Source: Nitrospirae bacterium UBA2233
Lineage (GTDB): Bacteria > UBA2233
Direction: 5' to 3'
Assembly (NCBI GenBank): GCA_002347965.1
Contig: DDYN01000057.1
Location: 11,365 to 75,364, forward strand
Length of the DNA: 64,000 nucleotides
In this document: one piece after another, positions 1 to 64,000 of the stretch
How the letters are laid out: each line of letters opens with the position of its first letter
Numbering within the stretch: position 1 is the stretch's first letter
Position numbers and translations under genes: made by a program
Notes under the pieces: generated by a model
Database searches by the model: none
The model's input: the letters and a program-made list of their open reading frames with translations, nothing else
What the model was told of the DNA's origin: nothing

Positions 1-1221
1 CAACTCGCCGGAGATCAGCTTGGGCAGCAGGGTGTCACGGAGCTGGGCGAGGGTGCGGGAGTCTTCGGTATTGTTCCTGACCTTATCATCCAAGGCGCCA
101 CAAACCCTTTCGTAGAAATCTATCAGCCTTTGATCTGGCTCAACGAATGGCAGAACCTCAAACTGCTTTCTGTTTATCGCACCAAACACTGTCCCAGTAT
201 GTTCAAATTGTTTCAATTCTTCTTGCAGTGACCATATTGCGTGGTATGTGAATGACCTCGCCCCGGAAGCGTGCCGGACAGCAGCTACACCGCGACCTAT
301 ACAGCACTTCTCCCAAGCCAGATTTATGTCTCCAACCGGTGCGCGAACACTCACCAAGGTGTCTTCGGCGTTTGCAATCCTTGTCGGCGCTGAACAGTAC
401 TTCCTATTTTCCGGGTAGCGAAATCCGAAGTCCGTCTTGCCCTGAAAAAATGGCAAACCATCGCCAATGTCGTTGTATGTGTCGCCGGGAGGTGACTGCC
501 CCATCGTTAAGCTGAAGCACTCACCAACCTTTTTTCTCTCCCACCCCTCCGGCTTGCCCTCGTCGTCAAGGCGGTCGGGGAAAAGCTGCCAGAGCTCGTC
601 GGGGAGGTAGGGCTCACGGCCTTCCATCTTGGCGCGGATGGGGCCGAAGTCGACGAACCAGTCCTTGAATAGGGCGCGGGCCATAGCCTCCAGGGTCTGG
701 TTGCGGCGACGGTTAAGTTCAATCTTATCATCCAGCGTGCCCAGGATATGAGCGATGGCGCGCTGTTCGGGGAGCGGTGGCAAATCAATCTCAAAACGAC
801 CGAAAGCTGACTTGCTCAAGATCGGTTGAGCCGAACCACCGGCGGAACCGCAGATTTCCGATTTCCTTGTACTAAGGTTGTAGTAAACAAAAAGTGGTGA
901 ATCATCCGTCTCAATGATGATGCTGTTGATTTGCTGGTTGGTTACGCAATCGGTCCCGGCCAATGCAGCCTTGCCCATATCGGAGCCAATGCAGGACACC
1001 ATGACTGCATTCTTTGGAATCGCAGCGTTTTTCACCAACGATCGGCCGGATGTGGACAAGGTCCTTGCCGTGGTCGAGATGGTGCGAGCGCCATTCATGT
1101 CTGATGGCGTAATGAAAGGAATATTTCCCCCGAAAGCATCAACAGCGCTTGATGGCGGCGTCTTTCCTGTCACGATGCGACCAAGCTGGTTGAGTGTCTT
1201 CGTCTTCCACTCACCCTCCAT
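1..1221 (-). CDS. hsdS: Type I restriction-modification specificity subunit HsdS, two target-recognition domains; 3' end runs off the window start
   Basis: Manual minus-strand translation from ATG at 1221: MEGEWKTKTLNQLGRIVTGKTPP... The central conserved region GRFEIDLPPLPEQRAIAHILGTLDDKIELNRRRNQTLEAMARALFKDWFVDFGP is a hallmark HsdS motif. The frame stays open to position 1. It is absent from the ORF track because no stop lies inside the window. Confidence 0.8.
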   Translation of the reverse strand, partial: MEGEWKTKTLNQLGRIVTGKTPPSSAVDAFGGNIPFITPSDMNGARTISTTARTLSTSGRSLVKNAAIPKNAVMVSCIGSDMGKAALAGTDCVTNQQINSIIIETDDSPLFVYYNLSTRKSEICGSAGGSAQPILSKSAFGRFEIDLPPLPEQRAIAHILGTLDDKIELNRRRNQTLEAMARALFKDWFVDFGPIRAKMEGREPYLPDELWQLFPDRLDDEGKPEGWERKKVGECFSLTMGQSPPGDTYNDIGDGLPFFQGKTDFGFRYPENRKYCSAPTRIANAEDTLVSVRAPVGDINLAWEKCCIGRGVAAVRHASGARSFTYHAIWSLQEELKQFEHTGTVFGAINRKQFEVLPFVEPDQRLIDFYERVCGALDDKVRNNTEDSRTLAQLRDTLLPKLISGEL

Positions 1222-1370
1222 ACCCAAACCCCCCCCTAGATTGACCTTGATGGCCGCATCCTGCCTCACCACTTCGGCCTGCCACCACCCCACCTCAGCC
1301 AACAAATTCACGCGCCGTCCAAATAAATGCACGCGTGCATTTCGCGTGTATTTGCGTGCTTTTCTAACGC

Positions 1371-3068
1371 TCATTTCGGTGCCTTTCGGTAAGCAACGCT
1401 CCGTCCACGTTCACCTTCGCGAACGACAAGACCTTGCTGTGCCAACCGATCGAGCAGCCGGTAGGCTTGCGGGCCTGTAATCCGGCACAACTCCGTCGCC
1501 TCGCGCCGGGTGATCCGTCCGTGCTTTTCCACGTACTGCAATACCATCTGCTCCTGCTGTAGCGGCTCGAAGCCTCGCTGCCGAACGTAGCCCGCCTTGT
1601 CGTCCAGCAGACGATAGAGCGCCGCGGACAAATGCCATGTGCGGCCTTTCTTTTGACCGCGCTCTTCCACCAGACCCGTCTCCACCAGGCGGTGCAGCAC
1701 GCCGCGCCCGTCGGATTCCGGCTTCTGGACGAGCCGGGCCGCCTCCTCGGTGGTCAGTTCGCGCGTTTGCCACAAGGCGTTGAGGATAAGTAGTTCGTCG
1801 AGCGCAAGATCGCGCCCTTGCTGGGCTTCGGTGACCAGTAACCGCACGAAATCGAGATTGGCCGCTCCACCCGGGATAACGACGCTTACCGTGGCTTCGT
1901 TGCTGCGTGCGTAGGACGGCGCCGGACGGCCGTTGCGCAACTGTTCATAGAAGATGGTGTCGATGCCGCGCGCGGTGCGCTCGACGATGCCGGCGCGCTT
2001 GAAAGCGTCGGCGAGCAAGGGGTTACGCGGGCGTGGCGCGGTGACGAGCAAGTTATCCAGCCGCACGCCTTCGGGAAAGCCGCCGGGGTTGGTGATCTCG
2101 ATGTGATCGCTGTACCACTGAAAATGCACGGCTCCTAGGCGGAGATAGTCGCGGTGGATGAGCGCGTTGGCCAGCGCTTCGCGCAGGGCGCGCTCGGGAT
2201 AGTCCGGCACACCCACGCGCAGCAGCCCGACCATCAGCTCCTGCTCGCGATTGCGCGCGCGGATGCGCGCTTCGATCTCCTCCACGACTCGCAGGAGAGG
2301 CCAGCGAAAGAAATCGTTGACCTCCACGTCGAGCCCGCGCAGCACCTGGAACGCGACTTCATGCGCAGGGACGAAGCGGCGCAGCGCATCTTCCTTTCCA
2401 AACAGCAGCAGCGCCGCGAGGCGCACGCCGTACACGCTGCCATTAGCCTCCACCACGCCCAGCGCCTTGGCGAGCTCCAGATCCGGCAGCACTAGCAGGC
2501 TTTCGTCGCTGCGGCCACGCCGCTCGCGTACGCTGCGCCGGAAGCGCTCGAACTCCAGAGGGTCGAGGTTCTCCCAGCGCGCCTCGGCGACGAGTTGAGC
2601 CGATGGATCGAGCAACCTCCGGCCGGATTGCAGCGACTGTACGGCGTAGGCGTCCATCGGCACGCAGGCGGGTTTGCCATCACCGCCTATCACGCGCCGC
2701 AGAAACACACCGTCGGCAGTCGCCACCGGTTGCTGCTGGGGCGGTATTTCGATGACCAGTACCGTCGCATCGTTCACCTTCACTGTTTGGACTTGCACCG
2801 ATAAGGAAGGTCGGGTACGACTCGCGACCAGGGCAGCAAGCCGGTCAAGATCAGTGGTTGTGCCGTGTCTGGGGTGTGCGCCGGTGATCCGGCCATCATC
2901 CTCGACGCCAATGAGCAAACGACCCGGCTCGCCGTCGGACCTGTTGGCTAAGCATGCGACAGCCTCAACGAGGTCACGGTCGTTAAGCGAACAGCGCTCC
3001 TCGCCCTTGAACTCGACAGCCAGTGTTTCACCCCTCGTAATCAGGCGCTGAAGTGCATCGGGTGTCAT
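1371..3068 (-). CDS. Schlafen/AlbA_2-like putative DNA-binding domain + HATPase_c_4 (RecG C-terminal-like ATPase) + two winged-HTH protein (COG2865-like), embedded between hsdM and hsdS
   Basis: 565-aa ORF. The N-terminus LAVEFKGE...DLVEAVACLANRSDGEPGRLLIGVEDDGRITG matches the AlbA_2/Schlafen fold. The C-terminus carries HTH-like segments (LLILNALWQTRELTTEEAARLV; HGRITRREATELCRITGPQAYRLLDRL). It is co-oriented with hsdM and hsdS and tightly spaced. Confidence 0.65.
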   Translation of the reverse strand: MTPDALQRLITRGETLAVEFKGEERCSLNDRDLVEAVACLANRSDGEPGRLLIGVEDDGRITGAHPRHGTTTDLDRLAALVASRTRPSLSVQVQTVKVNDATVLVIEIPPQQQPVATADGVFLRRVIGGDGKPACVPMDAYAVQSLQSGRRLLDPSAQLVAEARWENLDPLEFERFRRSVRERRGRSDESLLVLPDLELAKALGVVEANGSVYGVRLAALLLFGKEDALRRFVPAHEVAFQVLRGLDVEVNDFFRWPLLRVVEEIEARIRARNREQELMVGLLRVGVPDYPERALREALANALIHRDYLRLGAVHFQWYSDHIEITNPGGFPEGVRLDNLLVTAPRPRNPLLADAFKRAGIVERTARGIDTIFYEQLRNGRPAPSYARSNEATVSVVIPGGAANLDFVRLLVTEAQQGRDLALDELLILNALWQTRELTTEEAARLVQKPESDGRGVLHRLVETGLVEERGQKKGRTWHLSAALYRLLDDKAGYVRQRGFEPLQQEQMVLQYVEKHGRITRREATELCRITGPQAYRLLDRLAQQGLVVREGERGRSVAYRKAPK

Positions 3069-3164
3069 GCCAAATCTTCCCTATGCTTTCTCGAAACGGT
3101 GTGTGTCTTTATTCAACGCTGCGTTTATCACAGTTGGGGGCGTGCCTCATGTTCAACGCACCGT

Positions 3165-4746
3165 TCAAAACCCAAGCGCCTTTAGGTTGGCCTTAATGGC
3201 TGCGTCGAGCTTGGCGGCTTCCTGCTGCTGCTCGCGCCACTGGCTTGTCAGGCGCTGCATCTTCTCCTCGAATGGCTCGTCATCGTCTTCGATATCGGCC
3301 GCACCGACATAGCGGCCAGGGGTGAGCACATGGCCGTGCTGGCGGATTTCCTCTAGGTTGGCTGATTTGCAAAAACCGGAGATGTCTTTGTATGCCCCCT
3401 CACCCCGACCCTCTCCCAGTGGGAGAGGGTCGGGGTGAGGGTCAACGGTACACCAGGCGTGGTAGGTGTCGGCGATCCTGCGAATGTCCTCCTCGGTCAG
3501 TTCACGGTGGGTGCGATCCACCATCACGCCCATCTTGCGGGCATCGATGAACAGCACCTCGCCACGCCGGTCACGCAGGCCCTTTCCGGGGTTCTTGTTG
3601 CGGGCAAGGAACCACAGGCAGGCGGGAATCGGTGTGGAATAGAACAACTGGCCGGGCAGGGCGACCATACAGTCCACAACGTCGGCTTCGATCATCGCTT
3701 TTCGAATCTCGCCTTCGCCAGACTGGTTGGAGCTCATAGAGCCATTGGCCAGCACCACGCCTGCTGTGCCATTGGGCGCCAAGTGATAGAAGATATGTTG
3801 TAACCACGCGAAGTTGGCGTTCCCGGCTGGCGGTGTGCCGAATTTCCAACGCTTGTCGTCTTTGAGTAGTTCCCCACCCCCAATTGGAATCGTTGAAGAA
3901 CGGATTAGCCAGCACGTAGTCAGCTTTGAGGTCAGGGTGCAGGTCGCGATGGAAACTGTCGGCGTGCTCTTTCCCCAGGTTGCCCTCAATTCCCCGGATG
4001 GCGAGGTTCATTTTAGCCAAGCGCCAGGTGGTGTAATTTGATTCTTGACCATAGATGCTAATATTGCCGATTCTGCCTCCGTGGGCCTCGACAAATCTTT
4101 CCGACTGGACGAACATACCCCCAGAGCCGCAGCAGGGGTCATAGACCCTGCCACTATAAGGGGCCAGCATCTCCACCAGCACGCGAACGACACAGCGGGG
4201 CGTGTAGAACTGGCCACCCTTCTTGCCCTCAGCGCTGGCAAACTTGGAGAGGAAATACTCGTAGACCCGGCCGATGATATCCTTGGAGCGGTTGGCTTCA
4301 TCCCCCAAGCCGATGGTGCCGATCAAGTCGATCAGCTGACCAAGGCGCTGTTTATCCAAGTTTGGGCGGGCGTAGTCCTTGGGCAGCACACCTTTGAGCG
4401 AGGGGTTATCGCGCTCGATGGCGAGCATGGCGTCATCGAAGACCTTGCCGATGGTCGGCTGCTTGGCCACGGATTGGAGATAAGACCAGCGCGCCTCTTT
4501 GGGCACCCAGAAGATGTTGGCAGCCCGGTACTCGTCAGGGTCTTCGGGGTCGGCCCCTTGGGCACGGTCCGCTTCGAGCAAGGCATGCTGCTCTTCAAAG
4601 GCATCAGAGATGTATTTAAGGAAGATTAAACCGAGTACGACGTGCTTATACTCGGCGGCGTCCATGTTGGAGCGGAGCTCGTCGGCGGCAAGCCAGAGCT
4701 TGGATTCGAAACCGAGGTTCGCGCCGTTGTTTTTGGTTTTTGCCAT
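3165..4746 (-). pseudogene. hsdM: Type I RM N6-adenine DNA methyltransferase HsdM, split into two overlapping reading frames by a 1-nt frameshift; an authentic frameshift or a sequencing error
   Basis: ORF 3571..4746 carries the HsdM N-terminal domain ([52 protein letters not shown]) up to the catalytic [13 protein letters not shown] 3165..3989 continues the methyltransferase ([28 protein letters not shown]...LFIDAR...) in another frame. The switch maps to the tract ccccaccccc at about 3872-3883. Confidence 0.8.
3397..3441. repeat. Perfect 21-bp-arm inverted repeat (CCCTCACCCCGACCCTCTCCC-agt-GGGAGAGGGTCGGGGTGAGGG) lying in frame inside the hsdM C-terminal coding region
   Basis: Read directly from the sequence; the arms are exact reverse complements. 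It encodes the Gly/Pro-rich segment [13 protein letters not shown], and its 45-nt length preserves the frame. Confidence 0.85.
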
Positions 4747-5003
4747 GTCTGATTTCCTGTAAGAGAGCCTTGCCCCGTTTGCCCAGGCCCAGGGCTAGGT
4801 CCTCGACCTGTTTGAGCGCCGGCGGCGAGGTCTTGATACAACCGTTCATGGCTGGGTAGGTCACGCCAAACTTGGCCACAAGTTTTCCTTCTTGTTGGCT
4901 TAAGTATCGCCGTCGGTCCCCCCTACCCAGGGTCAGGCCTCTAAATACTGAAAATGAATAGGCCAGGGGCTACCATCGCTAAAAAACTAACTCAGGCCCT
5001 GGA

Positions 5004-5144
5004 CTAGGAAGGATAAGGATAATATCCACCTTGAGTACCTCCTAGAAGAGCCATACTGCCAAGAAAAGGAATGGCACTTATGAAGGCCAGCAAGAAACTT
5101 TCTGTAGACACCCACAAAGAACCAATTAAACCAAGAGTTAGCAT
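5004..5144 (-). CDS. Small hydrophobic 46-aa peptide (MLTLGLIGSLWVSTESFLLAFISAIPFLGSMALLGGTQGGYYPYPS) in a low-GC intergenic segment; candidate membrane peptide
   Basis: ATG at 5144 is preceded by GGGAGGAG at 6 nt spacing, and TAG lies at 5004-5006. The peptide is largely one predicted transmembrane helix. No homology is claimed. Confidence 0.3.
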   Translation of the reverse strand: MLTLGLIGSLWVSTESFLLAFISAIPFLGSMALLGGTQGGYYPYPS

Positions 5145-5203
5145 GGCTTCTCCTCCCTTACGTTTCCACGCGTTACTCTCACATTTTAACGCAATTCCTT
5201 GAG
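5081..5203 (+). CDS. Small 40-aa hydrophilic ORF (MKASKKLSVDTHKEPIKPRVSMASPPLRFHALLSHFNAIP) antisense-overlapping the 46-aa peptide gene
   Basis: ATG at 5081 with AAGGA 9 nt upstream. It overlaps the 5' half of the minus-strand peptide gene. Speculative. Confidence 0.15.
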
Positions 5204-5555
5204 TACTATTTTATCATTTCCTTTATCCGCCTAAGGAGCTTAAGCCTCATCGGCGATGTTCTCCTTGCCGATGCCCAGACCTCCAAGCGCGTCTATGTAG
5301 GCCCCGAGAACGGTGTTCTTGCGACCCTTTCCTTTTTGCTCGCGAATTCCTGCCGGCCATGGTCTCACAGCCTACCGTAATCCGGACAAATGATGGCGTG
5401 AGCGGCTTGCCCGTGCTTCGTCAACCCTGGAGAAAGAAGGTTCGACATAAGGTCTGCTTGGTGCTCGGCGCACATCCCTAAAGAACCCTGGCTTGGCTGG
5501 CAATAGGTATGCTAAATTAAAAGCTGCAATCACAAGACAGTAGGACATCGAAGCC

Positions 5556-6329
5556 GTGGCCTCAAAACTGTCCTCTAAGGTGCAGCTTATTGCCATAGAC
5601 TTAGATGGGACGCTTCTTGACGGGGAAGGATCCCTCGATGCAGCGGCCTTGCCCCTTATTTCTAGCATCTTGAGCAGGGGGGCCTGTGTAACCCTGGCTA
5701 CAGGCCGCGACCCCCATAGCGCAACTCACTTAAGCAGGCCGATCACATGGAGCGCCCCGCTCGTGACCTGCAACGGGGCCGTTCTTTGGGATGTCGGCCG
5801 GCAAAGGCCTTTGATTAAGCGCACAATTCCTCTGGAGGCCGTCCGAAGCTGTCTTGGCTGCCTTCCAGAGTTTGGGCTTGTGCCTTTTGTCATGGAAATC
5901 ACCGCAGACCTCCGCTTCGTCGTCCGGCCAACAACCCAAGACGACAACTTCCACGAAGTCGTCAAACTCTACGCCTCCGGCGATGTTGCCAGCGTAGAAT
6001 CGGCCAAGGCCGAAATCAAGGCGCTCTTGGACGGCACCATTTACACGACCTCCTCGTTCCACGGCAACTTGGAGGTTTGTCCGGCGGGTGTAAGCAAGGC
6101 CTCCGGCCTGGATTCCGTGGCCAAGGCGTTGGGGATCCTGCCCGAAGAAATCGCCTGCATCGGCGATGGAGAGAACGACCTCGAGCTTTTTGGCTACGCG
6201 GGAGTCCGCGTTGCGATGGGGAACGCAATCGAGCCGCTCAAGGCCATGGCGGACTTCATTGCGCCCGCCAATACCGAGCATGGCGTGGCGGCGGCCCTCG
6301 CTTGGATCTTGTCGGCAACACAACCGTAG
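5556..6329 (+). CDS. Cof-type HAD-IIB family hydrolase (sugar-phosphatase-like)
   Basis: IAIDLDGTLL motif I near the N-terminus and IGDGENDLELFGYAGVRVAMGNA motif IV at the C-terminus. Confidence 0.8.
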   Translation: MASKLSSKVQLIAIDLDGTLLDGEGSLDAAALPLISSILSRGACVTLATGRDPHSATHLSRPITWSAPLVTCNGAVLWDVGRQRPLIKRTIPLEAVRSCLGCLPEFGLVPFVMEITADLRFVVRPTTQDDNFHEVVKLYASGDVASVESAKAEIKALLDGTIYTTSSFHGNLEVCPAGVSKASGLDSVAKALGILPEEIACIGDGENDLELFGYAGVRVAMGNAIEPLKAMADFIAPANTEHGVAAALAWILSATQP

Positions 6330-6436
6330 AATTTTCTCCTAGCCCCTGTTTCCCGTCTTTACGACAACCATCTCGAAGGGAGTATCCCGTGCTCATACAA
6401 AACGTAAGGTCGTCCGGGCAAAACGGAAACGACCTG

Positions 6437-9400
6437 ATGTCTAGGCTTACCTCTAACGCGCTGAAAGTTTTAGAAAAACGCTACCTGAAAAAAGACGAAA
6501 CAGGAAACGTTGTCGAGACACCATCCGAGCTCTTCGGGCGCGTGGCCGGAGCGATCGCCCAAGCCGAGGAGATATACGGGAAAGACCCGGGGGATGCCTA
6601 TCCAAGGTTCCTCGAACTCCTGACATCGCTTGATTTTCTCCCGAATTCGCCCACGCTGATGAACGCGGGCAGGCCTTTGGGCCAACTTAGCGCCTGCTTC
6701 GTCCTCCCCGTGGAAGACTCGCTGAACGGCATCTTCGAGACGGTGAAGCACGCCGCCCTGATCCACAAATCCGGCGGCGGCTGCATTGCCGGCGATGCTA
6801 GGGTCTGGAGCACGTTTTGTGGGCTGGAGCCTATCGAAGTGCTGTTCCATCGGACCACGGCGGACGGCCGCCCGGGCATCCGTCGCGGTTTTGGCGTCGC
6901 TTATGACGTGAACGACCTCAACATTCAGACCGCGGCCATGGACCCCGCCACTGGGTCCATGGGGTTGCGCAAGGTTACCCATGTCTGGAAGTTTGATGTC
7001 CCGGCTGCAGATCAAATGACGGTCCGAACGCGCGAGGGCACGGTCATCCAGACTAGCGCCTGGCATCCGTTCATGGTGCTGCGGGATACTGGCTTTGCCG
7101 AAGTCCGCGCTGATGAGCTCGCGCGAGGGGACGTGATCCTCGGACCGGACCGCCCGGATTCCTACTGGCCATGGTCTGAGTACCGTACGGCAGGCACTCT
7201 GACGATCGACCCCTGGATGGGCTGGCTCATCGGCTTTACCTTGGGCGACGGGTCGTTTGACTACGTGCCCTCTCTGAGGCAGTACAGGGTGCGTTGGTTC
7301 TCCGGCACCCGCGACGTGCTGGAGCGCGTGCAAGAGGTCCTGGCCTCGAGGGACATTCACGTCGCCATCCAGCGGGACAACCGGAGCACAGAAAGCTTTT
7401 TGCTGACTACCCTGTCTCAGCGGTTCGTGCATGACCTGCTGGAAGCCTGCGGGCTCGGCGCAATCGGCGTCAAGGAGGACCACATCCGGGTTCCAGAGGC
7501 TATCGCCAAGTCGCCCCTGCCGGTCGTGCGCGCGTTCCTTGCCGGGCTTCTGGACAGCGACGGCTACGTCGCCAAGGATGGCAGTCCGTCCTACTCCACG
7601 ATTTCGGAAGAGTTTGCCCAGGACTTGGCCGCGCTTGCCGCCCTGATGGGCTACCGTCCCACGGTATCCAAGGAGAACCCGCGGGGTAGGGGAAAGCGGG
7701 CGGTGTTCAACGTGCAGGTCTGTCCCCTGCCCCAAGTCCTGCAACTCGCCGACGACCTGCAAGTCTACCTGGCCAACCGCTTCCGGCTCGCCCGGCTCTC
7801 CACGGAGAGCACAAGAGAAACCGCGCTGCGACTCCCGTTACGGGCCTGGCGTGACCGGATGGCGGAGCTGGGGCTGGTCCGGCTAAGGGGTGATAAGTCA
7901 ACCGGACCCGGATCCTGCGCCGTAGAGCTTAAGCGATGGTCCTGCAACGCCAATCATCGCTGCCGCCGCGATGACCTGCGCACCATTGCCTCGCAGGTGC
8001 GGCTCCAAGACCCGGACCTGGCAGCGCTCATGGAGCGTGTCGCGGCACGCGGCCAGGAAATTGCTCGTGTAGGGCGGGCGACAACGCCCAAGCCCTACTA
8101 CGACCTTTCCGTGGAGGGTTGGAACACGTACGCTGCCGGACAGTCTGGCCTAGCCATGGTCCACAATACCGGGTTCTCCTTCTCGCGCCTAAGGCCCGAA
8201 GGAGACCTCGTCCACTCGACCAAGGGGGTGTCCTCCGGCCCGGTCTCGTTCATGGGCGTGTTCGATGCCGCGACCGACACGATCAAGCAAGGGGGGACAA
8301 GGCGCGGTGCGAATATGGGGATACTTAGGGTCGACCACCCCGACATCGAAGCGTTCATTGTCTGCAAGCGCGACGGCAAGCGGTTTCAGAATTTCAACAT
8401 TTCCGTAGCCATCACGGATGCGTTCATGGGGGCACTCGAGACGGGTGCCGAGTACGCGCTGATCAACCCCAGGGACGGCAGCGTCGTCCGGATGGAGAGT
8501 GCCAGGCGTATCTTCGAGCTTATCGTCGAGAACGCCTGGGCTACGGGAGACCCGGGCATCGTTTTTATAGATAGGGTAAACGCCAAAAACCCGACGCCCC
8601 ATGCGGGCCAAATCGAGAGCTGCAACCCCTGCGGCGAGCAGTTCCTTTTGCCCTACGAGTCCTGCAACTTGGGCTCGATCAACCTCTCCAACTTTGTCAA
8701 GGACGGCCGGATTGACTTCGGTAGGCTCCAGGGGGCCGTAGGGACCGCTGTCCATTTTCTGGACAACGTGATTGACATGAACCGCTACCCGCTGGAGGAG
8801 ATTTCCAGGGTAACGCTCGCGAACCGCAAGGTCGGGCTCGGTGTGATGGGGTTCGCCGACATGCTGATCCTTCTTGGCGTGCCCTACGACTCCCGGAGGG
8901 CGCTCGAGATCGCCGGCGAGGTGATGGGCTTTATCCACGAGGAGGCCGTCTTGGCATCCCGAAAGCTTGCCAAAGATCGAGGGCCTTTCCCCAACTTTGA
9001 AGGGAGCGTTTACAGCATCCCCCAGCGCAACGCGATGGTTACGACCGTCGCGCCGACGGGGACGATCAGCATCATCGCGGGGTGTTCTTCCGGAATCGAG
9101 CCTCTGTTCGCCGTCAGCTACGTTCGGAACGTGCTTGACGGCCATAGGCTGATCGAAGTGCACCCGGAGTTTGCGCGGATCGCCAAAGAGCGTGGGTTTT
9201 ACTCCGAAGCGCTCATGGAGAGGATCGCGTTCGAGGGTAGCGTTGCGCACGTCGAGGAGGTTCCAGAAGACGTGCGAGGGCTGTTCGTGTGCGCCCACGA
9301 CATTCCATCGGAACAGCATGTAAGGATGCAGGCGGCCTTCCAGGCGCACGTGGACAACGCCATCTCCAAAACGGTGAACTTTCCGTTCGAAGCGCCGCCG

Positions 9401-10003
9401 GAAGCCGTCGAAAAGGTCTACCTTTTGGCCTGGGAACAGGGCTGCAAGGGGGTAACGATCTACAGGGACGGCTCTAGGGAAGCCCAGGTGCTAGAGACGG
9501 GTAAGACGCGGGTTGTACGAGAGGGCGGGCAAGCGCCGCTAGTCCAAGCCAGACCAGCCAAGCGCAAGCGCCCCAAGGTCCTCAATGGGACGACGATCCA
9601 GATGGATACGGGCTGCGGACCGATGTACGTGACGATCAACGAGGACGAGCGGGGGCTATTCGAGCTGTTCAACACGATCGGAAAGGCGGGTGGCTGCGCG
9701 GCATCACAGTCCGAGGCGATCGGCCGTCTGGTATCGCTCGCCTGGCGGAGCGGGATTCCTGCGGAAGAAACCACCAAGCAGCTTATCGGAATCCGCTGCC
9801 ACAAGCCCGTCGGGTTTGGGGACAATCAGATTACCTCGTGCGCCGATGCTATCGCGAAGGCCGTTCTTACGCACTTGGGGGAAGACAAACACAAATATCA
9901 AGACCCTCCATCCTACGGTGCCTGCCCCGAGTGCGGAGGTACGCTCGAGCCAAAAGAGGGCTGCGCGACTTGCAAAGAGTGTGGATATTCTGAGTGCGAA
10001 TAG
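6437..10003 (+). CDS. nrdJ: Adenosylcobalamin-dependent (class II) ribonucleoside reductase NrdJ, intein-containing. Start chosen at [17 protein letters not shown]; an in-frame GTG at 6389 with a stronger SD is an alternative start
   Basis: N-extein ...[24 protein letters not shown]...IHKSGGG and C-extein [33 protein letters not shown]... reconstruct the class II RNR GGGTGFSFS core. The C-terminal Cys-rich tail CPECGG...[12 protein letters not shown] is present. The track ORF 6077..10003 includes a spurious 5' extension overlapping the HAD gene. Confidence 0.9.
   Translation: [1188 protein letters not shown]
6782..8167 (+). mobile_element. Intein (462 aa) with two LAGLIDADG-type homing-endonuclease motifs, inserted in the NrdJ GGG^TGFSF active-site region
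   Basis: Begins with Cys (CIAGDARV...) immediately after GGG and ends ...LAMVHN before Thr+1. Internal motifs are [11 protein letters not shown] and [11 protein letters not shown]. Confidence 0.85.
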
Positions 10004-10020
10004 GAAGGCCCAAAAAAGGA

Positions 10021-10053
10021 ACCCCCCGGGAGTCGACGACTTCCTCGGGGGGT
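10021..10053 (+). terminator. GC-rich hairpin just downstream of the nrdJ stop (ACCCCCCG...CGGGGGGT stem); possible terminator, no clear U-tract
   Basis: 8-bp G/C stem with an internally structured loop, read from the sequence. Confidence 0.3.
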
Positions 10054-10067
10054 GGGTTACTTCGTCG

Positions 10068-10364
10068 TTAGCGGGAGCGTGAGAGCGAAACGACGTAGTT
10101 CGAGACAAGCTCGAGTTCGGTGTCGCTCAACTCGGGAGCGATCGGGCAACGGTCCATCGCTCTAGCAAACGACGTCCATGTTTTGTAGTGGTTGATGGGT
10201 GGAGCTTGTGAATCCCCGGTACCATCAGTCTTATGGCAGCTTGTACAACGCCGCTCGTAGAACTCTTTGCTCACGACGGAGGAACCCTGGGCATAGGCGA
10301 AGCAGGCGCTTAAGAATACACATCCCCATATTACTAAGGCGCTTATCCTACGTAGCCCCTCCAT
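10068..10364 (-). CDS. Secreted mono-haem c-type cytochrome (CxxCH = CTSCH)
   Basis: Signal-peptide-like N-terminus, single CXXCH, 98 aa. Confidence 0.65.
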   Translation of the reverse strand: MEGLRRISALVIWGCVFLSACFAYAQGSSVVSKEFYERRCTSCHKTDGTGDSQAPPINHYKTWTSFARAMDRCPIAPELSDTELELVSNYVVSLSRSR

Positions 10365-10391
10365 GCGTAGCCCCCCATGGAATTTTTGCCT

Positions 10392-10715
10392 TTATTTTTT
10401 TAGCGTGACAATGTAGGATGCCAACGCTTCGAAGTCTGCATCCGACTTGCCTTTTGCGTAAGGCTCCATGATGGCCTTCAAATCGCCGCCTTTGCCTTCA
10501 CGGTAGTCTTTGAGCTTTTGGACCACCTGCTCTTTTGAAAGGGAAGCAAGGGGCGGGTAGATACCTTGGCCTTTAGCGTTCTGCTGATGGCAGGCGGCGC
10601 ACTCCTTTGAGTAAAGTTCCTTCCCCGTGTTGCCGGCGGCAAAGAGCGAAGACGCCCCAAAAACCCCCAAAAAACAAGCACTCCACAGAGCCCTTCTTGG
10701 AAAGTCCCTAGACAT
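10392..10715 (-). CDS. Class I c-type cytochrome (c552/c6-like), CAACH haem motif
   Basis: Signal peptide, CAACH, and the ...GIYPPLASLSKEQVVQKLKDYREGK... pattern typical of small soluble cytochromes c. Confidence 0.75.
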   Translation of the reverse strand: MSRDFPRRALWSACFLGVFGASSLFAAGNTGKELYSKECAACHQQNAKGQGIYPPLASLSKEQVVQKLKDYREGKGGDLKAIMEPYAKGKSDADFEALASYIVTLKK

Positions 10716-10727
10716 GCCAACTCTCCG

Positions 10728-11057
10728 CTATTTTTTTAGCGTTGCCATGTATGCGGCAAGGGCCTCGAGCTGTTGGTCTGTCTTGCCTTTGACGAACGGC
10801 ACCATAACCGATTTCATGCTTCCGCCGTAGGTGCCGTCCCTGTAGCCTTTGAGCATTTCCAGGCCTTTTTCTTTGGAGAGGTTGTTGACGGCGGGGTAGA
10901 TCCCCGAGCCAGCCCCGTTAGCCATGTGACAGCTTGCGCATTCTTGCTCGTACATCTTTTTGCCTTCTGCAACCGGGTCTTGAGCAATTGCCAATCCAGT
11001 AAGAGAGAGGGTGTAAAGCGCGGTTAAGCCCGCAAGCCCTACAGCTGCCTTTTTCAT
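10728..11057 (-). CDS. Class I c-type cytochrome, paralog of the adjacent gene (CASCH motif)
   Basis: ...ECASCHMANGAGSGIYPAVNNLSKEKGLEMLKGYRDGTYGG... is closely parallel to the neighbouring ORF, indicating a tandem duplication. Confidence 0.75.
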   Translation of the reverse strand: MKKAAVGLAGLTALYTLSLTGLAIAQDPVAEGKKMYEQECASCHMANGAGSGIYPAVNNLSKEKGLEMLKGYRDGTYGGSMKSVMVPFVKGKTDQQLEALAAYMATLKK

Positions 11058-11507
11058 GCCGTCTCCTCCTTTTAGGTTTATCGGTCCACGTACGCAAAAA
11101 ACTCGCTGCCATTATACTACGGCCAGGCGTGTCCTTCAAGCATGCCAATCGTGCGTTATCGCTCGGAAGCGATCGGGGGTTAGTCCCCATCCTCCGCCAC
11201 CCGAGGCATCGGCAAACCCGGCTAGCAACCCGAGCGGCACAAGGAAGCATCGGATAGGTTTGTCGCCGCCCGGCAGCGTGGAAACCCGGCGTGGAACGAG
11301 AAACTGGACAAAAAGGTATCCGCCCGAAAAAATAAGAGCAGGGCCGTAAAGGGCCATTCTTCCAGAGTGCGATCTATTTTATAATTTACAGGTAAACGGC
11401 CAAGGGCTTGTGTCAACGTGCCTAAGGGTGGTTTCATGATAAGAAAGGCTCTTTTTATGACGCAACCGAACGGCGTGATCCCGTGATCCAAAGGAGAGAC
11501 AAAGCCC

Positions 11508-13196
11508 ATGCGCAAAGATTCTGATCTTTCAAAAATCGAGGAGATTAAGAAAAACAGCTCCTACCTCCGACAACCCCTTTTTGAGGAGTTAGAAAACCAC
11601 GAAGAGGCTTTCTCGGACGAGGGCGCCCAGGTTATCAAGTTTCACGGGGTTTACCAGCAAGATGACAGGGACCAAAGGAAGTCAAGGAGGAGCGAGGGCT
11701 TGGAACCGGCCTACCGGTTCATGGTCCGAGTAGGTTCGGCGGGCGGGGCTTACACGGCCGAGCAGCTCCTTGCCATGTTTAAGTTTGCCGATGCCTACGG
11801 AAACAAAACGCTTAGGCTTGCCTCCAGGCAAAGCGTCCAACTCCACGGTGTCCTCAAACAAGGCTTGAAGCCGCTCATATCTGGGATTATCCGACACCTC
11901 TTGAACACATACGGCAGATGCGGCGACGTCCTAAGGAACGTGACGCTCTGCCCCGCGCCGCCAGGAGCAGTCCTTGCGCAAACCTTGATAGAGACAGCCA
12001 AGGAGATTGAGGCCTTCTTTAAGCCAAAATCCAACGCCTACCTTGAAGTTTGGCTGGACGGCAAGCTAGCGGCGAGCACGGAGGGCGAGGAAGAGCCCCT
12101 CTACGGCAGGACTTACCTCCCCCGTAAGTTTAAGATCGGCATCGCTTCGCCTTTTGACAACTGCATCGACGTCTATGCGAACGACATCGGCATCGTTCCT
12201 GTCGAGAACGGCCGGCTAGAAGGGTTTGTTCTTTTGGCGGGAGGCGGAATCGCCTTTAGCCATGGTGAGCGCACCACCTACCCCAGGCTTGCAGAACCGC
12301 TGGGGTTCGTCGTGCCGGATGACCTGCTTGCCACGCTCGAGGCTATCTTCACAATCCAGCGGGATTTTGGCGACAGGTCCAAGCGAAGTCATGCAAGAAT
12401 GAAGTACACGCTCGATCGCCTTGGACTTTTGGGGTTCAAAGATGAGCTCGAAAGAAGGCTTGGCAAGCCTGTTGCCCCGGCGCGTAAGCCTATCTGGAAG
12501 ACTTCTCATGACCATCTGGGCTGGCAAACGCTCGAAGACGGAAGGCTCATGCTTGGGCTCCCCATCCCATCGGGAAGGGTTCAGGATGCGCCAGAACATC
12601 GCTACAAAAGCGCCGTCCTGGCGCTGCTCGAGGCCTTCCGGCCGGATGTCCGGGCCACTCCGCAGCAAAACATGCTGTTTGTTGGCCTCCTGCCAGGAGA
12701 CAGGCGTAAGGTCGAGGAGTGTCTAAGCGATTTCGGGGTGCCCATGGCCGAAAGTCTCAAGCCCTTCGAGCGCACCGCGATGGCCTGCCCCGCTCTTCCA
12801 ACCTGTGGGCTCGCGATTGCCGAGGCCGAACGGGCCTTTCCCGGCCTTCTAGAAGAGCTGCTAGCGGTGCTGGAAGAGTTCGGGCTTCAAGACGAGCCGC
12901 TAGCCGTAAGAATGACGGGCTGCCCGAACAACTGCGTAAGGCCGCTTTTGGCGGAGATAGGAATCATAGGCAGGGGCCTTGATTCCTACAACATCTACCT
13001 TGGCGCCAGTCATCTCGGAACGCGCTTAGGGGCACTTTTTGCGGAAAAGGTGCCGAAGAAAGAGGTCGTGGAGACTCTAAGGCCCGTGCTCTACCTCTGG
13101 AGCCGGACTAAGCTCGAAGGCGAGCGCTTTGGCGACTTCTACAACCGCGTCGGGCTGATCCCTCTTCGAAACCTTGCCGTCCGGGAAATAGTTTAG
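11508..13196 (+). CDS. Sulfite (or nitrite) reductase hemoprotein, siroheme/[4Fe-4S], CysI/Sir-like
   Basis: Cys clusters MACPALPTCGLAIAEAERAF and TGCPNNCVRPLLAEIGIIG match the CysI pattern ACPxxxTCxLAxAEAER / TGCPNGCxRxxLAEIG. Confidence 0.8.
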   Translation: MRKDSDLSKIEEIKKNSSYLRQPLFEELENHEEAFSDEGAQVIKFHGVYQQDDRDQRKSRRSEGLEPAYRFMVRVGSAGGAYTAEQLLAMFKFADAYGNKTLRLASRQSVQLHGVLKQGLKPLISGIIRHLLNTYGRCGDVLRNVTLCPAPPGAVLAQTLIETAKEIEAFFKPKSNAYLEVWLDGKLAASTEGEEEPLYGRTYLPRKFKIGIASPFDNCIDVYANDIGIVPVENGRLEGFVLLAGGGIAFSHGERTTYPRLAEPLGFVVPDDLLATLEAIFTIQRDFGDRSKRSHARMKYTLDRLGLLGFKDELERRLGKPVAPARKPIWKTSHDHLGWQTLEDGRLMLGLPIPSGRVQDAPEHRYKSAVLALLEAFRPDVRATPQQNMLFVGLLPGDRRKVEECLSDFGVPMAESLKPFERTAMACPALPTCGLAIAEAERAFPGLLEELLAVLEEFGLQDEPLAVRMTGCPNNCVRPLLAEIGIIGRGLDSYNIYLGASHLGTRLGALFAEKVPKKEVVETLRPVLYLWSRTKLEGERFGDFYNRVGLIPLRNLAVREIV

Positions 13197-14908
13197 CGCG
13201 CCTGCTGGGACGTCTGCGCAAACTGCCGGGCGAAAAATTCTGGGGTTAAGGGCTGGCCTGTCGCTTGCTTAATCAATTCGTCCCAGCGGTACCTGGCGCC
13301 GTGCCTAAATATCTTTTCGATCAAAAACCCCTTAAGCCTCGGGTCGGCCACGAGTGAGGGCTCGGCATCCGGGTTGGCTCCTAAAACATCGCTCAGTACC
13401 GTGGCGTAGAGCTGGCTGGCCAAAAGCTCGCCCAGCAGGTAGTTGTGGTAGTACGCGGGCGAGGAGCTGAAGTGGATCTTGGCCGCCCAGTCGGGGTTCT
13501 TGCGCTTTGGTGGCTTGAGGCCTTGGTATTCATGGACGAGCCGCCACCAAAGGGCGTCTAAGTCTTGGTCGGGGTCTTCGTACAGTTGGCGCTCGAAGCG
13601 GGCCATGACCATGTCCCAGCGGGCAAAAACAAGCTCGTCCGCACGAAGCGAGACCTTGAGGCTGGGGGCAAGCCTTTTTGCCCCGCTCGGGTCAAGAAGG
13701 CCCATGTCCAAAAGCCAGGCGGCAGACTTGGGAAGCCGTTCAAAGAACATGGCGATCGCCTCGGTCACGAACGTATGGGCCGCGATACGGAGCGTGTAGG
13801 GCAGTTCCGGGTCGATGTAGCGGTCGTAGATCGCATGGCCGAACTCGTGCAAGAGCGTGTCCATCCAGTAGGCGTCGTTCTCGACGTTCAAAAAGACCCT
13901 GATGTCGCCCAATCGGTCTATGTCGATCGTGTAGGCGTGAGGGTTCTTGCCGGGCGCAGGCGTGATCGGCTGGGATCTTGCGAGGATGTCGTAGATCGGG
14001 ATTCCAAGGCTTGCGTAATAAAACTTGTTGAGTTCGATGACGTCCTTGCCCTTGAACAGCGCCTCGGTTTCGGCGCCGAACACGTCCGGAGCGGCCTGGA
14101 AGAAGGGGTCTTGGTAGTGCCAGGGCATGAGTGCATCCTTTTGGATGCCGTAGCGGACGGCGAGCGCTTGGTCGAGCGTTTCTTTTAGAGCCCCGTAAGG
14201 CCCGTCCGTAAGCGCCTTGAGCTCATCAAACAGCGCATGAACCTTGCCCGCGTCCTGTTCGTCTAGTTCGAGGCTCATCGTGTAGTAATCTGGAAACCCA
14301 AGGTAGCTTGCCGCTTCGTTCCTTAGCCTGACGAGCTCCAAAAGCTCGGGGGCCACGGCCTTCCCCGCGGCCTTCTGCGCCTCGTAGGCCTTTTCCAACC
14401 GTGTGGAGTCGGTCTCTTCTTTGAGGACGCGGTTGATCTCGTTGTTGCTGACGCGCTGCCCCTCGATTTCGTAGGGGAACGTGTTGAAGGTCTCCTCGAC
14501 GCTCGCTTCCTTGCGCGTGATGCGCTCAAGGAGCTCGGGCGGGATCTGGTTTGCCAAGAAGGCGTTGTACAAAAGGGTAAGCTGCCTTGCGAGGGTCGGG
14601 TCTTGAACCTCGCCCTTGTCCTTGAACGCCTTGATGCGCCCGAATGCCTCCGGGTCGGCGTAGATGAGCCTTTCTACGAGGCTTAAGTCGGCGTAGCGGT
14701 CGTAGGCTTCCTTTTTGCCCGTCTGGGTCGCCTCAAAGTAGGAAAGCGCGGCTTGCTTGTTTAAGGGGGTAATCAGGCGGTTGTGGGCATCTAGGAAGGA
14801 CTGAAAGGCCATTTCGTCGTTTTGGGTGGATGCTCCATGAGACATGACAACTCCTCCTAGAAAAAGCGCAAAAGCAATTCTGCGAATGGTCCCTTGAACC
14901 CGCCTCAT
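13193..14908 (-). CDS. Secreted zinc metallopeptidase, gluzincin HEXXH...E (ACE-like M2 / M32 carboxypeptidase clan)
   Basis: HEFGHAIYD followed 24 residues later by TEAIAMF, the third zinc ligand Glu. The N-terminal signal peptide MRRVQGTIRRIAFALFLGGVV was chosen as the start at 14908; the ORF is open to 15001. Confidence 0.55.
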   Translation of the reverse strand: MRRVQGTIRRIAFALFLGGVVMSHGASTQNDEMAFQSFLDAHNRLITPLNKQAALSYFEATQTGKKEAYDRYADLSLVERLIYADPEAFGRIKAFKDKGEVQDPTLARQLTLLYNAFLANQIPPELLERITRKEASVEETFNTFPYEIEGQRVSNNEINRVLKEETDSTRLEKAYEAQKAAGKAVAPELLELVRLRNEAASYLGFPDYYTMSLELDEQDAGKVHALFDELKALTDGPYGALKETLDQALAVRYGIQKDALMPWHYQDPFFQAAPDVFGAETEALFKGKDVIELNKFYYASLGIPIYDILARSQPITPAPGKNPHAYTIDIDRLGDIRVFLNVENDAYWMDTLLHEFGHAIYDRYIDPELPYTLRIAAHTFVTEAIAMFFERLPKSAAWLLDMGLLDPSGAKRLAPSLKVSLRADELVFARWDMVMARFERQLYEDPDQDLDALWWRLVHEYQGLKPPKRKNPDWAAKIHFSSSPAYYHNYLLGELLASQLYATVLSDVLGANPDAEPSLVADPRLKGFLIEKIFRHGARYRWDELIKQATGQPLTPEFFARQFAQTSQQAR

Positions 14909-15098
14909 GCAAGCCCCGCATGGATTTTTGACCCTACAAGCATACCACGCGGCAGGCCAAGCGTTAAGGTAGGCTTTGGCCCCAACGGGCCCGGCCGGCA
15001 TTCCAGGCGGAGTGCCGTAAGCCAGAACCTCGCGACCCGCTAGGGTAAATTGAAGAGGGATGAAAACGCGGGCAAGCAGAAGGTGCTTGCCGTTGAGC

Positions 15099-15548
15099 CT
15101 ATACGCCGCGCTTTACGCCCTGAATTAACTGGTCGAGGTTCTGCAGGAACCGGGAGCGATCCCGCTTTTGGAAGGGCGGAGGCCCGCCGGACATGACCCC
15201 TGCCCCGCGGAGTTCGGACAAAAGGTTCCTTGTCGCCAGCATCGGCCCGATGTTGGCGTCGCTGATCACCCTGCCCGTTGGAGTGAGCACCCGTGCGCCT
15301 TTCTTGATGCACCTCGAAGCGAACTGGATGTCCGCGGTTACCACGATGTCGTTTGCAGAGGCACGTTCGGCGATCCAGTCGTCCGCGGCGTCGAATTGAC
15401 CCTTGACGACGACCCATTGCGCCGCCCAATCGCCCGGAAGGTGCATCGATGCGTTGGATACGAAGGTCACCCCAAGGCTGTAGCGCTTGGCCACCTTCAG
15501 AACCTCCTGCTTTACCGGGCAGGCATCGGCATCTACGTAGACCTGCAA
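15099..15548 (-). CDS. YaiI/YqgP-type UPF0178 (DUF188) protein
   Basis: N-terminal MQVYVDADACPVKQEVLKVAKRY is characteristic of the YaiI family. Confidence 0.65.
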   Translation of the reverse strand: MQVYVDADACPVKQEVLKVAKRYSLGVTFVSNASMHLPGDWAAQWVVVKGQFDAADDWIAERASANDIVVTADIQFASRCIKKGARVLTPTGRVISDANIGPMLATRNLLSELRGAGVMSGGPPPFQKRDRSRFLQNLDQLIQGVKRGV

Positions 15549-15552
15549 CTGG

Positions 15553-16398
15553 CTATCCGATCGCCGCTTTGAGCGCCTGCTCCAGCGTGGCGAAGGTAGG
15601 AACGTCCTTCAGGTCTACTCCGAGCCCCGTGAGCGTCCGGGACAACTGGGGCTTGATACCGCAAAGGGAGGTTTTTGACCCAAGCAGCCGGAGCGCCTGG
15701 ATGAGCCGGATCACCTCGGAGGCAACCTGGGTGTCCACGTGTGCCAAGCCGGAGAGGTCCAGAAGAACGGCCCTTGGTTTTTGCCCGGCCACGGCCGCCA
15801 GGAGGCGCTCGCTCAAGTCGTGCATACGCATCGAATCGTACCCGCCTAGCATCGGGACCATGAGAACCCTGCTCCAGACGGGGATGATGGGCGTAGAGAG
15901 CTCCTTGATCGTCTCATTTTGTGCTTCTAGGGCCTCTTCGAGCATCGCCTTGGTCTTGAAAAGCTCGTCCCTGGCTTGCCGAAGGATCGCGTCGTAGCGG
16001 AGGGATGTCTCCACTGTAAGCCTTTGGAGGTTCCTTTGAAAACGCCTGAACAGCCCTTCGGGCACCTCTGCGTGTGCCAGCTCCAGGATCTCGAAAGCGC
16101 CTTCGAGAAACGTTGCCGTCAGCACGTGAGCCCTGTAATGTGCGCTGGCCTGTCCCTCTGCAATCCTGGCAATGTCGGGCTCATCCACGCTAAAAAATTC
16201 AAAAAGAAGGTCCCTTATTTTTTCGATGAGCGCGTGGAACTGCGGATGCTCTCTTACTGCGTCCTGTCCCCGGACGCCGAGGAGTGCCTCCAAGAATTGC
16301 AGCCTACCCGGGTGATTAACATTGCCCAGCTCGAACGCCTCGGCCAGCTTCGCGGCAACCGTCTTCAAGCGGGTTCTATCCGAGATGTCTGCTTGCAT
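15553..16398 (-). CDS. RsbR-like STAS-domain protein (stressosome-type sensor)
   Basis: C-terminal STAS region ELSTPIIPVWSRVLMVPMLGGYDSMRMHDLSERLL...VLLDLSGLAHVDTQVASEVIRL. Confidence 0.55.
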   Translation of the reverse strand: MQADISDRTRLKTVAAKLAEAFELGNVNHPGRLQFLEALLGVRGQDAVREHPQFHALIEKIRDLLFEFFSVDEPDIARIAEGQASAHYRAHVLTATFLEGAFEILELAHAEVPEGLFRRFQRNLQRLTVETSLRYDAILRQARDELFKTKAMLEEALEAQNETIKELSTPIIPVWSRVLMVPMLGGYDSMRMHDLSERLLAAVAGQKPRAVLLDLSGLAHVDTQVASEVIRLIQALRLLGSKTSLCGIKPQLSRTLTGLGVDLKDVPTFATLEQALKAAIG

Positions 16399-16670
16399 TC
16401 CGATTCTCCTATTGCTGCGGCCTAGTCCTGGAAGTGCTCTCTAAGGGCGTGGTCGCTTGCGTTTTTGAGGCGGGAAGGCATTAACATGCGTTATTGTAGC
16501 CTTTTGGGGCATTTTTTTAAACGTTTTCACTCCTTCTGATGAGAACCTAGCCGTGGCCTTAGGGATCAAAAAATCTTGTCGCTTTTGGCCTGCTTGGGGT
16601 ATCTCTTGTGCAACAAGCTTCGTAGGTCGAGCCAAAAGGCCGCCGGACGGGGAGGCTTTTTGCGTTTAAT

Positions 16671-17831
16671 TCAATACTCCTCGAGGAGGTTTTTATAGCG
16701 ATCAAGACGCTCGATGAGCTCGCCCAGCGTATCGCCGCCCAATTTCTGAAGGTAGGCATCCGCCAAAACGAAGGCGACCATTGCCTCGGCCACGACGCAC
16801 ATCGCGGGCACGGCGCAAGTATCCGAGCGTTCGATCTCGGCGGGTTCCGGCTGCTTGGTTCTGACGTTCACGCTCGGGAGAGGGTTCATGAGAGTGGCGA
16901 TCGGCTTCATGAAGGCGCGTACAATCAGCTCTTCTCCCGTCGTCATGCCGCCTTCGAGGCCGCCGGAACGGTTTGTCTTCCGATAGAACCCCTGCTTTTT
17001 ATCGAAGAAGATCGCATCGTGCACCTCCGACCCTTTTTTTTCGGCCGCTTCGAAGCCTTCGCCGATCGCGACCGCCTTAATGGCCGGGATACTCATCAGC
17101 GCCCGAGCGAGCCCGCCATCGAGCTTCAAGTCCCACTGGACATGGCTGCCGAGGCCTGGCACGAGGCCGAGCACCCGGACTTCGGCCACGCCGCCCAGCG
17201 TATCGCCGTCTTTTTTGGCCTGCTCGATCGCCTCGATCATGTCCGTCTCGGCGTTTGGGTCTATGCAGGCTACTTCCGAAGCAAGCGCCCTTTGCCAGTC
17301 GGCCTCACTTAGGGTTTGCTTGCTTGGGGCCTTTGCCTTTCCGATCGACAGAACATGGCCCAGCACGCGAACGCCGAGCGCTTGAAGGAGCAGCTTGCAC
17401 AGAGCGCCGACGACGACCCTCGCTGCCGTCTCCCTTGCCGAGGCCCGTTCTAAGATGTCGCGAAGCTCGTGCGTGTGGTATTTGAGCCCGCCCGCCAGGT
17501 CTGCATGGCCTGGCCTTGGACGGGTAACGGCCCTTTTGTCCGTTTGTTCGCCGAACGGGGCCATGGCATCCTGCCAGCTCTGGAAGTCTTCGTTCTCGAT
17601 GCTCACGGCGATCGGAGATCCTAGGGTTTTGCCGAACCGTACGCCCGAGAGGAACTCGGGCGTGTCCGATTCTATCTGCATCCTCCGTCCCCTTCCGTAA
17701 CCTCCCTGTCTGCGCTTGAGCTCGGAGCGGACCCGTTCATTCTCGATGGGCAGCCCTTTAGGCATCCCATCCAAAATGACGACGAGCCTCTTGCCGTGCG
17801 ATTCTCCGGCCGTAAGAAACCGAAGCCCCAT
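16671..17831 (-). CDS. aroC: Chorismate synthase
   Basis: MGLRFLTAGESHGKRLVVILDGMPKGLPI... full-length AroC signature; TGA stop. Confidence 0.9.
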   Translation of the reverse strand: MGLRFLTAGESHGKRLVVILDGMPKGLPIENERVRSELKRRQGGYGRGRRMQIESDTPEFLSGVRFGKTLGSPIAVSIENEDFQSWQDAMAPFGEQTDKRAVTRPRPGHADLAGGLKYHTHELRDILERASARETAARVVVGALCKLLLQALGVRVLGHVLSIGKAKAPSKQTLSEADWQRALASEVACIDPNAETDMIEAIEQAKKDGDTLGGVAEVRVLGLVPGLGSHVQWDLKLDGGLARALMSIPAIKAVAIGEGFEAAEKKGSEVHDAIFFDKKQGFYRKTNRSGGLEGGMTTGEELIVRAFMKPIATLMNPLPSVNVRTKQPEPAEIERSDTCAVPAMCVVAEAMVAFVLADAYLQKLGGDTLGELIERLDRYKNLLEEY

Positions 17832-17833
17832 GC

Positions 17834-19702
17834 TCAGAGCGTGCCTCCCGTTTTGATGATTCTGGGCGTCATGAAGATTACTAGCTCCATCGTTGATTTT
17901 TGGAAATCGTGCCGTTTGAACGCGTATCCTAAGACCGGAAGGCTCGAAAGAAGAGGGATGCCGCCCTTGTTTTTCTGGTCGGCAAGCTGAAACACCCCAC
18001 CGATCACGGCCGTCTGGCCGTCGTCCACGATCATCTGCGAGCGCGCTTCTTGTTTATCTATGCCGTAATCCCCCGTCTCGGAGAGGTAGGTCGGCTGGTC
18101 GTTTGTGACGTGGATCTCCATGATGACCCTACCGTCCGGGAGGATGTGCGGCAGTACCTCAAGGAGCAGGTTCGCGTCTTTAAACTCCGTCTCGTACACG
18201 CTCTGCGTTTCAGGGGAGAGGTTCCTTACGGGCAGCTGTACGCCCTGTTTAATCATCCCCTGCGTGTGGTTGACGACGATGATTCGGGGCTGCGAGACCA
18301 GCTTGGCCTGGTTCTTCTGCTCAAGTGCCCGGATAATGGCATCGACGGTGACGGTGTTGGAGATGTCTGTAAGGCCGAACGTGAAAACGCCGCCTTGGTA
18401 GTCCGGCATCTGGTTTCCGCCGAATCGTCCCAAAGAGCCCTGAAGCCCTTGCCCGCCGCCTTGCTGCTGCGGGGAAAACGAGATGTTCGAGTCTGTCGCC
18501 ATATCGTGGGGAAAGACCGAGCCGAACGCGTTGCCGTGAGCCCTGTCGTTCCAGGTTTGCACCCTCCAGTCGATTCCGATGCTCTTTAGGGCATCGAAGC
18601 GCATCTGGACAATGCGCGATTCGATCAGACACTGCTGGGTTTCGATGTCGAGCGCCCTGTCCAAAAACCCTCGGATCGTTTCGATCCTTTCCGGCGTGTC
18701 GTGGATGATGAGCGCGTTTGTCCGCTCATCGAACCCGATGTAGGCATCCTCGCGGCGGCTCTTGAGGTTTGTCAGCTTCTTGGCGAGGTCGGAGGCGTTT
18801 CCGTACTTTATAGGAACAACCTCTATGTTCAAGGGCTTTTTCAAGTCTTCTTGTTTGAGCGCATCCCAGCTCGAGATAAGAATGACCCCGTTTTGCCTCT
18901 TCATGGCCAGGCCCTTCTGTTGCAAGACGACGTCCAGCGCCTTTTCCCAGGTCACGTTTCGCAGGTAGAGCGTAATCGTCCCGCCCACGTCCTCGCCCAC
19001 GACGATGTTCGTCCCCGAGACATCGGCCAGCACCCTGAAGACGTCCTTGACGTCCACGTCCTTGAAGTCGAGCGTGACAGGCTTGCCTACGTACTCTTTA
19101 GGCAGGACGTACTCGGCGGAGGGAACGAGGTCTTTGTTTTCCGGCGCCCGGAACCGCTCGGGTGCCCGGGTAGGCGGCTTGGGGAGCTCTTTTTTGTAAA
19201 GCTCCTTAGGGGGTTGTTGCTCTATCTGGAAAAGCGCCTCTCTAGGCCATACAGCGGCTTCTTCTTCCGCGCCTTGCGTCTTGGCGATCTTGTAGGGCTT
19301 TCCCTTCACGGGAGAAAGGGGGATCTGCGTAGGGGAATAGGAGTCAAGGGTAGCTTGGAGCGGCGGCATTGCTCGCAATGCTTCTTCTTTTTGGTCAGGG
19401 CGGGGATCAACGCCCTCTGGAGGGGCCGGCAAAGGATTCTGCTCCTGGACTGGCCGTTCGAACGATGAAACGGGTAGGGCCGCCGGTTGGAACAAAGGGC
19501 TAGGCGGCGCGTTTTTTAGGATTTCGCTGGCGTAGGATTTGAAGGTCTGCCAGTTCAGCAGGTAGGGGGGAGAAAGGAGGGGCTTAAGCAGTATCGTTTG
19601 GCCAGAATCTATCGCCTCGATAGCGCTTGCGTCGTGCGTCCCAAGCAAGGCCAGGATGCAGCAGGCTGCCCCTAGGGCGTGGCGGGTCAGCAAGGCGCTC
19701 AT
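17834..19702 (-). CDS. pilQ: Type IV pilus secretin PilQ
   Basis: Secretin and N-domain motifs (NIVVGEDVGGTITLYLRNVTWEKALDVVL; VSQPRIIVVNHTQGMIKQG) and position after pilMNOP. Confidence 0.85.
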   Translation of the reverse strand: MSALLTRHALGAACCILALLGTHDASAIEAIDSGQTILLKPLLSPPYLLNWQTFKSYASEILKNAPPSPLFQPAALPVSSFERPVQEQNPLPAPPEGVDPRPDQKEEALRAMPPLQATLDSYSPTQIPLSPVKGKPYKIAKTQGAEEEAAVWPREALFQIEQQPPKELYKKELPKPPTRAPERFRAPENKDLVPSAEYVLPKEYVGKPVTLDFKDVDVKDVFRVLADVSGTNIVVGEDVGGTITLYLRNVTWEKALDVVLQQKGLAMKRQNGVILISSWDALKQEDLKKPLNIEVVPIKYGNASDLAKKLTNLKSRREDAYIGFDERTNALIIHDTPERIETIRGFLDRALDIETQQCLIESRIVQMRFDALKSIGIDWRVQTWNDRAHGNAFGSVFPHDMATDSNISFSPQQQGGGQGLQGSLGRFGGNQMPDYQGGVFTFGLTDISNTVTVDAIIRALEQKNQAKLVSQPRIIVVNHTQGMIKQGVQLPVRNLSPETQSVYETEFKDANLLLEVLPHILPDGRVIMEIHVTNDQPTYLSETGDYGIDKQEARSQMIVDDGQTAVIGGVFQLADQKNKGGIPLLSSLPVLGYAFKRHDFQKSTMELVIFMTPRIIKTGGTL

Positions 19703-20223
19703 CTCGTCCTCCCGATCAGTGTGCGTTGCTCGTCTTGCGGCATACGAAGCTCTCTTTGAATTTCTTTAATCTTCCGGTCGTAGGTATAGTAGCGCTCGGT
19801 AATGACGAGCTTTCCTCTCTCGATTGCCGTGACGACCCCGCCAAAGGGCCCTATCGGTTCTTTTGGTCGAACGATGTAAGAATCGCCGTCCGGCGTCGCC
19901 ACAACGGCCATCGGCTGGCTTGCCACGAACGTCGCCTTGAGCCTAAGCTCGCGGATTGCGAAACGCTGCAGGGGCGACGGAGGCCCTTCGGTATGGATCG
20001 GGTATAGCATCCGCTCTCTTTCCGGGATCGAGAAAAAAATGTCCGGAATGCTTTCTTTTTTCACGGATGCAAGCGCATTTTTTAGGCGTTGAAGGTCCGA
20101 TAAGGGCGATTTGTCTTGCCCTAAGACGGGCGTCCAAAGGGCCGAAAGGCATACAAACAAGGCCCCTAGCAATCCAAAAATGCCGGGCCTTCTAAAGGCC
20201 TTTCTCATGGGCACCTCCTGCAT
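19699..20223 (-). CDS. pilP: Type IV pilus assembly protein PilP-like
   Basis: Small N-terminally anchored protein between pilO and pilQ, with a C-terminal beta-rich region. Synteny-based. Confidence 0.5.
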   Translation of the reverse strand: MQEVPMRKAFRRPGIFGLLGALFVCLSALWTPVLGQDKSPLSDLQRLKNALASVKKESIPDIFFSIPERERMLYPIHTEGPPSPLQRFAIRELRLKATFVASQPMAVVATPDGDSYIVRPKEPIGPFGGVVTAIERGKLVITERYYTYDRKIKEIQRELRMPQDEQRTLIGRTR

Positions 20224-20845
20224 GGCCCTCTGGATCGGTTCCCTCCGGAAGGACCCGAATGAACCCGACTTTTCCCTTGAGCGGGATTTCCGTGTAGAGC
20301 TCGCCAGGCTTTAGCTGCGCAGAGGGTTTGAGCGCAAAATTCTCCGGGATGTAAGCAAGACCCTCTAAGGGAAGCCTCGCAAGAGTCCAGGCAAAAGAAG
20401 GGTAGCTCGTCTCGACCGAAGCGCTGAGGCGCTCGAGCGGGGCCGGGTACTCTCCTTTTCTGGCCGGCTCGATGGAGGGTTCCTCTATAAGGGCAATCCC
20501 CCCTTCCTGGAACATCTTATCTAGGGCTGTTAACGAATCGTCTTTTTTGGGGCCCTTGAGGCGGCCGAGCGTCTGCTCTAGCCTTACTTTGAGGGCTTTG
20601 GCTTCAAGCTCTACGTGTCCCCCTTCTTGAATTTCTTCGCGGACACGCACCAGCCTGGCACGTGTCGTTCGTTCCTGGATGGATAGAAGGCTATAGTCTT
20701 GCAGTTTCGGGCGGATCAAGAGAACCTCGAGCGCGAGGACGATCGCTACTGCGGGCAGGATGCCGAGAACGACCCTTCCTACAGGTGGGAGGGCAAGGAG
20801 TAGGTTATCGAGGGCTTCTAGAAGGCCTTGCCGATTATTCGCCAT
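20192..20845 (-). CDS. pilO: Type IV pilus assembly protein PilO
   Basis: Single N-terminal TM followed by a coiled-coil; position between pilN and pilP. Confidence 0.6.
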   Translation of the reverse strand: MANNRQGLLEALDNLLLALPPVGRVVLGILPAVAIVLALEVLLIRPKLQDYSLLSIQERTTRARLVRVREEIQEGGHVELEAKALKVRLEQTLGRLKGPKKDDSLTALDKMFQEGGIALIEEPSIEPARKGEYPAPLERLSASVETSYPSFAWTLARLPLEGLAYIPENFALKPSAQLKPGELYTEIPLKGKVGFIRVLPEGTDPEGHAGGAHEKGL

Positions 20846-21395
20846 CTAGCCCCTCCTTCAGGCCGAGCTCTACTTCCAAGGAGGTCCGAAGGAACGAGCC
20901 TCCGTCGAGTTGAACGCCCTCCGGCTTGGAAAGGCTGACGCTCACGACGCAGGGGTACTCGTCGAATTTCTGCCGAAGGCTGGAAGCCGCCCCCGCGGAG
21001 GAAACGAGGACGTTTGCCCTAAGGCGGTTCTGCTCCAGCCTAAGCTCCTCAACCCACCCGTAGGGGAAGAGGTCTTTGGAGAACGAAGCCATGAAGTGCG
21101 GGACGCAGACGCGCCTTTGCTCGAGCCGATTTAGGGCCGTAAGGCGCTTCTGGTCTTGCTCGATCGTCCTTCTTGCGCTGCGGATGGCCCTTGCCCTGGG
21201 TTCGAGTTTGGAAAGCTCTACATTGAGCGAAGCCAGACGAACCCTGGCTGCCCGTGATTCTCGCGTCGCGAAAAAGCCGTGCAGCCCGGCGAGGAGAAGC
21301 CCGATCATGAGCGATGCGAACAGCGCCCGGGCGGCTTCCCTTCGGGCGTCCGTGCTTAGTTTGTCTTTGAGGGGTAGCAGGTTTACTTTGATCAT
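20835..21395 (-). CDS. pilN: Type IV pilus assembly protein PilN
   Basis: MIKVNLLPLKDKL... N-terminus typical of PilN; overlaps pilM and pilO. Confidence 0.7.
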   Translation of the reverse strand: MIKVNLLPLKDKLSTDARREAARALFASLMIGLLLAGLHGFFATRESRAARVRLASLNVELSKLEPRARAIRSARRTIEQDQKRLTALNRLEQRRVCVPHFMASFSKDLFPYGWVEELRLEQNRLRANVLVSSAGAASSLRQKFDEYPCVVSVSLSKPEGVQLDGGSFLRTSLEVELGLKEGLDGE

Positions 21396-22465
21396 GCGCG
21401 GACCCTCGCAAGGACCTCTTTGATCTCGTGCAAGCCAAGGCCAAAGGCCACGCTGAACAAGGGGGCCTTTTCTTTTAGCTCGCCCAAGTCGAGCTTGTCT
21501 TTTTGGACGCCAACCCTGGCGAACGGGTTCAGGGCCGAGGTGCGGGCGGGTGTCCGTCGCTGAAAAGCCTGCCTAAAATGTTCAAGGCATGCAAGCCCTC
21601 CAGAGAGGTAGATGGGCGTTCCTGGGTCCGTCAGCCTAAACCCTTCCCTGCCGAGTGTAAACGCGAGCGCTTCGAAAAGCTCCCCCAGGAAGGTTTCGAG
21701 CGCTCCTAGCGCTTGCTCGGCGGGCGGCCCCGGGGCTTCGAGCATGTCGGCCGCCTCTATGGGGCCGGTTCCGGTTGCAAGCTGGATCCGTTCGATGACG
21801 CCTTTGCCCCCAAGGGGGAAATCCTGGACGGTAAGCGGCCCTTCTTTGTCCGCGACAACGACCAAAGTTCGGACGTGGCCCGTGTGTACGACAATGGCTT
21901 GCCCGTCGAAGTCCGGCCCCTGGCTGTGCTGGAAGGCGTTGTAGAGGGCGAGGGCATCGAGGTCCACGGTGCGCACCTTAAGGCCGGCAAGCTCGACCAC
22001 GCGCACGTATTCATCGACGAACTCTCGTTTGGCTGCCGCCGCGGAGATCTCCACCTGTGCCAGCCCGCGCTCGTTGAGCCTAAGCGCGGCGAAGTCGAGG
22101 TAGACATCGTCGAGCTTAAAAGGAAAGGCGCTTGCGAAATTCTCTTTAATGTAGCTTGGGATGTTTTGCTCGGGCATGAAGGGCACCTCGAAGAGCCGGG
22201 TCATTACCTTCGATCCGGACACGGAGATGGCCACCTTCTTGTGGCTTGGCTTGATTTCGGTAAAGAGAGACCGGACTTCTCGTGCAACCTCTCTAGAGTC
22301 AACGAGGTCTTTTTCGACGATACACTCCGGGTTTAAACGAACACAGCCGATTTTGCCAAGAAGTAAACCTTTGCGTCCCCGCGTAAGCTCAAGGACCTTG
22401 ATATAAGACGACCCTACATCAAGCCCGACTAGGTACGGGCGAGTCCCAAGAATACTGCCGAGCAT
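21392..22465 (-). CDS. pilM: Type IV pilus assembly ATPase-fold protein PilM
   Basis: Actin-like fold signatures (LVGLDVGSSYIKVLEL...; FtsA-like), 357 aa. Confidence 0.85.
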   Translation of the reverse strand: MLGSILGTRPYLVGLDVGSSYIKVLELTRGRKGLLLGKIGCVRLNPECIVEKDLVDSREVAREVRSLFTEIKPSHKKVAISVSGSKVMTRLFEVPFMPEQNIPSYIKENFASAFPFKLDDVYLDFAALRLNERGLAQVEISAAAAKREFVDEYVRVVELAGLKVRTVDLDALALYNAFQHSQGPDFDGQAIVVHTGHVRTLVVVADKEGPLTVQDFPLGGKGVIERIQLATGTGPIEAADMLEAPGPPAEQALGALETFLGELFEALAFTLGREGFRLTDPGTPIYLSGGLACLEHFRQAFQRRTPARTSALNPFARVGVQKDKLDLGELKEKAPLFSVAFGLGLHEIKEVLARVRA

Positions 22466-22574
22466 CGGCTTACCTTATTTAGTTTGGACGCCCTAATGCG
22501 TACTTCGATCATTGCGCAGGCCAGACCATTTGTCAATTCGTCGAACAAACAACCGCTCTAATAGCCATTTTTAT

Positions 22575-24977
22575 TCACGAAGTGGGGGCTGGAAGGGCCG
22601 TAGCAGTTCCAGATTGGCCCCCTCCTAGCAACGAGGTTGCCTGGCCAAGAGTTTGAACGAGCATGTCGATGCCTTCGGACGTCGTCCTAAGAAGCTTCAA
22701 AAATGGGAGCGTCGCCTCGTAGGCGTTTCGGCTGAAAGGAAGCGCGGCGAACAGCGCGGCCAAAAGATCGCCCGCCGTGACGTTCTCCATGGAGTTGAGC
22801 ACCTGAATGTCGAACGGTTCGCCTTTGTTGATCGGCAAGGGGTGGGTGGGCGTCGACTGCCCGGGCATAAAATAGGGAGAGAACACAAAGACCTTCCCCC
22901 AGTCCTGCGAGGCGAACGTGTTTCCCTCGAATGTAAGCGCAGCCTGTCTGTTTTGATCGAGTCCGGCGTTCAAGGGGAGCCCTAGCAGGGCAAGGTATGG
23001 GTTTTGAGTCGTGGGGACAAACTGAATACCCGTGGCCTCTTCCGACCCAGACGCCTCTTCCGTGGCCACCCCTTGTTGAGCCCCTACTTGGCCGGGTTCT
23101 GGTTGTCCCTGGGGCTCGCCCGTTTTTTGAGGCTTGCCCGCTCTTCCGAACGCAAAACCCTGGCCCAGGCTTCGCCCTGGCAGGAAATCTCCGCGGCTTG
23201 GCCCTGCCTCACGTCCTTTAAGTCCGGAGCGGTTGCCAGGAGGAAGGGCGTTACTTGTCGCGTTCATCTCCTCTAGCGCTTGAACGCTCGGTTGTGTCCC
23301 GCCAAGCCCTGGCGGTGTCCCGCCAACGCCAAGGCCAACGCCCTCGGGCACGCCGCCTTGGGGCTGGGTGCCTACCGGTTGGGTGGCCTGCTGAATAAGC
23401 CCCGCCGGGTTCATCTCGGCGGGGTTAAACAAATATCCCTCGTACCTGGCCACGAAGAACCCCTTCGGGAGAAGCCAAGCCTCTTTCCACGGGCTCGTTT
23501 CGATCGCCTGCGTGAAGGTTGCCCTCCATGTCCCCGTGGCCACCCCTTGTTGAGCCCCTACTTGGCCGGGTTCTGGTTGTCCCTGGGGCTCGCCCGTTTT
23601 TTGAGGCTTGCCCGCTCTTCCGAACGCAAAACCCTGGCCCAGGCTTCGCCCTGGCAGGAAATCTCCGCGGCTTGGCCCTGCCTCACGTCCTTTAAGTCCG
23701 GAGCGGTTGCCAGGAGGAAGGGCGTTACTTGTCGCGTTCATCTCCTCTAGCGCTTGAACGCTCGGTTGTGTCCCGCCAACGCCCGCTTCAACGCCCTCGG
23801 GCACGCCGCCTTGGGGCTGGATACTTCCTTCTTCGCCGCCCGCTCCCGAACCGCCCGGGCTAATCGGGTTCGAGAGGGCGGCATCACAGTAGGCAACAAC
23901 CCCCGGGGTAGTCGTGGCGCGCAAGATGGGCTTGACGAGCCAATCGAAAAGCTTGTCCATAAGGGCCTCGACAACGGGCATGATCAGGTTAACCGCGCTG
24001 CCCAAAGCCGGGGCCACAACGGCCGCCCCGCCGCCTGCTGCCGCCCCGGCACCGGCCGTTACGGGTGCAGTGGCCGCCCCGCCGGCCATCGAGGCGACGC
24101 TCACGGCCAACTGGACGGCCTGGAGGCCGGCCTGCAGCGCCTCGGTGGTGACGGTTTTCACCCCCTCTGCGATGTAGTCCACCCTTTCCATGGCGTCACT
24201 CTCCGCTTTGGGCTGGGGCAACGAAACCCCCGACAGGGGCTTTGGGTTGACAAACGCCGCGTCGATGTTCCTTGGTTGGGCACGTGCGACGAACCGGTAG
24301 GGGCGGTAGTTCTGCCCGAACGTCCCGAGCATCCTTTGGCTTGCTCCCGTCTGGGCTAGCGCCTCGATCTCTAGCTCGGCATAGGCCAGGCGCTCGAGTT
24401 TGCCAGATGGAACGCTGTAGGGGTAGGTTTTATCCAGCCGGACAAGGGCGCCAGGGCCTGGCTCGGCCCTTTCGTTCAGGCCAAAGAGGTGCAACTCGGC
24501 TCTGGTCAAGGGCTTGAGCTCAAGACGGGATACCTCGATCATGCGCCCGTAGGCTTCCCGGTGCACGATCCGGTAGAGCGTCCAGTATGGGCCGGGGCGC
24601 GAGCCCTTCTTTGCCCCCCACACAACCCAGAGGGGCTGGAAGCCCGGCCTGCTGCTCTCGCTTAAGTATAGCCAGCGCTTGAAGCGAACGCCCCAGTTGA
24701 GCGTAAGCAACCCCTTGTCCGACTGCACGTAAAAAGACCCAGGCCTCGCCTCGAGGCCATTCGTGCTCTCGATCCCCCGGAAGTCCTCTTGAAACAGGTC
24801 GATGGCCAACTGGACCTTGTCGCGCACGCCCGCCCTTGCCCGCTCGAGCGCCTTGAAGCGGGCGTCCTGGGCTACCGTCCAGAAAAGGAGCAGCGCAACG
24901 AGCCCGGAGACGGCCACGCCCACGAGCAGCTCTACGAGCGTGAACCCGCTGGAACCCCTTGTTCGGCATGGTTTCAA
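22575..24977 (-). CDS. Large (800 aa) protein with a prepilin-type N-terminus (GFTLVELLVGVAVSGLVALLLF), internally duplicated; candidate tip/minor pilin adhesin
   Basis: Class III signal-peptide motif at the N-terminus. Gly/Pro/Gln-rich C-terminal half containing a 158-aa tandem duplication. Confidence 0.55.
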   Translation of the reverse strand: MKPCRTRGSSGFTLVELLVGVAVSGLVALLLFWTVAQDARFKALERARAGVRDKVQLAIDLFQEDFRGIESTNGLEARPGSFYVQSDKGLLTLNWGVRFKRWLYLSESSRPGFQPLWVVWGAKKGSRPGPYWTLYRIVHREAYGRMIEVSRLELKPLTRAELHLFGLNERAEPGPGALVRLDKTYPYSVPSGKLERLAYAELEIEALAQTGASQRMLGTFGQNYRPYRFVARAQPRNIDAAFVNPKPLSGVSLPQPKAESDAMERVDYIAEGVKTVTTEALQAGLQAVQLAVSVASMAGGAATAPVTAGAGAAAGGGAAVVAPALGSAVNLIMPVVEALMDKLFDWLVKPILRATTTPGVVAYCDAALSNPISPGGSGAGGEEGSIQPQGGVPEGVEAGVGGTQPSVQALEEMNATSNALPPGNRSGLKGREAGPSRGDFLPGRSLGQGFAFGRAGKPQKTGEPQGQPEPGQVGAQQGVATGTWRATFTQAIETSPWKEAWLLPKGFFVARYEGYLFNPAEMNPAGLIQQATQPVGTQPQGGVPEGVGLGVGGTPPGLGGTQPSVQALEEMNATSNALPPGNRSGLKGREAGPSRGDFLPGRSLGQGFAFGRAGKPQKTGEPQGQPEPGQVGAQQGVATEEASGSEEATGIQFVPTTQNPYLALLGLPLNAGLDQNRQAALTFEGNTFASQDWGKVFVFSPYFMPGQSTPTHPLPINKGEPFDIQVLNSMENVTAGDLLAALFAALPFSRNAYEATLPFLKLLRTTSEGIDMLVQTLGQATSLLGGGQSGTATALPAPTS
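23061..23774. repeat. Tandem direct duplication, period 474 bp; 23061-23300 is essentially identical to 23535-23774, inside the pilin-like gene
   Basis: Identical translated strings on the opposite strand in track ORFs 23004..23276 and 23280..23750 (GHPLLSPYLAGFWLSLGLARFLRLARSS...VTCRVHLL). Direct nucleotide comparison gives an offset of 474. Confidence 0.85.
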
Positions 24978-24990
24978 GGCGCGTCCTCCT

Positions 24991-25599
24991 TCATGGCGGT
25001 GTTTGCGAGCCTACCCAAGCTCCAGGGTTCCTTGCCCAGCCGAGGTCCGGGTTGCAAGCCCCTAGCGTAAGAAGCCTCCCCTGGGTGAGCGAGCCATTCC
25101 CCGTCTCGTTCATCTTTTGCCGAAGGTCTTCTTTGGATGCCGCCCCTCCAAACGGCACCCATTGGATGCGAACCGCAAAAAGGCTGCCATTCTGCGGGAT
25201 TTCGTCAGGCTGGATTAGGTATTCCACGAATTCCGCCTTTTCGTCCACGACGAGGTAATCCCGCCGGTCGTCTCGGTCTTCTTTCTTTCGCCTGACGACC
25301 CCGGCGCTTTGACCGGGCGCAACGAGCCCTAGGCCCGACCGGAGCCCTTCAAAGCTTTCGTCCGTCTCCATTTCATAAGGAAGGGCGCCAAAGCTCTCGG
25401 CCTGTGAACGGGCAAGCCAGAGTGCCTCGTAGGTCCGAAGCCTTTGGGCCAACACCCTCTCGCTAGAGGCCCGAAAGGGCAAAAGAAGCATCGCGCAGAG
25501 CGCGATCAGCGCGATCGCCACGACCACCTCGAGCAGGCTAAAGCCCTTGGGCGTCCGATTGCTCGGCTTTGCGCCCTCCTTCCCGCCTCCGTCTTTCAT
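24991..25599 (-). CDS. Minor pilin / pseudopilin (prepilin N-terminal motif KGFSLLEVVVAIALIAL)
   Basis: Start set at MKDGGG...; the track ORF carries a spurious upstream extension. Confidence 0.6.
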   Translation of the reverse strand: MKDGGGKEGAKPSNRTPKGFSLLEVVVAIALIALCAMLLLPFRASSERVLAQRLRTYEALWLARSQAESFGALPYEMETDESFEGLRSGLGLVAPGQSAGVVRRKKEDRDDRRDYLVVDEKAEFVEYLIQPDEIPQNGSLFAVRIQWVPFGGAASKEDLRQKMNETGNGSLTQGRLLTLGACNPDLGWARNPGAWVGSQTPP

Positions 25600-26186
25600 G
25601 GGCAATCCAGCCCAGGTTGGCAAATTCTTGCTCCCATGTTGTTTGTGTTGCTCACGACAACGCCGTAACTTGCGGCCTGGCCTGGGTCGGCCCCGGAGTC
25701 CATGCGGCCGAAATCGCGTTCCGTGAGCACCCAAAACACCCCCGTGCCGCTCGCAAACGTAGGCCTAGGGCCTGTCTGCAACGAAAGGTACGTTTGGGTC
25801 GAAACCCCCATGTCGGCCACGACGCGGGCGTCTTTGAACATGCGCAAAAAATCCCAAGAATCGATCAGCGCGTCTTTTTGCTTATCCAGAGATCCGCCCA
25901 AATCGTCGTCCCTAAAAAGCGAAACATTCACGATCGCACCCGAGCCGCCCGTTTCCCAGGAAAGAAAGACATCCCTGCCGTAGAAGCGCTCGAGCGTTCT
26001 TGTCTCTTCCAGGGCTGCAAGCAGGAAGTAGGCGGCCTGATGGGCGCGCTCTTTTTGCTGGGCGCCCGGGAACCAGGCCATCGAAAGCCCGGCGAACACG
26101 GCCAGAAGCCCCAGCAATGTGGCGACAACCATGGCCTCCATCAGCGTGAAGCCCGATTCTTTGGTCTTTTCCCTAATTGATTCCAA
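25596..26186 (-). CDS. Minor pilin / pseudopilin (GFTLMEAMVVATLLGLLA)
   Basis: N-terminal methylation motif; 196 aa. Confidence 0.65.
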   Translation of the reverse strand: MESIREKTKESGFTLMEAMVVATLLGLLAVFAGLSMAWFPGAQQKERAHQAAYFLLAALEETRTLERFYGRDVFLSWETGGSGAIVNVSLFRDDDLGGSLDKQKDALIDSWDFLRMFKDARVVADMGVSTQTYLSLQTGPRPTFASGTGVFWVLTERDFGRMDSGADPGQAASYGVVVSNTNNMGARICQPGLDCP

Positions 26187-27153
26187 ACGGCTCCTCTCTA
26201 AAACTTCCGAACCAGCATACGCCGTTTTGAAGTGGTTCTGCGCTTTCTTGGAGGCTTACACGCTCGAGCGTACCCGTTCCCGTGGCTTCGTAACCCATCA
26301 GCTCGACAGAAACCGCCTTCATGCCCGGCCTCTCTTCGGGCCCAAAGAAGGCCACGGCCATAAGCCTCGGGTGGTTTTTGAGGTCTCTTTCGTATGTAGA
26401 GGCCTTTACGAGCACGCCCCGGGCGATGTAGACCTTGGCAATGCCCGGCGCTTGGATACCCGTCTCCTGCGCGAAATCGTAGCAGTCGGCCTCGTTGCCG
26501 CCTTCATCCCTCATGTTCGACAGCCGGATGAACTCCCAGCGCCTCATGTAGGCCGTATTTCCCCCCACGACCTCCAGGAGGACAGAATTGCCTTCAATCG
26601 CCGTAAGAAGGTTTTTGACCTGGCCCTCTTGAAGGGCGTTCACCTCGATTCGCCTACCCGTGGGGGTTTGTAGGCTTGGATTGGCAGGGTCTTGCGTGTT
26701 GTCCAAAAAAAGCGTGGCGAGCATGAGCGGCAAGTCCCGGTAGGCCTCTGGAAGGTTCTCTTTCGTCGCCTTGATCTGCTCTAACCTTTCGACGTAGGCA
26801 CTGTTGGCCTCCACCCAGCCATTCTCGAAGGTTTCCTGCATTTTTTCGGGGTCTCCCGCGAGCAGGTCTGTAGGGGCTTGGGCAGACCCTAGCGAGACGT
26901 CTATACCCGGCGTGAACTCTCCGGCCTCATCCCCGATCGGCGGGGTCGTTTCGTCCAAAAGCCCGAACATCGCCTGTTTGAGACCCGTCTCGGCCATTAC
27001 AAGCCCTTCGTAGGCGCGCTTTTCGATGATGGGCGCCACAGACTCCCGCCCGGCGATCAAAAGCGTTCCGTAGGCCACGATACTCAAAAAGAACAGCACT
27101 ATGAGGGCAAGCCCCACGATAAACCCCGAATCTTGGCCCCTTACGCTTGCCAT
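26173..27153 (-). CDS. PilX-like minor pilin/assembly protein (N-terminal TM MASVRGQDSGFIVGLALIVLFFLSIVAYG)
   Basis: Start chosen at the internal Met. PilX-N-like hydrophobic segment. Confidence 0.45.
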   Translation of the reverse strand: MASVRGQDSGFIVGLALIVLFFLSIVAYGTLLIAGRESVAPIIEKRAYEGLVMAETGLKQAMFGLLDETTPPIGDEAGEFTPGIDVSLGSAQAPTDLLAGDPEKMQETFENGWVEANSAYVERLEQIKATKENLPEAYRDLPLMLATLFLDNTQDPANPSLQTPTGRRIEVNALQEGQVKNLLTAIEGNSVLLEVVGGNTAYMRRWEFIRLSNMRDEGGNEADCYDFAQETGIQAPGIAKVYIARGVLVKASTYERDLKNHPRLMAVAFFGPEERPGMKAVSVELMGYEATGTGTLERVSLQESAEPLQNGVCWFGSFREEPFGIN

Positions 27154-27893
27154 GGCATTCTTCCCAAGGGTAGGGCGCCAAGGAACGCGATCGTCCCTAA
27201 GGCGATGCAAAACCCGAAGGGAACGGCCGCTTTGAGGCCTTTCCCTTCTTTGATAATGCCAGTGAGCCCAAAAAGAAGGCCGAGCAGCGCGGAAAGCAAG
27301 ACAATGTTCCCAAGCGCAAACGGCCCCAAGAACACCCCGACCATTCCCATGAGTTTGACATCGCCAAGCCCCATCCCCTCGTGTCCTCGAACCCATCCGT
27401 AGACGAGCCTGATCAAAAGAAAGCTACCGGCCCCCACGATACCGCCCAAAAGCGCGGCCTTTAGGGGGACGACGCCAAGCCACGGCCCAAGAAAAAGGCC
27501 CAAGACCATGCCGGGGTAGGTGAGGGCGTCCGGGATGATCCAGTTTGTCAAATCGATCAGCCCGATCGGGATCAAAAGCATGGAGAGTACGGCTACGTGG
27601 ACGAACAAAGGGTTTGGTCCGTGAAGATGATAAAGCGCAAGCAGAATGGCCGGCGTGACAACCTCGATCAGCCAGACCCAAGCGGGAATCTTGGCCTTGC
27701 AAGACCGACATCGTCCTTTAAGCAGCAGGTAGCTAACGATCGGAATGTTTTCGTAGAAGGGGATCTGCCCGTTGCAGGCTCTGCATCGCGAGCGGGCCAT
27801 CAACACGGGCTCGTTTTTGGGCAGCCGCTCGATCAGGACCCCAAAAAGGCTTCCCAAGCAAGCGCCCAGGATGAAAAGGCATAAATTTACCAC
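27141..27893 (-). CDS. pilD: Prepilin peptidase (A24 family) PilD
   Basis: Cys tetrad (CRACNGQI...CRSCKAKI) and multi-TM peptidase domain with GLGDVKLMGMVGVFLG. Confidence 0.85.
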   Translation of the reverse strand: MVNLCLFILGACLGSLFGVLIERLPKNEPVLMARSRCRACNGQIPFYENIPIVSYLLLKGRCRSCKAKIPAWVWLIEVVTPAILLALYHLHGPNPLFVHVAVLSMLLIPIGLIDLTNWIIPDALTYPGMVLGLFLGPWLGVVPLKAALLGGIVGAGSFLLIRLVYGWVRGHEGMGLGDVKLMGMVGVFLGPFALGNIVLLSALLGLLFGLTGIIKEGKGLKAAVPFGFCIALGTIAFLGALPLGRMPWQA

Positions 27894-27908
27894 TGCTTGC
27901 TTCCTCCC

Positions 27909-28673
27909 CTACCGCACCAGGTTCCGTCTTTCGAACGTTATACAGGCAAGCAGCACGAAAACGGCCGACCACAGCGCAAGGTACAAAAGGCTCAAAAGCC
28001 ATACTGGACATGGAACGCCTAAAACCACCACAGCTTCCAGGTCCGCGGCCACGATGCCAAAATTGGGAAGAGCCCTGTACAAAGCAGGAACGACGGCGCG
28101 CATCCAGCCTATTTCAATGAACCTAGCGCTCGTGGCGGCGGGCTCAAGGCCCGTTGCGATAAGCCAAACGAACACGGTGAGCATGACAGACAGCGTGGGC
28201 GTGCTGAACGTGCCGAGGGCGAGCGCAAGGCTTCCCAAAACGCCTAGCTTTCCTACGTCGATCAGGGCGCCCAAAAAGAAAGCGGCATTCAGCGTTCCTT
28301 GGTAAACAAGCCCGTAGACGAGCGCGAACGGGATGAGCAGCCCTAATACCAAGAGGGCACCCACGAGCAGCAGGCCGAAGAATTTGCCCGTCACGAACCC
28401 GGAGCGGCTCAAGGGTTTGGCGAGCAAAAGGTATGCTGAGCCGCGCTCGAGCTCTTTTGGGACCATGCTTGCCCCAAACAGGATGGCCGTGAAGCAGCCA
28501 AACAGGTACATGCTTGCTTGGCCCGCGTCGTAGACGAACCGCTTTGGGTCGTAGAGCGCGCTGGTGCCAAACAGCACCCCCACCCCGATCAGCACGAGCG
28601 CAACTAGCGCGATCGCGTAGAAGAGCTTTTGCCGGATGATCTCTTTAGCCGTAACGAGCGCGAGCCTAGGCAT
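27909..28673 (-). CDS. ABC-2 family transporter permease (PilI-like position in the pil cluster)
   Basis: Six-TM ABC-2 type permease pattern, adjacent to the ABC ATPase. Confidence 0.6.
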   Translation of the reverse strand: MPRLALVTAKEIIRQKLFYAIALVALVLIGVGVLFGTSALYDPKRFVYDAGQASMYLFGCFTAILFGASMVPKELERGSAYLLLAKPLSRSGFVTGKFFGLLLVGALLVLGLLIPFALVYGLVYQGTLNAAFFLGALIDVGKLGVLGSLALALGTFSTPTLSVMLTVFVWLIATGLEPAATSARFIEIGWMRAVVPALYRALPNFGIVAADLEAVVVLGVPCPVWLLSLLYLALWSAVFVLLACITFERRNLVR

Positions 28674-29595
28674 GATTCAAAAACCGATCGACGAGAAGCT
28701 CTTCCAAAGACGGCCGGATGGGCTCCAGAGTTTCGATCGCACCGCCCATTTGGGTGAGCCGATTGATTGTCTCGCCAAGCAAGCCTTTTGGGACTTCGAG
28801 CGCCCAGCCCCCTTCTTGGGCCTCCAGAACCCGGACATCGGCTCCGAGGCCGTTGGGTGCAAGCTGGCCCAACCCTTTCAAGATGTAGCCGCGCGTGCTC
28901 TCGTCGAGGAAAGCCTTGGGGGAAAACTCGGAAATATTTTTTCCCTTGTCGATCAACACAAGTGCGTCGCAGGACTCCTCGATGTCGGGGATGATATGGG
29001 TCGAAAAGACGAGCGTTCTCCCCTCACTCTTGAGTTCGGCCATCAGGTTGCGCACAACCCCACGCCCGATGGGGTCGAGCCCGCTCATCGGCTCGTCCCA
29101 GATGAGCAGCTCCGGTGTACCCATTAGCGAAAACCCGAGCGCAAGCCGCTGCTGCATGCCCTTGGAGTACCCTTTGACTTCCCTTGTTTCGTGCCCCAAA
29201 AGGCCAAGGCGTTCAATCAGCCTCATGGCCTGCGTTCGGGCCGTTATTTTGCCCAGCTTAAGCAGGCTTCCTGCCAGCATTAGCGTCTCCAGACCATTCA
29301 AATGCGGGTAAAGCCCCGGGTTTTCGGGGGTGTACCCAATTTTTCCGGACAGCACGGCCTCCTTGGGCAAGCCGCCCAAGATCGCGAGCGTACCCTTGGT
29401 TGGCTTCAAAAACCCGAGCATTGTCTTGATGAGCGTGCTCTTCCCCGCTCCGTTCGGCCCGATCAGGGCATACGTCTTGCCCTTTTCGAGCTCTAAATTC
29501 ATCCCTTGGAGCGCAAAGAGGCGCTTTCCCCAAAACCCGACCCGAAACCCCACCCAGAGTTTAGCGACGCGGATCGCTTCAAGCCCAGCTCTCAT
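28666..29595 (-). CDS. ABC transporter ATP-binding protein (PilH-like position)
   Basis: Walker A LIGPNGAGKSTLIKTM, signature and Walker B present. Confidence 0.8.
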   Translation of the reverse strand: MRAGLEAIRVAKLWVGFRVGFWGKRLFALQGMNLELEKGKTYALIGPNGAGKSTLIKTMLGFLKPTKGTLAILGGLPKEAVLSGKIGYTPENPGLYPHLNGLETLMLAGSLLKLGKITARTQAMRLIERLGLLGHETREVKGYSKGMQQRLALGFSLMGTPELLIWDEPMSGLDPIGRGVVRNLMAELKSEGRTLVFSTHIIPDIEESCDALVLIDKGKNISEFSPKAFLDESTRGYILKGLGQLAPNGLGADVRVLEAQEGGWALEVPKGLLGETINRLTQMGGAIETLEPIRPSLEELLVDRFLNHA

Positions 29596-30488
29596 GGGTT
29601 CTTTGTCCCGCCAAGCGGTGAAAGCCCAGGCCGCTTGAAGTGCTCTTTGGGCTTGAGCGGGGTTGCTCCCGAGGTCGTGAATACCAAGCCCGTTTTAGGG
29701 TCAATCCTGAATTGACCCCCAAACGGGTCTTTGGGAATCTCCTCGAGCAGTCCCGAGGCCGTCAATACTCCAAGGTTTTTTGGGGGCCTGCCGAAACGCG
29801 TCCTGTAGCGCTCTATTGCGCCCTGGAGCTCTTGAAAGGCCGCGGTGAGCACGATCTCTTTCCTTCGCTCTTCGATCTGAGGCCGAAAGTCCGCCAGGCT
29901 CTCAAGGCCCATGACGGAATCGAGGAAGCTAAGCCCTTCTTTAGGTCTACCCGAAAACGCGTAGAGTTTGGCCGTAAGCCTGGAAACGTATACAGGGCAT
30001 CCGGGCTTAAGCGCGGCCAACCCTAAATAATTGGCCGCCCTGCCGGCATCGCCCTCGTAGAAATAGGCAAGAAACCCCAAAAAAAACGGGAATTTCCAGC
30101 TTTCCGGCGCCAAGAACTGTCCCCTTAAAAAGAGCTTCCCGGCAAGCCTATCCTCGTTCATCCATGCAGACAACACCACGCCCATCGCCTCTAAAGGGAA
30201 CGCAAAGCTGGGGTCAACCTCGTTTACGGCAAGGGCAGCCCGGTAAAGGCCTTGCTTTTGAGGCACCGTTGCCTGCCGCACGTCGAGCCTCCCAAGGGCT
30301 TGAACCGTACGGATCCAGAGCGCGTCCGCGGCAAGAGGCTTAAGCCGTGTATCTAGCAACGACAAGGGGGGGGCGGAAAAGAAAAAGGAAGAATCGTGAG
30401 CCCTGGCGGCGCCCAGCGCCGCCAGGCGAGGTTGGAGCCCCCAGGCTGCCCCCCACAGCACCACCGCAAAGGCGAGGGCTTTTCCCAT
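29592..30488 (-). CDS. Secreted hypothetical protein, accessory to the ABC module (PilG-like position)
   Basis: Signal peptide, no recognisable domain. Called from synteny only. Confidence 0.35.
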   Translation of the reverse strand: MGKALAFAVVLWGAAWGLQPRLAALGAARAHDSSFFFSAPPLSLLDTRLKPLAADALWIRTVQALGRLDVRQATVPQKQGLYRAALAVNEVDPSFAFPLEAMGVVLSAWMNEDRLAGKLFLRGQFLAPESWKFPFFLGFLAYFYEGDAGRAANYLGLAALKPGCPVYVSRLTAKLYAFSGRPKEGLSFLDSVMGLESLADFRPQIEERRKEIVLTAAFQELQGAIERYRTRFGRPPKNLGVLTASGLLEEIPKDPFGGQFRIDPKTGLVFTTSGATPLKPKEHFKRPGLSPLGGTKNP

Positions 30489-30507
30489 TCCCTGCCGTGC
30501 CGTTAGG

Positions 30508-31119
30508 TTAATATTCGCTGTTGACCTTCAAAAAGTTCTTGCCTTCCGTGATGGTGCTGCCGGTAAAGGGGGAGGTGTCCTGAGTAGTCGTTGTCGTTCC
30601 AGTTGTTGGGTCCGTCGCCGTTGTCGACCCCGGGGCCGTCGTGGCGTAGACCCACTCGGAGTTGTTCGAATTGGCATCCAAATCGCCGGCCGCGGCGATG
30701 ATTACCTCCGTGTGCCTGGGGAAAGACAACCCTTGGAAAGAAACGTCCGGGCTGATCTGTGTTCCTGCAACGCCCATTTTTGCAATCTGGTAGGAGTAGT
30801 AGGTGGGGCCGCTGGGCACAAACCCCATCGCGGCAAATTTCTTCTGGCCGTCGGTGTCCATTTTCCAAGAGACGCGTGCGCCAAGCGGTACCGTGCTTAA
30901 AGATGGCGGGACAACAGGGTAGCCGTCGTTCTCCGAGCTCCACATGAGCGACATGTCGTAGATCGAGCCAAGGTTGATTTTGGCCTCGGACTCCTTGGCC
31001 TTGAGCGTGTAGTTCTTGTAAACCGGGTAGGCGATCGAGGCCAAAATCCCGATGATGGCGACCGCGATCATCAGCTCGATGAGCGTAAACCCGCCGTCCG
31101 AGCGCTTGTTCTTTTTCAT
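30508..31119 (-). CDS. pilA: Major type IV pilin PilA (prepilin, Thr-rich C-terminal tail)
   Basis: [32 protein letters not shown] class III leader. Start at 31119 with an AAGGAGAAG SD. C-terminal [25 protein letters not shown]. Confidence 0.8.
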
Positions 31120-31369
31120 CGCAGCTTCTCCTTTGTTGCTGTTGCTGTTGGTAGCGGATGGTTCTGAAACTCGATTTTCTGACCTCCTAAGGAACATGCC
31201 TCCTCCTTTCAGTGCTTCGTCCGTCTCGGGCTGGGCTGAAAAGCCGCAGCTTATTGTTGTGGTTCTTCCTGGAAGACGCCGCTTGGTTTACGTCGGGCGC
31301 TTTGGGCAACGATCGTTTTTGGCGCGTTTAGTCTTTCATGGTCGAAGCCCTCTTTATGTTGACCGCTTC

Positions 31370-31645
31370 TCATGGCAGCAAAAATCCGTTCAAAACGAGC
31401 GGGTTTTGGGGCGCGTTGACATCCAAAAAAGGCGTAAGGAGCACGTCGTCAACGTAGTAAACGAACCACTCGAAAAAAGGGAGATAGCCCATGCTAGGGA
31501 TGAGCAGGTCGTTCAAGAACGTACTGAGGCCGGTGCCGATCAGGTTGATTGAATCCAACATGGAGCCTAAGCTTGCCTGTATGAGGCTGCCCGAAGCCCC
31601 GAGGACGTCTGTCGAGGCTTGGCCGGATGCCGTGAAAATCTCCAT
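31370..31645 (-). CDS. Small (91 aa) hydrophobic/aromatic-rich protein of unknown function, translationally coupled downstream of pilC
   Basis: ATG at 31645 preceded by AAGGAG at 5 nt spacing. Shares FLN-type motifs with the two peptides at 41.5 kb. Confidence 0.5.
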   Translation of the reverse strand: MEIFTASGQASTDVLGASGSLIQASLGSMLDSINLIGTGLSTFLNDLLIPSMGYLPFFEWFVYYVDDVLLTPFLDVNAPQNPLVLNGFLLP

Positions 31646-31660
31646 GCGTGCTCCTTTTTG

Positions 31661-32890
31661 TCAGCCTTGGATTTGATTCACCAATTCGCCCATCTTGAAA
31701 AGCGGCATGTACATAGAAATGAGTATGAACCCGATGATTCCGCCCATGCCCAAGAGTAGGGCGGGCTCCAAAAGGCTCAACATCGTCTCGATCGCGCTTT
31801 CTGTCTCGGACTCGTAGTAGGCGCTTACCTTTTGGAGCATTTGATCGAGCGTACCCGACATCTCGCCCGCAGCCACCATTTGAACGACCATTCCTGGAAA
31901 ATGCGGGTCCTTCCCCATCGAAGCGGCCATAGATTCACCTTGGCGTACGCTTTCGGCCACGCCCAGGATCGCGTCTTTTAGCGCGAGGTTGGAGATGGCC
32001 CGCGAGCTTGTCTCGAAGCAGCGCATGACGGGCAGGCCACAGGCCAAAAGCGTCCCGAACGTGTCGGCAAAGTGTGCCAGGCCGGATTTGTGCGCAACGG
32101 GCCCGATGGCCGGAAGTTTCAAGGCGAGCCTATGCCAAGCCCGCTTGATACGGGGCACTTTCATGAGCGCGTATGCCATAACGACAACCCAGACGAGCAC
32201 GGCCGCCGTGATGAACGCGTGGTCTCTTAGGGCATGGCTTGTTGCTAGCATGAACTTCGTGGTCGGGGGAAGGATCGTCACAAAGTCCTTGAACGTGGCC
32301 TCGAAGCTCGGGATTACCCAAAGGAGGAATAGCAGGATCACGCCCGAAGATAAGACGGCCAGCACGCTCGGGTAGACGATCGCCCCGCGGATCCTGCGCT
32401 TGATGGCGAGCGCCTTTTCGATGTGGGTGGCCAGCCTGCCCAGCACCCTGCCTAAAATACCAGAGCTCTCGCCCGCCTCTACGGTCCCCGCGTAGACCTC
32501 GTCGAACACTTTGGGGTGGGCTCCGAGCGCGTCATGGAGGCTCGCGCCTCCCTCGACCTCGGCGATGATGTCGGATAGGACCTTGGCGAAGTAAGGGTTG
32601 CGCTCTTCTTTCCTGAGCGTGCCAAGCGCGGTCAGAAGCGGCAATCCCGCCTCTATCATGGCCGCGAGCTGACGGGTGAAGGCAAGCAACTCTTTTGCCT
32701 TAACCCGTCCTTTCAAGAAGGGCACGCGAATCTCTCTTTTGAGGAGGCTTGGCTTTTTTTCCTTGAGCCCTACCAAAAGGAGGCGTTCGCTGTACATCCA
32801 GGCCTTGGCGGCCGCCTCGGAGCTTGCCTCGAGGGTTCCATGCTTGACCTCCCCCTCCTTCGTCCTTGCGGTGTAAGCGTATACCGGCAT
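31661..32890 (-). CDS. pilC: Type IV pilus inner-membrane platform protein PilC (GspF family)
   Basis: Two GspF repeats, 409 aa, between pilT and pilA. Confidence 0.85.
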   Translation of the reverse strand: MPVYAYTARTKEGEVKHGTLEASSEAAAKAWMYSERLLLVGLKEKKPSLLKREIRVPFLKGRVKAKELLAFTRQLAAMIEAGLPLLTALGTLRKEERNPYFAKVLSDIIAEVEGGASLHDALGAHPKVFDEVYAGTVEAGESSGILGRVLGRLATHIEKALAIKRRIRGAIVYPSVLAVLSSGVILLFLLWVIPSFEATFKDFVTILPPTTKFMLATSHALRDHAFITAAVLVWVVVMAYALMKVPRIKRAWHRLALKLPAIGPVAHKSGLAHFADTFGTLLACGLPVMRCFETSSRAISNLALKDAILGVAESVRQGESMAASMGKDPHFPGMVVQMVAAGEMSGTLDQMLQKVSAYYESETESAIETMLSLLEPALLLGMGGIIGFILISMYMPLFKMGELVNQIQG

Positions 32891-32910
32891 GGGCGCTTGT
32901 TCCTATTTTC

Positions 32911-34032
32911 TTAGGACGGCCGGCCCCGAAGAAGCGGGCCGTTGTTTTTCGTGTTCTTGAAAAGCTGGAGAGCCCGGTAGAATTCTTCCGCGTCGGAGGC
33001 CGCGTACAGTGCGTCCTCTTCGGATATTGTGCCCCTTGCGAACGCCTCGGCGAGCATTTGGCTCATCGTGACCATTCGGGTTTTTTCTTGGCCCATCTGC
33101 ATTTGGGAGTAGATCTGGTGGGCCTTGCCCTCCCGGATTAAGTTGCGGACGGCCGGAGTGGCTACGAGGAACTCGTAGACCATGACCCTGCCGCCTCCTA
33201 CCTTGGGCAGGAGCCTTTGGCAAAGGACGGCGTCCAAGACGAAGGAGAGCTGGATCCGCACCTGGGCTTGCTGGTGAGGCGGGAAGACGTCGATAACGCG
33301 GTTGATCGTCTGGACGGCCGAGTTGGTGTGCAGCGTCGAGAAGACCATGTGTCCCGTCTCGGCGATGTGCAGCGCGGCCTCGATGCTCTCCAAATCGCGC
33401 ATCTCGCCGATCAGCACGACGTCCGGGTCTTCGCGCAGCACGCTCCTTAACGCCCTCGGGAAGCTTACAGAGTCTTGGCCAATCTCGCGCTGGTTGACGA
33501 CGGAGCGCCTATGGCGGTGGAGGTACTCTATGGGGTCTTCGATCGTGACGATATGCGCCCTCTTGGCCTGATTGATGGCGTCGACCAGCGAAGCCAGCGT
33601 TGTCGACTTTCCTGACCCCGTCGGCCCGGCCACAAGGATAAACCCCTGGGGCTTTAGGGCCAGCTCCTCTAAGACTTGGGGCAGCCCAAGGGCGCGAAGC
33701 GGCCAAGGTTCGAACGGGATGAGCCGGATCGCCAGCGCAAGCGAGCCTCGTTGATGGTAAGCGTTGACACGAAACCTGCCGACGCCTTCAATCCCGAAGG
33801 AAAAATCGACCTCCATTTGAGTAGTGAGGGCCTCCCATTTGCCGGGGGCACTCACGATGTCCTTGGCGATAGCCTCGATTTGTTGGGGGGTCAAGGGGGC
33901 ATATCCTTCAAGCTCCACAAGTGCTCCGTCCACGCGGACCACCGGGGGTACGCCCACGGTCAGGTGAAGGTCGGAGCCTTTCTTGTCGGCGAGGACCTCT
34001 AGGAGGCTTCGTATCGCGATGTCCATGCTCAT
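32911..34032 (-). CDS. pilT: Twitching-motility retraction ATPase PilT
   Basis: MSMDIAIRSLLEVLADKKGSDLHL... Walker A GPTGSGKSTT, Asp box and His box. The ATG overlaps the pilB stop (ATGA). Confidence 0.9.
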   Translation of the reverse strand: MSMDIAIRSLLEVLADKKGSDLHLTVGVPPVVRVDGALVELEGYAPLTPQQIEAIAKDIVSAPGKWEALTTQMEVDFSFGIEGVGRFRVNAYHQRGSLALAIRLIPFEPWPLRALGLPQVLEELALKPQGFILVAGPTGSGKSTTLASLVDAINQAKRAHIVTIEDPIEYLHRHRRSVVNQREIGQDSVSFPRALRSVLREDPDVVLIGEMRDLESIEAALHIAETGHMVFSTLHTNSAVQTINRVIDVFPPHQQAQVRIQLSFVLDAVLCQRLLPKVGGGRVMVYEFLVATPAVRNLIREGKAHQIYSQMQMGQEKTRMVTMSQMLAEAFARGTISEEDALYAASDAEEFYRALQLFKNTKNNGPLLRGRPS

Positions 34033-35831
34033 CGGTCCGGCATGGTGGATGAGGCGACTTCTTCGATGCTCGTGACGCCCGCCTTGGCCTTTTCGAGCCC
34101 CATCTGCCTTAGCGTTCGCATTCCAAACCGCCTTGCCTCGCGCTTGACCTCCGCAATGGGCGCCCGGTCCAAGAACATTTCCCGGATCTCGTCGTTGACG
34201 GCGAGCACCTCGAAAATTCCTACCCTGCCCAAATACCCTGTGTTGAAGCACTTTGGGCAGCCTTTTGGGCCGAACAGGCTAAGGTCTGGAATATCCCTGG
34301 GGTCGAACCCCACCTGAATCAGCGCCTTGGGGGGAGGCTTGAGCGGAACCTTGCAATGGGGACATAGCTTTCTTAGGAGCCGCTGGGCCATCGTTAAAAC
34401 GACCGAAGAAGCGACCAGGTATGGCTCGACGTTCATGTTGGTCAGCCTTGCGAGCGCGGAAGGGGCGTCGTTGGTGTGCAACGTGGAAAGTATGAGATGG
34501 CCCGTGAGGGAGGCCTTTATGGCGATGTCGGCCGTTTCGAAGTCCCGGATTTCGCCCACAAGGATAATATCCGGGTCTTGGCGCAGGAACGAGCGTATCG
34601 CGGAGGCGAACGTGAGTTCGATCTCTTCGTGGACCTGCATTTGGTTGATTCCGGGCAAGTCGAACTCGATCGGGTCTTCGGCCGTCATGATGTTGACGGA
34701 TTCCTTGTTGAGCTCGATGAGCATGCTGTAGAGTGTCGTGGTTTTCCCCGAGCCCGTCGGGCCGGTTACGAGCACCATCCCTTGAGGGGCGTGGATCGCG
34801 CGCATCACGGAATAGAGCTCGTCTTGCTCCATGCCGAGCCTTCGGACATCGATCTGGAGGGCCGCCTTGTCGAGCAGCCGAAGGACCGCTTTTTCTCCGA
34901 AGAACGTCGGAATAACGCTCACGCGGATGTCGATAGTCCTGCCGTGGCCGAGCGCGTAGTGGATTCTCCCGTCCTGGGGGAGTCGCTTCTCCGCGATGTC
35001 GAGCTGGCTTAAGATCTTGATGCGCGAAACGACCGAACCCGCGATTGGCACGGGAAACGAGAACACCTTAACGAGCTTGCCGTCTAGTCTGTAGCGCACG
35101 CGGAACGTGTCCTCGAAGGGCTCGAAGTGGACATCCGAGGCCCCTGCGGCGATTGCTTTTCTCATCACGTAGTCGACAAGGTTGACGACCGCATCGTCCG
35201 TTTTTTGCTGGCCTACTGACCAAACCGCCGCGGCTGGCTTACGCTGGGATTCGCGCGCTTCCATGAGTGCCGTGTTGACGAAAATATCGAGGTTTGTGTC
35301 GTTCTCCTCGAACCGCCAGATACCCTTGGGTTCTGCGGTGAAACGCTCGCGGGTATAGTCCCTTAGCTGGATTGCCGGCTTGACGGCAGACTCTTGTTTG
35401 AGCGAGGGGTAGAGCGTTTCACGACAGGCCCGAACCTGGCCGAAGGTTGCCACGAGCGGACGAAAATGGTATTCAGTGGCGAACTCGAGGTCTTTTAGCG
35501 TACCGAGAGCCTCGATGTCGGCGACGAGCATCCAGACATCCCGGCCCTCTCTCTTGAGCGGGACGATGTAGGGGTTGTTCTTAATCAGCTCGGGAGGAAG
35601 CACGGTTGAAAGGGAAGCATCCGGGGTGAGGCTGCCTTGTTGTGCCCTTGGAACGTGGCTTATTTCGGCCAGAAACGCCGCAAGCTGCTCTTCGCTCGTT
35701 TCTTCCAGCATCAAGACGTGTTCCAAGAGGCTCCCGCCCTTGTGGCGCACCAGCCACTCGGCCTGGCTTACGGCAAGTTCCGAAGCAAGGCCCTTGGAGA
35801 TCAGCAAATGTCCCAAGTCTTTGGTTTGCAT
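34029..35831 (-). CDS. pilB: Type IV pilus extension ATPase PilB (GspE family, N-terminal GSPII_E_N domain, CxxC tetrad)
   Basis: GPTGSGKTTTLYSM Walker A, the CPHCK...CPKC zinc motif, 600 aa. Confidence 0.9.
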   Translation of the reverse strand: MQTKDLGHLLISKGLASELAVSQAEWLVRHKGGSLLEHVLMLEETSEEQLAAFLAEISHVPRAQQGSLTPDASLSTVLPPELIKNNPYIVPLKREGRDVWMLVADIEALGTLKDLEFATEYHFRPLVATFGQVRACRETLYPSLKQESAVKPAIQLRDYTRERFTAEPKGIWRFEENDTNLDIFVNTALMEARESQRKPAAAVWSVGQQKTDDAVVNLVDYVMRKAIAAGASDVHFEPFEDTFRVRYRLDGKLVKVFSFPVPIAGSVVSRIKILSQLDIAEKRLPQDGRIHYALGHGRTIDIRVSVIPTFFGEKAVLRLLDKAALQIDVRRLGMEQDELYSVMRAIHAPQGMVLVTGPTGSGKTTTLYSMLIELNKESVNIMTAEDPIEFDLPGINQMQVHEEIELTFASAIRSFLRQDPDIILVGEIRDFETADIAIKASLTGHLILSTLHTNDAPSALARLTNMNVEPYLVASSVVLTMAQRLLRKLCPHCKVPLKPPPKALIQVGFDPRDIPDLSLFGPKGCPKCFNTGYLGRVGIFEVLAVNDEIREMFLDRAPIAEVKREARRFGMRTLRQMGLEKAKAGVTSIEEVASSTMPDR

Positions 35832-35950
35832 CGAACGTGCGCAACCCTAACGTTCGTAATAGTATGAAATAAAGGGCAAAAGCTCAAAGGTGATTCATGT
35901 ATGAGCGTGGCACAAGCCCGGTGGAGGGTCAAGCAGTTTTCCTAGAGAGC

Positions 35951-36826
35951 CTATCTGACGCGCTTTTCGAGCGCTTCCAATAGGAGTCGATGATTTTTTT
36001 CGACCTTTTTTCCAAAAAACAGCCAGAAGGCCAAGAGCCCCTGGAACAGGAGCATGGGGAGGCCGTTTTGAATGCTCGCCCCGGCCCGCTTGGCCGCCTT
36101 GAGGAATGGGGTCAACGGGGGGTGATAGACCAAATCGACGGCCCGAACGGGACGGGGCGGGTTCATTGGAAAGCGGATGTCCAGCCTGCCTCCCCCCATT
36201 TCGGCCGAAGCGGTCTGGACGATCCAATCGAACCTCCCCACAAACTCGGGCTCAAGGAGCACGTCCAAGGGGTGGGCCTCGATGATCGTCGGGCCGAGGG
36301 CGCTCGCGGCCTCTTTGAGCATCCTGGCACGCTCGAGCGTTCGGTTGGCGATGACAAGGAGTCCTGGTCTTTGCCTTATGAGCCCGTAAGTGACCGCGCG
36401 GGCCGCCCCGCCGGCTCCAACGACCAAAATACGCGACCCCCCTATCGCCGCCCCTCCAAACCCGAAATCCAGCGCGGCCATGAACCCTTGGGCATCCGTG
36501 TTGTGGCCAAGATAGCCCCCGCCCACAAGCCGGACGACAGTGTTCACCGCCCCGATTGTACGGGCTTCATGGCTTAGGGCGTCCAGGTGCTCGAGCATGC
36601 GTTCTTTGTAAGGGACGGTTACGTTGAACCCATCGACCCCTAGCTCGTAGAGGCCCTCGACGGCCTTCGAGAAGCGCTCCGATGGAACTTCAAACGGGAC
36701 ATAGGAGCCTTTTTCGTGGGCAAGCTCCATGAAAAAGCCCTGCATCCACGGGGATAGCGACGCGGACACGGCGCTGCCCAAGATGCCAAGAAACCTGGGT
36801 GGAAGGGCGGGCTTTACTCGGGACAA
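35951..36826 (-). CDS. aroE: Shikimate dehydrogenase
   Basis: Rossmann GAGGAARAV and N-terminal shikimate-binding region. Confidence 0.8.
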   Translation of the reverse strand: MSRVKPALPPRFLGILGSAVSASLSPWMQGFFMELAHEKGSYVPFEVPSERFSKAVEGLYELGVDGFNVTVPYKERMLEHLDALSHEARTIGAVNTVVRLVGGGYLGHNTDAQGFMAALDFGFGGAAIGGSRILVVGAGGAARAVTYGLIRQRPGLLVIANRTLERARMLKEAASALGPTIIEAHPLDVLLEPEFVGRFDWIVQTASAEMGGGRLDIRFPMNPPRPVRAVDLVYHPPLTPFLKAAKRAGASIQNGLPMLLFQGLLAFWLFFGKKVEKNHRLLLEALEKRVR

Positions 36827-36843
36827 ACTTTATCGGCCTACCT

Positions 36844-37140
36844 TTAGGGTAAAACGTACCAAGCGCAAGGGAAATCCCACAGCCCGCCGCACGTGTGCCC
36901 GCCTGGCGGCGTCTGGGGGAGGGGGAGCGGACCCAACGAGGGCTCCTGCCCTTGCGGGGCGAAGAACGTGTAGCCCCCCGTTCCCTGAGGAAAGCCCGCG
37001 GGTTGGACCCCTGCGGGTCCGGCAGGCCTGGCCTGCGAGCCTCCCAACGCCTGCTGGGCATGAGCATGACTGAACCCAAGCGACACGAGCAACCCGCCCG
37101 CCGCGACCTTTAGAGCAAAACGCCTACCTTGCCGAGGCAT
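36844..37140 (-). CDS. Small secreted Gly/Pro-rich hypothetical protein
   Basis: Signal peptide MPRQGRRFALKVAAGGLLVSLGFSHAHAQQ. Overlaps an alternative-frame ORF; weak call. Confidence 0.3.
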   Translation of the reverse strand: MPRQGRRFALKVAAGGLLVSLGFSHAHAQQALGGSQARPAGPAGVQPAGFPQGTGGYTFFAPQGQEPSLGPLPLPQTPPGGHTCGGLWDFPCAWYVLP

Positions 37141-37822
37141 CCGAAGAATTGCCCTGCGCTGCCTGGAGCTGTTCTTTTTTCTTGCGCAGTTCCCGGGTTA
37201 AGACCCTGGCGCCTTCCATCGCGTTCTCCCAAACCAAGCTGCCGGCTTCGTCCGCATCCTTCTTGCGGAAGGCCTCTATAATCTTGGCGTGCGTCTTGAA
37301 CGTATCCCTACCGTCCTCGGTAAGCGAAATGGCAATGCGGTAGCGCCTGTATTGTCTAACGAGCTGCTCGTTGATCTGAACGATCTTGTCGTTTCCGCAG
37401 GCGTTGACAAAGACGGAGTGAAACTCGTTATGGGCCTTGAGGACGGCGGCGGAGTCCTCTTTGCCGGCCATGCGTTCGAGCTGCTCGTTGAGCTTCTCCA
37501 TTTTCTGAAGGTCCTTCTCCGTCAGCCTGTCCACGGCTTTCCTCGCGGCGTAGCTCTCCAGCAGCGCTTTTAGCTCGTAGAAATCCTCGACGTCTTTTTG
37601 GTCCCAGCTCGAGACGACGGCCCCCCTGTGTGGGTAGATGTCGATGAACCCCTCGGCCGCAAGCTCTCTGAAGGCTTCGCGCACGGGAGTACGCGAGATC
37701 TGGTATTGTTCGGCCATTTCTTCTTCGGTAAGCCGTTCGCCCGGCTTGAGCTGTCCCTTGACGATGGATTCCCTGATTGCCTCGACCACTCTTTCTCGTA
37801 GCGTCTTGTAAGCGCGCACCAT
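37124..37822 (-). CDS. GntR-family transcriptional regulator (FadR/FCD subfamily)
   Basis: N-terminal wHTH GERLTEEEMAEQYQISRTPVREAFRELAAEG plus a C-terminal FCD helical domain. Confidence 0.85.
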   Translation of the reverse strand: MVRAYKTLRERVVEAIRESIVKGQLKPGERLTEEEMAEQYQISRTPVREAFRELAAEGFIDIYPHRGAVVSSWDQKDVEDFYELKALLESYAARKAVDRLTEKDLQKMEKLNEQLERMAGKEDSAAVLKAHNEFHSVFVNACGNDKIVQINEQLVRQYRRYRIAISLTEDGRDTFKTHAKIIEAFRKKDADEAGSLVWENAMEGARVLTRELRKKKEQLQAAQGNSSDASAR

Positions 37823-37974
37823 ACCCCTCCTTGTTCAGAAGAGCCCCTTTAAAGCTCGGACTCCTTGACGGATAAATTTGATAGTGCACATTGTATCGTA
37901 TATATTGTTCCTTGCCAAGCCCCAGCATACGGATGGACTTTTTTGGAGGTGCCTTTTTCGAGCGGGATCCAAGG

Positions 37975-38340
37975 TTAAAACCCGATTAGCGGCCTTTCGT
38001 TGCGCTCTTGCTCGGCCTTACACTCTATGCACAAATCAGTGACGGGCCTGGCTTTTAGCCTTTCTATGCCAATTTCCTGCCCGCAGTGGATACAAAGGCC
38101 GAAAGTACCCGTCTCGAAACGCTCGAGCGCCTCGTCGATCTTCTTGATGAGCTTTCGCTCCCTGTCTTTGATCCTCAAAATTGGGATCCGTCCGTCCTCG
38201 ATCTGGGCCCGGTCTGTGGGGTCGGAAGTTTGCCCCGGATCAAGCTGGCCCTTTTGAGAAAGCTGGTTCGCCCCTTCGAGGAGCTCCTCTTTCCATCGAA
38301 GCAACGCCTCTTTGAGCAAGAGCAGTTCTTTTGTGTTCAT
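37975..38340 (-). CDS. DksA/TraR-family C4 zinc-finger regulator
   Basis: C-terminal CIHCGQEIGIERLKARPVTDLCIECK. Confidence 0.8.
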   Translation of the reverse strand: MNTKELLLLKEALLRWKEELLEGANQLSQKGQLDPGQTSDPTDRAQIEDGRIPILRIKDRERKLIKKIDEALERFETGTFGLCIHCGQEIGIERLKARPVTDLCIECKAEQERNERPLIGF

Positions 38341-38364
38341 GACGTCTCCGTTCGTGTGGCCTCC

Positions 38365-38934
38365 TCAACCGCCTTCCAGGTAGCGGGCAAAGCCGTTTAG
38401 GTCCTCCAAAAACCGCCGCATGAGCCTTTGGTGGCTTGCTTGGTAGTATACGCGCCCACAGCCTGGGCATGTCCAGAAGCGTTCCATGTTCCTTGCGACA
38501 TGGGTAGGAATACGGCCGATCACCTGCCGCTTTGGAGTAACGAGGAGCCTGGCGTTGCATACGGTGCAAAGGCCTCCCATGACCCTAGTCGGCTCGAGAA
38601 ACTTAAGCAACGGGGCGATCTCGAGAAGCTGGTCGCGGACAACGTTGCTATGCAGGAGGTAGAATGCAACCGGGGGGCGTTGGAGAGTAAGGAGCCGGTC
38701 CTTCGTAACCAGCACGCGGCTTTCCCGGAGCGTGAGCGCGACAAGCTGCTCGTCTGGCCCTTTTGGGTAGTAGCGGGCATCGAAACGGAGGATTCTAAGC
38801 CACCTTGCAAGCCTTCCTAGCATCGTATCCAGCATTAGCCCGCCGTAGGAAGCCCGGTTCATCATTTTTCTGCCTATGTTCATGTCAATTTGGAGGCTCC
38901 TTTGATCATAGCAAAACTTTCTCGGCCTTGACAT
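38365..38934 (-). CDS. Mut7-C RNase-domain (PIN-like, DUF82) protein
   Basis: LGRLARWLRILRFDARY motif and a C-terminal CxxC...CPGCGRVYY zinc ribbon. The true start is probably internal. Confidence 0.5.
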   Translation of the reverse strand: MSRPRKFCYDQRSLQIDMNIGRKMMNRASYGGLMLDTMLGRLARWLRILRFDARYYPKGPDEQLVALTLRESRVLVTKDRLLTLQRPPVAFYLLHSNVVRDQLLEIAPLLKFLEPTRVMGGLCTVCNARLLVTPKRQVIGRIPTHVARNMERFWTCPGCGRVYYQASHQRLMRRFLEDLNGFARYLEGG

Positions 38935-39024
38935 TGTTTCCTGGGCGCGTTGTAGAATTTGGAGAGGACGAAAGGAGAGTTTGACGACTATAGCCTTACC
39001 TAAGGAAACAACAGGAGACCTTGT

Positions 39025-40068
39025 ATGCCCAAGCGTGTGGGAATTTTAACCGGCGGAGGCGATTGTCCAGGCCTAAACGCCGCCATCCGTGCCGTTGTTC
39101 GTAGGTTGCTTCCCGAGAACATAGAAACGATCGGCATTCTCAAAGGCTGGAAGGGGGCCTTGGAAAAAGAAACCATGCCTTTGGGCGTGGACGAGGTAGC
39201 GGGCATCCTGCCCAGAGGCGGAACAATCCTTAGGACTTCCAGGACAAACCCGTTGAAGCACGATGGCGGGCTGGAGAAAACCGTTAAAAACCTGGAAGGC
39301 CTGGGCATTGAAGCGCTCGTGGCGATCGGAGGGGAGGATACGCTCGGCGTGGCCTCCAAGCTGTTCGAGGCGGGGGTGAAGGTCGTCGGAATCCCGAAGA
39401 CGATCGACAACGACCTTTCCGGTACGGACATGACGTTCGGGTTCGACACGGCCGTTTCCATAGCAACCGAGGCGATAGACAGGATCCACACGACCGCCGA
39501 GTCGCACGACCGGGTCATGGTCGTCGAGGTGATGGGCCGCTATACCGGATGGATCGCCGCTTACTCTGGGATCGCGGGCGGGGCGGATGCCATCCTTATC
39601 CCCGAAGAACCGTTTTCGCTCGAAGAGGTCGTCAGAATCGTAAAAAAGCGTCACGAGCGCGGCCGGGATTTCAGCATTGTCGTCGTCGCGGAAGGCGCCA
39701 AGTTTGGCGATGTGGCCGAGAAGAACATGCTGGTCGTTCAAGACGCCCGGATGGACGAGTTCGGGCATGTCAAGCTTGGAGGGATTGGCAATGTCCTGGC
39801 GCGGGAGATAGAAGATCAGACAGGCTATGAAACCCGGGTTACCGTCTTGGGGCACATCCAGCGAGGGGGGACTCCGACGGCGTTTGACCGTGTCCTGGCC
39901 ACTCGGTTCGGGGTTTTCGCCGCAGGTCTCGTGTTGGACGGCAAGTTTGGGCACATGGCCGCGTTACGAGGGATGCAGATTGCGGATATTCCGCTGAAAG
40001 AAGCCACGGGCCAGGTTAAAAAGCTCGACAAGAAGATATTCGAGGTTGCGAAGGTCTTCTTCGGCTAG
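39025..40068 (+). CDS. pfkA: 6-phosphofructokinase
   Basis: GILTGGGDCPGLNAAIRAVV, GGEDTL and PKTIDND motifs. Confidence 0.9.
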   Translation: MPKRVGILTGGGDCPGLNAAIRAVVRRLLPENIETIGILKGWKGALEKETMPLGVDEVAGILPRGGTILRTSRTNPLKHDGGLEKTVKNLEGLGIEALVAIGGEDTLGVASKLFEAGVKVVGIPKTIDNDLSGTDMTFGFDTAVSIATEAIDRIHTTAESHDRVMVVEVMGRYTGWIAAYSGIAGGADAILIPEEPFSLEEVVRIVKKRHERGRDFSIVVVAEGAKFGDVAEKNMLVVQDARMDEFGHVKLGGIGNVLAREIEDQTGYETRVTVLGHIQRGGTPTAFDRVLATRFGVFAAGLVLDGKFGHMAALRGMQIADIPLKEATGQVKKLDKKIFEVAKVFFG

Positions 40069-40108
40069 CCTTCTTGTTTTTCGCAAGCAACGCAAGGTGG
40101 GGCATTTT

Positions 40109-40138
40109 GGAGGGTTACACGGCAAACCTCCATTTTTT
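40109..40138 (+). terminator. Rho-independent terminator of pfkA (GGAGG...CCTCC stem followed by TTTTTT)
   Basis: Read from the sequence. Confidence 0.6.
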
Positions 40139-40165
40139 AACAAGACAACGTTGAACCTTACAACA

Positions 40166-40194
40166 CGGGGCACGGAAATGTGAACCGTGCCCCG
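40166..40194. terminator. Perfect 10-bp stem hairpin (CGGGGCACGG-aaatgtgaa-CCGTGCCCCG) between convergent pfkA and the rhodanese gene; likely terminator for the minus-strand gene
   Basis: Read from the sequence. Followed on the minus strand by UGUUGU. Confidence 0.45.
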
Positions 40195-40224
40195 TGAAAA
40201 CGGCTGGTGCCTATTATCCGCCCA

Positions 40225-41517
40225 TCAATAAACCACGGGGAACCCGGCGGCCGTCCAGTTGGTCGTCCCGCCGATTAAGTCGTACACCTGCGTGAAGCCC
40301 TTATCGATGGCCATCATGGAAGCTTCCGCCCCCCTTGGCCCGTTGGCACACACAAAGCAGATCGGGGCGTTCTTGTCGAGCTCGCCGGAATCCAAAAACT
40401 GCTCGACGTCCTCACCGAGCTCGTGGAACTGGATCTTGGCAATATGCAGCCCGTTGTACTCGAGCGCACTGCGTACGTCCACGACGGTTAGGTTCGGATC
40501 CTCTCGCCATTTCTCGTAGAGTTGGCTTGCGATCCAAGAGTGCATGTACTTGCCCTGGATCCAGCCCGTATTGGCGTAGTTGACGATTCTGTTGACCATC
40601 TCGATCAACGTGGGCCCGAAGTTGGGCGCTGGTACCCAGTTTTCGGAATCCGGCGTAGACCCGCCGATCGCCCGGTTGATGCCGGCGGCCCTTCCTTGAA
40701 CGCCAAGGAACGTGTTCAGCGTTTGCTCGGCAAGAGCTTGGTCTTTGGTGTTGACGATTTTTGCGGATTTTTTGAAAACAAGGTCCGGATAGGCATCGGC
40801 TAGGCTAGGAGCGCTTTGGTAGCCGAAGGCATCCTCTGACTGGGCCACAATTTGGCCTTTTTGGTAGACAACCGGCGCTTGACCCTTGGTCACATCAACG
40901 CCTTGCAAAGACAAGGGCATGCCGGCCCCGATCCATTCTCCGATGCCTGAATTCAGGTAGTAAACGTTGTCGTAACCATACGTAACCGTATGGTAGCCCG
41001 CTACAAGGGCTCGAATCCCTCAAGCACAGATGAGAATTTCTGGCTTGTCGGGGTCGAGCCTGCCCGATTTCACGAACTCGTCGTACTCAGAAAGCGGGAC
41101 GTTGATAGAGCCCGGGATGTGCATGCCGTCGAACTCGGCCTTGGAGCGTATGTCAACGATCTGAACCTCTTGGCTTGACATCATCCTGCGCATCTGGGCC
41201 GCCGTTACCGGGTTTGCCGTTACGCCCTCGAGCTTTAGCTGTAAGGGCGGAATCGCGCCCTCCATCCAGTAGCGCATGCCTCCCATCAGGTACATGAAGA
41301 ACGCGCCCACGTCGGTCGTGGCGATCTGGTTGGGCGTGAAGGAGAACATGTTGCCCGCCAAGGGCACGAACAAGTCGGCCATCGGCTGGGTCAAGCCCCG
41401 GACCATCAAGTCGTTCCTCGTTACCTCGTGGGCGTTTGCTTTGGTCCCCACAAACGGGGCTGCGCTAAAGATAAGCGGCAGGCCTAAGGCCAGCGCCTTG
41501 AACCATCGCTTTCGCAT
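40225..41517 (-). CDS. Secreted two-domain rhodanese-like sulfurtransferase whose single reading frame is interrupted by an in-frame TGA at 41020-41022 (+ strand coordinates) inside the first CX2GXR loop; pseudogene, recoding or sequencing error
   Basis: Track ORFs 41020..41517 and 40225..40920 are in the same frame. Manual translation across the gap reads ...PEILICA*GIRALVAGYHTVTYGYDNVYYLNSGIGEWIGAGMPLSLQG... Domain 2 has an intact CANGPR loop. Confidence 0.6.
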
Positions 41518-41546
41518 GGCTCCTCCTTATTTTGGTTGATTCTTTC

Positions 41547-41678
41547 CTACACCAGGCTTGTCAGCGAGGTGCTGGTAGCCGGGAAAGAGTTCGACAAAAG
41601 ATGCACGAACGCGTTCAGAAAGGCATTTAAGAGCTCGCTCAAGAGTCCAGGGTCGATCGGGGCAGGTTGGAATCCCAT
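41547..41678 (-). CDS. Small 43-aa peptide (MGFQPAPIDPGLLSELLNAFLNAFVHLLSNSFPATSTSLTSLV), second gene of a two-peptide operon
   Basis: ATG at 41678 preceded by AAGGAGG at 8 nt; TAG stop. Confidence 0.45.
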   Translation of the reverse strand: MGFQPAPIDPGLLSELLNAFLNAFVHLLSNSFPATSTSLTSLV

Positions 41679-41685
41679 AGAAAAC

Positions 41686-41826
41686 CTCCTTATTTCAGCC
41701 CATTAAACTAGTAATCGGGCTCGTCAAAAACCCAGAGAGCTGATCGCTCACACCAAGAAGCCCGGGCAAGCTCGGGGCCAGGTTGTTGACGAAGAACTCG
41801 TAGACCGTGTTCAGGAACTCGGCCAT
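41686..41826 (-). CDS. Small 46-aa peptide (MAEFLNTVYEFFVNNLAPSLPGLLGVSDQLSGFLTSPITSLMG), first gene of a two-peptide operon
   Basis: ATG at 41826 preceded by AAGGAGGTG at 7 nt; TGA stop. Paralogous to the peptide downstream and to the 91-aa gene at 31370..31645. Confidence 0.45.
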
Positions 41827-41865
41827 ACCATTCACCTCCTTTTAGGCTTGTTTATTATTGTATGA

Positions 41866-41894
41866 AGCATACTAAAATTGCACGTTTCTGTCAA
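41866..41894 (-). promoter_or_regulatory. Sigma70-type promoter (TTGACA-17 nt-TATGCT) driving the two-peptide/rhodanese operon
   Basis: Minus-strand read: TTGACAgaaacgtgcaattttagTATGCT, about 35 nt upstream of the first peptide ATG. Confidence 0.5.
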
Positions 41895-42288
41895 AGTATC
41901 GCCGTAGAGTATCCAGTTGGCTCGACAAGGCATGGAAGGATTACGTTGAAGGACGGGTTTTGTTCGGACGAACGATCGTCAAAAGGCCTATCGTCCTCCC
42001 GCTCGGAGATACGGGAAAACACCGCCACCCTTACGCACCCTGTAGAAATGGATGGATACGAGCGCGACGATCACCAGCGGCAACAGGACAATATCAAGCA
42101 CATAGAAGCGGACAGGCGCAAGCGGGCGATGGCAACCGACAGGCCTGGCGTGATCATCGTAGTGGACTACGAAAAACGCATCGGCTGCAAGTACTTTATC
42201 GTTCCATGCCCTTACGGGGCGCGCTTGTCCGCAAAGGGGAGTTCTTCACGGGGAATTGGTAGTTTTCACTTTCTTTTTCTTCCGCTCC

Positions 42289-43788
42289 CTAGGTCTTTGC
42301 CGTCACTTCCTGGCTAGCTCGGCTCCTCCCGGCCCTGTCTGTGACGCGGACCTGGTAGGTATGGGCGGCTTCCTTGGCAAGAGCGTCCGTCACGAAGAAT
42401 GGCTCTAGGCTGGTTTGAGGGGCTGCCTGAACCCGTTTGAAAGGCTTGCCGTCTTTCAGGACCTCGTAGAAAGCAAGCGGCTCGTCGCCGGCGTATGCGG
42501 TATCCCAGAAAATGCGTACATCCAGGTCTTTCTTGCCGTAAGGCATGTCCAGCTCGACCCTCACGTTCTTGGGCGCGCTAAGCCCTTCGTAGGGCCTTTG
42601 GAAGTAGTTCGTCGTCTTGCCCAGCGCATCTTTGGCCCGGCCCTCGATTGCGCGCAGTTCGGCTTCGGAGAGCGGCCCTTTGAGTTGCGAGGCCTGGATG
42701 TTGGCCAGCAGTTGCCGCTCGTTGCCGATCCCCATGATCGCCGTATCCACGCCGGGGATGCTCAAGGAATACCGAACGGCTAGCTTCGAAGGAAAGGCAT
42801 CGGACCCGATTGCGTGGACGACGTCCGAGGGCGCGCTGGAAAATCTTGGAGTCTTGCCGTAGAACGCCCCATCCGCAAACACCTTCATGGCGATGACTCC
42901 CATCCCCTTGGCCTTAGCAAGCGGAATGGCGTTGTACTGGTGGTTGAAGTAGAGCCTGTCGTTTGCGTTGATCGCGACAAGGAGCGTATCGAGAATCCCT
43001 CGGGAATCCTTTTGCATGGCGTACATGTGGGCTGGCGAATTCCAGTGTCCCGTAATGCCTATATGCCCGATTAGCCGCTCGTTGCCAGGGTTGAACCCCG
43101 TGCGGTTCGTCCCGTCGCGCAAGTCTAAAAGCCCCGCGAGCGCGCCAACAGGTCCCGCCTTGGGGTCTGGGTTCTCCAAGCCGGCATAGATCGCATCGAC
43201 ATGCTCAAAGCTCTGGATGTTGTGGACCTGAACAAGGTCCAGGTAGGAACCTTTAGGGTAATTGCCCTTGCCATCCCCGAAGATTAAAGAGAGCGAACGC
43301 TTGACATCGTCTATGGCGCCCCTGACGCTTTCTCCGTTCGAACGCGAGCCCGGGCCCAGGTCGCCTTCGAACGGCGCCGTATAGCGCATCATCGTCTTAG
43401 TTGCTAAAAAGATTTTGCGCCTCATGGGTTCGTTGTAGACTGGCTTACCGGGGATCAGGTCGAGCTTTTTAAAGGCCTTGCCGAAGTTTGCCTGGCTTGG
43501 ACCGTAGACGTTCGAGGTGTCGAGGTAGGTCGTACCGAGCATGATCGCCTTCGCGATGAGCGCCACGGGGTCGATCCCCTCGGGCGTCCACTGGAGCGAG
43601 GCTTGGCCGCCCAAACCAAATGTAGTAACGGCTCGGTTCGTTTTTCCCAGCGTTCGGGCAACTAGCGCCCTTGGCCCCTCTGTCGCCGAGGCGATTCCCC
43701 CGAAGAGGTCCCATGGCCTAGCGACCAGGACCGTTCCCAGTCCCAAGCCGTATCCAAAAAACTTCCTCCTTGGCATTCCCTTGCCCAT
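42289..43788 (-). CDS. Aldo/keto reductase-family oxidoreductase with a Tat signal, plus a C-terminal extra domain
   Basis: Twin-arginine motif MPRRKFFGYGLGLG. AKR core segments (GTTYLDTSNVYG...). Confidence 0.65.
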   Translation of the reverse strand: MGKGMPRRKFFGYGLGLGTVLVARPWDLFGGIASATEGPRALVARTLGKTNRAVTTFGLGGQASLQWTPEGIDPVALIAKAIMLGTTYLDTSNVYGPSQANFGKAFKKLDLIPGKPVYNEPMRRKIFLATKTMMRYTAPFEGDLGPGSRSNGESVRGAIDDVKRSLSLIFGDGKGNYPKGSYLDLVQVHNIQSFEHVDAIYAGLENPDPKAGPVGALAGLLDLRDGTNRTGFNPGNERLIGHIGITGHWNSPAHMYAMQKDSRGILDTLLVAINANDRLYFNHQYNAIPLAKAKGMGVIAMKVFADGAFYGKTPRFSSAPSDVVHAIGSDAFPSKLAVRYSLSIPGVDTAIMGIGNERQLLANIQASQLKGPLSEAELRAIEGRAKDALGKTTNYFQRPYEGLSAPKNVRVELDMPYGKKDLDVRIFWDTAYAGDEPLAFYEVLKDGKPFKRVQAAPQTSLEPFFVTDALAKEAAHTYQVRVTDRAGRSRASQEVTAKT

Positions 43789-43797
43789 GGCACCCTC

Positions 43798-44646
43798 CTA
43801 TGGAGTTGGATCGTAGGCTTCAAAAGCGACGACGACGAGCGTGATGTTGTCGTGTCCCCCCCGGGTGTTGGCCATGTTTACGAGCTCCGTGGCGATAAGG
43901 GGAGCAATTCTGAGCCTGTTGGCCACGTAGGCAACCTCGCTCGGAGGAACGAGATCGCTAAGGCCGTCCGAACAAAGGACCAGGCAGCCCTCTCTAGGGA
44001 TCTCGAACACGCCCGTTTCGGGCTCGATCGTATCGGGGGGCGAGATGCCGAGCGCCTGGATAAGCACGCCCGTTGCCGGGTCTTCCTGCTCGTGGGCTAG
44101 CTTTATAGCCCCCGTTTCGTCTACCCAAAGCATGGCAGAATCTCCGACGTTCAAAAAAACGACTGCGTCGCCAACGACAAGCGCCAACACGAGCGTCGTC
44201 CCCATCATCCAAGCGGGCCTTTTGCGCCCAAGAGATATGTTTTCTTTGTAAATCTTGTAGGCAAGCCCAAAGCAAACCCTTCGGATGCGGTTGCCCACGC
44301 AAGCGGGAAGGCCCGGCTCTGGGCCTTTGAATACATCGAGGGGCTTGAGGAGAGCGTCGAGCAAAGGACGCTGAAGCTTGTTCGCTACCAAAGGCCGACT
44401 TGGTTCAGTGTCACCGAGCAGCGGGAACACCTCGGAAACCGGAAGGCCCTCTAGGTACTCCTGCCCCAGAATGGCGGCGCGCTCACCCTCGGGGTGCCCC
44501 CCAAGCCCGTCTAGCACGGCGTAGAGCCCAAGCGGCAGGATACGACTACCGTCGTCGAGCGTTCGAACAACGTATCGGTCCTCATTTTTCGCCCTGCGCT
44601 TGCCTTGGTCTGTCAAGCAGCTCGTCTGGATGCGAAACCGTTTCAT
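43798..44646 (-). CDS. PP2C-family Ser/Thr protein phosphatase
   Basis: KNEDRYVV and AVLDGLGGHPEGERAA metal-binding motifs. Confidence 0.8.
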   Translation of the reverse strand: MKRFRIQTSCLTDQGKRRAKNEDRYVVRTLDDGSRILPLGLYAVLDGLGGHPEGERAAILGQEYLEGLPVSEVFPLLGDTEPSRPLVANKLQRPLLDALLKPLDVFKGPEPGLPACVGNRIRRVCFGLAYKIYKENISLGRKRPAWMMGTTLVLALVVGDAVVFLNVGDSAMLWVDETGAIKLAHEQEDPATGVLIQALGISPPDTIEPETGVFEIPREGCLVLCSDGLSDLVPPSEVAYVANRLRIAPLIATELVNMANTRGGHDNITLVVVAFEAYDPTP

Positions 44647-45550
44647 GCCTGGAGAGGGTCAAGCCCGAGCGCCCGAACCATCCGAAGCGTCCTTGAGCCC
44701 TCTTGCCCCTTTGCCGTAAGGTAATCACCCAAGAAGGCCGAATCGGCAACGAGAAACCCGATAGGTTCGAGCGCGCCTAAGTGCAGCTCCCTTCCCGCCG
44801 CCAAACGGACCTCGGTAGCGGGCAAAAGAAGGCGGACAACGCATAGCACGCGAAGGCATTGTTCTGGGTTAAGAGGCGGCGCACCCTCCAGCGGCGTTCC
44901 CGGGATGGGGATCAAAAAGTTCACGGGGATCGCATCCGGCTTGAGTTCTGCAAGGTCTTGTAGCAACCCCGCGAGCTCTTTTAGACTCTCGCCCAGCCCT
45001 ACGATGAACCCGCAGCAAAGCTCGAGCCCTCTTTCCTTGACGCGCCTTGCCATTTGGAGCCTGTCTTCGTAGGTATGGCTCGAGCAGATCCTTGGGTAGA
45101 CCTCTCTTGGGGCGTTGAGGTTGTGGTTGATGCGGTCGAGCCCGCAGGCCTTTAAAAAATCGAGGGCGGCATCGTCTAGAAAGCCCGAGGAAAAGCAGGT
45201 CTTGAGGCCGAGGTCGCGCGCCATGAAAGAAACGGCCTCCCCAACCACTCGCAAATCGGCCTCTACGGCACCCCGCCTGGCGATCGCCATGCAGAAGCGG
45301 TAAGCCCCGCTTGCCTGCGCCTCTTTGGCGCCGGCGATGAGCTCGCTTGCCTTGAGCGGCGCCGAGGGCGTGACGGGCGTAGGGAACTTAGATGACTGGC
45401 CGCAGTAGGAGCAATCCTCGCTGCATCCGCCCTTCTTGGCGTTTTCTAAGACATGGAGCTTGAAGCTGTTCCCAAAGTGCGCCCTCCTTAACCGGATAGC
45501 CTCTTTGAGGATGGGCTTGAGCGGCGTTTTTGGGTCCAGGAGGTTTTCGA
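44643..45550 (-). CDS. bioB: Biotin synthase-like radical-SAM protein; 5' end uncertain because the open frame runs into tRNA-Leu
   Basis: CSEDCSYCGQS radical-SAM motif and INHNLN...GFIVGLGES BioB-like core. No canonical start codon was found downstream of the tRNA 3' end. Confidence 0.7.
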
Positions 45551-45556
45551 TAAAGC

Positions 45557-45644
45557 TGGTGCCGAGGGCCGGAATCGAACCGGCACGGAGGAATCCCCCG
45601 AGGGATTTTAAGTCCCTTGCGTCTACCTGTTCCGCCACCCCGGC
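45557..45644 (-). tRNA. tRNA-Leu (anticodon TAA), class II long variable arm, CCA encoded
   Basis: Manual fold: acceptor GCCGGGG/CCUCGGC, anticodon arm AGGGA-CUUAAAA-UCCCU, T-arm CCGGUUCGAUUCCGG. Confidence 0.85.
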
Positions 45645-45663
45645 AACCTCCCGTTTTGTTCGT

Positions 45664-47106
45664 CTACACGGCGGCGTATTGGAGCCTGAGCCCCTTTTTG
45701 GCCACGAGATAGTCGTGAATTCCCTTAGCCGCGACCTTTGCCTGCCCCATTGCAGAAATAACGGTCGAGCCTCCCGTAATGACGTCTCCCGCCGCGAACA
45801 ACCCCGGGATAGAGCTCATGCCCGTTTCGGTGTTCACGACGACGATGCCGCTTTTGGTCAGTTCGAGCCCGGGCGTCGAGCGGGTAACCAAGGGGTTGAT
45901 GTCGCAGCCGAGCGCTATGATCGCCGTATCGCACTCTATGGTCCAGTTGGAACCCTCGATCGGGATGGGCCGGCGCCTACCCGAGCTATCCGGCTCCCCC
46001 AAGGCCATTTCCATCACCTCGATCGCCTTGAGCTTGTAATGGCTATCCCCGATGAATCGAACAGGGTTCGTTAAAAAGCGTGTCTTGACGCCCTCTTCTT
46101 CGGCGTGATGGAGCTCTTCTACCCTGCAGGGCGCCTCGGCCCGTGAACGCCTGTATACTAGCGTGACCGCCTCGGGCTGAAGCCGGATGGAAGTCCTGGC
46201 CCCGTCCATGGCCGCGTCGCCGGCGCCGATAACGACGATGTTCTTTCCGTACTCGATCGGCGTTGCATAGTCCGGGAACAAATCCGCCCGCATGAGGTTA
46301 AGCCTCGTTAGCCATTCGTTGGCCGAGTAGACGCCCACAAGGTTCTCGCCCGGAATTCCGAGCATTTTTGGAAGCCCCGCACCCGTTCCTAGCAAGATAG
46401 AATCGTAGCCCATCTTAAAGATGTCTTCGATACTCAGGGCCTTGCCGATGACGGCGTCTTTGAATATCTCCACGCCAAGGTATTCGAGCGCCTTCAGCTC
46501 GGACTCGATGACGTCCGAAGGAAGGCGAAACCGCGGGATGCCATAGTATAGAACGCCGCCAGGCTTGTGCATCGCTTCAAAAAGCGTCACCCGGTGGCCC
46601 AAGCGGGCAAGCTCGAAGGCGCCAGTGATGCCGGCCGGGCCGGACCCCACGATCGCCACGCTGCAACCGGTCGAAGCACCCGGCTTGGGGAGCTCAACAC
46701 GCCCGGAGAGCCTCTCGAAATCGGCCACGAACCGCTCGATCTTGCCGATGCTCACGGGCTCTCCGCGCTTTCCGATCACGCAGGACTGTTCGCATTGCTT
46801 TTCTTGAGGGCAGACCCTTCCGCATATGGCGGGCAAGATGTTCTTTTCTTTCAAAACGTGGGCCGCCTCGAGAATCGCGCCTTCGCCCACCAATTTGACG
46901 AACCTAGGAATGTCGATGCCGACAGGGCAGCCCGCAACGCAGGAAGGCTTCGGGCATTCGATGCAACGGAGCGCCTCCTCTTTGGCCTCCTCGAGGCCAA
47001 ACCCAAGGCACACCTCCTCAAAATTTCGGCTTCGAACCTCTGGCGGCTGCTCTGGCGCCTTGTGGCGCGGAATCTTGATGCGATCTTTTATGCTTAGGCC
47101 TGACAT
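45664..47106 (-). CDS. GltD-family NADPH-dependent FAD/[Fe-S] oxidoreductase (NfnB/SudA-like large subunit)
   Basis: N-terminal Cys clusters (CIECPKPSCVAGCPVGIDIP) and two FAD/NAD Rossmann motifs (VAIVGSGPAG; VVVIGAGDAAMD). Confidence 0.8.
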   Translation of the reverse strand: MSGLSIKDRIKIPRHKAPEQPPEVRSRNFEEVCLGFGLEEAKEEALRCIECPKPSCVAGCPVGIDIPRFVKLVGEGAILEAAHVLKEKNILPAICGRVCPQEKQCEQSCVIGKRGEPVSIGKIERFVADFERLSGRVELPKPGASTGCSVAIVGSGPAGITGAFELARLGHRVTLFEAMHKPGGVLYYGIPRFRLPSDVIESELKALEYLGVEIFKDAVIGKALSIEDIFKMGYDSILLGTGAGLPKMLGIPGENLVGVYSANEWLTRLNLMRADLFPDYATPIEYGKNIVVIGAGDAAMDGARTSIRLQPEAVTLVYRRSRAEAPCRVEELHHAEEEGVKTRFLTNPVRFIGDSHYKLKAIEVMEMALGEPDSSGRRRPIPIEGSNWTIECDTAIIALGCDINPLVTRSTPGLELTKSGIVVVNTETGMSSIPGLFAAGDVITGGSTVISAMGQAKVAAKGIHDYLVAKKGLRLQYAAV

Positions 47107-47939
47107 AGGCTTTGCTCCTTTTGTTTGAGGTACTCCTCCAGCGCGGCCCGCTCTTTTTCGGCGTACATCCGCTGCCTGGCGACAAGCTCGTCGTAGTCGA
47201 CGTCATGGCCGCTGAATTCTGGCCCGTGGATGCAAGAAAACCTCGTCTCCCCGCCCACCGTAACCCGGCAGGCGCCACACATTCCCGTACCGTCAACCAT
47301 CAGTGTGTTGAGGCTGACCATCGTCGGGATTCCGAGAGGCTTTGTCATGTCAGAAACGGCCCGCATCATCGGAACCGGCCCGACGGCGACGACGTAATGC
47401 ACCGGCTCATCGTCTAGAATGGCCTTCAGCGCGTCCGTTACGAGCCCTTGCATGCCGGCGCTGCCGTCGTTGGTCGTAATAAACAGCCTATCAAGAGCCG
47501 CTTGAAGCCTGTCCGCGAAGATGAGCAGCTCTTTCGTCCTGGCTCCGACGATGCCGTAAACCTTGTTGTCTAGCTCTTTGAGCTTCCTTCCCATCGGGAG
47601 GATCGCCCCGGACCCATACCCGCCGCCGATCAGAACGCACGTTCCGAACTTTTCGGCGTGGGTTGGAACCCCCAAGGGCCCTACGACGTCCAAAAAGCTA
47701 TCCCCTGCTTGCAAGTCGTAGATCTCGTGGCTCGTCCTGCCGACGGCCTGCACGATCAGCTCGAGCGTGCCGGCCTCGCGGTCAAACCCGCAGATGGACA
47801 GGGGAATCCGCTCGCCCTTTTCGTCCACCCGGACGATTACGAACTGGCCCGGCTGCACCTTTCGGGCGACCAACGGGGCCTCAATTTTAAGATGGACCGT
47901 TTTTGGTGCGATCTCTTGGCGCGTAAAGATTTGGAACAC
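47094..47939 (-). CDS. NfnA/SudB/PyrK-like FAD-[2Fe-2S] oxidoreductase small subunit
   Basis: FNR-like fold with a C-terminal Cys cluster (GTGMCGACRV...C), overlapping the GltD-like gene. Confidence 0.75.
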   Translation of the reverse strand: MFQIFTRQEIAPKTVHLKIEAPLVARKVQPGQFVIVRVDEKGERIPLSICGFDREAGTLELIVQAVGRTSHEIYDLQAGDSFLDVVGPLGVPTHAEKFGTCVLIGGGYGSGAILPMGRKLKELDNKVYGIVGARTKELLIFADRLQAALDRLFITTNDGSAGMQGLVTDALKAILDDEPVHYVVAVGPVPMMRAVSDMTKPLGIPTMVSLNTLMVDGTGMCGACRVTVGGETRFSCIHGPEFSGHDVDYDELVARQRMYAEKERAALEEYLKQKEQSLCQA

Positions 47940-48160
47940 CGCATGGACTCCTTCTGGCGGGTTCGGTTTAAATGGGGTAGAATGAACTACCCTATATTAC
48001 ACCAATCATTGGTGAATATTGAAGAACGACGGCATTGGCCTTTGTGGTATTTTTAGTTTATTGTAGCAGGTCCGCCCAACCCTTGACAATGCGGTCGTTT
48101 TACTATGGCTTTACAAGGGCGCGCGATCGGGCTACATTAAAGTAATAACTGCTATATCTC

Positions 48161-48237
48161 GTCCCCATCGTCTAGACGGCCCAGGACACAGGCCTTTCAA
48201 GCCTGAAACGGGGGTTCGAATCCCCCTGGGGACGCCA
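48161..48237 (+). tRNA. tRNA-Glu (anticodon TTC), CCA encoded
   Basis: GUCCCCA.../...UGGGGAC-G-CCA; near-identical architecture to canonical bacterial tRNA-Glu. Confidence 0.9.
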
Positions 48238-48241
48238 TTTT

Positions 48242-48316
48242 GGGCCGTTAGCTCAGTGGCAGAGCATCTGCCTTTTAAGCAGAGGGTCGCTGGTTCGAAT
48301 CCAGCACGGCTCACCA
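48242..48316 (+). tRNA. tRNA-Lys (anticodon TTT), CCA encoded
   Basis: GGGCCGUUAGCUCAGUGGCAGAGCAUCUGCCUUUUAAGCAGAGGGUCGCUGGUUCGAAUCCAGCACGGCUCACCA. Confidence 0.9.
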
Positions 48317-48433
48317 TTCTCTTTTTTCATTTCAACTCCCGTTTACCTTGAACCTCCTAAGGCCTACCCGTAGGCGTAAGCCCTCGTTACGCAAGGCCGT
48401 TGATCGAGGCGGCTTAGAAAATGCCTCGAGAGC

Positions 48434-48455
48434 ATTTCCTAGTTCTCCAGGAAAT
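48434..48455. promoter_or_regulatory. Dyad-symmetric element ATTTCCT-N8-AGGAAAT with neighbouring imperfect palindromes, upstream of the RsbR-like gene; candidate operator
   Basis: Read from the sequence; no cognate regulator identified. Confidence 0.2.
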
Positions 48456-48547
48456 ACTTCCTTCGTTATACAAGGCGTTTGCTTGAAAAGAGCGAGCCTA
48501 TGGTTTAAGCTAAAAAAGTCAGGATATACACATAACCCTATTTTGAA

Positions 48548-49411
48548 ATGGGAGATTCCACGATGTTGCAGGAGGCCGTAGTGTGCAGCCGTCCCGGAGA
48601 AGCACGGCCGAAAGGCTGCCCTGAAGCCGGTCAGAGTCAGTTTTTTGCCCTCAACGAAGCGCTGGACCAAGGCGAAGTGCGTCGGATTGCCAACGGCGTG
48701 ACCGACTTCCTGAAATCCGGGGGGTTTTCCAGTCCGTTCGAAGATCAAGCGTTTGAGGCCAAGTTCCGTAACGGGATGGAGCACTGGCTCGAAAGCCTGC
48801 TGGATGACGATCTTCCGGAAGAATCCTACGCCCAAGACCGGATCAGGATCGGGCGCTCCTACGTCAAGAGGGGGCTCGCCATGACCATGATCGTCAAATC
48901 TTACTCCTACATCCGAAACGAGCTGATGCGCCTGCTTGACAGTCCCACCGTTCCGATGCTTATCGTCCTGGGTCAAAGGCTCGATGACGACCTAAGCTTG
49001 GTTCTCATGGCCTACGAAAAAGAACAGGTTCGTCTTGTCGAGGAGAGCCTTTCCAACTACCGGACTATCCAGGAGCTCTCGAGCCCGGTCATTGAAGTCT
49101 CAAGGCAAACGCTGCTCGTTCCGCTCGTCGGCGAGATGGACGAGCAGCGCACGGACATCCTAGAGGATAAGCTACTTCAAGAGGTCGCCTCCAAAAAGGC
49201 CAAGCAAGTGCTGATGGAGTTCAGCGGCTGCGAAGTTAGGGATACCCACCTGACCAAGCGTCTTTTCGAAGCATGCAGGGCCGTAGAGCTGCTTGGGGCG
49301 CGCGTCGTGTTCGTCGGCATTCGTCCCTCTTTGGCGCGTACGCTCGTTTCGATCGGGGCGGACTCCGCCGGCTTTCGTGTCGTAAGGTCGCTAGCCGACG
49401 TCTTGGCTTAA
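48548..49411 (+). CDS. RsbR-like sensor with a C-terminal STAS domain (paralog of 15553..16398)
   Basis: ELSSPVIEVSRQTLLVPLVGEMDEQRTDILEDKLL...VLMEFSGCEVRDTHLTKRL STAS pattern. The N-terminal region has RIG..Y..RGL as in the non-haem globin sensor domain. Confidence 0.6.
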   Translation: MGDSTMLQEAVVCSRPGEARPKGCPEAGQSQFFALNEALDQGEVRRIANGVTDFLKSGGFSSPFEDQAFEAKFRNGMEHWLESLLDDDLPEESYAQDRIRIGRSYVKRGLAMTMIVKSYSYIRNELMRLLDSPTVPMLIVLGQRLDDDLSLVLMAYEKEQVRLVEESLSNYRTIQELSSPVIEVSRQTLLVPLVGEMDEQRTDILEDKLLQEVASKKAKQVLMEFSGCEVRDTHLTKRLFEACRAVELLGARVVFVGIRPSLARTLVSIGADSAGFRVVRSLADVLA

Positions 49412-49418
49412 AAAAGGC

Positions 49419-50921
49419 CTAGAGCCAGGCCTCACGGAGCCGATGCCTTAGTAGCTTGCCAGAGGCGTTCCTGGGCAGGCTGTCAACGAACCGCACGTGG
49501 GCCGGCACTTTGTAGCCCGCAAGCCGCTCCTTCAAGAATGCCTTGACATGGCCCTCATCAATCTTTTTACCCTCCCTAAGGAGCAGAAACGCCGCGACCG
49601 CCTGGCCCCAGCGGGCATCCGGCACGCCGATTACGCCCGCCTCTAGCACGTAAGGGTGGGACAGAAGGGCCGCCTCAACCTCCGCCGGATAGATATTCTC
49701 CCCGCCAGACACGATCAAATCACAGCGCCTGTCCGACACGTAAAGATAGCCCTCTTCATCCAGGGAGCCGACATCGCCCGTGTGCAACCACCCCCCTCGA
49801 AGGACCTCTGCCGTTTCCTTTGGCCTGCCAAAGTAGCCCGCCATGACGACCGGACTACGCACGAGGATCTCTCCGGCTTGTTCCGGCCCAAGGACGCGGC
49901 CGCACGTGTCCACGATGGATACCTCCGTAGGAAACAGCGGCTTGCCGGCCGAGCCTTGCTTTCTTGGGGCGTCCTCTTTGGAGAGGGTTGCCACCTGCGA
50001 GGCTGCCTCTGTAAGCCCGTACGTCTGAACGACGGGCGCGCCAAGCCTTTCGGCATCCTCTAGGAGCGAGAGCGGTACGGGCCCGCCGCCTACCAAAACG
50101 CAGCGAAGGCTGCCGGGGAACGGCCTGTGCCCCCTTGCGTCCAGGATTCTCGTCAGCATGACGGCCACGACAGATAGCATGCTCACGCCGTCCTCATCGA
50201 TCGCCCGGTTGATCGCCTCGGGATCGAACCCGTTGTGGACGATCGCGGGGATGCCGTAGATCACGCTGCGCAGAAGAATCGAGAGCCCCCCTACATGGTA
50301 GAGAGGAAGGCTCGTAAGCCAGCAATCTTCTTTCATGACACCTAGGTTGAGCGCGGAACCCGTAGCGCTGAAGAAGTGGTTTCCGTAGGTTAGCATCGCT
50401 CCTTTTGGCGTTCCTGTCGTGCCCGAGGTGTAAAGGATGGAATGCACTCGGGAAAGCCGAATCGCGGAGCGCTCCGCCGCCTTGGCTGGCCCTAATGGCA
50501 AGGGCAGCTCCTTTATGGATACGGCACGAACTTGGGTATTCTTGCGGGCAAGCAGCAATGCCCTGTCCGCGTTGGGCTCGTCGTGAAGAAGAAGGCTCGC
50601 CCCGGCATCTGCAAGCTGCCAGGCGAGCTCTTGCTCGGCAAGCCGGGTATTCAGCGGGACGAGGATGCCGCCGAGCTTGGGGAGGGCGTGGACAGCCAGC
50701 ACGAACTCTAAAGAATTGCCAGAAAGCAAGGCAACCCTTTGTCCGGCCCGAACGCCAAGGTCAAAAAGCCGCTTAGCGGTTAACCGTGCCAAACATTCCA
50801 GTTCGGCAAAGCAAACGCGCGTTTGGCCGCAGACAAGCGCCAGACGATCCGGCGTCAGCAGGGCGCGCTGGCTGAGCCACTCCGGCATGATGGCCTTTTG
50901 GTAAAAAGGCGGCTGCTTCAT
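49419..50921 (-). CDS. menE: O-succinylbenzoate-CoA ligase (AMP-forming acyl-CoA synthetase family)
   Basis: AMP-binding motifs (YTSGTTGTPKG; GYGLTE-like; Lys near the C-terminus). Start at the internal MKQPPFYQ; position in the men operon. Confidence 0.75.
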   Translation of the reverse strand: MKQPPFYQKAIMPEWLSQRALLTPDRLALVCGQTRVCFAELECLARLTAKRLFDLGVRAGQRVALLSGNSLEFVLAVHALPKLGGILVPLNTRLAEQELAWQLADAGASLLLHDEPNADRALLLARKNTQVRAVSIKELPLPLGPAKAAERSAIRLSRVHSILYTSGTTGTPKGAMLTYGNHFFSATGSALNLGVMKEDCWLTSLPLYHVGGLSILLRSVIYGIPAIVHNGFDPEAINRAIDEDGVSMLSVVAVMLTRILDARGHRPFPGSLRCVLVGGGPVPLSLLEDAERLGAPVVQTYGLTEAASQVATLSKEDAPRKQGSAGKPLFPTEVSIVDTCGRVLGPEQAGEILVRSPVVMAGYFGRPKETAEVLRGGWLHTGDVGSLDEEGYLYVSDRRCDLIVSGGENIYPAEVEAALLSHPYVLEAGVIGVPDARWGQAVAAFLLLREGKKIDEGHVKAFLKERLAGYKVPAHVRFVDSLPRNASGKLLRHRLREAWL

Positions 50922-52024
50922 GGCCCGACATGTCCGCTGAAAAGGGTATGGCGAAAGAGCGCATGCTCGTCTAGCTTTACTCCAAGACCCGGTAGGCCCA
51001 AGAGCGCCATCTTTCCCGCGGAAATCTCGGACGGCCGCACGACGATGTCGGAGCCGAGCAGTTCTCCCGTCGCCAGGCCGCAAGCCGGGCCGCCTTCAGG
51101 AAGCATGCAGGCAAGCTGTAGGGCGGCCGCGATGCCGACGGAAGAATCGAGCGTCGTGGTGACGTACGCCTTGAGCCCGGCGTCTTGAGCGAGCGATGTG
51201 ACATCGAGGGCTTTTTTAATGCCCCCCAAGATCATGGGCTTCAAGACGAGCACGCTTGCGGCGCCCATCTCAATCACCCGAGCCGCGCTTTGGACGTCAG
51301 CGATCGCCTCATCGGCCGCAATCACCGTTTGGACGGATTCTTGAACGCGCTCGAGCCCTTCTAGGTCGTCTGCGGAAACGGGCTGTTCGACCAGTTCGAT
51401 ACCGCAACCTTCTAGGGCTCGGATAGCCAAGATGGCCTGTTGGACGCCCCATGCACCGTTGGCATCCAGGCGGATCTTGACCCCTGGCCCTATAGCCTCT
51501 CGCACGGCGGCCACGCGCTCCTTTTCTTCTTGGAGGCTCGACGCCGCGCCCACCTTGAGCTTGATGCAGCCAAACCCCGCTTCCTTGGCGGCCTTTGCCT
51601 CGAGCGCCGCCCCGTTGGCCGACTCAGAAGCAATGAGCGCGTTCACTTCGACGGCGTTCCGCTTTGGGCCGCCAAGAAGCCCCGCGATGGGAGTGCCTCT
51701 ATGTTGGGCGAGGACATCCAGAAGCGCCGTTTCGATGCCAAAGGCGAGGGGTGGCGGTAGCACCCGCGGTCCTTGAGGCCAGGTCTCGGCCTTGGTTCCG
51801 ATCAACCCGGGGGCAAGCGCGGCAAGCGTGTTTGTCAAGCCATGCAGGCCGTCAGCACAAGAAGACAAGGGGTGCAAGGATGCCTCTCCAAGCCCTTCGA
51901 GCCCGGCATCGGTCCCGATCCGGATCAAAAGCCCCTCCCGGTACTCAAGGAGCCCTTTTGCCGTTCGAAGCGGGGTACGAAACGGCAGCTTAAAGGCCGT
52001 CCAGGTAACGGCCGCGATGTTCAT
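50918..52024 (-). CDS. menC: o-Succinylbenzoate synthase (enolase superfamily, MR/MLE)
   Basis: KLKVG...D.NG... enolase-superfamily metal ligands; start at MNIAAVTWT; overlaps the menE start. Confidence 0.75.
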   Translation of the reverse strand: MNIAAVTWTAFKLPFRTPLRTAKGLLEYREGLLIRIGTDAGLEGLGEASLHPLSSCADGLHGLTNTLAALAPGLIGTKAETWPQGPRVLPPPLAFGIETALLDVLAQHRGTPIAGLLGGPKRNAVEVNALIASESANGAALEAKAAKEAGFGCIKLKVGAASSLQEEKERVAAVREAIGPGVKIRLDANGAWGVQQAILAIRALEGCGIELVEQPVSADDLEGLERVQESVQTVIAADEAIADVQSAARVIEMGAASVLVLKPMILGGIKKALDVTSLAQDAGLKAYVTTTLDSSVGIAAALQLACMLPEGGPACGLATGELLGSDIVVRPSEISAGKMALLGLPGLGVKLDEHALFRHTLFSGHVGP

Positions 52025-52905
52025 AGGCAAAGCCCTAAAGCAAGGAGAATTCCGCAGGCCAAATGGAGCAGGGCCGTCTTCTTGAGCACTTCGTTGAGGG
52101 CCTGACCGTTCGTTCCTTTCAAGACTTGCCAGAGCGCTTGCATCCCGATCGGGGCCGTAAGCCAAGAAAGCCCCACCCACGGCCCGGCGCCAAGCAGCCA
52201 AAGCAAGGCCACAAAAGCGTAGGCGGCGACGATCAAAAGCGCATACTCAAGCCGGGTGAGCTCTGCCCCAAGCCGAACGGCCAGCGTCCTTTTGCCAGCC
52301 TTTTTGTCCGTTTCGATGTCCCTTAGGTTGTTGACGACCAAAATGGCCGTGACGCTGCACCCGACGGGCAAGGACGCCAAAAGGGCCAGGCGGCTCAGCT
52401 CGAGCGTCTGTAGGTAGGCGCTGCCCACGACGGCCACAACGCCGAAAAAGACGAACACGAAGGCATCGCCGAGCCCGTTATAGCCCAGCGGCCAAGGGCC
52501 CGCAGTGTACCAAACGGCGGATACGATGGATAAAGCACCGGCCGCCAGGATAGGCCAGCCGCCTGTAGAAACCAGGTACAATCCAATAAGCGCAGCCGCT
52601 CCGAAGACAATGCCCGTAGCAAGCCGGACGCTCGACGGGGATGCAAGCCCGCTTTGCGTGACCCTGACAGGCCCAAGCCTTCCAAGGTCATCGGCGCCAG
52701 CCTCGAAATCGAACACGTCGTTGGCCAGGTTGGCGCCAATTTGTATCAGGAGCGAGGCCAAAAGCACCGCCAGAAACACCAAAGGGCGAAAGACGCCCTC
52801 GCTAAGCCCGACAGCCGTTCCTACAAACACGGGGACAACGGCCGCAGAAAGCGTGTAAGGGCGGGCCGCCAGCACCCAAACCCGCCATGATGGCATTTTT
52901 TGCAT
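52021..52905 (-). CDS. menA: 1,4-dihydroxy-2-naphthoate polyprenyltransferase (UbiA family)
   Basis: UbiA-type multi-TM protein with an Asp-rich NDxxDxxxD motif (ANLANDVFDFEAGADD). Confidence 0.8.
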   Translation of the reverse strand: MQKMPSWRVWVLAARPYTLSAAVVPVFVGTAVGLSEGVFRPLVFLAVLLASLLIQIGANLANDVFDFEAGADDLGRLGPVRVTQSGLASPSSVRLATGIVFGAAALIGLYLVSTGGWPILAAGALSIVSAVWYTAGPWPLGYNGLGDAFVFVFFGVVAVVGSAYLQTLELSRLALLASLPVGCSVTAILVVNNLRDIETDKKAGKRTLAVRLGAELTRLEYALLIVAAYAFVALLWLLGAGPWVGLSWLTAPIGMQALWQVLKGTNGQALNEVLKKTALLHLACGILLALGLCL

Positions 52906-52914
52906 GTCGGCCCG

Positions 52915-53736
52915 CTAAGGAAACCTTGGAAACTTTGAAAAATCCGGGTCGCGCTTCTCCAAAAAGGCGGCTTTGCCCTCTTTTGCCTCTTCGGTCAGGT
53001 AGTAAAGCAGCGTTGCGTCGCCTGCCAGCTGCTGGAGGCCCGCTAGCCCGTCCGTATCGGCGTTGAAGGCCGCCTTGAGGAAGCGGATGGCCGTCGGGCT
53101 CTTCTTCAGGATTTCCCCGGCCCAACGGAAGGTTTCCTCTTCGAGACGCTCCAAGGGGACAACGGCGTTGACAAGCCCCATTTGGAGAGCCTCCTTGGCC
53201 GAATACTGCCGGCAGAGGTACCAGATCTCCCTGGCCTTCTTGTGCCCCACGATCCTAGCGAGCATCGTGGCGCCATAGCCCGCATCGAAGCTCCCCACCT
53301 TCGGACCTGTTTGCCCGAACACGGCGTTTTCGGCCGCGATCGTCAAGTCGCAGACCACGTGCAGTACGTGGCCCCCGCCGATCGCGTACCCAGCCACCAT
53401 CGCGATGACCGGCTTGGGTAGCGTACGAATTTGACGTTGAAGGTCGAGGACGTTGAGCCTTGGCACGCCGTCTTCGCCGACGTAGCCGCCCTCGCCCCGG
53501 ATGCGCTGATCGCCCCCCGAACAGAACGCCTCGTTGCCCTGGCCTGTCAGGATGACCACCCCTACGCCCGGATCGTCTCTTGCCTCTTCGAACGCCTCTT
53601 TGAGCTCGAGGATCGTAAGCGGCCTGAAGGCGTTCCGGACGTGGGGCCGGTTGATCGTAACCTTTGCCATCCCCTCGGCCTTCTCGTAGAGGATGTCTTT
53701 ATAGTCGCGGACCTTGTTCCAAGAAACGGTAGACAT
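52915..53736 (-). CDS. menB: 1,4-dihydroxy-2-naphthoyl-CoA synthase (crotonase fold)
   Basis: Strong MenB signature ([21 protein letters not shown]...FCSGGDQ...). Confidence 0.9.
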
Positions 53737-53749
53737 CGGAAAGCTCCCT

Positions 53750-55540
53750 TCAGGGTAGGTTTGTATCCCATCTGCAGGATTCGAGCGCCATAATCGCGGC
53801 CAACGAAAGCTTTTGATGCAGCCTAAGGTTCGTATCTCTGTTTGAGCTCACCTCTAGAAGGCTCACCCCGGGCGCAAGGAGGCTTTCCTTCAGCCCTTCC
53901 ATGAACGCTCGCTTCGTTGCAGGCTTTTGGTAGGCAAGGCCGTAAAGCGAGGCCACGTGGCAAAAATCCAGGCCAAGCGGGGTCCCGAACAGTTCCTCGA
54001 AGTGTTCGGCCTTTTTGGCCTGAGGAAGGAAAGAAAAAATCCCCCCGCCGTCGTTGTTCAACAAGACGACAGTGGCCCGAAGGCCGTGGCGTTTTGCGGC
54101 CAGAAGGCCGTTCATATCGTGATAGAAGGAGAGATCGCCCACGACCAAAACGAGCGGACCGGGCAGCGCGGCGGCCGCACCCAGCGCGGAGGAAACGACC
54201 CCGTCTATACCGCTAGCACCCCGGTTCGCCAGAAAACGGAGCCGAAATGGGGTCGAAAAGAAGAAGGCGTCCAAGTCGCGCACCGGCATGCTGTTTCCGA
54301 TAAACAGCGTGGCACCCTCCGGCAAGGCTTGAGGCAGGGTATTGAGAACCCAGGGCTCGGAGGGCGCGGGTTCGGCCTCAAGAGCGGCCACAAGCGCGCC
54401 GCGTGCGACAAGCGAAGCTTGAATCCAGCGGGTTGCGAACCCTCCTGGTTCAGCCTTTTGCCCAAGGATTCGGCAAAGCCCCTCCAAGAGCAGACGAGGG
54501 TGGGCTTGGAGCACGCTTGAGGTTCTAAGGCCAGGGTCGCTCCAGCCCTCCCCTCCGTCCACAAAGGTCTGCCTTGCGCCTTGGAGGCTTTGGAGGTAGG
54601 AAAGCAACGTCTTAGAAGTGGGTGTGGCACCAAAGCGCAGAACGAAACTCGGGGCGAGCGAAAGGGCTGTTCGCTCGTGGCCAAGGAGCGTATCGTAGGT
54701 GTCGATCGCAAGCGGGCAGGCATGCCCGCTACTTCTAACCTGCGAGAGCGGGTCGCATAAGATAGGGAACCCGAGCGCTTCTGCAAGGTCTATAACGGCC
54801 GAAGGAAAGCCCGGGTCGTCTTGCGGGCCGCACACGATCAGCCCTCTTTGGGTCTCGCCAAGCTCGGCTGCAAGCCCTTTGAGGGCATCTTGGGTAAGCT
54901 GGCCCGGTGCTTGCGAGGTGGTGACGTATGGCCTGTAGTCCTCTCTTGGGCTGTCCTGTGTGCTTGACCCGGAATCTATCGGCACGAGCGGCTCGCGAAA
55001 AGGGAAGTTAAGGTGGACGGCCCCCAGGGGCTTCGAGCGTGCCTCCGCCACGGCCCGGCAGGCCAGCATGCGCACGTAGCGGAGTGCTTCCTTGGAGGCT
55101 TCAGGGAGGGGAACTTCGATAGAAGCCTTGACGTGGACGCCAAAAAGCCTTGTCTGGTCGATCGTCTGGTTGGCCCCCACATCCCTTAGCTCGGGCGGCC
55201 TGTCTGCCGTAAACACCAAAAGCGGCACGCGGGCGTAGCGCGCCTCAACCACGGCGGGGGCAAAGTTGAGCGCCGCCGTACCCGAGGTAGAAACGATCGC
55301 GACGGGCTCTCTCAAGACCTTCGCCATTCCTAGACCAAAGAATCCGGCGGAGCGTTCGTCGATATGGACCCATACTTTGATGTCCGGATGTTTGCGCAAC
55401 AAAAGCGCAAGCGGGGTTGAGCGTGACCCGGGACACAAGCAGGCATTCCGGACGCCGGACCTTGCCAGCTCGTCTACGAAAGCACTCACGAAGGCATGGA
55501 GGGCCCTTTGGGCGGCTAGTTCTTGCCGTTCAGCGCCCAT
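53750..55540 (-). CDS. menD: SEPHCHC synthase (ThDP-dependent)
   Basis: ThDP-binding [12 protein letters not shown] and overall MenD length and order. Confidence 0.85.
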
Positions 55541-57030
55541 CGCATCGCTTCGAGCTTCAAGCGCGATTCTTCAAGCTCCGCCTTAGGGTCCGAGTCGGCC
55601 ATGATGCCGCAGCCAGCGTACAGAAGGGCTTCGTTGCCAGAAAGCAACGCGGAGCGTATCGCGACAAACATCTCCCCGTCGCCAGATCCATCCAGCCATC
55701 CGACAGGGCCCGAATACCAACCGCGGTCGAACCCCTCCAGCGTGCGGATGAGCCAAAGGGCCTTTTCCTTTGGCAGCCCCCCAACCGCTGGTGTTGGGTG
55801 CAGGAGGTCTATTAAGTCCAGCACGTTGGCCGGCTTTCGTTTTAAAGTGCCCAAGACCAGGGTGTGAAGGTGCTGGATGTTCCTGATGTAGGCCGGCGAG
55901 GGGGAGGGCGAGAGAGTGAGCTCGCTACATAAAGGCGTAAGCGCCTTTATTATGGCGTCCACCACCAGCGCATGTTCCAAGCGGTTCTTTCGGTCCGAAA
56001 GAAGCCCTTCTTTAAGCCTTAAGTCCTCCTCGCAATCAAGCCCACGTCCGGCCGAGCCGGCAAGGCAGCTTAGCAATACGTGAGAGCCGTCATAAAGGCT
56101 TACCAGACGCTCCGGCGTTGCCCCCAAGAAGCAGGCCTCGTCCTCCAAGAAGGCAAACAGGGTGCATTCGACGAAGCCTTGACGCATCCTGTCGAGGGCA
56201 AGGGTAGGGCTGATCCGGCCTTCCTGACGCATGCGGACCTGCCTGGCCAACACCACTTTTTGGAGCGTTCCTTCCCGTATCTTTTGGACTGCGGTGAAAA
56301 CCGCCCTTTTCCAGCTCTCCGGCGATTCATTCTCGTTAGAATCTTCGGCCAGGCTGCCGGCTTGAGGCTCCGGCAACGCGCCAACGCCCTTCGATGACCC
56401 ATCTAGGAGGCAGAATGCTTCATCAACCCGCTGCTTAAGCGTACCCTCGCTTTTCTTGCCGGCCATGAGATTCAGCGTAAGCCAAGAGAGGTTTCCTTTC
56501 GAGACGATAAAGATTTTTGGAAGCACGAGCCGGCCCTGGCCGAAAGAAAGCCAATGGTTGGCCGGGTTTGCAGGGGTATCGAACGCGAACCCTGCAAACA
56601 CGACCGGCCCTGGAAAAGGCGGGGCATCCCGATCGCTCACGATCGTTCTCGCAAGAAGGCTCTTCCAGGCACTGGAGGCCTTCTCAAACCGGCCCTCGCC
56701 GGCGCAATCCACCCGCCATAAGCTGCCTATCCCGACCATCGAAAGCCCCCTGGACGGCCGCTCAAAAAAGGTTCGCGCCCCTTTGGCTTGACCAAAGACC
56801 GCCAACGGGTCTACCCAAGGAATGCGAACCGTCACGCTCGTAAGCGCGGGCACGTCTGGATACAGCGCCTTGTCCGTTGCTTCCGCATAGGCACAACGCA
56901 ACTTCTCGACCCAGGACAAAGCCTCAATGCGCGCCCTCAAGGATCCCTTATCTCGAAGACCTGAACGTTGTTGTTTTCTAGTCACTCCAGCCATTCCTTG
57001 TATGGTAGCCCTGAGCGCCCGCGCATTCAA
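55516..57030 (-). CDS. menF: Isochorismate synthase (chorismate-binding enzyme)
   Basis: C-terminal chorismate-binding motifs (SPERL..., GCGIMADSDP...E). Confidence 0.8.
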   Translation of the reverse strand: MNARALRATIQGMAGVTRKQQRSGLRDKGSLRARIEALSWVEKLRCAYAEATDKALYPDVPALTSVTVRIPWVDPLAVFGQAKGARTFFERPSRGLSMVGIGSLWRVDCAGEGRFEKASSAWKSLLARTIVSDRDAPPFPGPVVFAGFAFDTPANPANHWLSFGQGRLVLPKIFIVSKGNLSWLTLNLMAGKKSEGTLKQRVDEAFCLLDGSSKGVGALPEPQAGSLAEDSNENESPESWKRAVFTAVQKIREGTLQKVVLARQVRMRQEGRISPTLALDRMRQGFVECTLFAFLEDEACFLGATPERLVSLYDGSHVLLSCLAGSAGRGLDCEEDLRLKEGLLSDRKNRLEHALVVDAIIKALTPLCSELTLSPSPSPAYIRNIQHLHTLVLGTLKRKPANVLDLIDLLHPTPAVGGLPKEKALWLIRTLEGFDRGWYSGPVGWLDGSGDGEMFVAIRSALLSGNEALLYAGCGIMADSDPKAELEESRLKLEAMRWALNGKN

Positions 57031-57118
57031 GGTTGTACGCCCAAGGGATCTTCGCTACACTAAAAAAGCTTCTTTTTTTTGGCCCTTTCGTCTTGTATGA
57101 CCCTGGAAGGAGGCCGGA

Positions 57119-57859
57119 ATGGTTTCGTTTTCGCTCGTAAACCTTCTCGTTGCGTTCGGGGCCGGGGTGCTCTCGTTCCTATCGCCCTGCGTTCTGCCGC
57201 TCGTTCCAGCGCACCTTTCGTTTGTCGGCGGGTTTGCGGGCAAGGACCTCGAACAGGCCTACGGGGCCGACCCTAAGGCATTCAGGGGGCGCATCTTTGT
57301 TCGTTCCCTCATGTTCGTTTTGGGGTTTTCGCTCGTGTTCCTCCTTTTGGGGCTCGTCGTCGTCGGGCTCTTGGGGCCGATCGGCCGCTATAAGGGCTGG
57401 TTCGAGCGTGCGGCCGGCGTGCTGATTTTGACCCTTGGCGCGCATCTTTTAGGGTTCATCCGGCTCCCGTTTCTTTCGCGCGACGTCCGCTACCATGGGG
57501 CCATCCAGGGCTCGGGCACGCTCGTCGCGTTCCTTACGGGCGCGGCGTTCGGGTTTGGCTGGACGCCGTGCGTAGGGCCTATTTTGGCGGGTATTCTCGC
57601 GCTCGCAACGTTCCAGCATACGTTCTGGCAAGGGTTTTCCCTTTTGATAGCCTACAGCTTAGGGCTCGCGCTCCCGTTCTTCTTGGCCGGCGTGTTCGTC
57701 CCGCAGTTCTTTTTTTTATTTAAGGGGCTTCGCTCGAAAACGCTCGTGTTCGAGAAGGTGTCGGGCGTGCTGCTTATCGGTCTTGGCATCGTGCTCGTTC
57801 TTGGCCAGATGGGAACGATCTCGAGCTATCTGGTCGAAATCGGCCTTCCCACAATCTAG
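57119..57859 (+). CDS. ccdA: Cytochrome c biogenesis thiol-disulfide transporter CcdA (DsbD family)
   Basis: Two conserved Cys in TM segments (LSPCVLPLVP; GWTPCVGPIL). Confidence 0.8.
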   Translation: MVSFSLVNLLVAFGAGVLSFLSPCVLPLVPAHLSFVGGFAGKDLEQAYGADPKAFRGRIFVRSLMFVLGFSLVFLLLGLVVVGLLGPIGRYKGWFERAAGVLILTLGAHLLGFIRLPFLSRDVRYHGAIQGSGTLVAFLTGAAFGFGWTPCVGPILAGILALATFQHTFWQGFSLLIAYSLGLALPFFLAGVFVPQFFFLFKGLRSKTLVFEKVSGVLLIGLGIVLVLGQMGTISSYLVEIGLPTI

Positions 57860-58518
57860 CCTGCCAGGCCAGGCCACCAAAACCCTTCGGGCGGAAGGCC
57901 CTTAAGCGCGTCCCCACCCTTCAAGGTAACCCGCCTCCCTTCGAGCTCGAGCAGGCCTTTGGAGAACCAATCGAGCGCGAGCGGGTAGATTTCATGTTCT
58001 TTTTGGAGAATCCTGCTGGAAAGCGCCTCTTCCGTGTCATCCTCGAGCACGGGGACGGCGGCCTGGATGATCGTCGGGCCGGAATCCACCCCCTCGTCCA
58101 CGAAATGCACCGTACAGCCAGATACCTTAACGCCGTATGCAAGCGCCTGCGCTTGTGGCTTCAGCCCCGGAAAAGCGGGCAAAAGGCTCGGATGGATGTT
58201 GAGGATCCGGTTCGGGCAGGCATTAAGAAGCGTAGGGCCCACGATTTGCATGAACCCCGCCAAGCATACCCCCTCGATCCGCCAGGCTCTAAGAAGCTCG
58301 ACCATGCGGCGTTCTTGTTCGGCTTTGGAGGGGAAATCCGCCCGGGCAAAGACTTCCGTGGCGATCCCCAAGTTTTTGGCCTTTTCAAGCCCAGGCGCTT
58401 TCTTGTCGTTCGAGACGACGAGCGCCACCTCGGCCTCGGCCCGCCCTTCCTTGCAGGCCCGCACGAGCGCGACCATGTTGCTTCCGCGCCCAGACAGGAA
58501 CACGGCAACCCGCTTCAT
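57856..58518 (-). CDS. purN: Phosphoribosylglycinamide formyltransferase
   Basis: VFLSGRGSNM and NIHPSLLPAF motifs. Confidence 0.9.
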   Translation of the reverse strand: MKRVAVFLSGRGSNMVALVRACKEGRAEAEVALVVSNDKKAPGLEKAKNLGIATEVFARADFPSKAEQERRMVELLRAWRIEGVCLAGFMQIVGPTLLNACPNRILNIHPSLLPAFPGLKPQAQALAYGVKVSGCTVHFVDEGVDSGPTIIQAAVPVLEDDTEEALSSRILQKEHEIYPLALDWFSKGLLELEGRRVTLKGGDALKGLPPEGFWWPGLAG

Positions 58519-59552
58519 GCAAGCTTGCCCTCGTAGCGAATGTGGGGCCCTTGGGGGTAGCGCTCCGCCAGCCGTCCGATCACGCTTGGCGTTTCACCGG
58601 CCTGGCCAAGCAGTTCCATCGCCTCTTCAAGCCTCGAGGGGCTTACGGCCACGACGAACCCCACTCCCATGTTGAACGTCCCAAGGGCGTCTTCTTCTTG
58701 GATCTGGCCTTTTTCCATCAGCCAGCGAAACAACGGCGGGACGGAAAGCGAGCCCAGCTCAACCACGGCCTGTACGTTGTTGGCCAGCATCCTCGGGAGG
58801 TTTTCCGTGATTCCCCCGCCCGTGATATGCGCCATTCCTTTGGGGATCCCCGCCGCAACGAGCCTTTGGACTGCATCCACGTAGATCTTCGTCGGCGCGA
58901 GGAGAACCTCCGAAAGAGGCTTGTTTTCAAGCTCGGGGAGTCTATCCCTTATTCCGTAGTGGTTTTGCTCGAAAAGAACCCTCCTTACGAGCGTGAAGGC
59001 GTTGCTGTGAAGCCCGCTGGATGCAAGCCCCACGAGCACGTCGCCCGGCGCGGGGTTGTCCGTCGTGATGAGTGCACGCTTGGGAACGCTGCCTATCCCA
59101 AACCCCGCAAACTCGAACAGGCCATCTTGATACATTCCAGGCATCTGGGCAGTTTCTCCGCCCACAAGGTCCATCCGGGCGGCTTCCAAACCCTGGGCCA
59201 GCCCCTTTGTCAGCTCATCGAGAGTGTTCTCCTCGAGCGAAGAGAACGCAAGGTAATCGAGGAAAAAAAGGGGCTTGGCCCCCGTCGTGATCAGGTCGTT
59301 GACGACCATCGCGACAAGGTCGACCCCTAAGCCCTGGTAAGCGCCGGCCATCCTGGCAACGAGGATCTTTGTGCCGATGCCGTCGCTCGAGGCAACGAGG
59401 AACGCCCCCTCTTCCATCCCGAGCACCGCCGCAAACCCCCCCATTCCGTGGCTAACCTTGTCGGCATGCAATATCTTCGTGCGAAACCGGAGCTTTTCGA
59501 TGAACCTCTTGGCGACGTTGCGGTCAACTCCCGCGGCCCGGTAAGCGTTCAT
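58515..59552 (-). CDS. purM: Phosphoribosylformylglycinamidine cyclo-ligase (AIR synthetase)
   Basis: MNAYRAAGVD...; start at 59552 with an AAAGGAG SD. Confidence 0.9.
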   Translation of the reverse strand: MNAYRAAGVDRNVAKRFIEKLRFRTKILHADKVSHGMGGFAAVLGMEEGAFLVASSDGIGTKILVARMAGAYQGLGVDLVAMVVNDLITTGAKPLFFLDYLAFSSLEENTLDELTKGLAQGLEAARMDLVGGETAQMPGMYQDGLFEFAGFGIGSVPKRALITTDNPAPGDVLVGLASSGLHSNAFTLVRRVLFEQNHYGIRDRLPELENKPLSEVLLAPTKIYVDAVQRLVAAGIPKGMAHITGGGITENLPRMLANNVQAVVELGSLSVPPLFRWLMEKGQIQEEDALGTFNMGVGFVVAVSPSRLEEAMELLGQAGETPSVIGRLAERYPQGPHIRYEGKLA

Positions 59553-59695
59553 GGCTTCTCCTTTGCTGCGTACGCTGTTCATTCTCCTTCCTATATATAC
59601 CATCCCTAAACCCGGATGTCCTAACGGGCTGCCTTTTGGACAGGCTTTGTGGTATAATTTATTTTCTAGAAAAACGCGCGCTTCGGGGAGGGTGA

Positions 59696-60058
59696 ATGGT
59701 GCTAAACCCCTACGTGTTTCCCGTTCAAGTAGGCATGCCTAAGGAAATGGCAGGGCTTTTGCAAGCGCTTGGGACGACGGCCATGAGTGGCGTTTCCCCT
59801 TTTAGCGCGGTATCGCCCATAGGCGCCTACACAACCCGCGTCGTCGACCGCGTGACGCTTTCCGAGGGTATACAGCAAGGGCGGTTCAGGCGTTTCGCCA
59901 ACCCGGAACTCGGGCTTGAACGTGCCTACCGAGAGGCCTGGGCGGCCTCTTCTTCTACCGAACCCGGCCCCGAAGGGACGTTCGTCGCCTACGGGGCAGA
60001 CCGGCTCGTACGGACCTTTGGCGGCTCTAGCAGGCCAAGAATCGACGTAGTCGTTTGA
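59696..60058 (+). CDS. Hypothetical protein (120 aa)
   Basis: ORF only; ends adjacent to the marR start. Confidence 0.3.
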   Translation: MVLNPYVFPVQVGMPKEMAGLLQALGTTAMSGVSPFSAVSPIGAYTTRVVDRVTLSEGIQQGRFRRFANPELGLERAYREAWAASSSTEPGPEGTFVAYGADRLVRTFGGSSRPRIDVVV

Positions 60059-60573
60059 CCAAGATGAGCTCCCCCCTCAAGGCAGCCCCTTCGCCAAAAA
60101 AGGCGAGCTCGGCCTCGTTCAACCAAAGAAATAGCGCCCGGGACGAGCTTGTGTATTTTCGGATGGTCAGAGTCCTGCACGGGATCTACAACCGCCTTCA
60201 GCGCGTGCTTGTCCAGGCCGGCGTAACGGCCCCCCAGTTCGAAGTCATCTCGCTGCTCGTTCGGATGAACGACGCCAAGCTCAAAGAAATCGGCAAAAGG
60301 CTGCTGATCACCGGAGGAAACGTCACGGGCATCATGGACAGGCTAGAAAAAATTGGCCTTGTCCTTCGAGTGCGCGATACGGACGACAGGCGAATCATCA
60401 AGGCCAAGCTTACCCAAAAGGGGCTAGAAACCTTCTACAACGCGGATGCTCTGTATAAAATGGAGCTCAAAGAGGTTTTTGGGGCCTTGAACAAGCAAGA
60501 AAAACGAATCTTGGCCGGCCTCCTTCGGAGGACTGAGCTTCGGGCTAGGCGCAGGGCGGCGTCCTCCCTTTGA
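60055..60573 (+). CDS. MarR-family transcriptional regulator
   Basis: wHTH pattern (APQFEVISLLVRMNDAKLKEIGKRLLITGGNVTGIMDRLEKIGLVLRVRDTDDRR). Confidence 0.8.
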   Translation: MTKMSSPLKAAPSPKKASSASFNQRNSARDELVYFRMVRVLHGIYNRLQRVLVQAGVTAPQFEVISLLVRMNDAKLKEIGKRLLITGGNVTGIMDRLEKIGLVLRVRDTDDRRIIKAKLTQKGLETFYNADALYKMELKEVFGALNKQEKRILAGLLRRTELRARRRAASSL

Positions 60574-60705
60574 TCGCCTAAAAAGTCGCCTTTCATCCTT
60601 CGCCCCCTTACGTGCCAGACAATCTCAAGCTTCCCCTTGCAAAAACATTTCTAGCGCGAAGATTAAAAGGGGATTTTCCCTTTTGGGCCATCTTGCGATG
60701 AGTTT

Positions 60706-60714
60706 TGCTATAAT
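60706..60714 (+). promoter_or_regulatory. Extended -10 element (TGcTATAAT) upstream of the ftsE-like gene
   Basis: Read from the sequence; no good -35. Confidence 0.3.
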
Positions 60715-60755
60715 CAAGCCTAGGTGTTTGAAATACCAAGGCGGCTTCAGGGGCG

Positions 60756-61445
60756 ATGGCTTTTGCGCAAACGAGCGTCCATCAAGATTGTCTCGCATTC
60801 CTTCGTGTCTCCGGCTCAAAGGCGGGGGGGCGGATGGCTGCCGAGGCGTCTTTTTCCCTCCCAAGGGGTGGAATCCTGGGCGTTTTTGGCGGTCCAGGAA
60901 CTGGCAAGAGCACGCTCACCAGGCTCGCCGCCCTAAGGGAGATGCCCTCCGAAGGCTACATCGTGTGCTTTGGCCGGAACGTGCTCAAGTGCCAGTTGGC
61001 ACAGCTACAGCAGATGCGCCTTAGGATCGGAGCGGTGCTGGAAGGAAGCAGGCTAATCGAAGAGGCCAGCGTGGCGTTCAACCTCAAGTGCCTAGCCCCT
61101 TTGGCAGAGGGGTGCCCTAAGGGGACTCTTAGGGAGCGCACCGAAGCACTTCTAGAGCTTTTGGAATGTCCCGGCAGCTTGCAAGCTTTCCTGAAATCGC
61201 GGGTAAGCATCCTGCCTGAGAGCTTAAAAAGGAGGGTGCTGTTCATGAGGGAGTGCCTTCTTGCGCCGGAGCTCCTCGTCCTCGATTGCCCGTTCGAGCT
61301 GCTCGGACATCGCCTTGGCCAACGCTTCCTCCGCGGCGTTCAAGGGGTGCTTCAGGAGACGGCGGGCATCCTCTTGACCGCCTCGAGTCCGGAAACGCCC
61401 AGGGCGCTGCAAGACCGCTTCCCCTGGGTTAGGCTCGAATCGTAG
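60756..61445 (+). CDS. FtsE-like ABC ATPase with a degenerate signature motif
   Basis: Walker A GGPGTGKSTL, Q-loop and Walker B-like LLVLDCP. The LSGGQ signature is degenerate (ILPESLKRR). Confidence 0.55.
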   Translation: MAFAQTSVHQDCLAFLRVSGSKAGGRMAAEASFSLPRGGILGVFGGPGTGKSTLTRLAALREMPSEGYIVCFGRNVLKCQLAQLQQMRLRIGAVLEGSRLIEEASVAFNLKCLAPLAEGCPKGTLRERTEALLELLECPGSLQAFLKSRVSILPESLKRRVLFMRECLLAPELLVLDCPFELLGHRLGQRFLRGVQGVLQETAGILLTASSPETPRALQDRFPWVRLES

Positions 61446-61448
61446 ACG

Positions 61449-62267
61449 ATGGAAAGACTCAAAGGAGCCGTATTCTGGGTTCGCTCTCTGGGCTGCATCT
61501 GGTGGGCCATCACCAAGGATACCTCGGACACACCAAGATTCTTGGGGCGGGTAATCCTTGTCTTTTCCATGCTATGGGGGGTGCTCCTCATCGGGGAGCC
61601 GATGGGCTTCTGGATTATCCAGCCAAAAACGCATGCCTGGGTCTTGGCGGACCCAGGCATGGCCTCCGACATGCAAACCCTCACCAGTCGCCTTGCCGGC
61701 CTCCAAAAACGCCGCAAAGACCTGGTCCTCACTCCCGAACGCTTGCCCGAACATCCAGAAGCAAGAGTTTGGAGGCTTACGGCGCGAACCGCCCTTCAGC
61801 CCAACGGGCGCGTAGCTCTCGAACGCCCGCTGCTCGAAGGACTGCAAGGGGTACGGGTTCTCTGGCAAGAACCTGCCCCGCTTTTGGGGTTCGACGGCCC
61901 GACGGCCGCCAGGCGTTTCCTTGCCGTTGCGTTCGCTTGGGTTGCTTCGCTCGGGTTCCTGTACGCGGTATTGCTCGCCCCAGGGCTCGAGCGAACCCGC
62001 CCCCTTTGGAACGTGTGGTTTTGGCATGGGCTTGGGCCTTCCAGGCTAAAAATCCTCATGGGCGGGCATCTTGTAGCTACGGGGTTGCGCGATAGCCTGC
62101 TGGCGGGCGCGGCAAGCGCTTGGCTTGCCTTTTGGTTTAAGCTCGTCGCCCTCCGGGACTTTCTAGTCGTAGGGGGCGCTTGGGTGGCGCTTGTCGTCGG
62201 CCTTAGCGGGTTGATTCTTGTAAGGCGTTTTATGAGGAAAATCCTTGAAGATTCTTGTGCGGCTTAG
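61449..62267 (+). CDS. FtsX-like membrane protein (divergent)
   Basis: Four predicted TM segments with a large first periplasmic loop. Called from synteny with the FtsE-like and LytM genes. Confidence 0.4.
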   Translation: MERLKGAVFWVRSLGCIWWAITKDTSDTPRFLGRVILVFSMLWGVLLIGEPMGFWIIQPKTHAWVLADPGMASDMQTLTSRLAGLQKRRKDLVLTPERLPEHPEARVWRLTARTALQPNGRVALERPLLEGLQGVRVLWQEPAPLLGFDGPTAARRFLAVAFAWVASLGFLYAVLLAPGLERTRPLWNVWFWHGLGPSRLKILMGGHLVATGLRDSLLAGAASAWLAFWFKLVALRDFLVVGGAWVALVVGLSGLILVRRFMRKILEDSCAA

Positions 62268-62781
62268 GGCCCTTTTCTTACCTATTGCCGCACTCCTCCT
62301 TGTACCTTGTGCCGGCTTGGCATGGCTTCGAGGCGCTGTACCGCCCATTCCCTTGCAAGCCTTCCATCGCGGGCATGTTCAAATACGTACGATGCCCCAA
62401 GGCCAACCTGTAGAGCTCTCGGAAGCTTGGCTGGCGCTCCAGCGAGAGGCGAAACAGGCGCTGGACATCGGGCTTCCATCCGAGCCGGCAGAACCCCCCA
62501 AGCCGCTGTGGGGTGGTGTTATAATAAACGCTGAGGATCCTTTGGTAGTCGCCGGAGCGTCTGGAAGGCCGATTTACATAGGGTTCGTGAACGGCCTTGG
62601 TTATGTCGTCGTACTAGACCACGGAAACAGGACATACACGATTTATGGCCTCCTTAAAGAAGTGTTGATCCACAACATAGAGCGCGTCGCGAAGGGCCAG
62701 GCGATAGGGCTTGCCCACACGGAGCCTATCAGAGGCCTCTATGCCACGTATTTTGCCGTGCGAAAAGAGGCAACGCCCTGA
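62245..62781 (+). CDS. LytM/M23-domain protein (EnvC-like murein hydrolase activator; short form)
   Basis: C-terminal GRPIYIGFVNGLGYVVVLDHGNRTYTIYGLLKEV... LytM fold pattern. Confidence 0.6.
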   Translation: MKILVRLRALFLPIAALLLVPCAGLAWLRGAVPPIPLQAFHRGHVQIRTMPQGQPVELSEAWLALQREAKQALDIGLPSEPAEPPKPLWGGVIINAEDPLVVAGASGRPIYIGFVNGLGYVVVLDHGNRTYTIYGLLKEVLIHNIERVAKGQAIGLAHTEPIRGLYATYFAVRKEATP

Positions 62782-62845
62782 AAACCCAAGCCCTGGGGCC
62801 AAGCCCCCTGTATCCAAACCCATACCAGAAAGGAGTTTTGTCCTT

Positions 62846-64000
<1,155 letters not shown>

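Follow-up and report, generated by a model that had tools for sequence, protein, structure and literature searches.

An intact Schlafen-type ATPase gene and a putative cognate DNA array in an inactivated type I restriction-modification operon

Organisation of the locus

We analysed a 64-kb window (the whole stretch of DNA examined, 64,000 nucleotides of a contig from Nitrospirae bacterium UBA2233), on whose minus strand a type I restriction-modification (RM) methyltransferase gene, hsdM (3165-4746), is followed by a gene for a 565-aa protein (1371-3068) and then by the specificity gene hsdS.

1..1221, minus strand: hsdS specificity subunit, cut by the window edge (two Methylase_S stretches; PADLOC Specificity_I; full 471-codon reading frame in locus L002)

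This order had been proposed in a preliminary description of the DNA and was borne out by open reading frames together with Pfam and PADLOC matches. At the left edge, the hsdS reading frame gives a Methylase_S match (E 6e-37) in two stretches, as expected of two target-recognition domains, and covers the PADLOC Specificity_I profiles end to end. The window cuts off its final 42 nt. The probable start is the MEGEW at 1221, although a longer frame extends to 1374 and overlaps the upstream stop codon as ATGA. On the other side of the locus, the space upstream of hsdM had been taken for a low-GC remnant. GC content at 4750-5500 is indeed low (0.49-0.50, vs. 0.62-0.67 inside the 565-aa gene), but the stretch shows no sign of a gene remnant and is 82% conserved in a sister lineage.

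The 64-kb window contains no hsdR gene, and the preliminary description had placed hsdR either beyond hsdS or among lost genes. The former was correct. Metagenome contigs that overlap the window (100% identical over 12 kb) continue with hsdS, HEC-01A, HEC-01B/DUF4276 and an intact hsdR ~2 kb past hsdS, in the same operon, which rules out its loss. The 1025-aa HsdR carries HSDR_N, ResIII and T1RH-like_C domains and matches PADLOC REase_I at 1186 bits. The intervening pair (PADLOC matches of 384 and 138 bits for HEC-01A and 222 bits for HEC-01B) corresponds to HEC-01, an ABC-ATPase and DUF4276/TOPRIM pair found inside defence operons (Payne et al., bioRxiv 10.1101/2024.01.29.577857) that gave no protection in published tests. 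Here, the pair sits in a type I RM operon rather than in an Hma system, and HEC-01A, outside the window, carries a nonsense codon (CAA>TAA).

The methyltransferase gene is inactivated

The preliminary description overlooked that hsdM is broken.

3165..4746, minus strand: hsdM pseudogene, type I RM methyltransferase (reading-frame pieces 3571-4746 and 3165-3989)
3895..3906, minus strand: hsdM catalytic motif IV, N-P-F-F in place of N-P-P-F
3872..3881, minus strand: hsdM frameshift site, a run GGGGG-T-GGGG with one surplus G, AATTGGGGGTGGGG (read from the DNA; homologs have NPPFN.SDW(G/R)GE.L)

The pieces match HsdM_N (PF12161, E 9e-27), N6_Mtase (PF02384, 2.5e-52 and 1.5e-52) and PADLOC MTase_I (PDLC03019, 442 and 283 bits), with the N6_Mtase match split between them at profile position 144. 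Deleting one G from AATTGGGGGTGGGG restores a 526-aa HsdM. The surplus G is common to seven independent metagenome contigs from different samples (gapless alignment, 99.8-100% identity), so the frameshift is a real mutation. Phase variation or programmed frameshifting at the G-run was considered and rejected: the run has just five G, is the same in all seven contigs, and is accompanied by a substitution in the catalytic motif. Motif IV reads NPPF in 37 of 37 homologous hsdM genes of the surveyed loci but NPFF here, and this change (P283F) is one of just two singleton deviations in the window hsdM. Because of the +1 frameshift and the NPPF>NPFF change, there is no intact, catalytically competent HsdM, which both methylation and restriction need, and the RM system of the window is non-functional. 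In this genome, inactivation is recent for the RM operon and also for HEC-01, the second module embedded in it.

Domains and model of the embedded protein

The gene between hsdM and hsdS is intact, and its predicted product has the domain make-up given in the preliminary description, as confirmed by Pfam matches.

1371..3068, minus strand: intact 565-aa gene, SLFN nuclease, GHKL ATPase and two winged HTH (wHTH) domains ('Schlatpase-HTH', pSlfn HisKinase-HTH)
2691..3029, minus strand: SLFN_AlbA_2 nuclease domain, aa 14-126 (E14-x4-E19-F-K21, 'CLAN' box with N42, GVEDDG at 54-59)
1881..2129, minus strand: GHKL/HATPase_c_4 ATPase core, Pfam aa 314-396 (PF13749, E 9e-18)
1599..1811, minus strand: first wHTH, ~aa 420-490 (TrmB and HTH_27 matches at 425-481)
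1374..1571, minus strand: second, swappable wHTH (wHTH2), ~aa 500-565 (MarR_2 and HTH_39 matches at 505-560; model)

The N-terminal match to SLFN_AlbA_2 (PF04326, residues 14-126, E 5e-16) contains the catalytic stretch G-E14-TLAV-E19-F-K21, which agrees with the E-x4-(E/D)-x-K motif as defined in the literature on pSlfn proteins and RzAgo, and is followed by a Schlafen box. Across 91 sequences of 33-77% identity, conservation reaches at least 90% at E14, E19, F20 and K21, and N42 of the C-L-A-N box never varies. PF13749 follows in the same polypeptide, the arrangement that defines a Schlatpase. Just upstream of the ATPase core lies an N-box, E297-x3-N301 (~nt 2164-2178), and E297, N301, H305, R306, G329, G368 and G380 are invariant in the same 91 sequences, as is the whole H305-R306-D307-Y308 stretch after the N-box. 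In RzAgo, PF13749 is an ATP-binding GHKL domain in which E314 and N318 coordinate Mg-ATP; by motif spacing, E297 and N301 would be their counterparts.

AlphaFold2 with an alignment of 78-88% identical sequences modelled the ATPase domain poorly (pLDDT 30-50), which a diverse alignment remedied, giving a confident model (pLDDT 95.7). The fold matches SLFN13, SLFN11, SAMD9-AlbA_2 and a full-length homolog, DIP2311 of Corynebacterium diphtheriae (PDB 3LMM, a structural-genomics entry), at just ~22% identity; a fold resembling the SLFN C-lobe thus accompanies the PF04326 match. Among the PDB matches, the top 50-60 consist of 3LMM, SLFN and wHTH proteins; wHTH matches fill the lists, and no GHKL entry appears there. 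In the model, the first wHTH has helices at 423-435, 440-447 and 451-463 and strands at 467-470 and 477-480. In wHTH2, the recognition helix spans 532-544 (P-Q-A-Y536-R-L-L) and the wing reads G-E-R-G-R-S-V-A-Y560. PADLOC v2 has no model for the 565-aa protein, which gave no full-length match and only partial ones (Aga_SIR2-PNTD, 39 bits; pAgo, 32 bits; PDC-S50, 20 bits).

Relation to known systems and genomic contexts

The preliminary description called the function of this architecture uncharacterised, which holds in that no activity or defence phenotype has been shown for it; the class itself was catalogued in 2025-26, and reports linking it to RM, BREX and Hma systems have already appeared. 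It is the pSlfn HisKinase-HTH class, 19.2% of 5,930 pSlfns (Taboada et al., bioRxiv 10.1101/2025.07.24.666596), and equally the Schlatpase supra-domain with a C-terminal HTH (Kuzmenko et al., bioRxiv 10.64898/2026.05.29.728809). The embedded protein shares with this computationally described class the order SLFN_AlbA_2, GHKL, HTH, the Ex4(E/D)xK motif and the RM/defence association, and differs in nothing architectural. Other pSlfn proteins defend against phage via tRNA cleavage; of seven pSlfns tested by Taboada et al., two protected, both of other architectures. RzAgo, the SLFN-pAgo of Runella zeae, tetramerises through its PF13749 domain on binding ATP, after which its SLFN domain cleaves tRNA. 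It has the same SLFN and PF13749 module, and the PADLOC pAgo model matches residues 288-393 of our protein. Unlike RzAgo, in which a guide-loaded Argonaute core of ~700 residues senses invaders, the 565-aa protein has two wHTH domains and no Argonaute.

We surveyed 80 species/loci, chosen by similarity to the embedded protein. As the preliminary description had anticipated, homologs recur in type I RM operons, with hsdM directly upstream in 39 of 80 loci (33 of the 64 with at least 1 kb of upstream sequence), and they also occur in other defence operons, with ~10 embedded in Hma systems between HmaA and HmaB. The large flanking ORFs of this second context suggested BREX; Pfam and PADLOC identified HmaA, HmaB and HmaC instead (SNF2 and NOV_C, a DUF1156 methyltransferase and a DUF499 ATPase). 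Within loci, identity is 77-79% for the embedded protein, 70% for HsdM and 64% for HsdR, values left unused since the loci were picked by similarity to the former.

One explanation for the link to hsdM is that the nuclease is a guard like PrrC, held latent by contact with HsdM, HsdS and HsdR and unleashed when a phage anti-restriction protein disables the complex. The family is embedded in type I RM operons and usually looks translationally coupled to hsdM (overlapping or abutting it in 26 of 39 hsdM-linked loci), PrrC sets the precedent of a tRNA nuclease almost exclusive to type I RM, and a NAR 2026 survey labels such Schlafens 'backup suicidal effectors'. Like PrrC/EcoprrI and RloC, the 565-aa protein would be a presumed tRNA-cutting suicide effector inside an hsd operon. 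In contrast to them, it has no ABC-ATPase N-domain (domain searches found no ABC or AAA match, and its ATPase is of the GHKL type), and PrrC lies between hsdS and hsdR and owes its latency to the RM complex. Relatives of 60-70% identity also occur in Hma operons or non-defence neighbourhoods. A nuclease silenced solely by the RM complex should be lethal, or lost, once the RM system is gone. Here, however, the frameshifted hsdM leaves no M2S core, and the gene is intact and constrained both in this genome and in a lineage from which hsdM, hsdS and hsdR are all missing (below). We therefore regard an RM-held guard as unlikely.

A sister lineage retains only the embedded gene

The sister allele occupies the same chromosomal site. 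The body of hsdM and the segment from hsdS to hsdR have been deleted there, and the 565-aa gene, the sole island gene retained, is intact. Over 528 codons, 11 differences from the window gene are synonymous and 6 are non-synonymous; the last 37 aa of the protein have been exchanged. The flank has 13 differences in 330 bp, a higher divergence than that of the gene. Judging from these substitutions, the gene is under purifying selection both in the sister lineage and here, and its retention after the loss of hsdM and hsdS-hsdR argues that it works without the RM system. It is no RM-dependent accessory.

The island could instead have no current function, the 565-aa frame being merely the one that decay has not yet struck. 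Two neighbouring genes do carry recent inactivating mutations, and hsdR has 9 singleton substitutions vs. a median of 3. Yet the 565-aa protein shows no singleton deviation at 153 conserved columns, the changes between lineages are mostly synonymous, and the gene outlasted every other island gene in the sister lineage, making this reading highly improbable.

Half-site arrays past the stop codon

Immediately downstream of the embedded gene lies a short array of repeated half-sites.

1325..1363, minus strand: four half-sites, 8-46 nt past the stop codon, in minus-strand reading AAAAGCACGC (1363-1354), AAATACACGCG (1353-1343) and the perfect palindrome AAATGCACG and CGTGCATTT (1342-1325)
1237..1281, minus strand: degenerate relic of an HsdM C-terminus, QAEVVRQDAAIKVNL, between the array and the hsdS start (tblastn E 0.16, weak)

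Almost all homologs carry a half-site of 9-10 nt in 3-5 copies directly past the stop codon. In 49% of 79 loci, a perfect palindrome (arms of 8 nt or more) lies no farther than 95 nt from the stop, vs. 1.3% of 3,065 control windows, and a 16-mer of our array has a single occurrence in the 64-kb window. Exact half-sites cluster solely past the stop of this gene, with one second cluster, inside hsdM in L044; in the surveyed loci, arrays were not found in promoter regions and only one end of the gene carries one. A 50%-identical relative (L092) showed no clear array.

The type of wHTH2 predicts the half-site. Proteins with Y in the recognition helix and an RGR wing have GCACG in 19 of 21 cases, and those with T and a KGxWY wing have GAGCG in 14 of 15. 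Site type is decoupled from residues 1-500, such that pairs 98.8% and 92.4% identical there differ in site and pairs 60-62% identical agree. Among loci that share a wHTH2 type, the array has been conserved (local alignment score 14-19 vs. a background of 7), while 4-fold sites are just 37-40% identical; alignments were used here, as indels make ungapped comparison invalid. Part of the covariation is simple linkage, because wHTH2 and the site are physically adjacent. Judged from sequence covariation, site-specific DNA binding by the C-terminal wHTH does look real, and 1325-1363 is the putative cognate site of wHTH2. We found no mention of such a 3′ array covarying with a wHTH in the literature searched, which makes this apparently a new observation.

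Other roles for the array were considered. Folded as RNA, the segment in the window has no more than ordinary stability (z +0.57); inverted half-sites in several other loci would fold as stable hairpins (z -2.5 to -6.9), and a terminator or RNA role is conceivable there. An Rfam scan of 1-6600 returned one sub-threshold miRNA match and nothing else, and a promoter scan gave nothing near the array. An integron attC-like site was rejected, as its core motifs are not matched and the array instead follows the wHTH of the protein encoded beside it.

A protein that binds between its own gene and hsdS might be a local transcription regulator that sets hsdS and hsdR expression like a controller protein, its SLFN and GHKL domains merely sensing or binding a ligand. 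Two wHTH domains, matches to regulator families (MarR, IclR and TrmB) and, in RM-linked loci, an array exactly between the gene and hsdS, suited to a roadblock or operator, are in keeping with this. RM C proteins, BrxR and CapW are likewise site-specific HTH proteins in defence operons with a palindromic cognate site close by. But C proteins are ~80-aa repressor/activators with operators upstream of their own genes, whereas here the array is downstream and three further domains are present. The array accompanies the gene whatever its downstream neighbour, in non-RM and Hma loci too, and stands 3′ of the gene. The preliminary description had allowed that the inserted gene might be merely a local regulator; this did not hold, as the nuclease and ATPase motifs (Ex4ExK and N-box) are at least 90% conserved even in distant relatives, and regulation would leave most of a 565-aa, three-activity protein unexplained. 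We consider it improbable.

The gene could also be a selfish protein-plus-site cassette that secures its own maintenance or spread, by addiction with the DNA site as antidote or by site-specific DNA cleavage for mobility, with phage defence secondary. Several observations fit: orthologs of 60-86% identity occur across more than 20 phyla, the gene is GC-richer than its surroundings and outlasts deletion of its neighbours, and wHTH2 and site are shuffled as one unit. Relics of the hsdM 3′ end are the scar of a past insertion or deletion; that in the window is weak, but clear HsdM C-terminus relics occupy the equivalent position in at least 20 other loci (e.g., L027: 65 aa, 60% identity, E 2e-25). 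However, the gene comes with no integrase, transposase or second end-site, and characterised SLFN domains cleave RNA, not DNA, according to the literature. The close family is absent from plasmid and phage collections, which yielded at most distant relatives (<32% identity on plasmids, low coverage in both) and no vehicle for horizontal spread. Such a cassette seems rather unlikely.

Discussion

The reading we lean towards, with moderate confidence, makes the 565-aa protein a Schlafen-type module for defence or toxicity that is complete in itself, a passenger of a horizontally spread type I RM operon that does not need the RM system, combining an SLFN nuclease, a GHKL switch and wHTH-site control. 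The effector would be the N-terminal SLFN domain, a predicted metal-dependent endoribonuclease with an intact Ex4ExK site, whose likely substrate, by analogy, is tRNA. Binding of ATP by the GHKL domain may drive dimer or tetramer assembly and so form an active, two-lobed SLFN nuclease, as inferred from RzAgo. The RNA substrate, the ATP dependence and the oligomeric state are all carried over from RzAgo, whose Argonaute sensor is lacking here. For control, the C-terminal wHTH would read the allele-specific array of about four half-sites past its own stop codon, as covariation suggests. If it reads an array beside its own gene, the oligomer would be held at, or regulated from, its own locus, either by parking and inhibition or through a transcriptional roadblock and autoregulation.

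A more specific form of this passenger-module reading is tentative, and we would sooner doubt it than rely on it. In it, the last wHTH of each Schlatpase-HTH reads a private, helically phased array of about four half-sites on which the ATP-assembled tetramer is parked inactive, and loss of, damage to or competition for the site DNA would free an active tRNA nuclease. Release could follow when a phage breaks down the chromosome, when the locus is deleted or when invading DNA brings in the motif, and wHTH2 and site would move jointly as an exchangeable specificity module. If so, the gene's own flanking DNA would be the antidote or guard signal, which would explain a gene that outlives its RM system.

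Viral restriction by Schlafen nucleases extends from bacteria to humans. Among bacterial members linked to defence, more than half are associated with RM-type systems; how these are activated is unknown according to published work. The locus described here is a natural experiment in which the gene was kept though its RM system was lost, which argues against a simple guard-of-RM model. A second gain is a candidate for what the sensor end binds: a defined DNA array of 40 bp in which an apparent code relates the helix residue (Y/T/K/G/S) and the wing type to the half-site core. What switches these nucleases on may now be addressed by gel-shift, mutagenesis and toxicity work designed from sequence.

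Domain architecture and conservation of the embedded protein

The gene embedded in the type I restriction-modification (RM) locus encodes 565 amino acids in an open reading frame at 1371–3068 (minus strand), and gave four family matches in Pfam:

Residues 14–126: SLFN_AlbA_2 (E 5e-16)
Residues 314–396: HATPase_c_4 (E 9e-18)
Residues 425–481: first winged-helix region
Residues 505–560: second winged-helix region (wHTH2)

An AlphaFold2 model built from a diverse alignment reached a pLDDT of 95.7 and a pTM of 0.89. SLFN13 was among the best structural matches (Foldseek E 2e-4, obtained with a first model), and in the structure search the C-terminal third resembled winged helices of the MarR, ArsR and Z-alpha types. 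No GHKL entry appeared among the structure matches listed, so the Pfam match and the motifs are the basis for assigning the ATPase fold. Among 1.84 billion cluster representatives, searched exhaustively, 12,274 clusters of relatives were found at E ≤ 1e-3, and 605 passed E ≤ 1e-30. When 91 full-length relatives (33–77% identity) were aligned, E14, E19, F20 and K21 of the nuclease motif were at least 90% conserved, and N42 of the C-L-A-N box was invariant, as were E297 and N301 of the ATPase N-box together with H305, R306, G329, G368 and G380. Because these residues are conserved across the 91 relatives, the nuclease and ATPase centres both look functional.

The preliminary description is a correct observation, and the gene belongs to a class already described computationally in the literature. 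'HisKinase-HTH' is the second commonest architecture (19.2%) in a collection of 5,930 prokaryotic Schlafens, where defence and tRNA cleavage were demonstrated only for other architectures (Taboada et al., bioRxiv 10.1101/2025.07.24.666596). The SLFN+PF13749 combination has been named 'Schlatpase', with 60,692 proteins, the majority carrying a C-terminal HTH, and the module is exchanged with type I RM loci (Kuzmenko et al., bioRxiv 10.64898/2026.05.29.728809). Schlafen+ATPase+DNA-binding homologs are closely tied to RM, BREX and type I CRISPR, their activation mechanism being stated as unknown (Cash paper, PMC13462974). A BREX survey counted at least 1,017 taxa with 'Schlafen + minimal histidine kinase + wHTH' and presumed these proteins to be backup suicide effectors (PMC12839542).

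Genomic context of the homologs

Homologs at 78–97% identity occur in Deinococcota, Chloroflexota, Acidobacteriota, Verrucomicrobiota, several proteobacterial classes and other groups. A scan of one genome per species yielded 199 relatives, the best 80 of which share 60–86% identity and span more than 20 phyla. Using the window's own proteins as probes for neighbours, we found hsdM directly upstream in 39 of the 80 loci (33 of the 64 where upstream sequence extends 1 kb or more). Its reading frame overlaps or abuts the embedded gene's start codon in 26 of those 39, and hsdS lies downstream in 28 of 61 loci with sufficient downstream sequence. About ten copies sit in Hma systems, flanked by HmaA (SNF2+NOV_C helicase) and HmaB (DUF1156 methylase), as judged by Pfam and PADLOC, while the remaining loci have mixed neighbours, housekeeping genes included. 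Among sequenced plasmids and phages only distant relatives were found, and no close ones.

Decay of the type I RM operon

The genes flanking the embedded gene, and the lesion in one of them, are:

3165–4746, minus strand: hsdM, as two overlapping ORFs, 3571–4746 and 3165–3989, matching the N-half and C-half of Pfam N6_Mtase
3872–3881, minus strand: hsdM frameshift, reading AAT TGG GGG TGG GGA
1221 to beyond the left window edge, minus strand: hsdS; a longer ORF from 1374 overlaps the embedded gene's stop as ATGA

GC content is 0.62–0.67 in the embedded gene, 0.52–0.60 in hsdM and hsdS, and 0.49–0.50 in the upstream spacer. The adjoining ribonucleotide reductase gene (6390–10003, plus strand) contains an intein with a LAGLIDADG homing-endonuclease domain, its 1204-aa product matching Pfam Ribonuc_red_lgN, Intein_splicing, Hom_end, LAGLIDADG_3, Ribonuc_red_lgC and TSCPD. 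A tRNA-Leu(taa) at 45557–45644 and a tRNA-Glu(ttc)/tRNA-Lys(ttt) pair at 48161–48316 are distant and have no apparent link to the embedded gene.

The N6_Mtase profile is split at profile position 144 between the two hsdM ORFs. Deleting one G from 3872–3881 restores a 526-aa HsdM collinear with its homologs. Across this region, seven metagenome contigs drawn from different studies match the window at 99.8–100% identity with zero gaps, which makes the frameshift a true mutation, not an artefact of assembly. Catalytic motif IV, six codons further upstream, reads NPFF, where all 37 of 37 homologous hsdM genes have NPPF. The window's hsdM has just one other singleton change, so the inactivation is recent.

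The exact 565-aa protein is present on 11 public contigs, and two contigs, L002 and L003, show 100% identity to the window across 12 kb. The host is probably a Nitrospirota MAG, judging by the names of close relatives of a housekeeping protein encoded nearby. On identical contigs the operon runs hsdM (split), the embedded gene, hsdS (a 471-codon ORF), an ABC-type ATPase, DUF4276, hsdR (1025 aa), an Rce1-like gene and an ABC transporter. Of the two fates proposed earlier for hsdR, loss or a position beyond hsdS outside the window, these contigs confirm the second; the gene matches PADLOC REase_I over its whole length (1186 bits). Between hsdS and hsdR, PADLOC recognised HEC-01A (the ABC ATPase) and HEC-01B (DUF4276/TOPRIM) at L002 13107–14923, 0–1.8 kb past hsdS. 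HEC-01 is a candidate system first seen embedded in Hma operons, and gave no protection in published tests. An in-frame TAA interrupts HEC-01A; at that position the 84%-identical ortholog of L017, a Thiobacillaceae locus of identical six-gene architecture with HEC-01A intact, reads CAA. The operon thus carries two fresh inactivating lesions, in hsdM and HEC-01A.

Retention of the gene without the RM system

A sister lineage (loci L088–L091) carries a 97%-identical allele, P0001, at the matching chromosomal site. There, clean deletions have removed the hsdM body (L002 8298–9671) and the stretch from the gene's end to just past hsdR (L002 11586–18214). The second took hsdS, HEC-01 and hsdR, leaving the Schlafen-ATPase gene as sole survivor with an ORF still of 565 codons. 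Of the 528 codons shared with the window, 11 differ synonymously and 6 non-synonymously, and the 330-bp flanking hsdM remnant has 13 differences between the two lineages. The last 37 codons and the 3' array discussed below have both been replaced by those of another allele. Upstream in L088–L091 is a 1638-aa helicase-type gene (AAA_11/AAA_12, DUF559, MTES_1575) absent from the window lineage.

That the gene persists in an RM-deleted lineage, and in the window next to a broken hsdM, speaks for its maintenance for a function independent of HsdM, HsdS and HsdR. In a PrrC-style arrangement the RM complex holds a nuclease silent; persistence of the gene after RM loss counts against such silencing here. 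The earlier suggestion of a defence gene remains reasonable, but not as an RM-dependent accessory, since the gene outlives the RM system.

A half-site array past the stop codon

Short half-sites recur within the 100 nt past the embedded gene's stop codon in nearly all loci, usually laid out as one perfect palindrome plus one to three additional half-sites:

Window, 1363–1325, minus strand: AAAAGCACGC, then AAATACACGCG, then AAATGCACG/CGTGCATTT
Half-site pairs of other loci: TATGAGCG/CGCTCATA; ATAACCGCG/CGCGGTTAT; TACGGGCG/CGCCCGTA; TATGACCG/CGGTCATA; TACGTGCG/CGCACGTA

In the window the half-sites start 10–11 nt apart, and the 16-mer core occurs once in 64 kb. Half-sites differ between loci, all having an AT-rich outside and a CG centre. 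Of 79 loci, 49% have a perfect palindrome (arms ≥ 8 nt) no more than 95 nt from the stop, vs. 1.3% of 3,065 random control windows drawn from the same loci. The gene's 3' end is the one place where exact half-site matches consistently cluster. L044 is the only locus with a second exact cluster away from that end (~630–670, inside hsdM, ~2 kb before the embedded gene's stop), with AATGCACG at −2020, −1999 and −1991 and a one-mismatch copy at −1980.

Two distant relatives carry arrays as well. One, 33% identical, has AATTGCA palindromes past its stop; the other, 41% identical (L093, ~1790–1850), has ACAAAAC direct repeats there with an exact 10-nt period and no palindromes. A third relative shows no clear array. 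The L093 repeats suggest that the principle of a 3' array extends to differently arranged sites.

Covariation of the second winged helix and the site type

The type of wHTH2, defined by its helix and wing, predicts the type of half-site.

wHTH2 types and associated sites
Helix Q-A-Y, RGR wing: GCACG, 19 of 21 loci
Helix Q-A-T, KGxWY wing: GAGCG, 14 of 15 loci
Helix Q-A-Y, KGxWY wing: AACCG, AACGA or AACGG, 11 of 16 loci
Helix Q-A-K: CGGGC, 2 of 4 loci

Site type is almost independent of residues 1–500, whose mean identity is 73.8% in same-site pairs and 71.0% in different-site pairs. Sites can differ despite 98.8% identity over these residues (L002 and sister-lineage L088) or 92.4% (L012 and L015), and can be shared by proteins only 60–62% identical. 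In pairs that share a wHTH2 type and have an overall identity of 72% or less, identity at 4-fold degenerate sites is just 37–40%; the −10 to +60 region has local match scores of 14–19, and the next 70 nt a score of 7, as do between-type comparisons.

From this covariation we predict that the last winged helix binds the array, probably as two dimers. Physical adjacency matters here too, as linkage accounts for part of the covariation. The array could also be a terminator or an RNA hairpin: other loci's arrays with more inverted copies fold strongly as RNA (z −2.5 to −6.9). The window's segment is not unusually stable as RNA (z +0.57). In the papers closest to the subject we found no mention of palindromes or operators, and a search by domain and structure names was likewise empty.

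Possible origins of the embedded gene's position

At least 20 RM-linked loci retain a remnant of an HsdM C-terminus in the stretch from the array to hsdS. Two examples and the window's trace are:

L027 11695–11982: relic ORF, 65 residues at 60% identity (E 2e-25); 79% identity to the locus's own HsdM tail
L039 11785–12033: relic ORF, 53% identity to the locus's own HsdM tail
Window, ~1237–1281, minus strand: weak trace, QAEVVRQDAAIKVNL

The L027 and L039 relics are small ORFs whose start codon overlaps the stop of the embedded gene as ATGA. Two histories are possible. The gene and its array may have entered hsdM at its 3' end, leaving that end in duplicate; or a second hsdM may have stood downstream and later been mostly deleted. 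In L052, hsdM-like genes flank the embedded gene on both sides (956–3277 and 6206–7771), an arrangement that could be the precursor of the relic found elsewhere.

The window's 96-bp spacer, from the hsdM stop to the embedded gene's start, holds two copies of a 14-nt near-palindromic motif (3112–3125 and 3152–3165; minus strand AACGGTGCGTTGAA and AACGCAGCGTTGAA). In L026 the similar TGAACGCTGCGTTG follows the hsdM relic. The motif may mark an ancestral hsdM-hsdS junction.

Implications

In RzAgo, the Argonaute fusion of Runella zeae, ATP binding by PF13749 drives tetramer formation and so builds a SLFN dimer that is active in cleaving tRNA (Kuzmenko et al., bioRxiv 10.64898/2026.05.29.728809). 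Judging from RzAgo, Cash and RorSlfn5, the embedded protein would oligomerise in an ATP-driven manner and would cleave RNA, presumably tRNA. The class itself was already known; what this locus adds is a natural RM-loss experiment and a candidate cognate DNA site for the embedded protein.

Follow-up and report, generated by a model that had tools for sequence, protein, structure and literature searches.

The hsdM gene of a Nitrospirota-like MAG carries, within the 64-kb stretch of DNA analyzed here (the window), a 45-bp palindrome that we regard, on balance and from sequence comparisons, as the cargo-less allele of a small cassette colonizing the surface loops of type I R-M proteins. The features of the locus are collected in Table 1. 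As the preliminary description had claimed, the palindrome is perfect; its arms, given there as 21 nt on either side of 3 nt, cover the same 45 nt but are rather of 22 nt each (3397-3418 and 3420-3441, 100% complementary) with a centre of 1 nt. No match to the palindrome arm or to the core hairpin was obtained in 100 dinucleotide-preserving shuffles and, as single-stranded DNA, the 45 bp fold at -29 kcal/mol vs -11 +/- 2.2 in shuffles (z = -8.1), by which chance or low complexity is excluded as the origin of the palindrome. Elsewhere within the 64-kb window, neither a second copy nor a relaxed relative of the repeat was found, and no similarity to DUF559 was detected anywhere in it.

Table 1. 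Features of the hsdM locus and of its palindrome (positions are those of the window).
Feature	Position	Strand	Remarks
hsdS, 5' part, runs off the window	1..1221	-	central conserved region DFGPIRAKMEGREPYLPDELW without insert
565-aa gene between hsdM and hsdS	1371..3068	-	'ATP-dependent DNA helicase RecG' per one source; context
hsdM, type I R-M methyltransferase subunit	3165..4746	-	palindrome in C-terminal variable loop; homologues carry PF12161 + PF02384
Perfect palindrome, 45 bp	3397..3441	.	four-block repeat CCCTCACCC-CCCTCTCCC-loop-GGGAGAGGG-GGGTGAGGG
Block C1 of palindrome	3397-3405		CCCTCACCC
Block C2 of palindrome	3409-3417		CCCTCTCCC
Palindrome loop	3418-3420		between C2 and G2
Block G2 of palindrome	3421-3429		GGGAGAGGG
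Block G1 of palindrome	3433-3441		GGGTGAGGG
Three-block triplex motif (BoxC/TM-ECO)	3409..3441	+	CCCTCTCCC-AGT-GGGAGAGGG-TCG-GGGTGAGGG; fits the published pattern
Mirror copy of triplex motif, by symmetry	3397-3429	-	
Left junction codons	3442..3452	-	tgt acc gtt ga = C-T-V-D, replacing ancestral R-G-D... loop
G5 run	3877..3881	-	one extra G vs orthologues = +1 frameshift splitting hsdM
Motif IV codons	3895..3906	-	AAT CCG TTC TTC = NPFF

Knowledge of the BoxC/PIT/triplex motif goes back to the 1990s, reportedly to the work of Bachellier et al. in that decade, followed by that of Hoyne & Maher in 2000, and the sequence of the motif is near-identical across distant phyla. Judged by its sequence, the palindrome is a G/C-rich repeat of this BoxC/PIT/TM-ECO class in a fully symmetric, four-block form. 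Indeed, its three-block pattern is identical to the published triplex-motif pattern, 5'-CCCTCNCCC N3-6 GGGNGAGGG N3 GGGNGAGGG-3' (Holder et al., 2015, PMC4666352), and the copy on the + strand disagrees with E. coli TM-ECO no. 20 at no positions other than the first base of the loop and the one that follows the last block. The element had been proposed to be REP/MITE-like; dispersed-repeat palindromic DNA it is, but not of an unclassified kind. Regarding E. coli, inverted motif pairs are known, and partial deletions keep the hairpin potential (PMC4666352), whereas the two inverted copies of the window overlap fully on one central hairpin. The window copy is moreover intragenic and in frame while E. 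coli K-12 copies are always intergenic, and it resides in a Nitrospirota-like MAG, whose proteins match those of Nitrospirota MAGs, while the published TM-ECO census counted proteobacteria. Intergenic location is a descriptive property in one species and not a definition of the class. Finally, published work knows of no associated gene, the most thorough study of the motif having detected neither a function nor any mobility gene in the neighbourhood of TM-ECO sites (PMC4666352), whereas in other genomes we find the motif bracketing DUF559 ORFs.

The host gene deserves attention in its own right. The palindrome had been placed inside the hsdM reading frame with a length that is a multiple of three, which holds, but the gene lies on the minus strand and is not one ORF, being split by the frameshift into ORFs 3571-4746 and 3165-3989. 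Catalytic motif IV is NPPF in 120/120 HsdM homologues (CCG CCG TT(T/C) in the two orthologues aligned as DNA) and NPFF in the window hsdM. With this exchange and the +1 frameshift, the gene looks inactivated and is probably a pseudogene. Alignment to homologues also bore out that the segment is extra relative to most HsdM orthologues, the loop at this position being short in most of the 120 close homologues and varying from 0 to about 150 residues among them. It is not the clean 45-bp insertion first supposed: compared with the closest empty homologue (P0001, 89% identity, W-RGDVEATG-AYKD), the window loop is longer by a net 11 residues, and it has replaced the former loop. The idea that the element is tolerated in frame fits the in-frame copies present in other real genes; however, as the window hsdM already looks inactivated, present-day tolerance is moot here. 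The 15 residues were also considered as a conserved peptide and rejected as such, since most homologues are devoid of them and since, in other genes, this DNA is translated in all three frames. AlphaFold2 gave for the C-terminal 237 residues, with 33 homologues, a weak model (mean pLDDT 53.7) in which the insert falls in the lowest-confidence block, and megablast of the hsdM region against plasmids returned short methyltransferase matches only.

An indication of the nature of the palindrome comes from the same HsdM loop in other genomes. In L001/P0011, this loop contains CCTTCACCCcggCCCTCTCCCaagGGGAGAGGG - DUF559 - CCTCTCCCtctGGGAGAGGGcaGGGTGAGGG, and full cassettes occupy it also in L127, L129, L130, L135, L147, L150, P0195, P0196 and P0210, while reduced repeat forms are found in P0002, P0004, P0018, P0110 and, as peptide only, P0031. 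At the left junction, the window sequence reads tgg tgt acc gtt gaCCCTCACCC. Full cassettes have a homologous junction (L127 and L135: tgg cgt acc ttc ggCCCTCACCC; L129: tgg cgt act tcc ggCCCTCACCC), from which the empty site of P0001 differs; P0004, P0018 and P0002 are intermediate forms with the same junction as the window. This common junction is what argues for the window as a cargo-less allele: it has the host site and outer junction of the proposed DUF559 cassette, with no DUF559 ORF between the two halves. Identity to the window HsdM is only about 72% in the HsdM proteins that contain full cassettes, so that any shared event would be old; cassette presence is patchy among HsdM proteins about 80% identical. 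One homologue of HsdS (L002) contains an in-frame DUF559 cassette where the central region of the window hsdS is uninterrupted.

Bacteria very commonly contain DUF559, a domain of unknown function. In other genomes, the full cassette measures about 0.45-0.5 kb and has the order (CCCTCACCC-N3-CCCTCTCCC-N3-GGGAGAGGG) - DUF559 ORF - (CCCTCTCCC-N3-GGGAGAGGG-N2-3-GGGTGAGGG), its two ends being 33-nt triplex motifs that form terminal inverted repeats. It is translated in frame with the host protein, the repeats encoding Pro/Gly-rich linkers. By family, the ORF is a Vsr-like PD-(D/E)XK endonuclease related to PDB 3hrl, of which nuclease activity, cleavage and mobility are all putative. Across 80 loci chosen by the DUF559 core alone (6-sequence alignment), the density of strict hairpins was 1.90/kb within 250 bp of the core vs 0.096/kb in the remaining flanks (about 20-fold), with at least one strict hairpin in 49/80. 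With one mismatch allowed, 51/74 upstream copies were of the type C-C-G and 72/74 downstream copies of the type C-G-G, and repeat-to-DUF559 distances peaked at 44-60 nt on the upstream side and at 46-49 nt on the downstream side. The flanking peptides PSPxPSPxGRG, PHPxPLPxGEG and LTPALSQGERG correspond to the same repeat DNA in three frames; the conserved unit is thus the DNA and not the protein.

Almost all copies (78/80) were in frame within ORFs of >300 residues. The hosts scanned with Pfam were HsdM, HsdR or HsdS in 10/10 cases, with several sites in each, and contained host domains plus DUF559/MTES_1575 only, the bracketed ORFs of these 10 hosts matching PF04480/PF18741 only; nearly all remaining hosts were HsdM, HsdR or HsdS by BLAST and sequence landmarks. 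In-frame DUF559 domains in these three subunits are distributed over many phyla, archaea included, and viral contigs yielded a single weak DUF559 locus. The label 'type I restriction enzyme R subunit' is attached to some free DUF559 ORFs. The E. coli K-12 gene ycjD, annotated DUF559, has a CCCTCTCCC block at its end and is followed 168 bp downstream by the published TM-ECO no. 9, with strand and polarity in common; for this arrangement, our own arithmetic gives a chance expectation near 1e-3. Among 10 more distant free-standing DUF559 genes from replicons of cultured bacteria, a motif-agnostic detector located pyrimidine/purine hairpins beside 6, and related G/C-rich block motifs were seen by eye in most of the other distant flanks. 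We found in the open-access literature no earlier link between DUF559 and the repeat, and no in-frame DUF559 in type I R-M genes.

A simple path would lead from the full cassette to the window allele. The inner hairpin of each cassette end (CCCTCTCCC-loop-GGGAGAGGG) is itself palindromic, so that the two hairpins repeat each other in both direct and inverted orientation. By slippage or recombination between the two, the endonuclease ORF would be dropped and C1-C2-loop-G2-G1 left, a remainder of 45 bp that is exactly the form present in the window. The reverse event would be equally possible, a filled allele converting an empty palindrome with the repeat blocks as homology. Between loss of the ORF and its never having been gained, we infer the former as more likely, the palindrome being then a deletion footprint. 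Located in a length-variable HsdM loop and with the frame kept, such a remnant would have been tolerated. More tentatively, and as a possibility that we hold with clear reserve, BoxC/PIT/triplex repeats in general could be the ends and footprints of unrecognized DUF559 mobile cassettes that enter genes in frame without intron or intein, with ends doubling as Pro/Gly linker codons and with a preference for all three type I R-M subunits; in that case, the repeat family would have its missing enzyme in DUF559, much as REP has RAYT.

Viral and metagenome collections are rich in this repeat family, four-block palindromes being present at no fewer than 120 metagenome loci. A pure footprint model might predict that these concentrate in type I R-M genes, which is not the case, as such genes hold 1/120 of the palindromes listed; DUF559 searches around the listed palindromes gave 2 matches in 690 kb, neither adjacent. 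Being mostly unlinked to DUF559, four-block palindromes may exist, and perhaps insert, without cargo. In line with this, a solo BoxC/TM palindrome could have inserted in a MITE/REP-like manner into a permissive hsdM loop without ever having been associated with DUF559, cassettes having later used palindromes as entry sites or merely sharing their ends. In-frame copies in unrelated genes (a sirohaem synthase linker, LutB-like, pol III alpha, ResB-like and TorD-like) would agree with such a scenario, as would the uptake of an unrelated hairpin-repeat family by the same HsdM loop, a sign of mere permissiveness of this loop. We nevertheless consider it rather unlikely, because the junction common to the window and full cassettes at this exact site lies outside the repeat and is shared by the three intermediates, and because the repeat has neither a known transposase nor a known target-site duplication (PMC4666352). 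In the window too, target-site duplication is absent, the flanks gttga | ggcat (gene strand) not being duplicated.

That the palindrome is a selected cis-acting structure, e.g., a DNA hairpin or triplex by which the R-M system becomes locally unstable or phase-variable, or an mRNA hairpin modulating hsdM translation or decay, appears very unlikely despite the high stability of the hairpin in folding, the defence function of the host gene and the triplex formation in vitro and presence at variable E. coli loci reported for the motif (PMC4666352). Indeed, it is absent from the closest homologue and from most of the other 120, the forms at the HsdM loop are heterogeneous and not conserved, and the inactivating lesions (3877-3881 and 3895-3906) lie about 440-460 bp away and are not repeat-mediated. 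Earlier in vivo work, as summarized in the same source, saw no promoter, terminator or polymerase effects (PMC4666352). The structured-RNA role first suggested found no support: Rfam recognized only three tRNAs in the whole window, with no match at the palindrome, and the hsdM sense strand is without a U-tract 3' of the hairpin, by which an intrinsic terminator or attenuator is excluded. We found no evidence for any present-day activity of the 45-bp palindrome. Finally, in-frame DUF559 could be a functional type I add-on (a nicking or cleavage module) whose repeats are mere linker DNA, the window copy being the linker left after loss of the domain. The DUF559 domains are indeed intact and in frame with their invariant acidic and His residues kept, and the nearest DUF559 relative is at the same host site in 57/81 copies, in agreement with long joint inheritance of domain and host gene. 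However, it is as DNA, read in three frames, and not as peptide that the linkers are conserved, the cassette is found free-standing as well as at nine or more different sites in three subunits, the nearest relative is at a different site in 24/81 copies and presence is patchy among closely related HsdM proteins, all of which makes this explanation highly improbable.

The cargo-less cassette allele that we favor recalls several known systems without coinciding with any of them. Rickettsia palindromic elements (RPE), reportedly found in frame in protein-coding genes by Ogata et al. in 2000, are similar in that a palindrome is tolerated in ORFs at permissive surface positions and adds a peptide, DNA being the conserved unit; however, they are unrelated in sequence and length (about 100-150 bp) and confined to Rickettsia, and we know of no endonuclease ORF associated with them. 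The REP/REPIN-RAYT system offers the same combination of many cargo-less palindromes and few inverted-repeat copies bracketing a nuclease-type gene, and here the repeat sequence appears to co-vary with the DUF559 enzyme lineage. Yet the enzyme is Vsr-like PD-(D/E)XK (DUF559) and not an IS200/IS605-type Y1 transposase, so that instead of a Y1 RAYT the repeats bracket PF04480/PF18741 (PDB 3hrl) only; besides, many DUF559 cassettes are translated within the host protein, and transposition is putative. With MITEs, the element has in common that it is short, consists essentially of terminal inverted repeats (the whole element being two inverted arms), is non-autonomous and plausibly derives from an internal deletion. 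It differs from them by having neither target-site duplication nor known (cognate) transposase, the gene associated elsewhere being DUF559, and by its single copy in 64 kb.

Homing endonuclease genes are a further point of comparison, as a Vsr-like group I intron endonuclease has been placed in the VSR/DUF559 clade (PMC3424549). In both cases, a small endonuclease ORF lies inside conserved genes, is patchy among homologues and is compatible with host function; presence/absence polymorphism in a conserved host gene is displayed by the full cassettes, not by the window remnant. Around DUF559, however, the Pfam scans of the 10 hosts revealed no intein/Hint domains and the frames are continuous, i.e., no self-splicing intron or intein was found, and the domain is read through as an internal one between Pro/Gly linkers. 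The cassette has numerous insertion sites that bear no sequence relationship to one another, so that recognition, if any, would have to target the repeat itself.

The polar, fixed-distance association between BoxC and DUF559, for which the palindrome of the window was the starting point, is reproducible, and the full cassettes at the same gene site suggest an origin for a long-unexplained repeat family. For genome annotation, it is of practical concern that DUF559 inserts inflate and mislabel R-M genes. If true, the proposed explanation would provide a concrete and testable origin for the BoxC/PIT/triplex repeat together with a candidate role for DUF559, and introns and inteins would be joined by a third route through which a selfish nuclease gene can reside inside an essential reading frame.

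The in-frame perfect palindrome claimed within hsdM in the preliminary description is confirmed. Indeed, the element (CCCTCACCCCGACCCTCTCCCA-G-TGGGAGAGGGTCGGGGTGAGGG) is composed of two 22-nt arms, 100% complementary, around a single central base, and neither arm nor core hairpin was reproduced in any shuffle of the window. Folded as single-stranded DNA, it is predicted to reach -29 kcal/mol (z = -8.1), while no second long perfect palindrome or similar pyrimidine/purine hairpin was found elsewhere in the 64-kb window, in which three tRNA genes are the sole Rfam matches. The palindrome lies inside hsdM as described, and the gene itself is probably a pseudogene, unless assembly errors explain two nearby lesions, because both an additional G (+1) and the change of the catalytic motif NPPF to NPFF (CC>TT) damage it. 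The former is missing in the two closest orthologues, and NPPF is present in 120 of the 120 homologues listed. Deleting one G from the run gives back a 526-residue HsdM, with 76-89% identity to the best 120 homologues of a much larger set from many phyla. The proteins encoded in the window match Nitrospirota MAGs, and no current function is indicated for the palindrome.

Locations of the palindrome, its host gene and related features (window positions unless a replicon or locus is named)
Feature	Location	Strand	Remark
hsdM	3165-4746	minus	Host of the palindrome
Palindrome	3397-3441		Blocks C1 3397-3405, C2 3409-3417, loop 3418-3420, G2 3421-3429, G1 3433-3441
G run	3877-3881		+1 G
Catalytic motif	3895-3906		NPFF
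tRNA gene	45560-45644	minus	
tRNA gene	48161-48234	plus	
tRNA gene	48242-48313	plus	
hsdS carrying a DUF559 cassette	L002 4478-6198		Cassette in central conserved region
ycjD	E. coli K-12 1351407-1351760		DUF559
TM-ECO no. 9	L327 5206-5240 = E. coli K-12 1351205-1351239		Beside ycjD
Repeat-hairpin array	L333 2221-3212		Photobacterium sp. GJ3
Repeat-hairpin array	L334 1984-2566		N. gonorrhoeae

By its sequence, the palindrome is a member of the BoxC/TM-ECO family, unusual in being both intragenic and fully symmetric; its initial reading as a REP/MITE-like in-frame insertion was right in spirit but incomplete. The published pattern of BoxC, PIT element or TM-ECO, CCCTCNCCC-N3-6-GGGNGAGGG-N3-GGGNGAGGG (PMC4666352), is matched on both strands because the element is symmetric, which in sequence terms amounts to two inverted motifs with one central hairpin in common. 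Compared with E. coli TM-ECO no. 20, the plus-strand copy is changed only in the first base of the loop and in the base that follows the last block. Holder et al. counted 3610 copies across 262 proteobacterial genomes, found cyanobacteria to be rich in other G/C-rich triplex motifs, and reported that the motif makes a triplex in vitro, is associated with variable loci and is surrounded by no transposase or integrase remnants at TM-ECO sites (PMC4666352). The E. coli K-12 copies are invariably intergenic (PMC4666352), whereas the window copy is intragenic. A three-block pattern scan of viral contigs returned at least 120 loci, and the fourth block was missing in 145 of the 148 three-block matches listed.

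Regarding the C-terminal variable loop of HsdM (site A), most of the best 120 homologues, once aligned, share one reading that differs from the 24-residue stretch of the window, and the closest (P0001) reads W-RGDVEATG-AYKD over repeat-free DNA. The segment is therefore extra, as proposed, but part of the old loop has been replaced and it is not a clean 45-bp addition. This loop is a hot spot for inserts: P0002 holds 1.5 copies of the palindrome, P0004 and P0018 left-end repeat forms, P0110 a right-end three-block form in its DNA, P0031 a similar right-end form seen as peptide, and P0011 and P0069 a whole DUF559 domain. Other lineages have unrelated long hairpin repeats there. In two such loops (L339 and L340, encoding P0087 and P0037), long imperfect hairpins of a family unrelated to the palindrome (GTAGGGGC.GACCTGCGTGT...ACACAGGT..GC.CCTAC) give the peptides VGADLRVSP.../VGANLRVCP..., with RNA-fold energies of -42 to -50 kcal/mol for the whole loop segment.

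In the P0011 gene (L001), the loop DNA reads CCTTCACCCcggCCCTCTCCCaagGGGAGAGGG - DUF559 ORF - CCTCTCCCtctGGGAGAGGGcaGGGTGAGGG. On L002, the contig with 1.5 palindrome copies in hsdM, hsdS likewise contains a complete DUF559 cassette, in frame and between repeats of this kind, at a point where the window hsdS has no insert. For an unbiased test of the link with the repeat, genome contigs were queried by the DUF559 core alone, flanks excluded, yielding 80 loci that span many phyla and extend to archaea (ANME-1 and Methanophagales). The density of strict hairpins was 1.90/kb up to 250 bp from the core versus 0.096/kb in the other 386 kb of flank, and 49 of the 80 loci had at least one such hairpin (17 had them on both sides). 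With one mismatch allowed per block, the C-C-G block order accounted for 51/74 copies upstream of the core and C-G-G for 72/74 downstream, with distances to the core peaking at 44-60 nt and 46-49 nt, respectively. The flanking peptides come from all three frames (PSPQPSPSGRG, PHPGPLPEGEG, LTPALSQGERG) and the DNA is therefore the conserved object; at 78 of the 80 loci, DUF559 is in frame within an ORF, measured from stop to stop, that exceeds 300 residues. DUF559 is related to PDB entry 3hrl (E = 2e-19), and its clade takes in Vsr and one group I intron homing endonuclease (PMC3424549).

All ten DUF559 hosts scanned with Pfam were HsdM, HsdR or HsdS. By a cruder classing of 81 copies (BLAST to the window HsdM plus sequence landmarks), 42 reside in HsdR, 31 of them immediately before helicase motif I, 32 in HsdM (24 at site B, six at site A, two at site C) and three in HsdS between its two target-recognition domains, the remaining four being free-standing or unclear. 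Two protein fragments (P0245, P0276) show DUF559 at a fourth HsdM site; among L127-L206, the domain is intact and in frame at at least four HsdM sites, at least four HsdR sites and in HsdS, and one hsdR (L195) has two copies. The closest DUF559 relative occupies the same host site for 57 of the 81 copies and another site for 24, which indicates co-inheritance with the host gene for the most part and occasional relocation. The label 'type I restriction enzyme R subunit' given by one source to short free DUF559 ORFs (P0203, P0214, P0222, P0236, P0305) is probably annotation transfer from cassette-bearing hsdR genes.

The window palindrome is most likely a cargo-less allele of this endonuclease cassette, judging from its ends and junction. 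Site A shows two junction types, with PHP directly after either W-R-G-D (L130, L001; W-R-G-N in the P0196 fragment) or W-R-T-[F/V/S]-[G/D] (L127, L135, L129, P0004, P0018, P0002). The window (tgg tgt acc gtt gaCCCTCACCC) has the second junction, whose bases lie outside the repeat and are missing from the empty allele. The two inner end hairpins of a cassette are direct repeats of each other because each is palindromic, and slippage or recombination between them would delete the ORF to leave exactly C1-C2-loop-G2-G1. We infer this step from cassette anatomy, and it is in line with the partial deletions, hairpin potential being kept, that inverted motif pairs undergo (PMC4666352). The reverse event, a filled allele converting an empty palindrome, is equally compatible with the data.

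Cargo-less copies are far commoner than cassettes and may spread independently, since four-block palindromes are abundant in metagenomes (at least 120 loci) and none of the 120 loci listed adjoins DUF559. Among these matches, most lie between genes or near gene ends, and one of the 120 is in hsdM. In-frame examples (L207, L227, L255, L302, L211) occur in a sirohaem synthase (in the linker between domains), a LutB-like Fe-S protein, pol III alpha (between NTPase and finger domains), a ResB-like protein and a TorD-like chaperone. The association is directional, from DUF559 to repeat and not from repeat to DUF559, like the one-way association from enzyme to repeat of RAYT/REP.

Finally, beyond type I R-M hosts, ycjD of E. 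coli K-12, annotated as DUF559, ends in the copy examined in ...NRRSPSP and a stop on a CCCTCTCCC block. Next come a duplicated 3' fragment and then TM-ECO no. 9 of Holder et al., which lies 168 bp downstream of ycjD, shares its strand and has C-G-G polarity. The chance of such proximity is estimated at ~1e-3 from 23 copies in 4.64 Mb; the locus is an indel polymorphism, with eefRABCD in its place in other phylogroups (PMC12817139). Ten more distant free-standing DUF559 genes were sampled from replicons of cultured bacteria. On visual inspection, most have pyrimidine/purine hairpins or three-block motifs on their flanks, with a sequence that varies between lineages: CCCTCTCCC-type in Azospirillum, Sinorhizobium and Synechocystis, CCCTCCCC-type in Deinococcus and sphingomonads, and CCCCC-tag-CCCCC-type in some cyanobacteria. 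A motif-agnostic detector placed hairpins beside six of the ten, at 2.5/kb near the gene versus 0.59/kb in the flanks, where one array made up 12 of 15 hits; its background was one hit per 64 kb (the window). Repeat-hairpin arrays lie downstream of free-standing DUF559 in Photobacterium sp. GJ3 (spacing ~140-200 bp) and N. gonorrhoeae (regular 281-bp spacing). On Sinorhizobium meliloti pSymB (L336), the same three-block motifs flank DUF559 in reversed polarity (C-G-G upstream, C-C-G downstream), and the gene adjoins the ISRm16 transposase. No earlier description of a repeat/DUF559 system was found in the open-access literature searched. The association statistics support the repeat family and DUF559 as parts of one putative mobile system that would target type I R-M genes.

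Follow-up and report, generated by a model that had tools for sequence, protein, structure and literature searches.

A putative 800-residue modular minor pilin with an old, gene-converted pair of repeat modules in a type IVa pilus cluster without PilY1

The type IVa pilus cluster and the encoded prepilin

The window, i.e., the whole 64-kb stretch of DNA that was analyzed, contains a complete Myxococcus-like type IVa pilus cluster without PilY1. The genes follow the order pilB-T-C-A, ABC transporter, pilD, four pilin-like genes and pilMNOPQ, and the cluster is fully syntenic in the related genome L001. The gene described here is the fourth of the four minor-pilin genes and lies between pilD and pilMNOPQ. 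The cluster comprises the following features:

17834..22465 (-): pilM-N-O-P-Q assembly and secretin genes, directly downstream of the gene (PilM_2, Secretin and STN matches, weak PilP)
22575..24977 (-): the 800-aa prepilin gene
24991..25599 (-): upstream GspI/PilV-like minor pilin, 202 aa (N_methyl; best E. coli match GspI with 16.4 bits; weak GspI/ComGE NCBIfam matches)
25596..26186 (-): GspH/FimU-like minor pilin, 196 aa (TIGR01708 GspH, E = 2.9e-9, below the equivalog cutoff)
26173..27153 (-): pilin-like protein of 326 aa without Glu at +5 (G↓FIVGL), GspK/PilX-like by size and absence of Glu5 only; gene also called in L001
27141..27893 (-): prepilin peptidase PilD (Pfam A24_N_bact and Peptidase_A24)
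30508..35831 (-): pilB, pilT, pilC and the major pilin gene pilA (NCBIfam PilB 628 bits, pilT_fam 457, GspF/PilC 350-359, PilA_Myxo N-terminal match)

A PilY1 domain was absent from every ORF in the 64-kb window, and a PilY1 gene could lie outside it. The PilY1/Neisseria_PilC profile did not match the 800-aa protein.

The ORF at 22575-24977 on the minus strand starts with TTG, and the Shine-Dalgarno sequence AAGGAGG is located at 24985-24991, 7 nt 5' of this codon. Its N-terminal part was delimited as follows:

24945..24977 (-): prepilin leader peptide, aa 1-11, MKPCRTRGSSG (Pfam N_methyl at aa 7-32, TIGR02532; cleavage predicted before F12; TTG at 24975-24977)
24192..24944 (-): pilin module, aa 12-262, alpha1 with Glu at +5 followed by a head of about 200 aa (hydropathy, hhalign, identity with the distant homolog P0005)

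The N_methyl motif scored above threshold with both Pfam PF07963 (23.9 bits; cutoff 21.2) and TIGR02532 (18.8 bits; cutoff 16.3). The cleavage-site context, ...RGSSG↓FTLVELLVGVAVSGLVALLLFW, places the cut between G11 and F12; position -1 is Gly, position +1 is hydrophobic and position +5 is Glu. Over aa 9-37, hydropathy reached a maximum of 2.57, as expected for a hydrophobic alpha1N of about 20 aa. By these two profiles and the hydropathy, the canonical prepilin leader and transmembrane helix described in the initial annotation were confirmed, as was the statement that the protein is about four times longer than a pilin (the local major pilin has 203 aa). The cognate machinery for a prepilin (PilD, pilB/T/C and pilMNOPQ) is encoded nearby within the one cluster.

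The pilin module aligned by hhalign to pseudopilins of about 280 aa with a probability of 98.5% over the first 100 aa, was 32% identical to P0005 and showed a dN/dS of 0.14-0.23. When the whole protein was searched with Pfam and NCBIfam, and its pieces with Pfam at E <= 10, the N_methyl motif alone was matched. PDB profile searches with the pilin module, and again with the related pseudopilins of about 280 aa, returned only alpha1 matches to generic pilins. AlphaFold2 models had a pLDDT of 27.7 for the full protein (3-sequence alignment) and of 34.2 for P0005 alone, and their helix-then-strands pattern is only suggestive.

Layout of the distal half

Downstream of the pilin module, two repeat modules (R1 and R2) and a unique segment (W) were delimited between a linker and a C-terminal domain:

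23820..24191 (-): Ala/Gly/Val-rich low-complexity linker or stalk, aa 263-386 (A 21%, G 14%, V 12%)
23535..23819 (-): repeat module R1, aa 387-481, Gly/Pro/Gln-rich, holding the exact copy 23534-23779
23370..23534 (-): unique segment W, aa 482-536 (55 aa), conserved in the repeat-less homolog P0005
23031..23369 (-): repeat module R2, aa 537-649, holding the exact copy 23060-23305
22578..23030 (-): orphan C-terminal domain, aa 650-800, 46% identical to the C-terminus of P0005

The linker differs in length among strains, with an 11-aa deletion in the homolog P0001 and expansions in P0003 and P0004. Residues 317-338 of the linker are hydrophobic (hydropathy 1.9), which is unusual in a secreted filament subunit. 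The WOFB21 contig terminates within the linker, at aa 291.

The direct repeat is exact over 246 nt (23060-23305 and 23534-23779), far above the length expected by chance, with a spacing of 474 nt or 158 codons. It lies within a few bases of where the initial annotation had placed a DNA-identical stretch of about 240 bp. Beyond the exact part, the repeat extends for about 60 nt, interrupted by 4 mismatches and one indel of 21 nt. The 21 nt (GGTPPGL) are inserted in R2 relative to R1, and R2 has the acidic tail EEASGSEEAT. Each module opens with an elastin-like head (GVPxGVGxGVGG) and closes with a tail that is acidic and rich in Gln; between the two lies a 40-residue core, GNRSGLKGREAGPSRGDFLPG.S.GQGFAFGRAGKPQKTG, whose protein sequence was invariant in 9/9 copies examined. 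With Gly at about 22%, Pro at 12% and Gln at 10-12%, the Gly/Pro/Gln-rich character previously attributed to the repeats was borne out.

The same annotation had described two tandem 158-aa units, which did not hold: only about 95-113 aa of each 158-aa period are repeated, the 55 aa of W are unique, and Tandem Repeats Finder reported no array. The layout R1-W-R2 is an interspersed duplication, not a tandem one. A true 158-aa tandem unit was tried and rejected, as W plus the start of R2 scored 25 against the sequence after R2, with a shuffle mean of 25. tblastn of the repeat module against the rest of the window revealed no further copy.

W itself scored 70 against P0005, compared to 24 ± 5 for shuffled sequences (0/1000). 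The dN/dS of the C-terminal domain was 0.13-0.28, and this domain had no match in Pfam, NCBIfam or PDB. A PDB profile search with W and the C-terminal domain together yielded only noise (E >= 0.7).

Relatives and the history of the repeat copies

Word-indexed searches and exhaustive HMMER identified P0001, P0002, P0003, P0004 and P0005 as the only homologs of the 800-aa protein. Exhaustive HMMER gave 12 matches at E <= 0.001. Three of these were true relatives and one was a spurious match of low complexity; the remainder, pseudopilins of about 280 aa, were confined to the N-terminal 70-130 residues. Further genome and metagenome scans added the truncated WOFB21 contig alone. The family is tiny, and conservation-based inference is therefore thin. 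The distant homolog P0005 (529 aa) possesses W and the C-terminal domain and lacks both modules, and its linkers at the two module sites are only about 8-10 aa long. Thus, both modules sit in linkers that are short in P0005.

The two-copy layout R1-W-R2 was found in six independent assemblies (window, L001, L008, L009, L002 and L007), and the copy number was two in every intact gene. L001, L008 and L009, which stem from three separate samples, each contain a 287-nt exact repeat. The contig L006 has a single repeat copy, lacks W and is frameshifted by two 1-nt homopolymer deletions; it represents a genuine recombinant or else a collapse during assembly. L006 and L007 derive from JGI 3300014366 and JGI 3300019140, respectively. 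The comparison of copy number across relatives that the initial annotation had proposed thus returned two copies in six assemblies and one in a frameshifted contig that may be collapsed.

The initial annotation had also considered an assembly artefact, in which an assembler falsely doubled a single module or homogenized two copies. Several related contigs do end within or close to the low-complexity and repeat sequences (L003 at aa 291; P0015 on a 1.6-kb contig), L006 has a single copy, and bubble-popping could erase a few real differences. However, six independent assemblies cross R1-W-R2, the copies have different unique flanks and the 21-nt indel, and W is coding, conserved (dN/dS of 0.05 between window and L001) and present in P0005. 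We therefore regard an artefact as very unlikely. Bubble-popping during short-read assembly could slightly inflate the exact identity of the copies.

Selection on the gene was assessed by dN/dS. Between the window and L001, values were 0.05-0.28 for the domains (W 0.05) and 0.5-0.6 for the R modules; in comparisons with L002, they were 0.13-0.73 for the domains and 0.32-0.46 for the R modules. All values were below 1, which shows that the ORF is genuine and that constraint on the modules is relaxed.

Of the 246 repeat sites, 14 distinguish the window from L001, and at every one of them the two copies within a genome carry the same base. Within either genome, the copies differ at no site; given 14, the Poisson probability of observing zero is about 8e-7. 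The changes in R1 between window and L001 comprised 5 synonymous and 9 non-synonymous ones. In a neighbour-joining tree, the copies of the window/L001 clade grouped by genome, whereas the R2 copies of L002 and L007 grouped by position. In L002 and L007, the copies are about 81% identical to each other; the repeat edges have diverged by position, the 40-aa core is still homogenized, and genome-specific core variants are carried by both copies. Conversion tracts of about 130 to at least 287 nt were mapped in four related lineages (five gene sequences). Thus, the copies are kept identical by recurrent intragenic gene conversion, i.e., concerted evolution. The identity would result from repeated non-reciprocal recombination between R1 and R2, and in the window/L001 clade R2 appears to have been overwritten by R1-type sequence.

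The duplication is old: lineages that separated after it have reached a dS of up to about 0.47 in the flanking domains. A very recent duplication in the window genome, as first suggested, would account for 246 nt at 100% identity. It is contradicted by the same two-copy layout, W spacer and junctions across lineages that share this layout (dS of 0.2-0.47 in the flanking domains), by the 81% identity of the L002 and L007 copies with R2 orthologous by position, and by the 14 mirrored differences; we consider it extremely improbable. Identity by selection alone, with every nucleotide of the module constrained, e.g., by an overlapping RNA or antisense element, would fit the invariant protein sequence of the core. 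Yet orthologous modules differ between genomes at synonymous and non-synonymous sites, and the two copies within a genome share these changes. Rfam and tRNA scans of the gene found nothing, antisense ORFs were typical high-GC noise, and a promoter/terminator scan gave consensus-level matches only, the antisense hairpin with T-run being the A6 run of each core. This explanation can hardly be correct.

A third suggestion, a recombinationally variable repeat, is supported as gene conversion rather than as copy-number variation. In its strong form, the repeats would act as a programmed or frequent deletion/duplication switch, with or without slippage at A6, that varies the size or phase of a tip adhesin. 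L006 is exactly the R1 x R2 recombinant without W that such a switch predicts, its flanks are about 97-98% identical to those of L007, the 474-nt and 453-nt spacings are both in frame, and in L006 and L007 each of the three R copies reads A5 instead of A6. On the other hand, two copies are present in every intact ORF, and a deletion would lose the conserved W. The homopolymer deletions of L006 and L007, which in L007 fall in the conserved pilin module, look like sequencing errors. Moreover, the repeats of the L006/L007 sub-lineage share at most 75 nt of exact identity, within the range of k-mer mis-joins, and A6 is short for a phase-variable tract. A switch of this kind is quite unlikely, and gene conversion between the two copies is preferred.

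Group B streptococcal alpha C/Rib and staphylococcal SasG/Aap carry head-to-tail arrays of folded repeat domains in variable copy number. Like the modules described here, their long repeats are DNA-identical within a strain and differ between strains (concerted evolution). In contrast to them, there are only two modules here, R1 and R2; they are split by the conserved unique W, are predicted to be disordered and were present as two copies in every intact gene. With its mapped tracts, the gene offers a small and clear-cut example of conversion between repeats of one gene, and for genome scanning it illustrates that DNA-identical intragenic repeats are not necessarily recent or artefactual.

Proposed role and comparison with known systems

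The gene probably encodes a large modular minor pilin of the type IVa pilus, with an old duplication and gene-converted copies, for which we infer a J-type position, a tip location, linker or adhesive modules and substitution for PilY1. The product is most likely a modular tip or priming minor pilin that bears an orphan C-terminal module on expanded flexible linkers. From the operon context, a pilus-tip or adhesin role is plausible. First, the 11-residue leader would be cut by PilD. Second, the pilin module (aa 12-262) would insert into the pilus beside the GspK/PilX-, GspH- and GspI-like minor pilins, where, by elimination, the 800-aa protein may occupy the GspJ/PilW position of the priming or tip complex. 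Third, the remaining 540 residues or so would be cargo, consisting of the Ala/Gly-rich stalk, W and the orphan C-terminal domain. Since the locus is without PilY1, this cargo would probably do a PilY1-like job at the tip, as adhesin or tip plug. The two short acidic/Gly linkers flanking W would each have been expanded by the same module of about 100 residues in this lineage.

A pilin-anchored protein away from the tip was considered as well, with its anchor in the inner membrane or machine base and its cargo in the periplasm, e.g., beneath the PilQ secretin as a plug or spacer. Flexible linkers of such length would be able to cross the periplasm, and aa 317-338 form a second, moderately hydrophobic stretch. 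However, Glu at +5, the canonical alpha1 helix and co-encoding with three minor pilins and PilD speak for a filament subunit, and the large pilins ComZ, CofB and PilB are modelled at filament tips (PMC8179133; PMC6561018). A non-tip location is thus unlikely, and a tip or priming subunit is retained as the preferred reading.

Four minor pilins and PilY1 are known to prime the pilus and to sit at its tip, PilX/GspK being the one without Glu5 (PMC7541494). With regard to the GspH-I-J-K or FimU-PilV-PilW-PilX set, the 800-aa protein may, by elimination, correspond to GspJ/PilW as the fourth member beside proteins that look H-, I- and K-like, and it has Glu5 and a PilW-sized pilin module of about 250 aa (PMC7541494). 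It differs in the gene order K-H-I-J, in a C-terminal extension of about 540 aa that is absent from canonical GspJ/PilW, and in having no significant model match: T2SSJ, PilW and TIGR01711 were not matched even at E <= 10. Comparison with E. coli GspG/H/I/J/K and PpdA-C/YgdB by HMM and phmmer did not discriminate between them (GspG 12.4 vs. GspJ 11.8 bits). Unlike the PilY1/PilC tip adhesin, the protein has no C-terminal PilY1 beta-propeller and carries a class III rather than a type I signal peptide, and it is at most a functional analogue of PilY1.

A more far-reaching scenario was also weighed, in which the PilW/GspJ-position minor pilin of a PilY1-less type IVa pilus became the tip adhesin after an orphan domain had been fused to it. 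Its DNA-identical linker modules would then form a recombination-driven switch between two-copy and one-copy, W-less states, possibly with A-run slippage, that varies tip reach or the on/off state, L006 being a natural switched variant. This scenario is rather improbable, and the two-copy modular minor pilin remains the reading adopted here.

In the type IVb tip minor pilins CofB and TcpB, which initiate assembly and are located at the tip, a flexible linker joins the pilin module to additional domains at the C-terminus (also discussed in PMC8179133). The 800-aa protein shares this order of parts. In contrast, CofB and TcpB belong to type IVb pili, form a trimeric tip with beta-repeat and beta-sandwich domains and have no duplicated low-complexity modules.

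Oversized minor pilins have also been described for PilY1-less type IVa pili. ComZ of Thermus thermophilus and the beta-solenoid-bearing PilX of cyanobacteria are large subunits encoded among the minor pilins and proposed tip caps or plugs, as is conceivable here (PMC6561018; bioRxiv 10.64898/2026.02.12.705559). Their extra domain is a beta-solenoid tied to the pilin fold or to PilX-type subunits (PMC6561018; bioRxiv 10.64898/2026.02.12.705559). The 800-aa protein differs from the ComZ and PilX described there by keeping Glu5, i.e., it is not PilX/GspK-like, and by its C-terminal extension, and sequence similarity to them was not detected. In cyanobacteria, enlarged minor pilins were proposed to replace PilY1 (bioRxiv 10.64898/2026.02.12.705559). 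The protein adds a lineage-restricted example to the increasing number of oversized or modular minor pilins by which pilus tips are diversified. It also suggests a way in which Nitrospirae-type bacteria might display a tip module on a type IVa pilus without PilY1. It opens no new kind of biology, and its function is one that we infer.

An architectural parallel in modular pilins is provided by PilB and PilC of Streptococcus sanguinis, which combine a class III signal peptide and an N-terminal pilin module with a bulky C-terminal module (Raynaud et al. 2021, PMC8179133). These are minor subunits, probably exposed at the tip, that add function to the filament (PMC8179133). The 800-aa protein likewise has a pilin module with an added C-terminal module, comprising about 540 extra aa and a C-terminal domain shared with P0005. 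Unlike in S. sanguinis, the extra module has no recognizable domain signature (Pfam, NCBIfam, PDB), the short loop is replaced by about 120 Ala/Gly-rich aa and two modules of about 100 aa predicted to be disordered, and the T4aP/PilQ machine belongs to a diderm host (PMC8179133). The authors of the modular-pilin study note that cases without a domain signature exist (PMC8179133).

Prepilin signal and pilus gene cluster

The ORF at 22575..24977 (-) encodes a protein of 800 aa. It starts with TTG, and the AAGGAGG motif 7 nt upstream overlaps with the upstream gene's stop codon. The N-terminus is a canonical prepilin signal, with MKPCRTRGSSG before and FTLVELLVGVAVSGLVALLLFW after the cleavage site (Gly -1, Phe +1, Glu +5), and was matched by Pfam N_methyl (23.9 bits; cutoff 21.2) and TIGR02532 (18.8 bits; cutoff 16.3). 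Residues 9-37 are the most hydrophobic stretch of the protein, and the pilin module comprises about 250 aa.

The gene lies in a complete type IVa pilus cluster with the order pilB, pilT, pilC, a small ORF, pilA (203 aa), the gene of a 298-aa protein, ABC ATPase and permease genes, pilD, four pilin-like genes, pilM-N-O-P-Q and aroC. The order is identical in the related contig L001.

27909-30488 (-), between pilA and pilD: unannotated 298-aa protein, ABC ATPase and ABC-2 permease
326-aa pilin-like protein: Glu +5 absent
196-aa pilin-like protein: GspH-like (E = 2.9e-9)
202-aa pilin-like protein: best E. coli match GspI
22575-24977 (-), 800-aa protein: fourth pilin-like gene product
aa 387-481 of the 800-aa protein: repeat module R1
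aa 482-536: W, unique segment between R1 and R2
aa 537-649: repeat module R2
aa 650-800: orphan C-terminal domain (C-domain)

The 298-aa protein and the ABC ATPase/permease mirror the Myxococcus pilG/H/I (pilGHI) arrangement. Absence of Glu +5 is a hallmark of PilX/GspK (PMC7541494). Since the other three pilin-like genes look K-, H- and I-like, the 800-aa protein would, by elimination, take the GspJ/PilW place. Its Glu5, its ~250-aa pilin module and its ~280-aa pseudopilin relatives fit this place. These pseudopilins are its nearest distant relatives (hhalign probability of 98.5% across the first 100 residues), with weak HpsC, PpdB and GspJ matches. Direct sequence comparison did not separate the GspJ type from other pseudopilin types for this protein, and the sequence tests for GspJ/PilW and for PilY1 membership were negative. 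No PilY1 domain was found in any ORF of the window, and the cargo, i.e., the ~540 residues after the pilin module, had no match in Pfam, NCBIfam or PDB. Two AlphaFold runs yielded no usable fold for the protein or a relative.

Layout and distribution of the repeat modules

A direct-repeat search revealed an exact 246-nt direct repeat (23060-23305 and 23534-23779; spacing 474 nt) and an adjoining 53-nt match with a spacing of 453 nt. In local alignment, the joined repeat amounted to about 308/329 nt, with one 21-nt indel and four mismatches. Thus, the coordinates and the 474-bp period of the initial annotation were confirmed. Its description as two tandem 158-aa units, however, was wrong: the layout is R1-W-R2, since W showed no significant similarity to the sequence after R2 (score 25, shuffle mean 25). 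Tandem Repeats Finder reported nothing in the gene because the R copies are not head to tail.

Disorder is probable for the R modules, given their ~22% Gly, 12% Pro, 10-12% Gln and few hydrophobic residues. The 40-aa core of the module, GNRSGLKGREAGPSRGDFLPG.S.GQGFAFGRAGKPQKTG, was invariant at the protein level in 9/9 copies seen, and the two cores of contig L002 differ at synonymous sites only. An RGD triplet inside the core was given no weight. Each R module is headed by an elastin-like GVPxGVGxGVGG motif (23300-23369 and 23770-23819 (-)). In R2 of L002 and of the JGI contig L007, this ~24-aa motif is duplicated internally once more (L002 gene nt 1684-1900), so the module appears prone to sub-repeat expansion. 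The Ala/Gly/Val-rich linker upstream of the repeats (23820-24191 (-), aa 263-386) varies in length among strains, with an 11-aa deletion in L001 and a ~20-aa expansion in L007 and a second JGI contig, L006; its aa 317-338 are moderately hydrophobic.

The protein family is very small, both in word-indexed searches and when 1.84 billion representatives were scanned exhaustively with HMMER. It comprised two proteins of 783 aa (P0001 and P0016; 95% identical in alignment), one of 870 aa (P0002; 86%), three fragments (P0003, P0004, P0015) and one distant homolog of 529 aa (P0005; 32-46% identity in aligned blocks). A 93%-identical copy in a Nitrospirae MAG (isolate WOFB21) is cut off by the contig end at aa 291, inside the linker. 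Nucleotide sequences were obtained for L001, L008 and L009, each from its own sample, and for L002, L005, L006 and L007. The R1-W-R2 layout was found in the window, L001/L008/L009, L002 and L007, and L001, L008 and L009 each carry a 287-nt exact repeat with a spacing of 453. With this recurrence, an assembly artefact confined to the window, as considered initially, is ruled out.

P0005 is colinear with the pilin module, the Ala/Gly-rich region, W and the C-domain, and W is conserved in it (score 70 vs. 24 ± 5 for shuffles, 0/1000). Neither R module is present, and the two linkers flanking W have only ~8-10 acidic/Gly residues; each R module is therefore a lineage-specific expansion of one of these linkers.

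Concerted evolution of R1 and R2

Across the 246-nt block, 14 sites distinguish the window from L001. At 14/14 sites, both copies carry the genome-specific base, with 0 differences within a genome; had the copies evolved independently since the window/L001 split, the probability of 0 would be ~8e-7. Flanking-domain dS was 0.06-0.15 between window and L001, and up to 0.47 against L002. Thus, the copies are identical through concerted evolution and not, as first suggested, through a very recent duplication; the recombining repeat named as another option was recovered in the form of gene conversion, the genome-specific bases being common to both copies. Selection alone was excluded as the cause because synonymous as well as non-synonymous differences separate orthologous modules, yet copies within a genome are identical. 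The dN/dS ratio was <1 everywhere in the gene (window vs. L001: 0.05-0.28 in the pilin module, W and C-domain; 0.5-0.6 in the R modules).

In L002 and L007, R1 and R2 are only ~81% identical overall, and genome-specific variants occur in both copies of a ~130-nt core. In a neighbour-joining tree, the R2 copies of L002 and L007 cluster by position, whereas both copies of the window/L001 clade cluster by genome and are R1-like. The simplest reading is that the duplication is old and that gene conversion recurs in every lineage, always including the core, with tracts ranging in length from ~130 nt in L002 to at least 287 nt in L001, R2 having been overwritten by R1 in the window/L001 clade.

Copy number compared across relatives, as proposed in the initial annotation, was two in every intact ORF, with a single module in the frame-broken L006. 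There, the module is joined straight to the C-domain without W, and the flanks are 97-98% identical to L007. This arrangement is exactly what R1xR2 recombination would produce, and L006 could be a true deletion variant or pseudogene. Its frame is broken by two 1-nt deletions in homopolymer runs (1600-1960). In L007 (600-2100), 1-nt homopolymer deletions likewise break the ORF: G4 is shortened to G3 in the conserved pilin module, and both cores have A5 in place of A6, a loss shared by every repeat core of L006 and L007. Assembly collapse plus homopolymer sequencing errors could also have produced L006; repeats of this sub-lineage share ≤75 nt of exact identity. For both contigs, the changes may stem from sequencing or assembly error, or else from real pseudogenisation or phase variation.

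Proposed role and other loci in the window

The 800-aa protein is real, explained in outline and of a known kind, the modular or oversized minor pilins. It would work like S. sanguinis PilB/PilC, ComZ and CofB/TcpB, but is without a signatured cargo domain. The behaviour of its R copies resembles concerted evolution in repeat-bearing surface proteins, although here only two interspersed copies exist and their number is stable. PilD would process the prepilin, whose pilin module would then assemble with the three other minor pilins into the complex which, in the model of PMC7541494, primes the pilus and comes to lie at its tip. This position would expose the C-terminal cargo, in line with proposals for modular pilins (PMC8179133) and for enlarged minor pilins of PilY1-less cyanobacterial systems (bioRxiv 10.64898/2026.02.12.705559). 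R1 and R2, placed before and after W, would serve as long and flexible tethers; with a short conserved motif in each, the tip would be bivalent and extensible. The DNA identity of R1 and R2 would be a side effect of homologous recombination between direct repeats that lie close together, and may or may not be selected. The protein may substitute for PilY1; that, as a tip pilin replacing PilY1, it carries a recombination-driven switch is improbable.

Further loci were observed in the window:

1371-4746 (-): HsdM-like type I restriction-modification methylase, perhaps truncated because only the first 144/311 N6_Mtase profile positions are covered; an adjoining 565-aa protein has Schlafen/AlbA_2, HATPase_c_4 and winged-helix domains
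6077-10003 (+): 1308-aa ribonucleotide reductase large subunit, interrupted by an intein with LAGLIDADG homing endonuclease (Pfam Intein_splicing, LAGLIDADG_3 and Hom_end within aa ~275-697), with a C-terminal TSCPD domain
49419-57030 (-): menaquinone-type biosynthesis operon with chorismate-binding MenF-like, TPP-dependent MenD-like, MenB-like enoyl-CoA hydratase, UbiA/MenA prenyltransferase, MenC-like MR_MLE and MenE-like AMP-binding enzymes
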